DNA of 64,000 nt, taken from NCBI GenBank assembly GCA_951804945.1, contig OX638154.1:32736001-32800000 (forward strand), given 5' to 3'. Under the pieces are notes generated by a model. The model ran no database searches. It had not been told where the DNA came from and was given only the letters and a program-made list of their open reading frames with translations. This document shows positions 1 to 64,000 of the stretch, in pieces; positions within the stretch are counted from its first letter, which is position 1; each line of letters opens with the position of its first letter. The DNA is from Podarcis cretensis (lineage: Eukaryota). Position numbers and translations under genes: made by a program.

Positions 1-1009
1 TCTTCTTTTCTGAGAGTAGCCAGACTGCTCTGTGAAGCAAATGTAACCTTCTGCAGCAGCCTTTAAATGTTAGCAAAAGTGATGGGTAGAATGTTTAAGA
101 AAAGGGGAACAAATAACTTACGCAGTAACCAGTTGGAAAGAGACTACTTGGTTTTTTAAAAAATCTATTATGAATATGGAAGAAATGGAAAATACATTTA
201 ACACCTTAAGTGTGGAATCTAGAAACAAGCTCCCATCAACAGATTAGAAAAGCAAAATATTTCTTCCTGAAAATAGCAAAAAACAAAAACTCTGAAATCC
301 AGGAGAACCAGAAATGTAACACCTTAGGAGCTGGCAGATTTATTGGAATATTAATAAACTGGCCAGTCTCAAATTTTTAGAGAGTTTGGAAACAACAGAT
401 GCTGTTCAAGTGTCCTGACAAGCATTCATTTAAAAATGTATGACAAGATGACAAACTCCTTTAATAAATGTGTCGATTTGCATTGTAACACAAGTAGATT
501 TAGATACATAACAGTGTAGATAAGGAATTAATAAATAATGTGATTTTATCAAATTTAGATCTGACTCAAATAATAATGAGATGGGACATTATAATAGATT
601 GAGTAAGATAAAAATTTTAGGTACTAGGGTAAGATCAAGTATCAGCAAGGAGGTGTTTTCAAAGCAGAGCTGCAAGACAAGGATGAAATCCTATTGAGTC
701 CGTATGATGGCAGCATCTTTTAAATAAGTGGATAGTCTGACAGAATTAGATATGGGGCAAATCTGTAAATCTAGTTAATACCATATGTGATCTTGATGAT
801 GTGTTACATAGGGACCACTCAGCTATTAGCAGGAGGCTTCCAAGATGTTTAAAGCAGATAAAGCTTTAGGGGCAATTTTAATTATTTTTAAAGCAAAAAT
901 GGATCGCCATAAGACAGTTATGCAACTTCTAGATTATATCAAGTATTTGCTCTGGAAATTTTATGCTTCTCAGGTGAGTAATTTCAGAACAGTAGCAGTG
1001 TTTGGAATT

Positions 1010-1214
1010 AGATTAAGGTGGGTAGCTGTGTTGGTCTGACGCAGTTGAAATAAATTAAAAAATTGTCCAGTAGCACCCTGGAGACCAACTAAGTTTGTTC
1101 TGGGTATAAGCTTTCGTTGCATGCACACTTCAGATGGTATCTGAAGAAGTGTGCATGCACACAAAATCTTATACCCAGAACAAACTTAGTTGGTTTCTAA
1201 GGTGCTACTGGACA
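1010..1214. mobile_element. Palindromic Penelope-like-element-derived mini insertion, copy 1
   Basis: Inverted arms 1063-1215; 13-bp TSD AGTGTTTGGAATT (997-1009, 1215-1227); degenerate hammerhead core. Confidence 0.75.
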
Positions 1215-1486
1215 AGTGTTTGGAATTGTGCTGAAAAAAAGCTTGATAGTGTGAAAGTTATACCTGGGTGCACAACAAAACCATATTAAGAGTTCCATAG
1301 AATAGCCAAGTCCCAAGCTTGCAACTTGTATGAATATTTTACTCTGCCCAACTCTTTGAAGCCTTTGCAGTGCTACAATTAAATTCACATATAAATCAGT
1401 ATTTGGGGGTGGCAAAATGCATATGAGCAAGTCCTGTCAACCTGCATTTCACTGTTTGTAGCACTTTCACATCTGTTCAGGTTCAT

Positions 1487-1492
1487 TTTATT
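1487..1492 (-). terminator. Candidate MMP24 polyadenylation signal
   Basis: Minus-strand AATAAA ~2.5 kb after stop; would imply a long 3'UTR; not verified. Confidence 0.3.
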
Positions 1493-2929
1493 AATAGTGA
1501 TTGCATGCAAACCACACACAATTTACTGAGGTTTATGTTGGTTCACAGAAGCAACTCCTTGCATGCACTGCTAAAAGTCAACATGGCCTATCTAAAAACC
1601 ATGCTTGCCATCCTCCCCTGAGTTGATACTTAATCAATAGCTGCAAAAAAGGCAAAATGCTGTAGCACCTTACAGACTGCCTTTTTGTGGCATAAGCTTT
1701 CAAGGCAACATCAAATGTATTAAGTGTATCGGCTTTTAAGTATGACATGGCTTCGCTTTTCTAAACTTTCACCTGAAAGTGAAGGTAATATAAGGGAAGT
1801 ATCTTCTAGTTACTGTTACATGCTGAAACTGGGACAATCCAGTGTCTCACCCATAATACCAATTTGATGGATTTGGGATAGTTGTGGGAGAGGGAAGGGA
1901 ATGGAAACCCCACCTTGAATAGTTCATGATTTTTGCCCCAATTTGAGGGGGTGGAAAGCCTAGAGTGGATGTGCAGACTACAGTCAGTGGACATGGGATA
2001 AGCACCTCTCCTCACAAGTGGACCCTGCATCTCCATTATTTTGGCATAAAAAAGGTTGGGATCAGGCCACTAGCAGAACAGACACAGTTGGCAGAATGGA
2101 TTGTCCCATCTCAAAATCAAGTCCAGAGGATTGGGGAACCCTTCATAGCAGATTTTGGGGAAATTTAGGAAAGGAAGGTCTCTGTGATGTTGGGTGTTGT
2201 CCTAAAGAGTTTTGGCAACATGAACTTGTGATAATGAAAATAAAAATTAAAACCCCAAAAGGTTTTTCTCTTATTACATTCCTATACCGTAATTTCCAAT
2301 AGGTCTCTAGCATAACAGCAAGTAGAGAATCTCCTGAAAAGGCAAAAAAGATTGATGTCTTGCCAACAGGAATGACAAAAATATACTGCATCAAAATAAA
2401 CCACCTTGGTTTGTCTAGCCTATGAATAAACCAGAAATACTTAGTTTTTATACCTACCTGGAAAGCAGAGTTGGATAGTTTCTACCAGGCCATCAAGAGC
2501 ACAACTAGTGAATGCCATCCGCTGTAGTAGCCTAAAAGATACGTGCAGCTTTCTCTCTTGTTTTAAAGATACATGTGGCACACCAAGATCGTTTAAGCAC
2601 CGATACTATAAAATATTGCAATTTACTTTATACATTTTGGAGAATTTGTCAGATTAAAGTTTTTAAATTGCAACCTTTAGGATAACCTCCCACTCATGAT
2701 TAAGTGTCTCTTGAATAAACAAATCAGATTTTAAAAACATGAATTTCCTTTTAAATGCCACTCCTTTCCTGCACTACTGCAACTACAGTTCTCATCATAA
2801 TATTGTTAAAGAATATCAAGCATCCTAATGTACATGCCACTTGGCCTCCATTTATAAAAGAAAAAGGATCAAGGGGACTTGTATTTGCAAAGTACCATAT
2901 ACAGTATCAAAGGTGGTATGTTTCCGAGT

Positions 2930-3047
2930 GCCAATCACTGGGGAACCTGCATGTCCTTGTGGCTTGCATCTGGTTGGCCACTGTAAGAACAATGTTGGGC
3001 TGGATGGACCTTTGGCCTTATTCAGCAGGAGCCTTCTTACATTCTTA
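2930..3047 (+). mobile_element. CR1-type 3' fragment in putative MMP24 3'UTR
   Basis: ggttggccactgt...ctggatggacctttggcc...cttcttacattctta; related to 18430-18590 (minus) and 61010-61160 (plus). Confidence 0.5.
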
Positions 3048-3990
3048 AATATCACAGAATTTGCCTTTAATCTTATAATGGTAACAATTAATTTATTGTT
3101 GCCAACTTAAAATAGTGGTAATATGACATTTAAATATTTAGTACATGACAGGTTCTTAAAAACAAAGAGTTTTAAGGGCTGCATTCATGTTAGTGTTCAA
3201 ACCCAATTGCTTAGTCTTGCAGACTGGTTGTATTCACAAATTTCGGTTCCTAGTTGCTGTTGTGATTTGATCTGGCTTTAGAGCTGTTTGAAGTCGTGGT
3301 CTACACAGAATTATCTCCTAAGAGCTCTTTATGTGTGTCTGCCATTGCAGAGTGGGAACATCAGCTAATTACCATGAATGTACAAAACATCTGACCAGCA
3401 GGTATTGGAAAAAAACGGTATCCAGGTAATTGCCTGGTTCCTGTAATAAATTAAAATATTTCAGAATGACTCAGCCTCAGAATGTCTTCTTCAGAAGGTC
3501 CTGAAGTGTTCCTTTTGTGTCCCACAGTATTATCTCTCTTTTTGATGAGACAAGTGTAGAAAAAAACAACTTGTTGAGAGGTGTTTGGCTACACTGGCAA
3601 ATGCTGGGTTTGAAAGAGGGCACTGAAGAAGATTGCTCGGGTGAGTTGAAAAAAGGTTGAAGCAAACTCCTCTTGAGGTCTCTGACACTCACTGAGTGGG
3701 TTGGTGAAAAATGTCACACCAAGACATACACGGCACTGAGGCAGTCAGTCAGAAGGAAAGCGGCTCCACCGTGCAAGGCCACCTGGGTTTAATTGAATTT
3801 TGTTCCTGTTCTTTCAGTCCCAGAATTCTCTCTGACTCATCTAAGTCTCTTGAAGAGTTATGTATGTTTGTTTGGCAGGCTATCCTTCAATCTCCCCCTT
3901 TTTCAAAATGTCTGCAGCCTGTTGCCACCATCCTCAATAGTCGTCTAAGTCTTCTTCCATCTTGTCAGCCCCAACGAGCTGGTGAGCCTG

Positions 3991-4328
3991 TCATACCCAC
4001 TCTTGTACGGGTCGTCTGTAATAGGTCACGCTTTGCTGGACCTCTTTGTTCTTGAACTGGAAGATTGTGTATACCAGGACAAGGATACACAGCGATAAAA
4101 TGCAGGGGATCACGACTGCAATTGCATTGACAGTGCTAGGCACATCGTTTATAGTCACCATAATATCCACATCTTCGTGAGAGAGCCGCCGGTCTTTGCT
4201 CCTTTCAACCTCCTTTTGGTTGCAGCCCATCCAGTCTTTGAGGATTGACCTGGGGTATCCCGGCTCCACAGTCAGCCTCTGGTTATCAAACTTCCAGTAT
4301 TCCTTACCTTTATAAAAGTAGGTATAAA
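3991..4328 (-). CDS. MMP24: MMP24 exon 9 (last): end of hemopexin domain, stem, transmembrane helix, cytoplasmic tail, stop
   Basis: ttccag acceptor; FYTYFYKGKEYWKFDNQRLTVEPGYPRSILKDWMGC...VVIPCILSLCILVLVYTIFQF...YYRRPVQEWV*; 338 nt, phase consistent. Confidence 0.97.
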
Positions 4329-4552
4329 CTGGAAAAGAAAACAGATATTATTCCATTCTGTGCCATTCACATATTCTGGAGGTGTGCAGCGAAGAGAAAA
4401 TATTCTGTATATGGCAGGAGTGGTTATGTTGGAAATACAGATGGTTTGTATGATATTTATTGGATAACAGCAGGGAGGGAAATCTATCTTACCCTATGCA
4501 AAGAAAATAACTTTTGCTTCTGTACTTGCATTCATGGGGATAAGAAAAACTG

Positions 4553-4578
<26 letters not shown>
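4553..4578. repeat. (AT)n microsatellite
   Basis: Read directly. Confidence 0.95.
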
Positions 4579-4583
<5 letters not shown>

Positions 4584-4828
4584 AAAAACTCAGATGAAAA
4601 CCAATCAATCACCCAGTTTAGGAAGAATATCATGTGCTATGAAAGAAATATCTGCCTCAAGTTTACTTTGAGGTGGGTGGATACGTGTTATAAGGGCAAG
4701 AAAATGTCCATGACTACATGTGTCTGTAATCTTGTAAATGTTCAGGCTTTAATACAATCTGAATGCAAAGTTCAACACATGGAGGATTATTAAACACTAC
4801 TAAGCTGCTAAATAAGCTTAATACTTAC

Positions 4829-5095
4829 AGCCTTCTTTACTAACAAAAGCTCCTTGCGGGGCTTGTGGGATTCCTTTCCACACAGTGATGGGTTTGGGGT
4901 AGCCGGGATCTGTTGCTCTCTTGTCTTCGTTATACCTCCAATATCGGTCTCCTTTGAAGAAATAGGTTTTGCCTACAGGCTCCCACCTTAAAGCTGTGTC
5001 GATCCCTTCCCGGGGAAGACAGCTGCCCAATTCCACTAGGTTGTGGGGGTACCCTGGCTCTGCAGTCACCTCCTTGAAAACCCAGTATTTATCTC
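4829..5095 (-). CDS. MMP24: MMP24 exon 8 (hemopexin repeats)
   Basis: cctag/gtaagt boundaries; GDKYWVFKEVTAEPGYPH...QAPQGAFVSKEG; 267 nt. Confidence 0.97.
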
Positions 5096-5245
5096 CTAGG
5101 CAAGAAAGCAGCAGAGGAGGGTGGGTAAGACATCTATAATCAGCAACAGTCAATGAGACTTTGCCTTCCTCTGGAACAGGTTTGGGGGACAACAGGAAGG
5201 GGAAGTTCACTCACACAGCATTGGATACAACCTCAAAATGTTTAC

Positions 5246-5384
5246 CTTTAAAGAAAACAAATTTTCCATCAGATCTTTCATAGGCAGCATCAATTTTTGC
5301 AGGGAGCCCTTTCCAGAACTGTTCGATCTGCATGGGGTAGCCTTCTTGCACTCGGTTGTTACGGAGACGCCAAAACCAGCGGTC
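5246..5384 (-). CDS. MMP24: MMP24 exon 7 (hemopexin)
   Basis: ttag/gtaaac boundaries; [46 protein letters not shown]; 139 nt. Confidence 0.96.
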
Positions 5385-6303
5385 CTAAGAGAAAAAGAAG
5401 AAGGGAAAAGAAGAGTCTTGTTAAATGTCTACATCAGATTCCAACATGAAGTGATGAAGTTCATTTTATAATATCACAGCACCCACAGATTTACTAACGT
5501 CAGACATCCCTTTAACTTTCAGATCACTCAGTGTTCCTCTCAGGCAGAATTAGACTCCTCCTCTGCTTTGTTATCTTATATTCGCCACCAGTCATAAAAA
5601 AACCAGTTTTACTAAGCAATAACTGACACCTCAAAAAAAGAGTGCCACTAACTGCCACCTCCAAAAGCTGTAATTTCCTGCCCTGCTCAGAACTTCTTTC
5701 GCTATTCCTGCGACCAAATCATTACCCCAGACAAAATAATAGTGTACTTTATTATGTACGATACGTTTAAACATGATAAACATATGTTTAAAGTCTCAAA
5801 ATAAAATTCAGTAGCAGCACCAGAGTGAATCACAGAGGGATGTGTTCATCTTTTACTCTGAGCAAACCAATGGGTCTACTCTGAGTAAAAGATAATTGAA
5901 TACAATCCAAAGAGTCTCACACATGTCTGATATACACACACTGTTCATTAAGAAGGTAGAATTCTGGAATACTAGAGAAGATTCCTTGATCAGGACAAAT
6001 GCTGAAAACAGGAACTACATCTGCAGAGCTCATTTGGAAGCAAGTGAAAAATTGATACATATTTTTGTCCTAGATTTAAGAAGTTTCACTTAATTTAAGT
6101 GTTACCGAAGGAAACACATTCTTTCAGCTGTCACAACAAACATTCTACTTTATTATCATTTCTTCAGACCAAGACATCTACCAATAAAAAAAACTGCAGA
6201 GATTAAAATACCAAGAAATTTTGGTGGCATTTAATTAATAATACATGCATTTGTAATATATAAAGATTAATGAAAACAGCTTTGACAGGATGATTTTCAC
6301 TAC

Positions 6304-6518
6304 CTTAAAAACAAACATTTCTCCTCTGAAGAGAGCCACAGTATTGAAGTTCCCATCACAAATGTTTGGTTTACTGCCTGGGGTAGAAGGCCTGTCTCCT
6401 AGAGGAGGTCTGGGAGGTCTCGAATGTCTGTCATGCTTTCTTTCTGAAGTAGAATGGATTCTACGAACAGGAAGGGTTGGTAAAGGTCTAGTGGGTTCTA
6501 GTGGCTCAGCAGGTGGGC
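6304..6518 (-). CDS. MMP24: MMP24 exon 6 (Pro-rich hinge, start of hemopexin)
   Basis: ttag/gtagtg boundaries; [20 protein letters not shown]...[22 protein letters not shown]; 215 nt. Confidence 0.96.
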
Positions 6519-6699
6519 CTAAATAATAAAAAAAGAGGGAAGAGAGAAAACTAATTAGCAGCTTGAATATTGTACCCATCATTTGAAAGACCATCACAAA
6601 GCTTGAACACTCCTTCCCATTAAGTTCTCAAAATCCTTCCTTCCACCACAGACATAATCACCATCCTCAACTTGCTGTCAAAATTATTGGCTGTAGATC

Positions 6700-6828
6700 A
6701 CAGAATCATAGAATTGTAGAGTTGGAAGGGATCACGAGGGTTCTCTAGTCCAACCCCGGCAATGCAGGAATCTTTTTCCAATGTGGGGCTTGAACCCAAG
6801 ACCCTGAAATTAAGAGTCTCCTGCTCTC
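6700..6828 (-). mobile_element. Short SINE: tRNA-Lys(CTT)-like head plus CR1-type 3' tail
   Basis: Minus strand agagcaggagactcttaatttcagggtcttgggttcaagccccac resembles tRNA-Lys; ends in ATTCTATG-type repeats. Confidence 0.7.
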
Positions 6829-8824
6829 TCATCCCAATCATGCTCCTACTTTTGTGTAACATCATCTAGCAACAGCACCTGACCTTTGCATTGGAATTGG
6901 CCTGTCCATTTGCCTGGGACCTCATAGTTAATTATTATTAGATCTCTTTCCTACCCTGGACCTCATGGTGGAGGATAGGTAGGAAATCTAATAAATGATA
7001 AGACTCTAACTTGTCCCCAAAGCCACTCTATTTTACTCCTTTGCATCCCAGTACCTCAAAAACTTAATCCAAGAGTCTAACCTAAAGGTTCCCCCCAAGT
7101 AATCTAGGTTTTTAAAGTTCCGCTTGTCTAGGTTGCTGTTTCCAAAATTTGCTGTTGTATCTGCTGTATAGAATATCAGGATCTAAAATCCCAATGAGAG
7201 GTAACTGCTCTCACTGCATAGCAATAAGGCCTTCAGAAGCAACCCTCTGCAAAAGCATACATCAAATTCACATAGTTTATACATATACTTTCTATTCCTT
7301 CGCCACAAACCTTGTAAAGGAATGTCCTATAGCTGGAGTCAGGAGAGGTGTATAAGGTGGAAGTGGCTATTTTCAGGTGGTGAACAGTAGGAGCCAGCTC
7401 CAGATTCTGCATTGGCAATCTAGCCAGCCCCTGGTACTCTTGAGCTAACTGAGACTAGGCATTAAGGTCATATGTTGGTGGTTCAACTGCACTAACTCCT
7501 ACGTCAAAGTGCCAGTTTGGGTTTTTAAAGCTCTTCGCAACTTGGGGCTAGGGTACCTGAAGGACTGCCTGTCTCCACATGTTGGTTGTAATCTATTATT
7601 TGTTTTCCTTATTCTTCAACATCCAAAAGACAGCAGAACTGGCTGCCAGGGGGAAAACCTTCTCGGTGATGACATCCTGACAGTGGAACACTCTTCATCT
7701 TTACTGAGTTCTCATTTTTATGCTGCTTCTCATGTCGTAATCACTGAGGTATTAGAAACCCTCACAAATTAGTTTTTTTGGAACACTGTTACATGGTACC
7801 AGCACCACAATATCCCATTGGAAGGGTGTGGCCTTGCAGCAAGTAGGATAACACTGAAAGGGAGAGCTCTTTTCATGGCTCGTGTGTGTGTGTTTGTGTG
7901 TTTTGCTGCTCTTCTCTTCATTGTTATTTTAAGGGGGTGGTTGTCAGTAAAGATGTGTGTTCCAGTACTGGAAAGGGGGAGTCCATAGAACTACATGGAA
8001 ACAGAAAAAGGAGGCAAAGAATCAAACAGTGGCAGAGTGTTGCTGTGGGAGAAAGGGCAGCATCGCTGGAATTGGCACTATATAAATGATTTCATTTTAA
8101 AATCTGGCTAAGAATTCCTTTCCGTATTGATATTGCAGTCTGAAATACTTCTTAAAATGCTGACAGTTTGGGGGAAGGGGGAGGGAGTAAAAGAGGAAGA
8201 TTGAACACTGAAATATTTGTCAGACTTGAGCAACTATTCTACTAGTTGGTTATACTCACAACAGTTGTGCAGGATGGAAATGGAATATTACCAGTCAGCA
8301 GCATATTACAGTAGGGGGGAAATGCAATTTCCCCATGCAATTACAAGGGAAAGTCACTTCATATGCATCCTGCTCAGTGACCTGTTCATTGCTCACAGTG
8401 AACATCTGGAAAGGCCTCAAGGTTCCCTGATGACAGTATTCTAAGAGTGCCCTGTTTATCAGTTACCAAGATGCAAGACATGGGAAGAGGCAGTTTTCGG
8501 TGACTGCCTTTCAGCTTTGGAATTCAACATTGTTTTTACTGCAGTGTGTCAAACCCAGACCCTGATCATTTTCCTGAAGAGGTTTATTTACACGAACAAT
8601 TGATTGGTAATGAAAAATAAGTGGGAGTTATTTTAAGGGCGCTTTCCCTTGCTATAAGCTTTATTTAAAAAACAAAAACATGGGCACAGTCACCACATGC
8701 CCACACATCCCAGATAAATATATACATCTGTATATTTCAGTAACTTAAGTTGCCTGAGCTTATGGGAGGCGATGAGGAATTGGCATCCTGCCAATGGCAA
8801 TTAATAAACCAGGTTCCATCTTAC

Positions 8825-8986
8825 CATAGATCTTCTGGATTCCTTGAAGGTCATCCTGTGGTAACTTAAAGTTGTGCGTTTCCATATATTGATAAAAAGG
8901 AGCCATGATGGCACTGGGGTCATTGGAGTGCTCAAGGCCTAGGGCATGGCCCAGTTCATGCACCGCAACGAGAAAGAGGTCATTTC
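8825..8986 (-). CDS. MMP24: MMP24 exon 5 (catalytic zinc-binding motif and Met-turn)
   Basis: [31 protein letters not shown] (HExxHxxGxxH); gtag/gtaaga boundaries; 162 nt. Confidence 0.98.
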
Positions 8987-11900
8987 CTACAGAGACAAGA
9001 TGTTACAAGCATCAGTGTCAACATCCATAGGGTGTTAAAAACATTAACAAACAAGCTTAACAAAATTCTAAAGAAGAAGATAAAGCAGTTTATCCAACAA
9101 CTATAGAGGCTCAGCAGGAATACTTTTAAAAATAAGTCTTGCAATGCACCTGGTCTAATTAGATGAACATCAGATGCAGTAGCTGGTGCATTGCAACTGG
9201 TAAGAGTATGACCAGGAAGTCCCTGGTTCATATTTATGGTATAACATTCATCTTTTAAGGCACCAACAGATTCTTTGTGGTCCGCTAAATATAATGTGAA
9301 AGGAGTTTGCAAAAGACTGTTGACAATGTGTAATTAAACCAGCAAAAGAGACAATGACTGAATCACTCTGCAAAATTGAGAGAATATATTTTGAGAAGTC
9401 AGAGAGAGAGAGAGAGAGAATATATAAAACCTCAGTCTAAAGACGTATGCCCCAGATTCAATTAACTGTTTGATCAGCATCTTAAAAGTAAAATATGTAG
9501 CACTGGGCTTTTGGAGTTTAGGGAAAGTGATGACTAGAAGCTAATGAGAGTCAGAACAGCATCAAAATAAGGGAGGCAAAAATGCATCCCAGACATGCCC
9601 TTTCTTGCATCAAATGGCTTTGTTGCTCAATGACATCTCATGAAGCAAAGGACTGAGGCAAAGGGTATTAAAAGTTTTGTGGCTATGGATTTTGGAATTC
9701 TGTTTTTCAGTACAAAATTGTGCCTTTAAAAAATCAATTTGGAGTCTTGGGATCAGAGCAAATAAAATCAAATAAACAGTTACAAACAGTACAACAGTTT
9801 CATTTGCAAATCGGGAGGACTGATTCTTATCAACATGGAAATGGATGTCCTCAAAGAGTGATGGGTGGTTAGCGGTCAAAACAGGAGTAATCTGATAAAT
9901 AAAGACAAGGTTATTAAACAAGTAGGCCATAAAATAAATCACATGTGTGGTTGAGAGTAATGACAACAAAACCATGATTATTTAAAGTAAAATGTGGCTG
10001 ATCCTAATCTGTCTATAACTGCCCTACTTTGTTATTAAACTGAGAATTAAGCTTTGCCAGCATGGCAACAATATTATTAATGAGACACACTTCATTTATT
10101 TCAGTTCTGTAAGTTGAAAATAAGTGAAAGGCAGTCCTAACCGTGTAGCAGCACATTGAAAAGTAAGAGAAATGAAACAAACATGTGACCGGGGTCTAAA
10201 CAAGTAGGAATGACAGAAGGGAGATAGTTTTAATACGATGGCAAAGATTAGATGAGCCCCTTTAATAGGATAGCAAAGCAGATAATATAGCAAAGTAGAT
10301 AAAAGAAAGTGGATAGAATGTTGAAATGGTTTCATCCACTTAAGTCAGTTTTTTTCTGTTGTAATAGCTGCCTGATTTTCAGAAAGGCAACAGAGGAGAG
10401 TTCTAAGAGCAGATCTTAAAACAACCTGAGAAATCAAAATTGTTTTGGAAATGCAAAAAAACTGATGTGTCCTCTGAAAGGTGCGGTAAGGTCTGAAGAA
10501 AAGCTCCTAATTTAGTATAGCGTCAAGACATAGGCATTTATTTTGTCACTAGTGACTGTCCTTTTTAGTTCTTGCAGTATAATGTTTGAATAAAGTACAG
10601 TTGCTATCTGAATTTAGGGTATGACAGCAAAATGTGGAACAGCCTTATCTAAATCATGTGGTGTGGTACCCAATGAAATCATACTAAGAATAGACTCCCT
10701 AACATCAATGGACTTCTCCAAGTATAGTTTGGGGGTGTTGACATTACTGGCTCAGACTGCAGTGAGTGTCTGTGCATTTCACGGCTCTCCCCCTTCCCCA
10801 ACGCCACCCCAACTGTTCACATTAGCACAGCTTCATGACTTCATTTGTTTCAGATTTGTATGCCAAGGTGTTTCACAGCTTGGCTAGAGATGAATTAGGA
10901 ATGACTTAAGGAGTCCAGATGGAGAGAGGTTGATTTGAGAAAAAACACACCAGACAGTAATATTTCATGGCAAAGCACAGGATACGAATGCATTTTGGAT
11001 AATGCCACGTGAACATGGAATTACAGCCTAGCACCAGAAACATAGTGAGTGCTGAGTAAATGGTTCACACAGCCTTAGTTAGGATACCACCCCCAGTCAA
11101 TAGTCCTTGGGGCATTATGGGTGAAGCAAAGCCATCTTGAGTTACAGCAAGGCTGCGGAGGCCCAGGATTTCTCTGTACCCAATTGTTCATGAGAAGCTA
11201 ATAATCCATTAAATGACTGGTTTGTGTAATAGAACAATTTTGTTGCAGAGCACCTGGAGCCCCTAATTACACACTGGGCTTTTCATGCTTTTCACCACCT
11301 TTCAAAAGTACAAAGTGATCCAGAATTCATCTCAGGTCACCAGCAGTCAGGTTAATCAAATAAATCTCTATACCTGCCACACCAACAACAGCCTGCATAT
11401 ATATATTTATATAAAATCAATGCAAATGTCAATGCCCAGGATTCAGCCTGCTGTGGATCTAGGTCCAGGACCATCAAAATCTGCATTATACCGCGTGAGA
11501 CCATTGTTCCATCTAGTTTGGCTTCACTGACTGCTCTCCAATATTTCCAGCAGGAGTCTGTACCAGCAGAACCTGGAGCTGTTTTACCACTGAGCTACAG
11601 CCCTTCCCTGTATGTTTGGCTGTATAGCTGATGGAAGCAGTGGGGGCTAAAGAAGTATGATTTGGTAATCAGTATAATTTTCAAAGCAAGGGAGAAAGGG
11701 ACTTCACTGCCAGTTTTGAAAGGATATCATTTGAGGAAACTGAGGACAAGGGTTCACCTGCCTGGGATACAGATTTTGAAAGTCTACTTTATTATGGGTG
11801 GGGGTGCCACCTCTGTCTCAACCAGGATGGCATATAGGAGTTAACCAATGCACTTAAGAACTCTGAATTTGTAGTTTATTTTGCTGTGCAGTTGTTCCAT

Positions 11901-13609
11901 ATTTATTCTGCCTTGTCTCTAATCTTTAAAAATACATTTTCATTTTCAATAATTAAACATGAGGGGCTCCCTGCTTACTGGGAGAGGCACCAAAGTAAGA
12001 TACTTAGGATTGGGGCATACAAAATATTTTTAAAATGATAATGGCTCATTGTGGTGGTAAAATAGGATGTGGTTTCATTAACTCGAGGTAGCTGAGAAAT
12101 GGCAACTTCACAATGATCTGATACGAAGTGTGAGTAGTACATAAACAACAAATGCTTAATATCCATATTACAGCATTCACAAGGAGCCCTGAAAGCAGTT
12201 TTGGGCAGTAACTATACCATTGCCTTTCCACTTATATCAGGCTTCCTACATGAAGCAACTGAAATGTATAGCAAGTCCCCATACTAGCACTGCAACTCCA
12301 TAGGACACTAAGACTCCCACAGTGGCTTCTTAAGCAATTGTATATATAATGACAGTCCTGTGGCATCCCAACCATGCAGAAGCCAATTTTAGCAGCAACC
12401 ACAGCCCCACATTCATGGAGGAGATACTATGTTTATGTTATATTTATGCAATTTCTACAGTGGAATAAGGCAACCTCATCACACAACATGAAACCAGAAA
12501 AATACTGTGGTGGGGAACAATAATACAAAATCAGAAGAATCGGTGCAAATATATATATAGAGAGAGACTTCTGAGAACCATTGTTTTAACAAAATCCCTG
12601 AAACAATCAAGTAGTGTATCTATTTTCTCCAAGTACACTCATCACAGCTGAGCACTCTACATCCAATTATTTTCCCCCAGCCTCTGGGTAACAGCCTCAG
12701 AGGGTGGGTGGCTTCATACTGTGGTATTACCTACTTGAAGAATATACTGGGATTTAAAATATTTGTATTTCCCACATAATCACCATAATTAGAGGAGAAC
12801 ATTTCACAGTGAAGCCTTGTTAAAAAATAATAATTGTATTTATAGCACGGACTTTACTGGAAAAGCATCACTGCACAGCATCGTCTCTGCAAAAGATGCT
12901 ATCATCAGACCTTGGGCTACAGAATCACTCACTTAAAATTTATTTGAACCCAGATTGGACAACAGTCTTTTCTACCATCAATGGGCCTTTTTGCCCCAAC
13001 TAATGGGTTGTTTTATCCCAAGAGTCTTCTGAACATTGATGCACAAGAATGATGTTTGAATAGATTGCACATCCCTAAAGTCCAACTAGCGTAGACACAG
13101 ATCCCCAAATCCAGGAATTAATTCTTCTATTTGGACTTTTGTATGTAGGGTGTTAGAAATGTACATCCTGTTCAACTGTCAATTACACAGATCTGAGTGC
13201 AGTTTGGATCTCAAATGCATCTGAAACATTTGATGTCATATCTACTTAGTACTTACAATAATTAATCTTTTTGTGTAAACTTAATTTCACCAATTAATTT
13301 TCTCTCTTTTCACTTTTCCCTTTTCCCTGAGAATTGTTCTAGTTTCTCAGGCAGCTAGATCAGAGTGCCATTTAAATTTCATCTGTCGGTTCATGTTGCT
13401 TTGGATTTATAAGCAAAACTGTCATTATTTTTTGGAGGGCAAACATGTTCTTGGGCGGAGCACGGATTTTTGTCCACCTCAGTATCACCAGACTTTGGAC
13501 CACATTCTTACAGGAAGTCCTGTGATGACACCTCTTCCTTTCTGCAAGCCAACTGCCTCATGAAATATCATATCAAAAATACTGTTATAAAAACCCCACG
13601 TCATCTTAC

Positions 13610-13914
13610 CATCATGGTTAGAATTTCCCAGTGTCCATGGTTCATCTGAATCAAAATGAGTATCGCCTCCTATCCCTGGTCCAGGAAAATAGGCATGGGC
13701 TAGGAATCCACCCTCCCCATCAAAAGGAGAGCTGTCACCATGGAAACCAGAAGCAAAAAATATCATAATATCTGCCTCTTTTCTGTCACTTTTAATTTCA
13801 TGGTAAGGAACTTCTTCAAAGGTGAGCGGAGTCACCCTCTGCCAAACATCAAATGCTTGCCGGATGGCTTTCCTTGTATCAAGCTCTCCAACCTTGGGGG
13901 TGTAGTTGTGAACA
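13610..13914 (-). CDS. MMP24: MMP24 exon 4 (catalytic domain incl. MT-loop)
   Basis: [48 protein letters not shown]...[16 protein letters not shown]; cacag/gtaaga; 305 nt. Confidence 0.98.
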
Positions 13915-16812
13915 CTGTGAAGAAAATGAGAAGGGGTTTATTTAGGAGGATTCATTCAGAGAATTTCATATTCTCTGATGTTAACAAACATGTTTCAGGA
14001 CTCAGATCGACACAACCGTAAGACTACATTTTGAGCACTTTGATATCTTTTGAGAGTCCTTTCAGGTACGGTACACATTATGAGGTTTACAAATATTTCC
14101 TACATAATAATAACTAGAGGGTTAACAAAATTCAGAAAACGTAATGACTTAAAAGTATTGCATTCCAACAGCTAATCCACAACAACAAGGCCACCACTGA
14201 TAAGAGCCATTTACTGTCCTCTCAATATGAATACTCAAGGCTTGGTCAGATGACAGGTTCCTGAGCTTCCAACTGGACATACGGGAAGTGTTTTGGACAC
14301 AGTAATATACCTTTATTTCCTAATCACAGTTCTGCACTGAATCTGGAATGCAAATTATGAAGGCTGTGTTCAACCCTTTCGGCTACCAGACTGGCAAAGC
14401 ATTTCTGCATACTGGAGACTGGACGGGTTGATTCAGTGTAACCTCTCCTCGCAATGTTGTCTCAGTCCAGAAACAGGAACCTATTTGGCTATAGTTTAGA
14501 GGCCCCAATACATCATCTCTCTATTCAAAACCCTACACAGCAGCAAACCTGGCAGTGGGATAAACTCCACAAGCTGCTATACAGAAAGCCAATCAGCTTG
14601 TCAGTGTGGTCACTTGGTGGAATTAATCCCAGATAATCCCCAAATGTAATACAGAACTGTCTCTATAGTGTAACTGCTTAGCATCCCATCAAACCGCAAT
14701 GCTCAACTTTGTCCACAACGACTGCAGAATCTATTACTAGTACCATTTGCTTCTTATATGGGTAAAAGTGACTGACTCAGGAATGTTAGCAGACTATAGT
14801 CTAAAAAGCATGTTGCCATTGATAATGTGCGGGGTGGAAAAGGCATATGAAATGTTACACCATTGTACAAAATCAATGGATTGCCTTCATCTAGAATACT
14901 GTGATTAGCACAGATGATTTAACCACAGGATATCACAGAATTAGAGTAATGTCAGTAAAGGATGAGAATCTTGATAGATTCTCACACGAGAAGAGTAAGA
15001 GAGAGAAGAATCAGGGTTTGGGAAAACCAGAAAGACAAAAATTAATAAATGTTGATAAAAAACAATGTTAGGTGACAGGAAAGGGAGACTGGGAAATCAC
15101 CTCACATGCAAAGTAAGGTACAGTGAATTACAAGAAAGAAAGGATAGATGACATCTTTACAGGAACGAGTTTTGTGACACTCAGATGACATAGCCATGAG
15201 GTCAGAGGTTTTCACTCCTTTTTTTGTTTGTTTGTTTAATCATAGTTTTGCAATACAGCTTAACCTTAAAGCATGGTTTGTTCAATAAGCCAACTTTATA
15301 ACCCTTCAGGGTGGAAACTCCTATTTTATCAATATGGCCAACATTATTTGGACCTGAAATGAAAAGGATTGGGTCTGTAATGACCCTTAAATTGCAATTA
15401 ATTGTAACTAAAAATAGTTACAATTGATCGATTTGACTCTATAATATTTTATTTTAGACTACCTATTAAAATATTCTGGCCTGGATTAAACTAAGCAGTT
15501 GCACTAGGAGCAGTCAGCACAAGAGGTGCTGCTAGTGCAATGAGTCTTCCCTCCCTCCTCCGTACCCCCCATTTGGCTCTGTGGGGGGACAGGAGAACCA
15601 CCAGAACAACATGCAGGGGGAAGAGGCCAGAGAGTGTTCCACCTGGCATGCTGAAATGTTTGTGCTGATGGAAGGATTGCTGTAGAACCATGTTGACTTC
15701 CAGCCTTTGTTAGCTCCATGCATTCATGGACAACTGTTAACAGGCATAATCTCTAGAACACACTCTGCTCACTAAGGGCAGAGCCAACAACAGACATGGT
15801 CACACCTCCATATCTTTGAATCCTCAGCAATACTTAATGTTCCATGGCATGCCCAAGAGTTCCTAACTAAAAGAATAAACACAGAAACCAAAGCAAAGTC
15901 TGAAAACCTTTAAAATACCAGCACTTGAAAATTGGTTGTAGTCACCAGCATCAACCACTAGAGGGAAGCATGGCTATACATTAGTAATTGTCAGTCTCTA
16001 GTTAAAAAGTAGCTACCAAATTTTCAGATAAAATTGTGAAATACTGCAGCCTGAAATTGTACAAGGAATTATCAATAGGGGACTAAATCAATAGCTGACT
16101 ATCAAGGCAACTAAAAGGAAAAGATTATCTCCATATAAACAGTGGTGTGGGGTCCAGAGCTTTATTTTTCCGACTGTAAATGCAGTATTAGGCAAGTTTA
16201 GCAGTCTCAAGGTTGTAATTAATTATTTTCATTGCTATTATCTTTAGTTTTGGGACCTATAGTTGAGCAAGGTCCAGAGAGTTAGAGCTTAGCTATCTCT
16301 GGTTTACCAAATGCAAGTAAAATAAAAATAGTACTAAATTAGATCATGTTCAAATCTAGGGCATCAGAAAAGTTTAAAATGTTCCGATACAAATTGACTT
16401 ATGCAAATAACCCTAATCTGCATTTAAAAATTCCAAATAGTTTTAAATACAAACATTTCTGTAAAACCTGTATCACACTATGGTAATGCATACAAGATGG
16501 CAATTTCTTTACGAACACATAGCCTCCAACATTCCTCAGAAAACAGGGACATTCTAGCACGCTTTTTGCTAGAAGTACAGGGAAGGAAATGGAATGGAAG
16601 TCCTGTGTTGCACATGGAGTGGAAGCCAGTTGCACATGTGGGCTGATGCCATTTAATGCCATCCCATAAACAACATAAAGCATGCACAAATAAATAACAA
16701 ACACATACATCTATTTCCAGAAGCACCAATGCGTTACAAACAGTAAGTAAGCACTTTTGCATGACCTTCTCTGATCTGTACTAAAGTGGCTTATCTTATC
16801 ATATGATGAGTT

Positions 16813-16936
16813 TAGGGTGGCCAGATGCAAAAGAAAGCAGGGGTTCAGCGCTTTTGATAATTGTATAGAAGGCTAAATTTCAGCAGGTGTAAAGGTGCAG
16901 GGGCCCTGTCCTCTTTTGCTCCTGGCCACCACTCTA
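16813..16936. mobile_element. Short hAT-like MITE
   Basis: Inverted ends GGTGGCCAG..GCAAAAGA / TCTTTTGC..CTGGCCACC; no clear TSD. Confidence 0.5.
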
Positions 16937-17967
16937 TGATTCTAAACCTGAACACAACCCAAGAGAGGTGGAGCAATCTATTTCTTTTCTAAAAGAAGGA
17001 TATTGTTACTATAGCAGCTATCATTAGATTGATAGCTGTGTCCATACTAGAGGTGTGTACAAAGTCTTTCAGGTGTCCTAAAGAATCCCAAATCTTGAAG
17101 AATCCCAAATCTCAATCTGTTGCTTTAAGAACACCAGAACAGAAAATCAAATTGAAATCTTGGACAGTGCTCAATTTGTCCACTTTCATCCCAATCCAGG
17201 GTAACAAACAGGAAAACAACACTCTCTGCTTGTGCCACAGCAAGCTTGAGAGAAGGGTGGCGAAGCCATATTGCTGCATGCTTGGAGGCCGAGGAAGGAA
17301 TTGGCAAATTGTAAAGGTACATATGGAGCTGTCAGACTTCAAAGGGATTTCGCCATTTACTTCAATGAAAGGGGCAACACACACAAAGAAATGCATTCAT
17401 GGACATTCTACCAATAACTAAGCAAAGAATACAGGGGAATGGAGAGCCTAATTTAAGTCCAATTTTAACATGGAACTTTTGGCTCCTACTTTTTTTTTTT
17501 ATAAAGTAAGCTAAAAATACCATTATCTATTGAAATTCATCACTTAGACAGACTGAAATGTAGCATTCTCCCTGAAGCAGACTTTGCAATCACTTCCATC
17601 TTGCAAGGTTGGAATAAATTAAGATAAAATAACTAACAAAGTCACCTTTTCAGCTAAGTTTAGAGGGAGTAAGTGTGTCAGACATCAGATTAAAGATAGC
17701 AAAAATAAATGATTAAAGGGCTTTAAAGAAAGAAAGAAAATACCCTGTTGTCTTTTTAGTTATAAATTCCTTTGCAGTTAGCAATGAAGGAGAAATACAT
17801 TTTAAGCTAATTTTATACATGGAATTTGGCAGTCAAGCTTAGCCTGGGTCAGACTACCTGCTGCATTGAATGCCAGCTTATGTCCAAGTCACTCATTAAT
17901 TGTGTTGTTTTTTAACAAAATGTCTGACGAAGTATATCCAAAAAATGTAAGCAAAAAAAAAAGGGGG

Positions 17968-18351
17968 GGTAAAGGTAAAGGTAAAGGACCCCTGGACAGT
18001 TAAGTCCAATCAAAGACCAATGTGGTTGCGGGGCTCATCTCACTTTCAGGCCAAAGGAGCTGGTGTATGTCCACAGACAGCTTTCCAGATCATGTGACCA
18101 GCATGACTAAACCGCTTCTGGTGCACAGAACACTATGACGGAAGCCAGAGCACACAGAAATGCCATTTACCTTCCCGCCACAGTGGTACCTGTTTATCTA
18201 CTTGCACTGGTATGCTTTCAAACTGCTAGGTTGGCAGGAGTTGGGGCAGAGCAACGGGAGCTCACACCGTCGTGGGGATCTGAACCACCGACCTTCTGAT
18301 TGGCAAGCCCAAGAGGCTCCGTGGTTTAGACCACATCGCCACCCACATCTC
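17968..18351 (-). mobile_element. Sauria SINE (older, diverged)
   Basis: (ACCTTT)n tail and tRNA-like head on minus strand; homologous to other copies in window. Confidence 0.88.
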
Positions 18352-18654
18352 TATGTATACAATATGTATAACACATAAAAGAATCAAGCCCCGTGTGGTG
18401 CTATATTTGCATAAGACATAATAAATGCCCTTTTGGACCAGGCAGTGGCCCATCTAGTGACACAGCCTTGTTCTCACAGTGGCCAACTAGATGCCCCTGG
18501 GAAGCCCACAAGCAGAGCCCGAGTGCAACAGCACTCTCCCTTCCAACAACTAGAATTCAGAAGCATACTGCCTCTGACAGTGGAGGCAGCACAATTTTAT
18601 AAGTATAAACACATAAATATTTTTAAAGAGTGATATCATTTTTGTGTGAATGCT

Positions 18655-18757
18655 TAGAATCACTGAACGGTAGAGTTGGAAGGGCCCACAAGGGTCATCC
18701 AATCTAACCCCCGCCAATGCAGGAATCTTTTGCCCGATGTGGGACTCAAACCCATGC
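18655..18757 (-). mobile_element. Second, truncated copy of the tRNA-Lys/CR1-tail SINE
   Basis: Similar to 6700-6800. Confidence 0.6.
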
Positions 18758-19113
18758 TATGGTGACTAATATAATACAATATAATATAATGCTTCCATAA
18801 TTGTTTGTATTTTCATTTTATAGATAGGAAACAGAAGCTGGGAGACAGTGGTTTGACTTGCCACTCCTGTCACATGTCTTCTGGGGCAATTTGGGAGTAG
18901 GCAGTACCTCTGAAGGGAAGAGATTTGGACTAGGTGCCTACAATTGCTTATCCTTACTGAAAATGTGTATCCTGGGCATTTATATGCAGCAGGCTATTAA
19001 ATAAGTCAAAATTACCTAGGGATATTGATTGCTACATAACATACAAACACGCACCCTATAGAACTCAGTTGAATATCTATGTATTGAACTTTAAAATACT
19101 GGATTATACACAC

Positions 19114-19230
19114 CTGTATGTGATATGCTTCTGCCTCCACTTTTGTCCAGTTAGTGCATATCGCTTGCTCCTTCGTCTATGGCTTAGGTGGGGATGATCA
19201 GGAACACCACAGCGAGGCTTCTTCATCCAC
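19114..19230 (-). CDS. MMP24: MMP24 exon 3 (cysteine switch, furin activation site)
   Basis: WMKKPRCGVPDHPHLSHRRRSKRYALTGQKWRQKHITYS; ctag/gtgtgt; 117 nt; not in ORF track. Confidence 0.96.
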
Positions 19231-19751
19231 CTAGAAAGCGAAATATTCCCTAGTGAGTCTGGGAAATATGCTAAATGACATGGTTATGAGCTAGGCTGTC
19301 CTGTTTGGTGGTTCAGCTACAAATAATGAATGCTAATTAATGGGCAACCGAGATAAACTAGGAATGCAGATTACACCTGCCTGCCTAAGGGTGTTCTGCC
19401 CGGAGGGCAGGCGCTGAAATGGAATAAAGAAAAGGGCAGCTTGAACTGGGCCAGAAAAAGAGCTTTTAGAGTTTTTGAAGCAGGGTAGCAAGAAGCAATC
19501 TTGAGGGCTTGCTGTTGCTTTTGGAGACTGAAGATGTTTAAGAACTAGTGTCACTTTTATGCATGCAGTTTCTCCTATCCTTTCAAGGTTCCACACATTT
19601 TCAGGATTCTCTTTCTTCACAGGGAAACCGCAAAACAACAGCAACAACAAACAAAAAAAGCACCTGTCTCTGGAATTTCCAAATCACTCAGGAAAGTGGG
19701 GAGGGAGCTTAAAACAATATTTTAACAATGACTTGGATCCATTATAGATTA

Positions 19752-20093
19752 AAGGACCCTGACCATTAGGTCCAGTCATGGCCGACTCTGGGGTTGCGGC
19801 GCTCATCTCGCTTTATTGGCCGAGGGAGCTGGCGTACAGCTTCCGGATCGTGTGGCCAGCATGACTAAGCCGCTTCTGGTGAACCAGAGCAGCACAAGGA
19901 AACGCTGTTTACCTTCCTGCTAGAGCGGTACCTATTTATCTACTTGCACTTTGATGAGCTTTCAAACTGCTAGGTTGGCAGGAGCAGGGACTGAGCAACG
20001 GGAGCTCACCCTGTCGCGGGGATTCGAACCGCCGACCTTCTGATCGGCAAGTCCTAGGCTCTGTGGTTTAACCTACAGCGCCACCCGCATCCC
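19752..20093 (-). mobile_element. Sauria SINE, full length
   Basis: B-box GGTTCGAATCC on minus; 14-bp TSD TCCATTATAGATTA (19738-19751, 20094-20107). Confidence 0.93.
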
Positions 20094-20960
20094 TCCATTA
20101 TAGATTAGACCAAAGTAAAAATACCACTACATTTACCAATCAGTTTATCTACATTCTGAGCTGTAGGAAGCAGGAAGGGAGGAATGTTGACATTCATATA
20201 ACTATGTGTACATAAGAGCCAAACTATTTGCTCTAAATGTGTAATTTTTCTTTCAGAAGTAGCTAATGCTCCTCTGCCCACATAAATTGCAGGAATGGGG
20301 TTCCCCTGTTCCAGATTGCAATTGCAGCACACTAGAGGGCTAAAGAACTCTCCGCTCCATGCCAGAGTTCCAATATGGAACATCACTCCTCACAACCGTC
20401 CTGCTCTGCTAGTTATTTCTGGAAGAAAAATCGTGTGCGCATTAATAACATCTCATGCAGTTTGGTACTACGCAAATCAGTAAAGATCAGGCTCAGATTA
20501 TGTTAGAGACGCATTTTGAAATAGCATATGTTCCAGAATATAGAATGGTTTAAGATATAGAACTGCAATACCTCTGTATATATGGGATTTAGACAAAACA
20601 CAGTAATGGTTATATTATACATTGCACACAATGTTATTTTTGCATGTCTCTGTGATGCACAGAGTTCCAGTTGTTAAACCGATTTAGTTTAACCAGCACA
20701 AATCCCTGTATGAACACACTTATTTTGGATTTAACATGGATTATGTTAGTTGATCAGTTCATTTCCAGTTAAATTTATTTAGCAAGAAATGGGGCTTGGT
20801 TGGCCATTTGAGCCAGGAGTCAGAGACATGTTCTGTTCCAGAGAATACATAAGCACCACGTGAATTTATGCAGGTCCACATTATACAGGATTTCATCCAG
20901 CAATTAATGATGATTTTGGTGAATACAATGCTTTCAACTGTTTACAAAAGTAACTCTTAC

Positions 20961-21109
20961 TCAATAGTCGTTGGGTCCAACACTCCTGTCACAGGGATGC
21001 CATAAAACTGCTGCATAGTGGTGACTGCAGACTGCATAACTTTTCCTGAGTGCAGAGCAGACATTCGGGTGTCAGAAGGGAGCAGATAACCATAGGTTTT
21101 TAACCAGCT
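20961..21109 (-). CDS. MMP24: MMP24 exon 2 (propeptide)
   Basis: SWLKTYGYLLPSDTRMSALHSGKVMQSAVTTMQQFYGIPVTGVLDPTTIE; ttcag/gtaaga; 149 nt; not in ORF track. Confidence 0.96.
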
Positions 21110-21223
21110 CTGAAAAATATGGTAAAGCGAAACCACGTTTACAACATAGTCTGATTTGACAGTATATATAAGCAGGTTAGATGTGTTATTTTTTAAGTGT
21201 TACCCTCTATTAGTTTTAATGTA

Positions 21224-21465
21224 CAGTGGTACCTTGGGTTACAGACGCTTCAGGTTACATACGCTTCAGGTTACAGACTCCGCTGACCCAGAAATAGTGC
21301 TTCAGGTTAAGAACTTTGTTTCAGGATGAGAACAGAAATAGTGCTCCGGCGGCATGGCAGCAGCAGGAGGCCCCATTAGTTAAAGTGGTGCTTCAGGTTA
21401 AGAACAGTTTTGGGTTAAGAACAGACCTCCGGAATGAATTAAGTACTTAACCCGAGGTACCACTG
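21224..21465. mobile_element. Tc1/mariner-type MITE
   Basis: TIR CAGTGGTACCT(T/C)GGGTTA at both ends, TA dinucleotide on both flanks. Confidence 0.88.
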
Positions 21466-22838
21466 TAAATCCAAAGCTGAAACAGTTTGCTGCATATTTT
21501 GAGCTCATTCATTCTGCTTGGTATATCTGAATACATGCTGTTTTGAGGATAACAATAAAAGTACAACATGAGCAAAGCCTGATTGCCATAATCAGTGCTA
21601 GTTTGCTAACCTCCCAGGGGTGGTTGAATTACAGTTTGTGTGCAAATTTATCTCTTTTGTCTGCATACAGGTCATTAGTGTACATATCTCAATTTCAGCT
21701 GATGTGCTTATTTTAAAGTATATGCCAGGTGGTTCTGAGGGTGGAGGGTAGATTGCCCACACATTTTTGTTTCACACTCTTGGTTTTTTTTTGTCATACC
21801 CAAAATGTATAAACCTGTTTACGATAGCATGGTTTTTGTGTTATCAAAGTGCTGCAGACTACATAGAGTTCCAATGAGAATCAAATTAGGGTGTGACAAG
21901 ACAATGTAGGAAATTAATGCATTTAAATATGACCAATATTTGAAAGACTTTAAGAACACATTCAAAGGAAAAAATTAAAACATTGTCTTATAACAGATCA
22001 GACTATTTGTTCCTCTGGTCTCGACCATGGCTGTCCAGTCTGACTGGAGGCAGCCTCAAGCAAAGGACTGTCCTGTTTCCAAACAAAGCTTTGGTTCAAA
22101 CTATATGTGACAGTGCCTGTTCAAGATCTCCCTCTATTGCATATAAAATGGGGGAAGGGAATAAAGTCACCATTAGTCCATAGAATTCTAAAAGGAATAT
22201 GTACTCTTAGGTAAACAGCTAGGATTAAAATTTGATATTAGATTAAAAAGTGAAAAAGTTAGTTCTCTATTGAAAGTAAGTCATAAAGCAACCTTAACTG
22301 GTGTTGCTACCTAATAGGATTTACCAGCATAACGCACACAATGTTTGCAAATTCTGATGATAAGATGTTTACAAACCTGTCATGTATAGAGCAGAGCTCA
22401 CAAGTTAAACCAATTCAACATATTTTCAATGTAGCAGTAATGTCTTAGGTTTTGACATCAACCAATGTAGCTCTATTGCACAACTATTACAGGCTACAGT
22501 AGTAATTTACTCAAAATAGTCTACATTCTGAGGACTAAAAATGTTGCGTTGATGACATTTTTTAAAAATAGCATGCTTAGGACCTTTCTTTCTTAACAAA
22601 AAGCAGCCACACCAGGAGGAGGACAGGGTGGGAAGAGGCAGGGAAGAGATCATGCTTGGGACTTGGAAAGAGGGTTGGGATTGAACTCTTTCTTCCATAC
22701 TGTTTCTATATAAAATATCCCCACAAAGCTGTTATATACTGCAACATTTCTCCAATTATACTTGTATTTTCTCTTTCATAAATACATAGCAATATCCAGT
22801 TGTGCCCATCTACTCGTGCAATGGATTTTCACTCGCAT

Positions 22839-22843
<5 letters not shown>

Positions 22844-22889
<46 letters not shown>

Positions 22890-22922
22890 TACACACACAT
22901 ACACACATATATATAGATATAT
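22844..22922. repeat. Compound (TA)n/(CA)n microsatellite
   Basis: Read directly. Confidence 0.95.
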
Positions 22923-25900
22923 GTTGTATTTAAAATGCTAAATAACTCAATCCCAGAACAACAGTCCAGGACAAAAATAACAGCAAATAATGATATGACA
23001 AAGAGTTGAAGAAATCCAAAATTAAATGGGGTTAGACATATATAGGAATTACCGTACCATAACAATCTAGATTACCGGTAAAACTTATACCCATTGGATA
23101 CATGGCCACTAATTTTCAGTAGGTAGGCACTGATCATAATCACTTGAGCCATTTGCAACATGATTTTATATTTGCAGTTAACAATGAAAAATATTTCAAG
23201 ACAGTTCAATTTAATGAAATCCTAAACAAATGTCTCACCCGAAGCCTGAGAAACAAAACTTCATTGATTTGAGCCAATACATCCTGAAAGGCAGAAAGAA
23301 GCTTTGGTGCCCTCTGCCTCAACTATACAGCCAGCCCACCTAGGTAATTTGCACATTGTTGAGTATATTTTAGAAATGTATTTTGCTTTAATTTGAAAGC
23401 TGCATAATCCTGCTCTGCTGTTAACTTAATACATAAAAATACACAAGTTGTTTCAATTTATGTCATTAGGTCTAATAAGACAGATTTTATAAAAAAAATT
23501 AATGCACAATGGTGTCGCAACACTGACTTTCATCCATTTCAGAGGATTTACTAAATGACAGCCCAGGGTGACCACATATTTATTTATTTGCAACCATTTC
23601 CATTATCACCTACACTGCAGAATACAGGATAAATCAATTAGTATTTCAATATAGGTGGATCACCTCTCAGGGAAAGCTTGGGAGAACAGGTATATGTTAA
23701 TGCCATATTGTAGGTCTCTGCCTAGTGTTCATTGCAAGCACATTTGGAAGGGCAGGTATCATGACACTAAAAGCTCTGGTCTTAATGGACAAAACACAAA
23801 ATTCATGCAGCACTATTATAAGTGCCTCAAGCACCTGAAAATACCTGAGGTCTTGTGAATCAAATCTACATGCTGGTAGGATTCCTACATGACAATGCCC
23901 TTGTTTTTTTCAAGGCAGAGGTGCTTTATTGTTATGGGTTTTTCTTTTTCCTTTGATTCTCATTTTGCATTATTGAAAATATATAAAGGCAGTAAAAAGG
24001 GGTGGGGGCGGGCAGAGGTATCAGCCAGCCAGTTTTTAGATTCCAGATGTATTAAAATGACAAAAACAAAATCCTGAGTCATTAAGCCATAGAAAGGCTA
24101 TTAGGCAGACACAACATCTGTTCATCAGTTAGCTACATAAATAATTTTGGGGGCTTCCAGGATAAGGTATCATCAATTTTAGGGCTAGCTGTTGGTTCCA
24201 TTGAAAGGCAGTGTTCTCTTATATTGCTCATCAAGGAGGATTGTTCTTTGGGTATGCTTTCAAAACTAAAATCCTACTTTATTTGTCTCTGTTAATTATC
24301 TAGGATCTCAATTGCTAAACACTCCAAACTAAGATCATAGGTATCTTTGATCACAAAAGCCCAATTTTTCAATCCAAAAAGTTCTGACATATTGATCTCA
24401 ATTTACCACAAATCCAGCTCAACAACAATGTCAACGAGCCTTCTTCTCTCAGGGCTTGGGTAAGCTTCCTCTAACCATACAAGAGGAGAAACCAATACAC
24501 CTTTATCTTTTATGCACCTATTAGGTCACTGTGGTCTGTGAGAGGGCTTATTCTGCAAGTTCCAAAGCTATCAGAGGCCTGCTCCACAGTAATTCTGAAC
24601 AGGGGCAGCCACACTGAAAGCCCTGCTCTGTGTTACAGTATTCCTGACAAGATACAGCAAGTGCCCACTGGCTACACTTTCTGGAAACAATTGAGGACAT
24701 TTTTGTTCCAGCTACATGAATGGGTTTCTGCCATGGGTGTCTATTCTGTAATGGGATATATGTTATTTGTGTGTTTATTTTTAATTGTTTAATTGTTTTT
24801 AAGGTGCTTTTATTTCACATCACATTGAGAACTGTGTGTAAGTGGTTATTAAAATATAAATAAATAAAAACACATCAATGGTAGGCAACCTTATTCCTCA
24901 GAGAAAGAAGCTGGGCCCTTCATATTTTTTCAAGGTGTGTTTATTAAAAGCAGGAAGTATTAGAATTCTTTCATACCAACATTTTACCAAATCACCAAAT
25001 TACCAAGCCAAATTACCATGTTTTTGGAACTCATTTTTTAATTGGGGCATCTATATGTCGTTATCATCATTTTGTAGGATTTCCCCATCTTTTTTCTGCA
25101 GAAAACCTGATTGTATTGAACAACAATGCAGTTCTACCTGCGGAACAGAAGTTCTTCTTCCTGCCCTGTTCCTTCCAGCCCTCACGTGCACCCTCCAAAG
25201 GGCTGGGGACCCTGCAGAGCAGATTTGCGGAGGAAAGGAAATGTTAAGCCCCTTTATGCTAGGGGACCCCACATGCACAGCACCAGAAACCTGCTACGTG
25301 CCCCAGAAGAAAATGGGATATCCCATTTTTTCATGCAAGATTGTGGCAACCCTTTTGAGTGCCATACCCTTGCCCTTGCCTTTTGGGGGGTGGCAAGAGC
25401 AAGGCATGGGTCATGTGACTCAACCAGAAGATCATCTCAGAAGACGTATGTCCCTGTCTTGAGTCTGAAAAAGTCGGGTGGTACGGATACAGCCCTTAGC
25501 TGTAATATGTGCAGTGCTTTATCGAGCAAGTGAGGCTATCCCCATGCATCTATACTAGGAGATGGAGAACCTGCAGCCATAAAAAATATTGTTGGACTCC
25601 AGCTGCCCTCAGTTTCAGCAAACATAGCCAGTGGTGAGGGGTGATGGGAGTTGTAGTCTAGCAGTATCCAAAGGGCCACAGGTTCCCCATTCCTGGTACA
25701 CCCGATGCATGCCATTTTTGTGAGTGTGATGATGATGATGATAATTTTAAAAATCTGTCTTATTTGCACTAAAATGCACTTTTGCTTGTTTAATTATTAA
25801 AATAATTGTTGGTGTTTTAGCACCAACTAAAAAGGCATGACTTTCCTGGTAAGTTGCATTTTACTGGGCTACTTCCCCCACCACTACGAGTTTCCCTTTT

Positions 25901-25940
25901 AATTTCAGCTTTAAAATTTTAGCATCTCTCTTCACATTTT

Positions 25941-25963
25941 TGTGTGTGTGTGTGTGTGTGTGT
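25941..25963. repeat. (TG)n microsatellite
   Basis: Read directly. Confidence 0.95.
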
Positions 25964-26449
25964 GATAATCAAACAAGAGAGCAAAAATAAAAAGCACTTA
26001 AAGCAATTATTGGGCAGAGCTAGGCGACAAGGGGAGACAAGAGAAAGCAGGCTGAAATCACTTAGTGATGACAAGGGAATTGTATAGCTGCACCCTCCCA
26101 GGCAGAAAATCAACCCACAAAGGTAATGGTAGACATAAATGGCAGTGTTGCAGGCTGGCCTTGCCTTCAAGGCAGTTGGCATTCCACACAGATGGATCCC
26201 CCATATTCTCTCCCCTTGTTGCTCTCCTGTAACTGTACATTTTGGAGAACTAAGAATTATGCCCATTATTTCAGGATGCAAAAGATTAATTTTACCTGCA
26301 CTCGCTTTTGACCTTAAGACGGGTCTCAGAAATCTTTCAGCTTTCTTAGGATGTTTAAAAATTTGCCTCTGTATACTAGGCACATCATTACTTTCTCCAA
26401 CTCTAGCAGAACGACTGCAGGAAGACAATTTCCAAAACCATAACACATT

Positions 26450-26822
26450 TAAGTTAGAGGACTATTATGGGTGGCACCAAACCCATTGGCAGACCACCTC
26501 TGTGTTACAAAGGTGTCTGCAAACGTGATTTGAAGGCTGGCAGCATCAACAACCGCAGTGCCTGGAGACAGGCAGTCAGGTTGTGCATCCATCGCAGCCA
26601 CCAGAGGAGGAATGACCACTGGGAGGAGTGCAGAGAAGAAACGTCATGGTGCATCTACGGCATCATAACCAGATACCTTCATCTGCCCCAACTGCAACAA
26701 AACATGTCTCTCCTGTATCGGTCTCTACAGCCACATCAGGTGCTGTAAATTTCTAACAGTGACTTCACCACCAAAGGCGCACTCCGCCCAATCTACCAAC
26801 ACAGACAGATGCCAACAACAGC
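26450..26822 (+). mobile_element. RTE-clade LINE 3' fragment
   Basis: Decayed ORF KPIGRPPLCYKGVCKRDLK...RSAWRQAV, then FICPNCNKTCLSCIGLYSHIRCC zinc-finger-like tail and (CAA)n end. Confidence 0.7.
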
Positions 26823-29428
26823 ATATCAAGGATGATTAGACACTGCAAAAGAAAGCTTGAAGGTGAGAATATGTTTGTTTTTTTCAGTCTTCAGGTGACC
26901 ATAAACTATATAAAAAAGAATAGCCATATAAAATGGGTTAAAATGAGTTTTTTGACAGGATTGACAGCTTCCCCTTCAGAATCAGTAAAGTGGCATTCAA
27001 AACCCTACAGTGCATTAACATTTCTTACAGTTTTCCCTGAAACCTAGGAAAATGACCAATTTAGTACTTTGATTCCTGCAGTGGCAGAGCTAAGGCAGAA
27101 ACTCGTGTTTCACCCAAGCATCTGAAACTCCCCCCCCCCCAGGGTTACAATATTTCTTTTGGATTTAATAATAAAAACTCATTTATGAGTTTTGAGGTCC
27201 AAATTCTAGGACCAAGGTATTCTAATATGCACAAAGCATTTTCCCCCTTTTCTATATACTTTTAATCTGATTAACTTTTCAGAAAGCAGAGAACTTAAAA
27301 CATTCAGGTGCATGAGTTCATATAAATGATACTGCCAGAAATGTATGGGGAAATGTACTCAAACAAAATGTTAACAGAAGAAAAACGGGGGGGGGGGGAC
27401 TGAGAATCCTAATGCCTGCCTGAAACAGTTCACTGGATTTCTCACATTAAAACTATAGGCGGAACAAATATTCTAGAAAACTCATCTCTGTACTGGGAAA
27501 TTGAAACAGTTGGCATTTTATGTACCCTGGAAGACAGTGGTCAAAAAGCCTTTTGCTGTCATTGGAAAAATGTTTCTTACTTTGTTTCAATTTTTTCTAG
27601 CTTCAGCTATGAAACACTATTTAATTCCTTAGTTGGCTATATTAAATAATTTTCTAATTTAGTGTTGCCTCTGTAAGAATCTGAATGCAGTGAACAGAAC
27701 TCACTTTTTCTGTTGGATAGATGAAAAGGGGTAAACCAGCTAACACTGACCTGATTCACATGGATTATTAAGTCATTTTTTAGTGTTCTGTGTGAACATT
27801 GCCCAGTGGCTCAACTATGGCGCGATTATAGCCAACAAACCACAATCTGACGCCATGGCTTGTTGTTGGCTTATGAATCTTGATTTGTTTTAACTATGAC
27901 TTGATATTATGTGGAAAACTAGCACCCTTCCTTAACCATGAGATGTTTGGCCACCTAACCTCAGAGCTCATCAAGCTTACAAAGGTTCAAGTAGCTGAAA
28001 AACAAACCAAGCTTCAAATAAATAAGCCATGGTTCGTTGATTGACTGTGGGACAACTGGTAGCTACAGTAACTCATGGTTTCTTATATGAGCCATAGCTT
28101 AGTGTTGCATGTGAAGCAGATCAGCCAAGAGTGGCAGGGAGGGGCAGCTGCCCCCCATCAATAAAATTCAATAAAAATACATGGCAAACTGAGGTTCTGC
28201 CTCCCCCTGCTGCTAACAAAAGGCCTGTCCCCCCCCCCACAAAAATCCTGGCTACGCTAATGCTTGGATCTATCTTTAACTTATTGCCCCCCAAATGCCT
28301 AATGTTTTAAATATTCAGTCATTGATACAGTAGACAGGAATTCAATATCAAAATTATAACAGATTATGGCAAGGTGAAAGAACATGGACTACATAATAAG
28401 AATGTGTTTAGTGGAGGTCTTTGGTGAACTGCCAAAAACTGGTAAACTGATGTATCCAATTTAGATTGATATTAGACAAACTATGATAGACGTTAGCATA
28501 CATTGCAGCCTAATTGATCATGCTATTCATACACACACGTATGCTATGTACAAACATTTCCCAAAAGAAAAAGAAGTAACATAGGACGATATCCAGTGAA
28601 TTAGTTATGTTAGTGCAAGGATTTCGGGTTGTATAACAGAACTTCTCCACCCCCTCCTCCCCCTACACCCCTAAACCTATTCTGTGTCATTCCCTCCCCC
28701 CAACCCTCTGGAGAAGATTTGTGGTGTGTAAGAGGGGGAAAGAGAGGAAGGGGAGCTCCATTGCACAAACACAAATCCTTGTGCTAATGCAACTTATTTT
28801 AGATGCTGCCTATAATTTTGGAAACATTAAACAGAGCTTGCTGTGGAGGAAAGGTATTTAATAACACTTTTAGTAGCTTCTTCAAAACTACTAAAGTCAA
28901 AGCTACTTCAAAGTCAAAGAAAACCAAACTTAAATGTGAAAATTATTTTCATGAAGACATCAAGTCAATAGAGTAGAGGACAATGTTTAAAGCTTCTCAA
29001 GATACATTAAGAACAGAAATAAACAACTGAACCATAAAGGAGAGAGCAGTAACCACATAACATTACTGTGATTATGGAGAAAGTTACAGTTACAGTATTT
29101 ATTTACTCCTTTAAAATAGAAGCTGAGACATGGACGCCTAATGATCCAACAGAATATTTTAACATGATCATCTTTTCACTCTACAGTTAGTGTTAGAAAC
29201 TGCATGATATTGAATCTTATGGTTAGAGTAAAATGGCTATGATCTAAAGAACCACATAGCTGGCTCCATACACCTGTGCTAAACACTCCTTCCGACATTT
29301 TGTATTCCCCATAAGGATTGCCTCAGTTGACCAGTAGCTTGAAGCAGGACAGCCATAACTGCTCTGCAACAATTTCAGTTTCATGGAGATTTAAATAATT
29401 TATATTCTCTTGCATTATATTTTAATTA

Positions 29429-29793
29429 AAGGTAAAGGTAAAGGTACCCCTGCCCGTACGGGCCAGTCTTGACAGACTCTGGGGTTGTGCGCCCATCTCA
29501 CTTAAGAGGCCAGGGGCCAGCGCTGTCCGGAGACACTTCCGGGTCACGTGGCCAGCGTGACATCGCTGCTCTGGCCAGAGCCAGAGCCGCACACGGAAAC
29601 GCCGTTTACCTTCCCGCTGGTAAGCGGTCCCTATTTATCTACTTGCACCCGGAGGTGCTTTCGAACTGCTAGGTTGGCAGGCGCTGGGACCGAGCAGCGG
29701 GAGCGCACCCCGCCGCAGGGATTCGAACCGCCGACCTTTCGATCGGCAAGTCCTAGGCGCTGAGGCTTTAACCCACAGCGCCACCTGCGTCCC
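29429..29793 (-). mobile_element. Sauria SINE, full length, CpG-rich variant
   Basis: (ACCTTT)n tail, intact B-box; 12-bp TSD ATATTTTAATTA (29417-29428, 29798-29809). Confidence 0.93.
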
Positions 29794-32659
29794 TTTAATA
29801 TTTTAATTATGAGCAGACAAACCAATACCTGAAGGAAAGCTTCTATGAGTTCTACAATGCATGCCTCAAATGACAAACAGCCCAATCTCAACACTTGCTG
29901 CATCAGCAAACAATTCCTTCAGATGGAATATATTGACTGCTGTTTCAACATATCACAAAAAGGATCTGGGCAGATAAAAAAAATTAATTATCACCTAAAC
30001 TGACTTTGGTTCACATCCGTGTTTGGATTTTGGGAAGAACTATGGTGTAATTTCTGTTGGATGAAATCTTTCTGCTATTGTCATTCAAGACAAACTCAAG
30101 AGTTTGTGTAAGGGGAGAAATATTTTTGTTTCAAAGGACTACCAACCATGAACAAATGTCTAGCAATGTAAACTGAACTTTAGAATAAATATTCAGAGAT
30201 TTGAATTAAGGCTCAAAGCAAACAGGCAATTGCCCTAAAAATGGCAATATATACATATCTTTGTATTTACCTTTTAGGCTGTGGGCCTGTTTCAACAATT
30301 CACATAAGCGCCTAGTAGAAATATCATTTATGGAAATAGCAGGATTTACCTGTATACAAATGGGTCTTACTCAAAAATGCCAGAAAGCTACTTTGCAACT
30401 ACTCATTTCTAACCTAGAATTACATCCTCTGCAAGGAGACTAGTTAATGTCACCCTACACAGTATCTGCACCTTGTGTTCATTGATCTGATGCTGAAGTC
30501 CACAAAGTACTTAGTACTTCAGTACTTAGCAAGTGCATATAAAGTAAAGCACCAAGGACTTCATGCATCTGTAGACTAACTGTCAAACCCAAGGGGGAGG
30601 GGGAAGCTATACATTTACTTGAAAATTGCATGTCTAATGGTACCTGTAGTATATTTGCTTCTCATTTTTATTGCTTATGAATTGCTTATGAGGATGGCTT
30701 TTCTCTATACTTTTCATACACGGCTATGCTGCCTCCACAATACAACGCAACAACAACAACAACAACAACCAGTATGAACCTGTGCCAGGTAGTGTGTACA
30801 ACCTTGCCCATTAACAATATAATTCAGGGCTAGAGACCCAACTATTCATTCAAATATTTCTATATTCAAATAGATTTCTTGTAAATGCTTCTATAAAACT
30901 CGAGCAAATTATGTCATATTATTTTCTATCATTTGAATGAACTTGAGAATGGTAGCTACTCCTAGTTCAAATGGCTTGAGAACTAATGGTTCAAACTTCA
31001 TGAAAAATGGCACCCAGGAGGACCATAGTTCTTCCCAAAATCTAGTTTAAAAAATACTTGGGTAAATGCTGTTAATGACTCTATTGTTTCAATTCATTTT
31101 ATGCTTCTTTACATCTATGTTTCTAGCTTTCATTGCTCTCCTCTACTCTTCCCCTGCTCCATATCATAAATCCAGATAGCATAACTGCATAGTTTTACAT
31201 ATATTTATTGATTGCATAGCATGTAATTAATCTATTGATCATTCACATTGTCAATTAAACTTGGCTCCATTAGCCTATGTTTGTAACTAAGGCTGTAATC
31301 CATCTGTCCCCTTCTGCTTGTCAGTGGGAGATGGAAAGCAGAGCTCTCACTCTATCAGCTCTGCTGTGACAGACCAGCTCCATCAGGACTCCTCTCCCTC
31401 AACTTTCACCTTGAAGCAGCCATTTCATCAGACTGCCTCTGTGACAAAGATAGGAAGCAGGGCTCATTCCATCAGTTTGCCATCAGGCACATCCTGCCTC
31501 TGAATTGTACCAGAAGCTGGTCATTATAAGAACAGCTGTTTAAGAATTGGGGCCTGAGTTTGATTCTGTGTGCAGGAAGGGACTATATATATATTAAAAT
31601 GTATTGTATGGGAGCCTTTTTGGCTAAAGAGCAGGGTACAAACGATCTAAATAAATATATAAATCCTAACCACGGCTACTCAGAAGTCAGTCCCATTTAA
31701 TTCAATGGGGTTTACTCACAGTTAAATGGGGTTGGGAATACAGTATAAGACTGCAATCCTATACCCACTTACCTTGGGGCACATCCAACTGAACTTGGAT
31801 GGGAATTACTTCTGAACAGATATGCATATATTTCACTGTAAAGGAGGATCTCTCTGCAATTGCAACCCTGCATCCAGTTACTCAGGTACAGAACTCATTA
31901 AATTAAAGGAAACTTAACCATGCATAATTAAGGGCAGGAATGCATCCACAGCTATCACACAGCAGCACTACCACTGGGGGTGCACATATGCCATGGTAGT
32001 TTCTCTGCTCATAGAATCCTATCCAGAGAATGTTAGGCTACAGAGCTACACACACTTACATGGGAGTAAATCCTGTTGAACTGAATGGAATTCCTTCTAA
32101 GGAAACATCTTTAAGAATGCACTATTTGTTTCACTTAACATTAGCTGTGATGTGATCCACTTGTCCCATTGATTTCAAATGGCCAAAATGTAACTTTCTC
32201 CAAATTGGGGCCACAGAACTGTAGCATATTAAATGTAATTAGCACAAGCTCCTTCATTACAGGAACATTCACCTGCACATACACACCCAACTCTACAGAT
32301 CAGCCTTTCTCAGCCTTGGGTCCCCAGATGTTGGACTACAACACCCATTAACCCTAGCTAGCAGGACCAGTGGCCAGGAATGATGGAACTAATGGAACTT
32401 ATTTCAGCTACTTGAGGCATGCCCAAACGCTTGGCTGCACCCATAATGATACAACATCCCCACCCCATCTCCCAAACTACTTTAGAAAGTTTCCTCAGTC
32501 TATGGATGTGTAAACCTGCCAATTCCACTTTCTTCCAGTCTTAAATTCAGTTATCCATATCCGCACAGCAGCTTGAGATTTATTTATTTTTAAAAGTTCA
32601 TGAAAATTTGGCCTTTTTGTACAATTTTCTCCTAATACAGTATACACTCTTGTATGTAA

Positions 32660-32766
32660 AAAAGGTAAAGGAACCCCTGACCATTAGGTCCAGTCATGAC
32701 CAACTCTGGGGTTGCGGCGCTCATCTCGCTTTATTGACCAAGGGAGCCGGCATACAGCTTCCGGGT
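32660..32766 (-). mobile_element. Sauria SINE, 5'-truncated
   Basis: Matches 3' ~105 nt of the 19752 and 51554 copies. Confidence 0.88.
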
Positions 32767-34433
32767 AATATTGCCTAAAATATACCTTTTTTGCCAAACA
32801 AATTTCCCTAATGCATTTTGTATATTATTTTCAAGAATATATATATCTGAATGCACATTTTACTAGAGTATATGCATTTCTGTACATAGTACTTGTCTGA
32901 AGGACAGCACTGCAAGATCTGAGAAAGTGCTTATTTCGAAGAATGGTTGTTCATGTATTGCTGCAGAAAACGTGGATTAGGCAGATTTGCTCTTAAATGC
33001 AAACAATAAAAATGTCTTCCCCAGTCCTATCTCAGGGTCAATAGTGGTTTAGCATGCGATGTGAGGGGCTGCTGCTGCTGTTAGAGCAATGTCAGCTACA
33101 AGATCCTTGGGGCATCTCACCAGCAGCCATTGGTCAGTAGCAGTCAATGTTAAGAAACAGACCAGCAGTTCCCATGTATCAGAAGTTTTATGCACAGGTT
33201 TGCTAGCCTGTCACTGCTCTGTGAAGGTTCTACAGTTGCAGTTAACTGGACTGTCCTTACCTCCTACCCACCTCATTAATTTAACCCTTCCAAATCCGTA
33301 TATTCAAGACGGAGTAGGTAATAACACTCAGCTATATTGACAAACAAAACTGCACACCTCATTTAACTGGCCAACCTCATCCTAAACGCTAAAATGTGCA
33401 TTGTCAACCATGCATATCTTCGTCCTTAAAAGTTGTGCCTGGTTGCATTTCCACACCATGTTTTTCTATTATTCCTATTATTGATGGAAGGCATTAACAC
33501 TGAGACATGTACCAAACAACACCATAAAAAGCTAGCAAAAGGAAGAGGGTACAGGAATATAATTACAGACCCAAAATCAACAGCACCATTAACGTTTAGG
33601 CAGCGCCGTGCTTCTCCCTCTGTGCCTGCGCTGCTGGCCACAAAAGCGGTGCATGCTGCTCAATAACATGTATGCACGTTCTTATATAGTGGCAGATCTT
33701 TCCCATGAACGCACCATTAGGGGCGTAAAAGAAAGAACATTTTCGAGTCGTCCCCCCCCCCCGGGAGAAGCTGGCTCACATGTTTCATGTGCCCGTTTCC
33801 ATTAGACCAGGGCACCCCGATTCACCTTTTCCTCCCTCGCGCATCCTAGCCACCGTCCTCCATGGCACCATAGCATTGCCCCTGACCCCCACAATCGCCT
33901 CCGCCGCCGCCCCTTATTCCCTGCAGGCGGAAGAGAGCAGCTCAGGCCCCTTCCCCTGAGGACCCCACGCCAGATCTCCGAGGCAGCGACACCCAAACAT
34001 ATCTCCCCCCATCAGCAGCCTTCCTGGAGATCCCCACTCCTTCCTCTGAGGGAAGGAAAACAGCCAACAACACCCCCCCCAGGCGCCGGGAGGAGCCCCT
34101 CGACCCGCGCCCACCTTCATTTAATTGGAGACAACGCTGCCGTGCCAGGAGGAGAGCGAGGAAGGGGGGCACCCCAGCAGCCCCTCCCTGTCTCTGCCAG
34201 CCTTGCCAGGCTGGGGAAGGCACAGCTCCACCTCGCCTCCACCTGCCCTCCCCTTCAGCCGGGGGGCGACCCAGCAGGCCGCCCCCCCCCCCGCCCAGGT
34301 TGCCGTGCCCGGGGGCTGGGAGCGGGGGCGACGCCCGGGGATGGAGAGGAAGGAGCCCTCCGGGCGGCAGCTTCCCATTTGTCTCCCTTACAGCACCCAG
34401 CCAGGCAGGCGGCTCGCCGCTCCCTGTCCCTAC

Positions 34434-34556
34434 CGGGCCGACGCTGGTGTCCCCAGAAGCGCAGAGCAGGGGGGCGCAGAGGAGGAGGAGGAGGAGGAGC
34501 AGGCGGCGGCACCCCCAGGCAGGGGCTCCACGGCATCCCCGCTGCCTCCGCTCCAT
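34434..34556 (-). CDS. MMP24: MMP24 exon 1 coding part (signal peptide)
   Basis: gccATGG Kozak context in CpG island; MERRQRGCRGAPAWGCRRLLLLLLLLCAPLLCASGDTSVGP; phase-0 donor CCG|gtaggg. An alternative in-frame donor exists at 34392 and an upstream in-frame ATG at 34568. Confidence 0.8.
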
Positions 34557-34610
34557 GGCGGGGCCCATCCCTGCACCTGCTCAGGCAGGGAGAGCAGGGC
34601 CTGGCCGACC

Positions 34611-34620
34611 GCGCATGCGC
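34611..34620. promoter_or_regulatory. NRF1-type palindromic site
   Basis: Perfect GCGCATGCGC 55 bp upstream of MMP24 ATG. Confidence 0.6.
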
Positions 34621-34682
34621 CCGGCCACAGAGGTGGGAAGGGGACGCGATGCAACTCAACCCCGCTGGTTCCTTGAGGTAAT

Positions 34683-34700
34683 CGCGCGCGCGCGCGCGCG
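34683..34700. repeat. (CG)9 alternating purine-pyrimidine tract
   Basis: cgcgcgcgcgcgcgcgcg read directly. Confidence 0.95.
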
Positions 34701-35415
34701 CCAACACAGGGACACACACAGAGAGACGCACACGCAGACAGTGCCCACCGCCCGCCCAGGGAGCCTCCTTCCCAGGTGGCGGGAAAGAAAGATTTCCGTT
34801 CCAGGTCTCCCTGTCTGAAGGGCGCGCCTTGGAGAAGCTCGCCAAGGGTGGGCACCATGGGTGGCAAACGCGGCGCCGCTTGAGGAGAAGGGCGGGCGGG
34901 CGAGGTTTGGTCTTAGACCGGGTTGGAAAGACGGCACTAAAAAAAAAAGAAGAAGAATAAGGCTGAAGGGCTCCAAGATGCTCGCCAAAGCATGGGGGGA
35001 AGTATCAACAACAGAACGGGCTCTAAAGTTCTTTTGGCGCGCAATCCTCACCATGCCTACTTTTGAATACAGTGGCGCTTGCAACCTTAGATATCAAGTG
35101 TCTTGATTGCAGATGGTCACCGTGTGAAAGTTCCTGATGCTGTTATCCTGGATTATTCAATCTGAAATTATCCACCACTGGCTACCCCTTTAAAGCGTCT
35201 TTGGTATTTTTTTATTTTTTTAATACATGCAGACTTGAATTACAACCCAATTCTATTAAACACAATGACTAAGTAACATTGTATAATGGGGCTAACTTTC
35301 AAGTGATTTTTTTTTCATTATTATCCTTTTTACTTGTGTCTCGGAATCCCTTTATTTACTAGTAAATTTGCTTCAAGGTGATGCTTATCACTTCCATCTC
35401 CCTAATTATTATGAC

Positions 35416-35492
35416 CAGTGCTTTTTTTCCTAGAAAAAGAGGTGCAGAGCTGGTACTGAGTACCCTTGAATACCCCTTGGAAAAAAGCACTG
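35416..35492. mobile_element. 77-bp hAT-type MITE
   Basis: TIR CAGTGCTTTTTT..CC / GGAAAAAAGCACTG; 8-bp ATTATGAC at 35408-35415 and 35499-35506. Confidence 0.72.
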
Positions 35493-36321
35493 ATTATAAT
35501 TATGACCCAACACCCACCCCCCACAGAGGTTTAAGTGTATTGAGAGGTAACCTAAGTAATTTTAAGTATGCAAACTTGTGGCTCTCATACCAAGTGAGAA
35601 AGCAGGGGTAAACCAAGTTCTGAGAAATATCATTTAGCTTTTTCATTCTAGATATGGAATGCTAAATTAGCAGGTTAGAGATCTATGGTGACTGTGACAC
35701 AATGTCATGGTCTGGTTGGACGCAGAGGAATGGTGGGAGGAAGGAGCTGGAGAACCACCAAGAGAAGGCTCAGCGCCCAGGGAGGAGGGATGGGACCACC
35801 ACTCCAGTTCTCCTATTCTCTTAAAGGTGGCATGGAGGACCAATTGTGCTGAAAGAGACAGAGAGAGACCCTCTTGATGTAAGTGCAGCCATGATTGCTT
35901 CTCTCTCAGTCAGACTTTGCTCGCAAGCAGCATGACCTATTTAGCTAGTACCTGCTCTTCTTAGAAAAAGTTACACTGTTAACCTGACACACTTTGTGGT
36001 TGGAAGTTTACTGTCAGTGTCAAAAAGGCAACGTCCAAGGAGGTGATAGAAACCTGTGGAAGCCTGCTTTTTAGGGACCTAAGCCTAGTCCTAACTGAAT
36101 GCTGACTACAGTGTTTTTCCATTTTGATACCCATGTATAAGATGGATGCTAATTAACAAGGAGTTGAATGCTTGTTTTTAGACAATCATTTATGTATTTC
36201 TATGATCACACATGTATGTGACCAAAAGGTAACATGGTCACACTTTTTTTCATATAACAATGTATGGGACCTTAAAGGTACTGACCAGGCACTCTGAGGA
36301 GTTGCAGTGATTTTTTGGGTG

Positions 36322-36600
36322 TTAAACCTATTGAAATGGATCTAGAAAATCAGTTTCCTCCAAGAGCACATGGATGTGGTCTGCAACCACCCACTCAAGA
36401 ACCTTGCCCAAGGAGGAGAAATTGGCAACTGGCCAGACGTTACTTAGATTTTCCAAGTCCAGGGTTTCTTGAGGAGTGGTTTTACCACTGCCTCCTTCAA
36501 GCAGGCAGGGACTACTCCCTCTCACAAGGAGGCATTCATCACCTCCCTGCCTAGCCAGCTGCGCCCTCCCTGCTAGTTTTTACTAGAATCACTCCAGAGC
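36322..36600 (-). mobile_element. L2-like LINE reverse-transcriptase fragment (inverted 5' part)
   Basis: VMNASL*EGVVPACLKEAVVKPLLKKP...PVANFSSLGKVLEWVVA...EETDFLDPFQ. Confidence 0.8.
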
Positions 36601-36699
36601 CAGCCACCTTGGCATGGATGACACAGTCAGACCTAGTGGAAACCCCACTATTAAAAATAAGTGCTTTGCTCAAGTAATGGTTACAATAAGTTATCTCTC

Positions 36700-37350
36700 T
36701 CACAGGTTGCTGGGTGGGATTATCCGGAGGTTCAGAGTACGTTGTCAGCAGTATGCTGATGACCCTCAGCACTATTTCTCCGTACATCTGCAGGCGAGGC
36801 AGTGGAAGTGCTGGACCAGTGTCTTGCCTTGGTAATGGATTGGATGAGAGCCAATAAACAGGAACTCAATCCAGATAAGACTGAGGCACTGTTAGCGGGT
36901 GGTTCCCTAGACCAGATGGGTGGGAGATCGCCTGCCTCTTGATGGGGTTACACTTCCTCTGAAGAAGCAGGTTTCTAGCTTGGGGGTACTCCCGGATCCA
37001 TTGCTGTTGCTCGAGGGTCAGGTGGCCTCAGTGAGCCAGAGTGCTCACCAGCTTCGGCTGGTGGCCCAGCTACACCCCTATCTGGACAGGGATAGCCTAA
37101 CTACTGTTGTCTATGCTCTGGTAACCTCAAAGTTAGATAACTTCAATGCATTATACATAGGGCTGCCTCTGAAGACGGTTCGGAAACTTCAGCCTGTGCA
37201 GAATTAAGACGGTTTGTGCAGAATTAAGGCGGGCCCAATTCAAAGTGCTGGCTTTGACCTATAAAGCCTTAAATGGCTCAGCACCACAATACCTCAAGAT
37301 ACCTATTTCCATATGAACCTACCCAGACCCTGAGATCACCTTCTGAGTTC
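36700..37350 (+). mobile_element. L2-like LINE reverse-transcriptase fragment (3' part)
   Basis: LGGIIRRFRVRCQQYADD; LNPDKTEALL; ALVTSKLDNFNALYIGLPLKTVRKLQPVQN. Confidence 0.85.
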
Positions 37351-37451
37351 TCCAATATGGCATACCTGTGCATGCCTCTGTTACTGAAACTTGTAACTGA
37401 CATTTTGATTCAACTGCAAAACATGCTCTATTTGTGAATTGAAAGGTCTGC

Positions 37452-37457
37452 TTTATT
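37452..37457 (-). terminator. Candidate LZTR1 polyadenylation signal (distal)
   Basis: Second minus-strand AATAAA before the LINE fragment. Confidence 0.4.
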
Positions 37458-37639
37458 CAAATACATTTTTCTTTCCAAAAGCAGTACAGTGAGAGTAGAG
37501 AAGCAACCAAAAAGAAAGCAAGCCAGCAATTCAGCTATACTCCCTTTGCGGCGGGGGGGGGGGGGGGGGGAGGGGATGTTGAGGTTGCTAATGAAAACAC
37601 ATTTAATTAAAAAAAATGCAGACAAACAAGGAGACAACT

Positions 37640-37645
37640 TTTATT
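37640..37645 (-). terminator. Candidate LZTR1 polyadenylation signal (proximal)
   Basis: AATAAA on minus strand ~830 nt after stop, followed by U/GU-rich sequence. Confidence 0.55.
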
Positions 37646-38470
37646 TGATCAATTTCTATGTGAATGTTTCAAGGTATACTGAGAACTTAAGTGTGCAAAA
37701 TACCAGGCATTAATGTTCCCTAATTAAAAGATTGCGTCAAAGGCTTTCGAGAGTACACCACATTCCAATATACATTTACATTTCTTTGCCACTCTGCTTT
37801 TCAGAAAATATATTCAACCTTTAAACTACAAACAGACACAATGAAAGGGATAACATTGTTTCGAAAAGAGTCTTTGGTGACATCTGCTTAGATGCTGGGA
37901 AAGGAAAAACATCTACGACTTGACAAATATATGCTGGATGCACCTTGTCAACAGATGCTCCATGTAGTGACTTGTTACACTGACGGAGAAGAACACAGTT
38001 TTGGCTGCTCTACTGCATTCATAATTACCTGAAACCATCAGGCACTGAATCGTTTTTCCTTCAGCTTCTATATCTCAGTCCACCTGATTAAATGTGCCAG
38101 GCAGTACTGATGGGAAAAGGAAGCAACTTCTGTGTTTGAATAAAACCATCTTGTCGTAGTTCAAATGTGTTGCTCTCAAGGACAAAGAATCAAAGAGGCA
38201 TTATCAGTAATAAAGTTAAGTAAATATCAGGCTTGTTTCTTAGTAGTGCCAACATGCTTGAGAACTGTCGTATCATCTTCTCTTTGCATCCCTGTGGTCA
38301 AGTTCAGGTTCAAATTTACCTTTCACACATTCAAAGGTTTTCATGCTTTGAGGACGTTCTTCACCAGATCAACGTGGAATGGTAACAAAGGTTAGACAGA
38401 GACTGGTGGTACAGGTAGGAAAAGTGCCATCTCTTGAAGAAAAAGTGCAATATGAAGAATATGGGAAATC

Positions 38471-38587
38471 TTAGATATCTGAGCCAAGTTCAGCACATTG
38501 CTTGTCTGATATGTGATTTGCTAATGATTCTATGATGTCAAGTAAGAGAGGCTGACCGAGGGACCGAAGGTTTGGCAATTTTGAAAC
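38471..38587 (-). CDS. LZTR1: LZTR1 last coding exon (human exon 21 equivalent), stop
   Basis: [38 protein letters not shown]; gaag acceptor; 117 nt. Confidence 0.95.
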
Positions 38588-39227
38588 CTTCAAGAAGAAA
38601 AAAGAGGGGGAGGGAATTAGTTTTCACTGTAACACAACAATGTTTGAAACACATAGAATAATAAAAACAATATTTGTTTATTTTGTAGGCACCATAGCCC
38701 ATGCCCATCTGATACCCTACAAATGTTTTGGACTACAACTCTAATCAGCCCACGCTCACACAGCTGTGCTGGAACTGATGAACGTCAAGGGCATATGGGC
38801 AAGTTTTGTAATGCCTTCTTTCAGCCTCATTGTATCCTGTTTGTACAGGTACATTTTTATTATTAGTTTTAATATAATACAGCACTTAATTTGTTCAAAA
38901 ACATACACACAAGAGCACTAAGCATTGTGTACCAGAATATTTATATAGTCAGGGATTAGGTTTCCAAACACCTCAAAATTAAATATTGGAAGCAACATGA
39001 AAGATTCTGTTGGGTTGTTGTTGTTTTTAAAAAAGCAAGTGTGCACCCTTGTATTTTGAAACTTTGTATTCTTTTCCCTACTTTAAAAAGTCCTCACATT
39101 GGTGTCATTTGCAACCAGTTTCAAAAGACCACAGCACTTACAACAGACTTGCTTTTAATTGACTCCTTTTAAATTCTGAGCAACAGCCATACTTTTCCTA
39201 GTAGACAGTACAATCTCCCTTCTGAAG

Positions 39228-39271
39228 TAAGCAAGCAAGCAAACAAACAAACAAACAAACAAACAAACACA
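39228..39271. repeat. (AAGC)n(AAAC)n tetranucleotide repeat
   Basis: Read directly. Confidence 0.9.
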
Positions 39272-39387
39272 CAGCATCAAAAACATTTTGCATTTTTCTT
39301 ATGTGTCAATACCTAATATTCATAATAAAAGAGTGTGGGTATGTGTAAAGTAATAACACATTCTGCTTCTCAAACTGAAATCACAAG

Positions 39388-39544
39388 TGTCTTTACTTGG
39401 ACTTTGTTATTTAAACTCACATGCAACTACTCATTCTACTTGCTTATTTTATAGCTTTTATCTTTTAATTTTCTTCTGTTGTTATAATTATACTGTGTTT
39501 TCTATACATTATAATAAAAAGCTTTACCCCAAAAAAACCCCGCC
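39388..39544 (+). mobile_element. Short AT-rich retroposed insertion (LINE 3'-UTR-like)
   Basis: 14-bp TSD ACTGAAATCACAAG (39374-39387, 39545-39558); AATAAA plus A-rich end; related copy at ~59455-59585. Confidence 0.7.
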
Positions 39545-40245
39545 ACTGAAATCACAAGAAACTCATAATACCCTCTTGACCATTAAATATTGCTAGTTTC
39601 ATCCACCAATTTCTGCATCAAGGGTGGAAAAGGCTTTTCACTAAGATTACAATACATTGGCTTATTCATATATAAAAATTCTATTTCAGGAATCTATTAT
39701 ACCCTCAGCATATGTATTTGACTTTAAAGGTCCCCAAAAAGGGGACAGTAGCATTATCAAGGGATAAAAGAGAGTAGTGCTGTTAACATCAGTGGAAATC
39801 TGCCATTTACCAAGAAGGAAAAAAGGTACTGCATTGTACTGGACAGTTAGGTCTCCAACACAAAGAAATGACAGAACATAAAACTCCGGGGGGGGGGGGG
39901 GGGCGGGACGACGACGACACACAATTTAACACTTACTAAACTCTGAACAAGATTTTGTAATGAGGCATAAAGCTTTATTCTTAAAAAACCAACCTTTCTT
40001 TAGCTTAATAAAACTGATCTGTTCAGGAAACAGAATTCCAATATAATGAAACACTTTTTACTTGTTAAGCAAGCGGGTTTAGTGAAGATGGAACCTCCAC
40101 CCCCCACACAAAAGCACCTCCCTTCGTCTCTTCTAGTTTTCATCCCTCTGCGACTAAGCAGAGGGTGTTTCTGGAACTCATTTTATGATATTTTTCAGAA
40201 GTCAACAGAAAGAGGTTTTATAAATATTTCAAAACACTGTAAAAA

Positions 40246-40297
<52 letters not shown>
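40246..40297. repeat. Compound (TG)n(TA)n microsatellite
   Basis: Read directly. Confidence 0.95.
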
Positions 40298-40300
<3 letters not shown>

Positions 40301-41152
40301 GGTCTGCGGTTGGACAGGCAGTTTATTACTGACATCACAGACACTAGCCCATCAGCCCAATGCACAACAGCTTCTACTACAGCCCTGTAGATTCTCCCCC
40401 CCCCCCCAAAAAAAAACACCCCTGAGAAAGGAAAGGCATGTTTGGATTAAACACTGCAAAGGTACTTCAAATCAGCTTCACTGCTGCTAAATGCTATGCA
40501 TTTCTTCATCCTTATTGGGCTCTTGAAATGGGCTAGAGGTAGCAATATGGAATTTTGAGGATTTGTTCCTTTGAGCAGGTGACCTTTCTATGACATATCA
40601 CATTCCCTGCATTTCAAGAGCAGGTTGTCATGCTGTGTGTCTGGGGGTGGGTGGCAGAGCTCCTGCTTGTGAAACACATATCTAAAGTCTCCTTAGATTC
40701 TCAGAATATTTTCAGAGATTTTTTAAAAAATCTTGACCAACACAAAAGTATATTGCAATTCCATGAAAATAGCATTTTGCAAAGTTGCAGAAGATCTTTT
40801 CCCTGGGATAGAAAACTGAGAGTTCTATTTACATTCATTACCAGAAAGGACACTGTATGCTATATGGCCAAATGAAACACATGGAAACAAGGTACATAGA
40901 ACAGTCAGTATTTAAGAAGACAACAAATAAAAGGTAAAGAGGCACTGAAGAAATGGAAAACACAACCACAAACATGTAAAAATCATGTTAGTGACTATAT
41001 ATTTATCAGTGTTAAAGACAAGTTATAAAAGCATAGCACACAGTCCAAAGGGAGGAACAAGAATGAAATGGAGGACTACCTTAAGCTGTTTTCAACCATG
41101 GCAGTGAAAGGGGACAGCAGATGCCCAGAACCCAAGAAAACATCCAACCAAC

Positions 41153-41233
41153 CTTGGTGAACTGGTGAACAATGATATGCAGGCAGTGTCTCTTCATATC
41201 CAGAGCCTGGGTCTTGTCAGCTGCCTCTAAAAT
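41153..41233 (-). CDS. LZTR1: LZTR1 exon (human 20 equivalent)
   Basis: [27 protein letters not shown]; ttcag/gttggt; 81 nt. Confidence 0.95.
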
Positions 41234-41331
41234 CTGAAACACAGTTTCTACATTTTTACTATGTTAAAAACAACAACAAACCAAACCACTTTAAATGTTT
41301 AATTGTTTAAGAGCAGTCTTTATAGATTAAT

Positions 41332-41765
41332 GGTGCAATCCTATTGTAAGATCCACTGGGGTGAGCAGGATTAGGATCCAAAAGATCTCCAGCTGTGCTG
41401 AGAGGTTCCCAGTACAGACAGGCTACACTGGCTTCCCCATCTGCAGCTCAGGTACAGAGACACCAACAGAACCAGGACTCAGCTGGCTGAGCCAAGCCCA
41501 GTGACTCTTAAGCCAATGTAAGCCCTGAGAAAGGGGAGTTGCATACAGCTCAGTCAAGGAAACTGGCAACTGAGTGTAAATTAAGCCATCAAAAGGGTGG
41601 TGTAACACACTATTTTAAAAGCTTATTTTCCCTCTGCTAGGCTTAGGCTGCCTCAGCCAGCTGTAGCCTGACTCCTGAAATGAGTCTGAATCCTAGTGTA
41701 TTTGCACTGGCTTAATTTACGCCAGGCATGCTTTATTCCAGCTTCTTGTGTATAGGATCGCTCCC
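41332..41765. mobile_element. Putative MITE
   Basis: Imperfect inverted ends GGTGCAATCCTAT / ATAGGATCGCTCC. Confidence 0.45.
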
Positions 41766-42290
41766 AGGATTTTCGTGTTTTCTTGTATTTGAGGCAGAAA
41801 ACAGCATAGAACTAGATACTGATTATGCACCCTCCATTTTTAATCTTATGGCAGTCATAAAGTAATTGGGGCACTTCCATAAAACTTAACAAACAAACAT
41901 TAAAAAAACAACAACCACAAAACTTTATTTAAAAAGTTTTCATTTAGAAAATAAAATAGTAATTGGGGCAATTCCTATGATACTGCATCAGCTCAAGTCT
42001 GTGTAGAAATATATTAAGGATTTAGCCACTTTGTAGGGTGTTTTTACACGATGGGGCCAGTAGGATGCAATCCCAACCTATGCACCATTTTCTATGGGAA
42101 GGAGTGCATTTAACCCTCTTTAGGCAGTGGCCGTAATGTTCATCTGGGAATGTGAATTCATCTTACAAACCTCCAAGACAAAAATTTATGGGTCTTTTAT
42201 TTGACAAGTTTCCATAGAAAAAAATATGTTAGAAGCTAATTGTAATTACAGTTATTAATTGTAATTGTAATTACAGTTAGTTCCTGATTA

Positions 42291-43464
<1,174 letters not shown>

Positions 43465-44267
43465 TCAGTCAAAATAATTAAGGCATTTTTCTGCCACTGT
43501 CTGCTTTTCATAAGATTGTTTCACTAATTTTTAGCCAGCAAGAAAAAAAGTGGATGGTGGGAGGCCTAAGGCATTTCTAAATGCCTCTTTTATATATTAA
43601 ATTGCTTAAGTCTAGGCTTATCAAAATGCAGAATTTTAACAAGCTGTTTCAGAAACACATCCCATATCATGTCTTGAACAAACAATGATTAATGAATACC
43701 AACTAACTAGCATTTCTAAATTTATTTCTTAATAACCTATTTCCCTATACTTTCCTTCAGCAAATTTGCTTTAGGATTATACTACATGCATCTATAAAGT
43801 AGCCTCTGCTCTATGAAAGCTTATGCCGTATTACAATTCTTCAAGAATTTCAATGCTGTCCCTTGTAGCTTGACTTCAGAAAGTGGGTTTCAAACTAAAT
43901 CACTGCATAAGCAGAATGACTTCCACTTGACAATGTGACTTGAACAATGCCCTCATCCTCCCCCTGTGCCACCTACAAATCTGTTGTTCGACTCATGCAG
44001 TAAGTTATTTAGTGTTGCTTTAGATACAACCTTATGGATTTTTATCACAATGTGTTGATTATCGTACCAGCACCAGGATGTTTGTGTTATAACCAACGCT
44101 GTCTTGTCAATTGCCACTTTATCTGTTTTGCTTTTACATAATTCTTAATATTGTTTTTGCATTTGGTTCCCCTCTAACTTCACTCTTCCCCACATGTGTG
44201 CACACGCTGACCAATTTACATCAAACACCTGATGAAGTGGACTCGGGTCAAAAAAGGTTTTGCTATA

Positions 44268-44495
44268 CAGTGGTACCTCCAGTTACAAACTTAATTTGTT
44301 CCGGAGGTCCGTTCTTAACCCAAAACCATTCTTAACCTGAGCTGCGCTTTCGCTAATGGGGCTTCCCACTGCCACGCGACTTCCGCTCACATCCTGGGGC
44401 AAACTTCACTACCGGGAGCACCTACTTCCGGGTTAGCGGAGCTCGTTACCCGGACCATTCATAAGGAGGATGGTACATAACCCGAGATTCCACTG
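44268..44495. mobile_element. Tc1/mariner-type MITE, related to 21224 copy, opposite orientation
   Basis: TA-CAGTGGTACCTC...GAGATTCCACTG-TA; shared internal ttccggaggtc segment. Confidence 0.83.
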
Positions 44496-45253
44496 TAATA
44501 AATATGCTAATCTTCTAAGGTGCAACAAGACAGTGTTGTTTCCCCTGCAACACACTAAGTTGGATATCCCAGAGAAAAAAGTTACTTTTGTATTTCTCAT
44601 TCCCCAATAATTTCTGCAACCTCTCTTAGCAAAACATTCCATCAAAAGTTGGTAGTTTAAGTGTGGTAGTGGCATAGGTATCCAGTCAAATTTACAATCA
44701 AAGTTACCTATGCTTTCCAGACAAGTAGCCTGGTTAGTATGTTGCAGCAAAAGCAATAGTCCTGTGGCAGCTTAAAGAGTATGGTAAGATACTATCTTTC
44801 TTAGAGACTGTTTGACATTACTCCTGATTGTGAGAACAGGAGCAGATTTCAGTATACTCCCCCCTCCCCCAATCTCTGCATATAAGCCAACATCCAAACC
44901 GGGGCAGAGGGCACAATTATTTTAACATGGATCTCCGATGTTCCTGGATATCAAATCTGTTTTGCACTGTGCATTCAATATCCATAACACATCAAGGGAG
45001 ATCCCCATTCCAACAGCAGTGGAACTCCACTCAGGAACTCCCTCCATTCAGGAACTTGCCATAAAAAGAACAAGGAGAACAGAAAGGAAACAAAAACCTA
45101 AGTGAAATGAAAGGAGAAAGTAAAGCCCCAACAGCTGAAAGTATAACTATGTACCACTGAATGACTGATCTAGCAATAATAATTAATAATGATGTCATTA
45201 TTTGCACCTTGCCCATGTGACTGGGTTGCCCCAGCCACTCTGGGCAGCTTCTA

Positions 45254-45658
<405 letters not shown>

Positions 45659-45759
45659 TTATTAGTACTTATTTCATTTAACTTTCTATGAAGCATCTCA
45701 AAGTGGCTTCACAATACTGCATGTATACAAACAGTAATTATATATATAAAACAGTTTCA

Positions 45760-46600
45760 AAGCCAATACAGACACTGTTTGGGATAAAAATCTCCACTTA
45801 GAAAGTTTTTTGAAAGAGGAAAGTTTTCAACAGGAACTGAAAAAAACAACAACAAACAGTGCCTCTTTGATATGAAAGGTGGGGAGGGAGTTCCAAAGGG
45901 TAGGTGCCACCAGACTAAAGGCCAGATTTCAACGTTGTGCAGAACAGACCTCCTGATAAGATGGTATTTGCAGGATGCCCTCATCTGCAGAGCACAGTGA
46001 CTGATTGGGTATGTAAGGAGTCTTTTATGTATCCTGGTCCCAAGCTGTTTAGGACTTTGTACCAGCATCCTGAACTTAGCCTGGAAACTAACTGGCCACC
46101 AGCGAAATTCTTTCAGAAGTGGTGTAATATGATGGCAGGAAGCCACCACATTTTACACGAGTTGCAGCTTCTGGGTCAACCTAAAGGGCAGCTCCATGTA
46201 GAGTGCACTGCAGCAATCCAAACTGGATTTTCCACACGTGGGTGTCAGACTACCCCATTCTAGAAATGGTTGTAAACGTATTACCAGCTGAAAGCACAAG
46301 GCATCAAGGTCACCTGGGTCTCTAGTGAAAGAGATGGATGCAGGCACATCCACAGATCCGGTATCGGAAACCACCCTACCAACAGTGTTTCTGTCTTGTC
46401 AGAATTCTGAATTAGTTTGTCCAGCTCACTGCCAAATCCAGGTGCCAGTCCAAGGTTTGCCCAGCCTCTCCCAAATCAGATGTTAGAGAGAAAAAGAACT
46501 GGAACCATTAGCATACACATGACACCTCACTCCAGATCCCCTAATGACCACTCACAACAGCTTCATGTAGATATTAAATAGGAGAGTACACTGTGATCCC
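45760..46600 (-). mobile_element. Old L2-like LINE 3' fragment
   Basis: SSLDCCSALYMELPFRLTQKLQLV; HHITPLLKEFRWWPVSFQAKFRMLV; boundaries approximate. Confidence 0.75.
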
Positions 46601-47272
46601 CCTTAGCACAACTGCTAGGGGTGTTGAGAGATAATCACCTCAAATCAACCAAATTGATCACCATCAGTAACGAGGGGGACTTGCACGGCTTAAAAATAGA
46701 ATTTGCAAACAGAAAAATGGTATCCAAGAGTTTCACTCTTTCCTATCCTATAGTTTGGTTAAATGATTCTCTTCAGCAAGCCACTGAGTTTTATTTTAAG
46801 GACGGCCCTCTACCAGCATTATGCAATAAAATGCCATGGGACTAACTATGTATGCAGAACCTGATACTGATAGGTACTCCAGTTCTCAATCTGGGTAAAA
46901 GTTACACCATTACTCAACCCAGCTACTCAGACCAGCAACAGGGTCTCTGGTTTTCATGACCCTTTAGTGGGTGGTAACCTCTTGTCAGACCATCAATAAG
47001 AGCTAGCCAACAATCAGATTTCCATTCTCGCCCTGCTAAAAACTACGAAGTGCCACTACACTATCCTCTTAAGATACATTTTATTTCAAAATAACTTTTT
47101 TATGAATTTTGTTCTACATCCCTCTATCAACTCTTGAAAGAGTTAAAGTAGTTGCGCAAGCAGAACTAAATGACAGCAACAACCGGAGACAGTCATGTTC
47201 AGGATCTGGGTCATTATTTACATTCATCAAGAGCCACAAACGATCTTTCATTCAGGAAGGAAGGTGCGTTAC

Positions 47273-47429
47273 CAATATCAAGAGGCTGATCGGAATGTGT
47301 TCGAAGTGGAGGTTGCTGTTTTCTTCGTACTATCTCCACGATCAAAGCTGAGGAAAGGTGTTCAAATTCTTTCATCATTATTACTTGATTAAAGTGTGAT
47401 TCTTTTACTACAAAATTCAGGCAGTGTTC
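47273..47429 (-). CDS. LZTR1: LZTR1 exon (human 16 equivalent)
   Basis: [52 protein letters not shown]; tttag/gtaacg; 157 nt. Confidence 0.96.
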
Positions 47430-47634
47430 CTAAAGGAAACAAATAATTGTTTGTCATCTGAAGAACCACCACCACTTTAAGAAAAACACAAGTCTGTCAT
47501 ATTTCTCTTGCAATTTATATTTGAAGAATCTACCAGCAAGTCTTTTCTCCCTCAGAATGTTCTAGAATGGGATTTAACCAATTTGGACTAGGGTTTTTAA
47601 ATGAAATCTTATTCATAGTCTTGCACACACCTAC

Positions 47635-47804
47635 CTTTAGCTGATCTAACTGAAGTTTGTTCGCATTTTCGCACACAACAAGCACATTCTGCAGATCGAC
47701 TGAGGCCTCAATATACTGGACACACAGCTGTTCCAGTCGTGAGAGTTTGAAGTTAAGGGCCAATTTGTACACATCCATGATTAGCAATACATCTTGCACG
47801 TGCC
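47635..47804 (-). CDS. LZTR1: LZTR1 exon (human 15 equivalent)
   Basis: [57 protein letters not shown]; tacag/gtaggt; 170 nt. Confidence 0.97.
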
Positions 47805-48082
47805 CTGTACAACACAAAAATATATATAAAAAATAATTTAATTTAATGTACTTAAGACAGTGAGAAAAGTGTGACAGCAGGCAGGGAAAGGTTCCCTGTT
47901 CCAATATTAAGAACAACTTAATTGGGCTCTACTAGCATAGTATGAAAATGCCCTTGAAGCACAGATAAATAACAATGTGTTTATGGATTGAAACTACATA
48001 GTTATTATGTGAAGAAACTCTGAAAGAGGCTGAGACAGAAAATTTACACTTCTTCTCCCAGGAAGCTATTCTGCTACCCTAC

Positions 48083-48266
48083 CTCTGCGTGGGTATTTGA
48101 TTTTGTCGGTGTACAGGAACTGCATGAGCACCTCAAAAGGCTGGGCTTCAGCTTCCCGGATGGTCACCTCCAGCAGCGGCTGCAGGCGGCACAGCTTGAC
48201 ATTGTTGCCTGCTGTCTCCATCTGGGGTGTCCCTTCTACTTCTTCATCAACATCTTGCTTAGATTT
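48083..48266 (-). CDS. LZTR1: LZTR1 exon (human 14 equivalent), first BTB
   Basis: [61 protein letters not shown]; gttag/gtaggg; 184 nt; 5' linker is divergent so acceptor less certain. Confidence 0.9.
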
Positions 48267-48830
48267 CTAACATCACAATGGGAACAAGGAAAGACTGAAC
48301 CATCTGGGCAATCTTACAGCACAACAGCACCCCAAAACCATTCATGCATTTAACCATGTACAGACAATATCACGCAAACCAACTTTTGTTTTTAACGTAA
48401 CTTCAGTACTAAAAACCTAGAATGGGGTCACCAATGTTGTGCTCTCCAGATGTTGTTAGGCTAGAACTCCTATCAGCCCCAGCCAGGATGGCCAATGTAC
48501 AGGGATAATGACAGTTATAGTCCAACAGCATTCAGGTAATCATGCTAGCTATCCCTCACCTAGAACATCCTGTTTCTTAAACAAAACAAACAATTCTGAC
48601 ATAGGTGCTCATCCAGGTTAACGGAATCCAATCACAGCGTCTGTCTTTCAATTTATCAAGACAAACTTATGATAGATATTGCTGTGCCATGTCAATGAAA
48701 CTGCAAATCTGGAAGTCATGAGATTAACCACAGAATCAATTCTTCAAAATGTTTTTCAGAATGCATGCCATGACAATGACTGCTATAATAGCTAATCGTC
48801 CCACAAGGAAACCTTCTCAGCAAATCATAC

Positions 48831-48926
48831 CTGCTTCAATCTCTCTCTTGCCTGTGTAATTTTCTTCCTGAGCCACTTACAGCGGGCTGTGACAATGGCT
48901 GTATGTCCTCGCACTCTTTCTTCCTT
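48831..48926 (-). CDS. LZTR1: LZTR1 exon (human 13 equivalent)
   Basis: [32 protein letters not shown]; gacag/gtatga; 96 nt. Confidence 0.95.
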
Positions 48927-49075
48927 CTGTCAAACAGTTGAGAGAAAAAGAATTACATTCTTTGACAGTTATAGGATTTGACAGATAGCTGAATTTTAAA
49001 ATCTTTTAACTTGCTGCAGTAACAGCTGATGAGAGGCAACACAGCAAAAAAAACCCTTATTTTCATTTTTAAATA

Positions 49076-49223
49076 CATGCAATTCTCCATTTACATGGGA
49101 GTTATGTTCCAAGGCACCGGGAAGCCCATAAGCCCGCCCCATGCTGCCCCTTTGCAATGCCAAAAATGGCGCGTGCATCAGCGGTGACGCACATGCCAAC
49201 TGTGCGAAATGGGGAGGTACCTG
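49076..49223. mobile_element. Degenerate Tc1/mariner-type MITE
   Basis: TA flanks; imperfect inverted ends (..ccattt.. / ..aaatggggaggtacctg). Confidence 0.4.
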
Positions 49224-49752
49224 TACAAAATGAGGAGATTGCTACAGATGTGCAATAGCTAGTATAAACCTAACATTATTTCAACATTTTCCAACATCAA
49301 TATTACACCATCCATGTTGATATCATGCAAACGTTAACATATTCTTGCTGGCAACTTTTAAATCCTGAAACCAGGGGTATAAAAAGTGACAAGCAGAGAT
49401 AATGGGCAATATCCAGTTAAGGATACTATAAGTATATCCACAGAAATCAATGCATTTAAGTTCAATGGGTCTACTCTGACTGGACCTCACTCAATGTACT
49501 ACTCCATTTCCCTATTTCCTAAATAACAGTGGAATGTGCCACTATCATACCTACCCCTATAACCTATACATAGAGAAAACTCTTCAGTGAAAAAGCACAT
49601 AAAAAGCCAATTTGCAACCTCTGTTTCTCTCCCTCTCTATCAAAGTACTGTATATAATTAAAAGTATCTGATGTAGTATTGTATCACAACTGTATCTCTT
49701 TAGCCAGGAAGGAAACAACTTCTGCTCAACATTTCCATTAGAACACACTCAC

Positions 49753-49845
49753 CTCTCCAAGAACAAATTCCAGGTCACTGAATTGCCTGTTTTCCCACAG
49801 TCTTCCATAGTCATCATGTAAAGTGCATTTGGGATAACAAGAAAA
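49753..49845 (-). CDS. LZTR1: LZTR1 exon (human 12 equivalent)
   Basis: [31 protein letters not shown]; ttcag/gtgagt; 93 nt. Confidence 0.96.
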
Positions 49846-50795
49846 CTGAAAATAAGAGTTGAAGTCCTGTTAAAAGTCTGAAATGGAAAGGTTCTGTCGT
49901 GTTGCCGTATTACAAAAGTGTAATTATTAAAGTTGCCATTGGAACCAATGTATTGTTGCAGTATATAGCAGCCAGCTGTAGAATGACTTACAACATTTGA
50001 ACAGGAACAGAGCGAAAGAAGCATCCAGGCCTAATTCACAGGTGCCAACAGCGGTGTAGGTGGCCACTTGAAATATAACCAAGTGGGGGCAACTCTGCAT
50101 GGAAAGCTATCTGAAATGTGTGTAGTATTAGTGAATTTCAACATACATCAACACAAATATACAAAAAATAAATAAATCGGGAATATATGAATAGCTAGAA
50201 TAAAAGTATTTCACATGAACAGCTTGTTGCACTGAGCCATCTCAGAATAGCTGTGTTCAAGCAGCCACCCACATCACTTCTTATATTTGCAAATCAAGTT
50301 TTCGCTAAGTAGGCAGAGGATAACACATTTCCATGATGTACTTGTGATTCTATGATGAGATGCCATGTGCTCAGGTAGAAGGATATATGCTCTGGCAGGG
50401 AAGTTTGCATATATCAGCCAGGTGCAGCAAAAATTAATATGAAGCTCCTGTTACATTTAAGCATCTTTGTTTTCGATTCATATGGGTGCAAACTCATACT
50501 GGCAACTATTTTGGAGAGCTGCCTAATGCTATTGTTATGGATATGAATGTTGACATATATGTGGCACTCACTTCCTGGTCACAGGGCCATGCTTCAAGAT
50601 GAGTTGTTTAAAGAACATTGTTTGAAATGTTGATGAAATGGTCGAACTTACGTTGATTAAAGTTTCACGTTATAATTTAGAATGAAGCCAAACATAAAAA
50701 CTTTTAAAATAAATTGTTCTTTGCTGTTAAACTTGGTCATTGGGGAAAAATAATAGTTATCATAATCTTAAATGAAATGAACACCAGTGGTTTTA

Positions 50796-50915
<120 letters not shown>

Positions 50916-51103
50916 CTAGAAGGGGAGGTTGGGGGGAAGACACACAACATGAGCAGACAGTGTATCTGTCAAATATATAAAACAGAGATTTTTCAACCCA
51001 AAGGCCACATTTCCCTGATGGCAACTTTCTGGGGGGTTATTCAGCAACATCTGGAGGGCTAAAGGTTCCCCACACCAGATTTAAATCTTAATACTTTTTT
51101 TAC

Positions 51104-51305
51104 CTCGCTATCTGGGCTTGGCTGGATAACTTCCCATGTCTGAGAATCTACATCATAGCAGTGAAGTTCATTAGGCAATGTGTTGTCCGCAGCGCCACCA
51201 AACACATAGAGATGGCGATCGAAGGCAACCATTGTGTGACCATATCTCCGCTGTGGGGGAGGAGGAGAGCCCCGCAGTAAATGCTCAGTCGGAATTCTTG
51301 TCCAA
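51104..51305 (-). CDS. LZTR1: LZTR1 exon 9 (Kelch)
   Basis: [67 protein letters not shown]; ttcag/gtaaaa; 202 nt. Confidence 0.97.
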
Positions 51306-51553
51306 CTGAAGTAGAAAACAAAAGGTTTCAGTGGCTCAGTCCCTAAAGACACACATGAATCCATATACACAACTATGTTATCTTTCATTCTCATAGCATA
51401 CCACAAGCTGTAGTATGATATCAATTTTATAGCTCTTTTTATGTGTATATTATGTGTTTTGGATCTGTTGTCTTGTCTAAGATGCAATACTCACTCAGAC
51501 TGCAATCCTAATGATAATCCTGAATACAGTGGGATTATTTCTGAATAGACATA

Positions 51554-51898
51554 AAGGTAAAGGTAAAGGGACCCCTGACCATTAGGTCCAGTTGTGACCA
51601 ACTCTGGGGTTGCGGCACTCATCTTGCTTTATTGGCCGAGGGAGCCGGTGTACAGCTTCCGGGTCATGTGGCCAGCATGACTAAGCCACTTCTGGCGAAC
51701 CAGAGCAGCGCATGGAAACACCGTTTACCTTCCCGCCGGAGCGGCATCTATTTATCTACTTGCACTTTGATGTGCTTTCGAACTGCTAGGTTGGCAGGAA
51801 CTGGGACCGAGCAATGGGAGCTCACCCCGTCGCAGGGATTCGAACCGCTGACCTTCTGATCGGCAAGTCCTAGGCTCTGTGGTTTAACCCACAGCACC
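51554..51898 (-). mobile_element. Sauria SINE flanked by long direct repeat
   Basis: Tail and B-box present; flanks duplicated (51367-51553 / 51899-52088). Confidence 0.93.
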
Positions 51899-52926
51899 AC
51901 ACAACTTTGTTATCTTTCATTCTCATAGCACACCACAAGCTGTAGTATGATATCAATTCTATAGCTCTTTTCTTTATGGGTATATTATGTGTTTTGGATC
52001 TGTTGTCTTGTCTAAGATGCAATACTCACTCAGACTGCAATCCTAATGACAATTCTGAATACAGTGGGATTATTTCTGAACAGACATACGATTGTGCTAT
52101 TTCTTTTAAACTTATTTTAAATGCATTGGTACAATGAATTTTGCTTGTAAGCAATAAATGTAAACATTTGCAACATATGGGAAAGAAGTACAAGCTTTTG
52201 TCTGAGTAAGTGACTTTAGTAGGTACATATATTATAAGTGCCCCAATATACATCAAGTGAGCAGAACAACAGTCTGTAATGACAATCCTTGCCCTTCATG
52301 GGCGAGGAGAGCTATAGTGCTTTGGCTTTCTGGCCCCAACCTGGTGTGTCAAATGCATTAACAATGCATGATGTCATCTCACAATATTATTACACAAAAG
52401 CAGGGGTGGCTACTCCCAAACTGGGGGCCTAATTCAGTACCCAAACAAGTGTTTATACTCTCACGGTCCCACTAACTTTGATGGGAGCAGAAAAAATATA
52501 AAAGCAGACACAGTGCTGGGGTAGGAAGAAGAGGCTTAAAACTGCTCCACCCAAGTCCAAATGAGAATCAGCTGCAGCTACAGCCCCCTTTACATTTTTA
52601 TTAGTATTTTCATACTTTTTCCTATTGAATTGACCCCCCCCCCCAATATTTTTGTGGGCACATTATAAAAATCACATTAAATACTTCAACTGCTTCTATT
52701 TCACAGTACAGGCAACCCCCAATTTGAGTGGGGGTTTTCTTCCTGGTTGTCACGTGCGATGGCAGAGCACACATAAGTCCGCCCTGCCTTTTACACCCTC
52801 GTCTGGGTCCAAAAATGACACACACATGCACCATCACATGTGCTTTGAACATGCACAAAATGGTTGTTCCTGTATTATTTTTAATTCAGCCACAATTTGG
52901 ATTGGGTTGGGTATTTTGATACTCAC

Positions 52927-53066
52927 ATTTTTTCCTTGAATTCAAACTGAAAAAGATTATTGGTGATCTTTGCTCCGCTCTGACCAGAGAAGACAAACAT
53001 CTTCTCTTTGCAAACAGCTACAGGAAAATTGCAACACGAAGGAGGAATCTCACCCGTTTGCTTAAT
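52927..53066 (-). CDS. LZTR1: LZTR1 exon 8 (Kelch)
   Basis: [46 protein letters not shown]; ttcag/gtgagt; 140 nt. Confidence 0.96.
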
Positions 53067-54134
53067 CTGAAAAGCAGCAACACAAAATAGACTATATTTC
53101 ATCTTGAAATTAAGTCAAAGGTCAATTTCAAGTTTGGACTGCTCACTCAAAACATATACATATACAAAACATATACAACTATGTTCTTAGCAAACCATGC
53201 AATCGTTACATGCCCCAAATGTATTAAAAACATAAACCTTACTAATATCTTGCAATACAATCCTATACATATTCACTAAGAAGTATGAGCCACTGAGGTC
53301 AACGAGGTTTACTCCCATGTAAGCAGGCATAGGACTGCAGCCTTGTTTACTTAAGGTACAATCTACCAGGAAATACATAGGTGGAATGGAAGTAACTGCA
53401 CACACCTAGTTATGAACATTGGTTCTCTACTATCAGTGTCACATGATGAACTAAGTTTGAAACTTTGGAAACTTCACTAATAAGATATTGCCAACAACAG
53501 TTTTTGCACTGAATGTTGGTGATAAATTATATTGTAACAATGACGCATGTGGATCAAGAATATTCTTGGCAAATTCAACTATTCATTGTTTACTACTACA
53601 CCAAAACATATAAAATTCAATCATTATTTAACTTAAACTACTGAGTTAAGCAGTAAAGACATCAACTGAGAAGGATAGCAGCACAGGTGTTCGGTTGTAT
53701 GAAAATGTAAGAGTTTAGGTCATGCAAATATGCAGGAGTAGATTTCAGAATCCTGAAAAAGTTTTAAGCTTTGAAAACATTCAGCTTTAGTAAGTTCATA
53801 GCCCTTGTTATTATGAAGAAATGTTGAAAGTATGTAAGCAATATCTATTGGTGGCTCAAGTTATTTGGGTCCATCTGAATGCATCTCCCCTTTTATTAAA
53901 ATTTAAAAGTATGCTATTCCATATTTTCTCCAACCTGAGAATGATCCAAACAGCCTTCTGTATCCATGGTTCTCTAGCAAGAACCCTTGCTCAGCACTAA
54001 AAGACACCTTCCTCTCCACATGAAGGAGGCAGGGGAAGAGAAAGGCTACTCATGCTGTGCTGCTAAGCTCTTGATACAACAAGCTCCCTCTTCCCCAATT
54101 CTCTGGCAAGTGCAAAAAACTTGGAAGAAGAGAA

Positions 54135-54242
54135 TGGATGGCCATCTCTCCTAGATGCTTTAGCCGAGATTTCTGCGTTGCAGGGAGTTGGACTAGATGA
54201 CCCTTGGGGTCCTTCTAACTCTACAATTCTATAATTCTATGA
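54135..54242 (+). mobile_element. CR1-type LINE 3' end
   Basis: ttggactagatgaccctt...attctataattctatga terminal repeats. Confidence 0.65.
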
Positions 54243-54495
54243 GAAGGCTCTGTGATAATCCAAACCACCAGTCCACAATTCGTGGACCCTTGGATTCAAT
54301 AAAGAATGTGTGGCAAATGCTCCATTATAAATGTATATCAAAGCCATCAGGGTGTTCTGGAGAAATGGTTAACCTTCACTGTTACCGAGGAATTTAATTT
54401 TGACAAGACTAAGCTTTTCTAGATCAGATAAGTGACACAAACTATATCAAGCATTAAAATGAATAGTTACTTTTTAAAATATCCATTTCTCTTAC

Positions 54496-54553
54496 CTCTT
54501 CCCAACAAGTTAAATCCCTGTCTTGTAAACTAATGGTCCACATGTCATTGAGT
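54496..54553 (-). CDS. LZTR1: LZTR1 exon 7
   Basis: [19 protein letters not shown]; gcag/gtaaga; 58 nt. Confidence 0.95.
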
Positions 54554-55368
54554 CTGCATCAAGAGGAAAGATCAATTTTAAAATACTCTTTAAAAGCTGA
54601 TCACAACCAGACTGGAGTATATTTTACTCCTTTCACATATATAATAAGATTCCTTCCAATTTGGAGACTGAATAAAGACCAACCTAGACATTACAGATAC
54701 ATGCATGCAACAAACCTCTCTGACCTTTCCCCCTACAAAAAGCAGCTGTGGGGAGAGGGGAATATGAAATGGAGAGACAGTATGGGAATTAGCCACTTCC
54801 TTTGTGCTGCTCCCCACACTCCTGACGTCAGCAAGCCTTTTATTAGGGACTGAGCCTTAAGTGTGGCAAGCCCTGTCCTGTGGAACTCATACTCTCGCCT
54901 CATTTTATGAGTTACACTGCCTTTCTGTATGTTATGAAAATGTGGTTTCTAATGTTTAAATAAATAAAAGTGATTAGCAAGGCGTTTGGCACAAAGCATA
55001 TTATTTCTAGTTTGTTCTTGTCTGTACAAGAGGCTCTAAAGGATGGGAATTATCAATTACCAACAATGAAAATATTTTAAAACTACTTTAAACATGTTAT
55101 TTGATCTTCCTTCACATCGGTTTCAGTTGCTCAATAAGCTGCACACATGCCAGATCAGGTCTTATTAACTACAAGTTTCTAGATGTCATCATGGTCCGAC
55201 TCTAAACTTAAAATACTAATTAAGAAAACAGTAGGCTCTAGCACAGATGTCCTAAGAGAGAAGAGTTTTTGTTACAACTCAGAAAGAAACTCAGAAAGTT
55301 TCATATTTAACAATACTGAAGCTGGATTATTGTGTGTGAACCAGAAGAGACCAGAAAAATGCTACCTA

Positions 55369-55470
<102 letters not shown>

Positions 55471-56193
55471 CTATCAATCATTTTACATGACAACGTGAAC
55501 ACACATTTATAATAAAGGCAATATGTGGTATTCAACTAAGTTTTTCTCTGAACATACCCAATGAAATAAATGAACACATCTGAGTTAGATCCATTATTTT
55601 CAATTAGTCCACTGAGTAAACTTCCAATGAAAATCTCGCCACCCCCCAATATTTGCCTTGATGCCTAAAGAAGTGGTTAGTAGTATCTAAACTTTAAGAA
55701 CTGGATCTAGAGAAATGCTAGAAGAAGGGAAAAGGTAACATTCATGTCCCCCTACTCACAACATGGCAGTCCCCACATAAGGCTCTCAAGGGCAGTGCCA
55801 AAGTGCTGTCTGCCGGCATCGGGTGCAGGAGCGTGTGCTTGCCCCCCCCCCCCCCCGCCAGCAGGGATGGAGAGCACCAACACAGCCCTCACCGCTGCTA
55901 GATCAGAGCAGGGGCACAGAGGGTGAACAGCACTCTCTGCACTCACCCTATCAGCTGACGGGCGGGCATAGGGGCATTGCCCCCCTGGGGCCCCCACACT
56001 ATGCTACTGCTTGAGGGTCAGGAACCCTGCTGAATGGGTTAGGCTGTGGTGCATAGCACTGGGGGTGGGGTCCTAAAAACTTTTTTTTAAAGGACAATAA
56101 ATTGCAAGTATCTTTGCAGGCTTTACAATCATATTCACTATAGTATAATAACAATCTCCTTTTAAAAGGTTTACACTGATGCACAGGCTTTTA

Positions 56194-56421
<228 letters not shown>

Positions 56422-56471
56422 CTATCAGTAGAAAACACAGCCTAAAATTCAACTTTGATGCTTTTTTAAAG

Positions 56472-56499
<28 letters not shown>
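56472..56499. repeat. (CA)n microsatellite
   Basis: Read directly. Confidence 0.95.
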
Positions 56500-56504
<5 letters not shown>

Positions 56505-56815
56505 GATCTACTGCATCTATATGATTTCATAACCATCTATAATTTCCATTGCTCAATACAGCATTATTCATATATTTTAGTATCCTGAACGCTGTACATA
56601 AATTATCAAGAATTAAGCTGTTTGTTTGGATATCCATATTCATGCTACCTGTTTGAATTAAGTTGTGTGCCCTCTCTACAAAACTGGCAAACTGGGAATT
56701 ATCTACTATATGATGACACAAACACTTTTATGATTCCACTTGTCAGTTCTTGCACTATTATTTGCTGGACAGCACTTTCACAAATCCAGCAAGACCTCAA
56801 ACGTATATTTATTCA

Positions 56816-56995
<180 letters not shown>

Positions 56996-57462
56996 TTATT
57001 TGTAAGGATATTTAATTATTCATAGTTTGGTGTGGATTTTAAGTGCATTTTCTATTGCACTATTGACTCTAATCTGATTAAATAATTTGTTCATTTCACA
57101 CTGTTACAGATGCATGCAATTTGTGGTATTTTGAGAATTTTCTTAGAACATTTTAGAGTCTTTGAACTGCAGAAAACAGCAGCCACTAGATATATTTTGT
57201 TTTACTATAAGAAAGCATTATTGTAAATATAGATTTTTAGCAAACTTCCAAGTTTAGGATTGTATCCTAATTTTATAAACAAAGGGTTGAGGCCTTATTA
57301 CAAGTTTCAAAATTGCCCTTCTTTCCCCATCTATAACACTTCAACATAATTTGATTACAAACCCAAAGTAGATAGTTATCAAGTATACATTAGCCATTAA
57401 AAAAAATGCCGCATGCCAATAATATCTAATTTTGTCAGCCATTTAGAAGGTCTAAGAGGTTA

Positions 57463-57579
<117 letters not shown>

Positions 57580-60113
57580 TCAGAATAAGGAAAATAATAT
57601 ATACAGTTATCTTCAGATATAACATGAAATATACAGGCATAATGCCAACCTCCACATTATTTAGATTTTAGTCTCCAACCATTCCAAGCAGCAGACAGTA
57701 CAAAAGAGATGCTTTGTACCCAAAATAAATGAGAGCAAACACAGTAATTCACACTGGCCTGGTTCACTCACAACACAAAGCCTTGGTTAACCAGAGTATA
57801 GTTTGTTTGAATATTTGAACCAGCCTATGGGCCCACCAGGATTTGTTTTCTGGTAACAAGCCAAAATATTGAACCATTGTTTGTTGGTGGGTTACAAATC
57901 TTGGCTTTTTTAAACTATGGCCTATCATTATGTCTGAATACAACCATCTTGATGAACATTGGTTTGTTTGGCTACTCTGGCCCAGACTTTGCCAAGCTAC
58001 AGGGGCATAAGACAAGAGCAGACAAAACGCAAACCAAGATTTGGTGAAACAAGCCATAGTGTGTTTTCTCATCTGTGAAATGGTTTGCTGAACCATTGTT
58101 AACCCAAAAAATGGCTAAGCAATATATGTGAATGTTGCTATTTATAGCACTTGTTTATATTGCAATTAACTTTACCAGCTATTACACTGATTTGCTAAAA
58201 TATTACACATTTATTATTTGCTGAAACTGTCCTCGCTATGCCTATCATAATTTGGATTTAATTACTGTTAACTAATTTGCCACACATATAATGTGCATTT
58301 GTCTCTATTAGTAAATTGCTTTGAGAAATTATACAGATCTGCCATCCCTCAACATGGACTAAGTCAAGATTACAATTTTCTCCCACAATAATTCTACCAC
58401 TCGCTTTGAATCCCATAATCAAGATCCAATTTTATAATCAAAATGTTCTTAAACATAAATTTCGTCCAGCGTATCCACTTCTAATATCCTACCGAGTTTC
58501 AGCAGTTACAGGAGAGATATGACAACACCAGGACAGAGGGTTATTTTGTTTGCAAATGATTTTTCCTAGCTATCTTTGAAGCCTTTGCCTTCTCTTTATT
58601 ACAGTGGCAATAATGACAGCTTATCATACGAGACACTGAAGGAAAATTCATGATTTTAGTAATTTGCAGGCATCATCCCCAACCCTCGAGCATTTTATAG
58701 TTGAGGTGCCACCACCTTCCCAGCTTCCTGCATAGTAGACTTCTACTGTCCCCCACCAATGGTCTTACCACATCAGCAAGTCAATATGTAAGGCGATGCT
58801 CCAAATACTTAAATCCCAAGTTGTACAGGACTTGACAAGTCATCACAGTACTAATACTCTGAATGTGGCTCAGTAGCAAATTGGCAGTCAACGCAGGATC
58901 AGAGGAATATAATCCTGGTACCCATAATAACACTACCCATAATAACATTGTTATTATTCCCATATTGCCTGGATTTGCTCTGAAACAGAGATTTTAGATA
59001 CCAAACATAAGAAACCAAAAGATAATAAGTAGGCTTTTGGTTTTTTGCTTCCTTAGTGGAGTTTGTGTCAGAACTTCTTTATATTCAGCAGAAAGCAAAA
59101 CTAGAGGTTGATCTCTGTTAACTGTATTTGTGAAAACAGTTTCTAAAATCACACATAATTTGAGCTTTTGACAAGGACTATTTATTTATTTATTGAATTT
59201 ATATACCACCCTATAACTGGAGATCTCAGGGCGGTTCACAGAACAAAATCAAAATATAAAACCACAAAATATATAATCAAAATAAAAACAACAATCCAGT
59301 AACGCCCCCACCCAAGAACCTCTAGACACTTATAATATGATTTGGCGTTCTTATATGACACATACAGAGGAACCATCATTTTCAGGGCAACCCCTGTCAC
59401 AAGCCTAGCAAAGCTGGAAGGATGCTTGATGATCTGATAAAGTGGATAAAGTCTTTATTTGTTATTTTAACTCACATGCAACTGCTACATGCCTATTTTA
59501 TAGCTTTGTTTTTCGTATTTTAATTTTTGTCTGTTGTTATAACTGTTCTCTTAGTTTTATATACATTATAAAATGAAATAATAATGTAAATATATATATA
59601 TACTGTATATATTTTCCCCTACCCTCACCCCCAAATCACAACAGCAAGCAACAGAAAATTCAGCTCCTCTGGGCTGCTCTTTGTTTTTTCCTATTTCCTG
59701 TTTTAGATACCAAACATCAGAAACCAAAGTATTTTTATTTGCATGCGTAGCTTTTTATTTCCACGGCAAATCTCTCCGGCAAAAAAAACCCTTCCCCATC
59801 AATCACCGCACACTTTCCAGTTGGGTTTAGGGTTGCCACTCACTTTTTTTCTTCTCCCTAACGGGGCTCCTGCGAATATAAGCGTGTGACAAGCAACAAT
59901 TCCACAGGGGAGCCTTTCTGGTAGAGAGACAGTGATAGGGAAGGCTGGGGAGTTTGTGAAAACTTTTCCCCCCCCATCGCCCTGCTAAAAGGCACAGAGG
60001 GAAGGGAGAGAGAAAGCGACGGCGGCATCAGCCTCGCCTACGCGAAGGCGACCTGGGGATTATGAACTGCCGCCTGCAACGGGGTATCCGCGATTCCCGG
60101 CAGGAGGACTCAC

Positions 60114-60176
60114 CCATTATCCCCGCCGAAGACGTAGATGGCGTCTCGATAGGCAACCACGGTGTGTTTGCTGCGG
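60114..60176 (-). CDS. LZTR1: LZTR1 exon 2
   Basis: RSKHTVVAYRDAIYVFGGDNG; ctcag/gtgagt; 63 nt. Confidence 0.96.
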
Positions 60177-60312
60177 CTGAGAGGACGAAGAAGAAAAAAC
60201 GGCCTTATTGATCCCTCCAATAACTCGTCAGCCTCCGCCGCCGCCGCCCCCTCAGGGCTCCCCCTCAGCGACAACGCCCCCCCCCTCACACCGCCGCCCA
60301 GCAGCCTCCTCA

Positions 60313-60807
<495 letters not shown>

Positions 60808-61322
60808 TTAATAAAAATCTTAGGAACTGCCACACTGAAGGTCCTACCGCGCCAGACGTGCAGCACTTTCTTCCCAGCGCGCCAAACAAGACCTGGATGT
60901 TTGCTTCAGAAATGGTCATAAAGATAAATAAGAGCACTGTGGTGGAGAGTTAATGCAAGAAACGTAGCTCTTGGTTTAACTGTGGCATTCAGCCACAAAC
61001 ATTTAAAAGGGCGTTAGCCAAATTCATGGAGAACAGGGCTTTCCATGCCTACTAGTATCGGAGGCAGTTTAGGAATCGTAAGCTGGGAGAGAAGAGCGCA
61101 GCTGGCTGGCCCTTGTGAGCGCAGGATGCTGGACTACATGCGCCTTTATTTTAATTCGGGCTCTTCGAACGTTCTTAAGAAGCATTTAACCATCTTTAGC
61201 AAACAGAAAACTGCTCTGCTCTGTAAGCCCCGAGAAAGACAGCCTGCTTTCCACATTGGTGCTAAAACCCTTAAGAAGCAAATCCAGAAAAACCAGTCTT
61301 AACTTGAATTTTCTCACTAAGA

Positions 61323-61496
61323 TTCAGGTGCTGGTCTGACGCAGTCGAAATAAATTAAGAAATTGTCCAGTAGTACCTTAGAGACCAACTAAGTTTGTTC
61401 TGAGTATAAGCTTTGGTGTGCATGCACACTTTTGCATGCACACGAAAGCTTATACTTTCCAGGTGCTACTGGACGGTTTTTTAATTTATTTATTTA
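61323..61496. mobile_element. Palindromic Penelope-like-element-derived mini insertion, copy 2
   Basis: Near-identical to copy 1 over the left arm; 13-bp TSD TTTCTCACTAAGA (61310-61322, 61497-61509). Confidence 0.75.
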
Positions 61497-64000
61497 TTTC
61501 TCACTAAGACTCCGGATAGCATTTAACTAGTGTTTATCAAGCTTCCCTATGTCCAATAAGGCAAAAGAATCACATGAAACAGGTATCAAGTTCTTGTGAA
61601 TAGAGAGGAGATAAGATTAAGAGCCGTTGGAGGTTGTATGCCTCCTGCAGCCCTGTTTCGTTAGAATGCACAGAATCAGAGTTGTACCTAATCAAGTTGT
61701 ATTATTTGTGGAACTGTTATCAAGAGCATTAGCTAACACTAGGCAAAATCTTGATGATGCAGCACACTCAGGATTGGAATTTTGAGTCTTGGAAAGATCA
61801 AGATTGGCAAGCATTTTCCCTGCATTAGAATAGTAGAACAATAGTTCGTCGCAGACTGGTTTTTAAAAGGGCAGGCAGATGCCCTGGAAAAAGCTTGCAA
61901 ACCAGGCATGATAGCTAGAAATGCAGTGCTTGCCAAATATTGTGGGTGTATGACAACAAACACATGTAATTTTTAGGCACCAGTGCCACACCTTCTAATA
62001 TCAGGTAGCTAGTAGCCGGTAAACCAGGGCTGAGGAACTAATGGCTTTCCAGCAGCGGATCACTGGCCATTGTGGTTGAGGTTGATGGGAGATACATCTG
62101 GAGGGCAAGATACCGCATCCTTGTATTTAACAATTTTATGGCAATTAAATTCTCTATTGGATAAATACATCCTTCCAGTTATCTTTTCCTGAGAGCCCTT
62201 ATGTAGACTGGATTGTATTATGCTTCTCACTGCCAGGGCTAAAGAACATCAGGAACTAAGGCTGCAGTCCTATGTACTTACCTGGGAGTAATACGCATTC
62301 AATGCAGGACTTCTAGAATTCCACTCTAAATTGCTTGTTATGATTCTTTACCTGCTAGATTGATAAGGCAACATGCACATGTACAGATGCTGGCCAGACA
62401 ACAGTGCAAAGTTAACCAAATGGTAAGCCTTGTTGTAAAACTAAATATAGAACATATCCAGGATTAGTCGTCAGAATGCAGGCAGGAGTTCCTGCATCAT
62501 TTAAGCAAATAGATGCATAGTAGCACAGGAAGGCTTTTGTGTGTAGAATAAAGCAGACACTGAACATTTATAGTGTTTATTAAATTTTATCTACATAGAA
62601 TCAAGACACAAACAATATTTATGGATAGCTTTAGCTCAGTTTCTAAAATTGCATTTGACCAGATCTAACCTCTGTTCAATTTATATGAAGCTCAGAGAGT
62701 TCCTCAGCAAGATAAATACATATAAAAAGGGGGAAGTTGCTTGCATTTTCTTTCATCAAGGAGTCTGGCATAGATGTATAGCAGGCATTCATTTTAAGGA
62801 GCAATAAAAACATGAGGTACTCAAAGTCCATCCTTTAGTGTGCAAAGATAGTTTAAGGTTACAGGATGATTTTTTAAGGGACAATGAATGTATGAGACAT
62901 AAGCTGTTTCTAGTATCCTAAATAATAGTTTAATATGCTATCCTGAGCTATTAACTCCTGAGTTTACATTTTAGCTTTATGTACTTCAAACACAGGATGT
63001 TGTGATTTTTACAGTTCTATGTAAAACACATTTTATAGACATACCTTAGAAAAGGAAACAGAAGGGAAACCATTCAAGTGGATGTTTCACACTTGGGGTA
63101 GAACCAAACATAGCACTAAATCTTGCACAATGGAACCTCTTCTTCCTCTCCCCACCCCATGTGTGCCCCCCTAAATGTACTCTAGAACATTTTTGGGGAG
63201 GAGATTCCTGTTGCACAAGCAAAAATCCTTGTGCTAGCAGGGCATGGTAGTTGAATCCCATCCGTAGTCTTTAAAGTTGGTTGTGTCACAAGATTGTTCT
63301 CAGCTAACTGGTCTTTTTTCAAGTTTCCTAACTTGCACAAAAAAGCCTTAAGGCATTTATTTTTTACAGTTCAATGGAATATTTTTGGCAAGACAATAAA
63401 AACAAAGATTATCTTTTAAAGAATTGCAAATGTCGTAGCTTTCGATACTGCCCTCTTCAAGAAGTTGGCGTCACTATTTGACATCATTTCCATAAAATAG
63501 TCTTTATTCAGCTTCAATTTAGAAATGGTTTATAAGCTATTAAAAAAAATTCTTTTTCTCAGCTATCTCCAGTCTTGCCGCCTAGATGGTTGTTACAGGA
63601 ATAAGTAGGAGGAATACCCCTCACTAAACATATATACATAGGTTTTTATTAGGAAGACATTTAAGATGGCTAACTTCACAAGAATGTCAGCTATCTATAT
63701 GATTTGTCTAGGCACAGTGGTCCTAAATTTATGGAGTGCTAGAAATTGCATGTTTTATGCCACCCTCTCATATACGACTATGAGAGAGATGACTGATAGG
63801 TCAGACCATTGCTTTCACTTCAGCTTCTTTGCCCTAGCCTAATATTTGCCTGAAGATACACATGTGGTTAACTGCTATTTTCGCAATTTTCTGGAAGTGG
63901 ATACATAGCAAACAGGTTATTTTTTTTAAATCTTCATGCAGTAAGCATTTTTTTAAAAAAATCATGTTGTGCAGTAATAGATTAAGTTGGTATGGACTGA

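What the first reader, a model, noticed from the sequence alone, without database searches (positions are those of the whole stretch)
997..1227. Hairpin-shaped mini retroelement carrying a minimal hammerhead-ribozyme fold (copy 1)
Seen: a ~205-bp insert between perfect 13-bp direct repeats (AGTGTTTGGAATT), of which 1063-1215 is a long imperfect palindrome. The right arm reads GGTAT-CTGAAGA-A-GTGTG(CATG)CACAC-aAAA-tCTT-ATACC (1136-1175). The left arm on the minus strand and copy 2 supply GAAAGCTT at the two variant positions. Consensus: stem I GGUAU/AUACC, core CUGAAGA, stem II hairpin, GAAA, loop-less self-complementary AGCU stem III, cleavage triplet CUU. Established: Penelope-like elements carry minimal type-I hammerheads that act as dimers via a palindromic stem III and often leave inverted terminal repeats. 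Inference: this is a non-coding, ribozyme-bearing, trans-mobilised short element with a ribozyme on each strand; both arms here have core lesions so this copy is probably inactive.
Basis: partly seen in the sequence, partly recalled or inferred. Interest (0 to 1): 0.7.

Follow-up and report, generated by a model that had tools for sequence, protein, structure and literature searches.

The report
Penelope retrotransposon fold-back stub
This 205-base hairpin is a real insertion made of two head-to-head copies of the end of a known kind of jumping gene (a Penelope-like element); both of its ribozyme motifs are broken, and it was likely built afresh at this site when the copying enzyme ran off what is predicted to be the capped start of the element's RNA.

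Summary
The anatomy is confirmed: 13-bp target duplication, hairpin z = -17, and a minimal hammerhead motif on each arm, both broken. The reading as a discrete mini-element family is not supported. The arms are the 3' end (pLTR plus tail) of a Neptune-type Penelope-like element; an intact 910-aa RT/GIY-YIG ORF of a sister subfamily lies in tandem elsewhere in this genome. Among 94 sampled loci, 43 are fold-backs and 51 single arms; 41 of 43 centre junctions differ; long copies show the same layout. So hairpins are likely made anew at each insertion. The ends are not random: 41 of 94 arms start 32-38 nt before the cleavage site and only 3 at it. That spot lies ~31 nt behind a TATA-like box and often carries an extra G. 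The tail sits on one arm (34) or none (9), never both. Likely mechanism: two cDNAs primed from opposite target strands run off the capped, uncut RNA start and join. Layout and ribozyme are published; I found no paper on the start-site pile-up, but this scan noted it before in other genomes.

The parts
997..1009 (+). Left target-site duplication (13 bp)
   Evidence: Sequence. Family TSDs of 8-15 bp in 42 of 94 loci versus 7 of 300 mismatched-flank controls.
1010..1135 (-). Left arm: inverted PLE 3' end, from family position -32 (cleavage site = 0) to the tail end (+107)
   Evidence: Aligns to the family 3' end at 88%; matches the parent tandem element.
1010..1047 (-). One-sided 'tail' (approximate bounds); in full-length elements it runs on into the ORF, and in the young subfamily it encodes the first ~12 codons
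   Evidence: tail definition from PMC8557442 and PMC11167929.
1100..1135 (-). Left-arm minimal hammerhead relic: 3-nt deletion removes A9, 1-nt deletion in stem II, stem I 5' strand shortened
1136..1136 (+). Extra G at the junction, absent from the parent; inferred to be copied from the RNA cap
   Evidence: Parent T in 48 of 48; G in 16 of 29 arms starting at -34/-35, p = 7e-5. The cap origin is inference.
1137..1214 (+). Right arm: sense PLE 3' end from position -34 to about +43, no tail
1137..1174 (+). Right-arm minimal type-I hammerhead relic (predicted cut between 1170 and 1171); G12>A at a CpG and G15.2>U
   Evidence: the CpG at -9/-8 shows C>T in 14 and G>A in 10 of 48 copies.
1215..1227 (+). 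Right target-site duplication (13 bp)
61310..61509 (.). Copy 2: independent fold-back of the same family (about 61320-61496) with its own 13-bp repeat (61310-61322, 61497-61509); neither arm has the CUGAAGA core

Best explanation
The insert is a head-to-head pair of short copies of the 3' end (pLTR) of a Neptune-type Penelope-like retrotransposon, flanked by a target duplication, and was likely assembled at this site in one insertion event rather than copied from a hairpin master. Shown: parent family with RT and GIY-YIG endonuclease, variable junctions, both arms from the same subfamily, a tail on at most one arm, inner ends piled up just 5' of the ribozyme, broken ribozyme cores. Inferred: a TATA/initiator promoter in the pLTR starts a capped RNA at about position -34; the endonuclease nicks both target strands; RT starts internally at two sites (the tail end and the A/T-rich stretch before it), one from each nick; both cDNAs run off the uncut RNA 5' end, copying the cap as an extra G, and are joined by microhomology or a short filler. 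The stub lacks the upstream promoter and would be a dead end; the hammerhead is a passenger.
For: Parent: walking upstream from copies reaches a CxxC linker, GIY-YIG and RT. L257 holds two intact 910-aa ORFs in a 3011-bp tandem, 99.97% identical, Pfam RVT_1 and GIY-YIG. L255 shows the window's own subfamily running from tail into the ORF start. L121 has the same TSD/tail/inverted arm/sense arm/TSD layout with arms of ~0.47 and 2.9 kb. 94 loci (first 100 of 1175 exact matches to a 3' 31-mer): 43 fold-backs, 51 single arms; 41 of 94 anchor arms start at -38..-32 (20 at -34), 3 of 94 at -2..+2; 41 of 80 ends within -60..+12 fall in those 7 nt, p = 4e-21 against uniform. Extra G in 16 of 29 and 4 of 5 in a second sample. 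ORF-bearing copies L248 and the duplicated L253/L254 also start at -34 with an extra G. Tail on one arm 34, none 9, both 0 of 43; 6.7 doubles expected, p = 7e-4. Non-majority alleles shared by both arms: 57 versus 14.9 +/- 3.5 in 2000 permutations, 68 hairpins. PMC11167929 reports for an anole PLE in vitro: both strands nicked and extended, two internal RT starts defining the tail, uncleaved RNA the main template.
Against: No RNA 5'-end data: the start site and cap are inferred from spacing and one extra base. Position -34 is also the exact 5' edge of ribozyme stem I, so a structure-based stop is not excluded. 23 of 94 anchor arms and 23 of 43 partner arms end in the palindromic stem II, which fits fold-back self-priming as well as twin priming. 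13 of 29 arms at -34/-35 lack the extra G. No TSD of 8 bp or more was found in 52 of 94 loci. The in vitro support comes from another clade (Poseidon). The sample is from one contig and anchored on one subfamily; ends are BLAST-defined.
Confidence: 0.75

Rival explanations
1. A discrete non-autonomous hairpin element (SINE/retrozyme-like) is copied as a unit in trans by the PLE enzyme.
For: Thousands of short copies (3049 first-look candidates); preferred ends; about 6 of 18 loci with this copy's junction share a clean -32/G/-34 join; non-autonomous PLE derivatives are published.
Against: 41 of 43 junctions distinct. The 18 junction-sharing loci differ in subfamily, tail side and outer ends, and their flanks share only other repeats. 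Stubs lack the TATA-like box. Single arms and ORF-bearing copies share the same ends.
Confidence: 0.07
2. Same PLE origin and de novo assembly, but the -34 hot spot marks an RNA-structure or processing boundary (nuclease or RT stop at the folded, protein-bound ribozyme, or a splice acceptor), and the second arm arises by fold-back self-priming of one cDNA.
For: -34 is the first base of stem I. A pyrimidine tract plus AG lies just upstream, and in D. virilis the intron ends at helix I. Many junctions fall in the stem II palindrome. PMC3846280 proposes self-priming.
Against: Splicing predicts starts at -35 with a shared upstream exon: 6 such starts versus 20 at -34, with no shared upstream sequence seen. 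The extra G and the TATA spacing are unexplained. Junctions with both arms near -34 and filler bases do not look like simple snap-backs.
Confidence: 0.15
3. The ribozyme cuts the RNA and the cut end defines the insertion ends (retrozyme-like cycle).
For: The core is well conserved in the family; 3 of 94 arms start at the cut.
Against: Most arms, including both here, extend 5' past the cut site, so their templates were uncut. A uniform spread would put about 5 ends in those 5 nt; 3 were seen. No tandem short units at these loci.
Confidence: 0.02
4. A TIR DNA transposon (MITE).
For: Short palindromic element with flanking direct repeats.
Against: Outer ends are asymmetric (one-sided tail), TSD length varies 8-15 bp, and the sequence is contiguous with an RT/GIY-YIG ORF.
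Confidence: 0.01

Closest known systems
Complex insertions of endonuclease-bearing Penelope-like elements: inverted 5'-truncated copy, 30-40 bp one-sided tail, TSD (PMC8557442, PMC3846280, PMC8969392; passages read)
   Same: Head-to-head inverted pLTR, tail on one end, variable TSD, tandem full-length units, TATA-like box ~20 bp before an initiator-like motif, tail covering the ORF start.
   Different: Here both arms are under 130 bp, with no ORF; in the passages read, 5' truncation is described as variable, with no pile-up at one position and no extra G.
Minimal hammerheads of metazoan PLEs (Cervera and De la Pena 2014, PMC4209133; parts 1-2 of 4 and one supplement file)
   Same: CUGAAGA core, extra A before stem II, G10.1-C11.1, GAAA, palindromic 15.2/16.2 with no loop. 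The listed turtle motif has the same layout, with stem I GCAU/AUGC versus GUAU/AUAC here. Pairs on opposite strands 100-700 bp apart were already noted in Schistosoma.
   Different: This lizard-type motif was not found in the supplement file searched (file 1 not searchable); both arms here are broken.
PAc (Poseidon of Anolis carolinensis), Frangieh et al. 2024 (PMC11167929; parts 1-2 of 4)
   Same: Tandem pLTR-ORF layout, ribozyme in the pLTR, tail bounded by two RT start sites, uncut RNA as template.
   Different: PAc is Poseidon clade with its ORF starting in stem II. This family has the CX4CxxC linker (Neptune/Nematis type) and its ORF starts in the tail, about 60 nt past the cut.
Non-LTR retrozymes (bioRxiv 10.64898/2026.07.22.740005; part 1 of 5, passages, Discussion)
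   Same: Short, non-coding, PLE-pLTR-derived, type I hammerhead.
   Different: Retrozymes are head-to-tail tandems with complete ribozymes; this is a head-to-head pair with broken ones.

Membership tests
EN+ Penelope-like element (family of origin) | Single ORF with RT and C-terminal GIY-YIG endonuclease | tested here: met
   910-aa ORF, RVT_1 E 9e-12, GIY-YIG at its cut-off; in the parent, not in the window copy.
EN+ Penelope-like element (family of origin) | Tandem units forming pLTRs; inverted 5'-truncated copy; one-sided tail; variable TSD | tested here: met
EN+ Penelope-like element (family of origin) | [quoted passage not shown] | tested here: met
   CxxC between the VY and YIG motifs in the ORF; definition. 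The histidines were not aligned formally.
Neptune clade | CX2-5CxxC motif in the RT-EN linker | tested here: met
   CX4CxxC upstream of the EN. Shared with Nematis according to PMC8557442.
Neptune clade | RT phylogeny places it with Neptune | not testable with these tools
   No Repbase/Dfam reference proteins were available; the clade name rests on the linker only.
Minimal type-I hammerhead (family level) | CUGANGA, GAAA, NUH, stems I and II, palindromic stem III | tested here: met
   Core intact in 26 and core plus stems in 24 of 48 copies; stems I and II form in the lowest-energy fold of a natural copy.
Minimal type-I hammerhead (window copy) | Intact catalytic core on either arm | tested here: not met
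   G12>A and G15.2>U on the right; A9 deleted on the left.
Minimal type-I hammerhead | Self-cleavage as dimer or with protein | not testable with these tools
   Needs an in vitro assay.
Non-LTR retrozyme | Head-to-tail tandem of at least two units with complete ribozymes | tested here: not met
   Head-to-head, broken cores; definition.
Discrete non-autonomous element (SINE-like master) | Copies share one internal structure and both ends | tested here: not met
   41 of 43 junctions distinct; 18 loci with this junction differ otherwise.
TIR DNA transposon / MITE | Symmetric terminal inverted repeats and fixed-length TSD | tested here: not met
   One-sided tail, TSD 8-15 bp.

The most novel reading that the evidence does not exclude
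These stubs are an in vivo record of how PLEs insert: the protein binds the capped leader of its own uncut RNA, primes from both target strands at two distinct internal start sites (hence a tail on one arm only, never both), and runs off the cap. The conserved hammerhead would then not make the template end, and most copies would be strong-stop-like products of the leader.
Probability: 0.5. Interest if true: 0.5.

Novelty: new member of a known kind. Interest (0 to 1): 0.3.

Why it matters
The single copy is dead repeat DNA of a published kind. The family statistics bear on two open points stated in the papers read: how inverted pLTRs and tails form, and what the PLE hammerhead is for. They give a precise, cheap prediction (capped start at -34, no ends at the cut site) in a genome that still holds intact tandem ORFs. 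They also warn annotators that such hairpins can be mistaken for MITEs or microRNA precursors (sub-threshold Rfam miRNA matches).

Tried and rejected
Rfam scan: no hammerhead match; mir-559 and mir-568 matches lie far below their gathering scores and reflect the hairpin. PDB sequence search with the parent ORF: one weak RT match, E 0.07. Sequencing runs: no RNA holder listed; all runs laid were contigs, which cannot show starts or strand. No empty site was seen: in the 4 runs of other organisms laid, contigs run from the left flank into the insert, in 3 of 4 also from the right flank, and none spans it. Cofolding two natural units gave an intermolecular stem II duplex, not the double hammerhead, and the 4-bp stem III duplex is only -2.5 kcal/mol; the folding model cannot judge dimer activity. 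Look-up of earlier findings by sequence gave one unrelated note. Literature searches with no hit; some searches gave the papers cited. Splice-acceptor and cleavage-defined ends were considered and disfavoured. In one search, 11 of 30 loci were dropped as already in the 94-locus sample; that sample requires an intact core, so it cannot show ends at the cut site.

Full report
1. Observation. The 205-bp insert (1010-1214) lies between perfect 13-bp repeats and folds as one hairpin, z = -17.1. Positions below are relative to the predicted ribozyme cut (first base after it = 0, window 1171). The right arm runs from -34 to about +43, the left (minus-strand) arm from -32 to +107, and one G lies between them. 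Copy 2 (61320-61496) is a second, differently joined fold-back without a core.

2. Family and parent. The genome is 1.5 Gb; I take it for a lizard from recalled SINE motifs, which no call names. It gave 3049 first-look candidates for the insert, 1175 exact matches to a 31-mer of the arm and 372 exact intact 35-nt cores. Some copies continue upstream of the ribozyme. Following them gave a 3' UTR, a GIY-YIG endonuclease with a CX4CxxC linker, and an RT. L257 holds two intact 910-aa ORFs in a 3011-bp tandem with three pLTRs. It belongs to a younger sister subfamily; L255 shows the window's subfamily with the same tail-to-ORF junction. L121 has the window's layout at full scale: 13-bp TSD, tail, inverted arm, 2.9-kb sense arm, TSD. 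This layout is the published PLE signature.

3. Is the hairpin a family of its own? I took the first 100 of the 1175 matches (contig 1; 94 loci after merging 6 two-arm pairs). 43 have an adjoining inverted arm and 51 do not. 41 of 43 junctions are distinct; the two repeats lie at the stem II palindrome and differ in their outer ends. This copy's 18-nt junction occurs 18 times genome-wide, itself included, in different subfamilies, with the tail left, right or absent. Across 68 hairpins pooled from three searches the two arms agree in subfamily (57 shared non-majority alleles versus 14.9 expected, maximum 28 in 2000 permutations). That fits one template type per event; alone it would also fit masters or later conversion. 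Together with the junction data it points to repeated de novo formation.

4. The ends are not random. 41 of 94 anchor arms start at -38..-32, 20 of them at -34; 23 end in stem II, where the palindrome blurs the join; 14 extend beyond -60; 3 start at the cut. A TATA-like box begins at -67/-65 and an initiator-like motif lies at -37. The base before -34 is T in 48 of 48 longer copies but G in 16 of 29 arms that start at -34/-35 (p = 7e-5) and in 4 of 5 in a second sample of 19 loci. Among 20 loci found with the ORF start, L248 and the duplicated L253/L254 begin at -34 with the extra G, and L242 begins at -35, so ORF-bearing copies share the hot spot. In three of four runs laid on copy 2, loose-end consensus follows the family to -34 and then disperses (9, 9 and 16 contigs; 2 in the fourth); these may be the same orthologous loci. 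At the outer end, 34 of 43 hairpins carry one tail, 9 none, 0 two (p = 7e-4).

5. Mechanism. Shown: items 2-4. From the literature: the anole PLE protein nicks and extends both strands, starts at two internal RNA sites that bound the tail, and uses mostly uncut RNA (PMC11167929). Inferred: -34 is the capped start of the pLTR transcript; two cDNAs, one from each start site and each target strand, run off that end and are joined. The window copy would be the near-complete case, with both arms reaching the start and the cap G between them. The stub has no TATA-like box and would not be copied again. In a read-through RNA the arms pair; forcing stems I and II raises the energy from -119.5 to -86.7 kcal/mol, so even intact arms would be locked. 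Weak points: no RNA end data, -34 is also the edge of stem I, and stem II fold-backs allow self-priming.

6. Surroundings. The insert lies ~2.8 kb past the stop codon of a membrane-type matrix metalloproteinase gene on the minus strand (MMP24-like by recall) and ~3.9 kb past the last coding exon found of a convergent gene (EIF6-like by recall). It is present at this site in four other organisms' runs, so it is old. One run guessed to be RNA covers both flanks but not the flanks of copy 2; this is a weak hint of transcription only.

7. Known and new. The motif class (PMC4209133) and the layout are published. I found no paper on the start-site pile-up, the extra G or tail exclusivity; the library lacks most subscription journals, Repbase and Dfam, and I did not see the supplements of most papers or of the preprint, which may name this family. 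My reading was noted before I looked at earlier scan notes. Those notes report the same reading in other genomes; they are unchecked and not independent support.

8. Verdict. A real, dead PLE fold-back stub: a new member of a known kind, interest 0.3. The value lies in the family-level mechanistic clue, not in this copy.

Noticed in passing
window 51367-51553 and 51899-52088: A ~187-bp direct duplication (about 95% identical) flanks a ~345-bp SINE-like repeat (Sauria SINE by recall): an unusually long target duplication or a local duplication at insertion.
   Followed up: partly
L257 (G000:C14:51054500-51063500), ORFs 1840-4572 and 4851-7583: Tandem PLE with two intact 910-aa ORFs, 99.97% identical units; the family was recently active.
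   Followed up: yes
window 500-1700: The insert lies between two convergent genes' 3' ends; a run guessed to be RNA covers both flanks. If transcribed, it would form a ~75-bp double-stranded stem.
   Followed up: partly
L229, L236: Two of 18 junction-sharing loci are interrupted in the sense arm, at different positions, by the same SINE-like repeat.
   Followed up: no
L230, L231, L042, L060: Some junctions hold several short re-copied pieces of the region around -34, which suggests repeated template jumps at the RNA 5' end.
   Followed up: no
   Followed up: partly
window 45251-60807, minus strand: Kelch-repeat gene (Pfam ATRN-LZTR1 propeller below cut-off; LZTR1-like by recall); copy 2 lies just upstream of it.
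   Followed up: no
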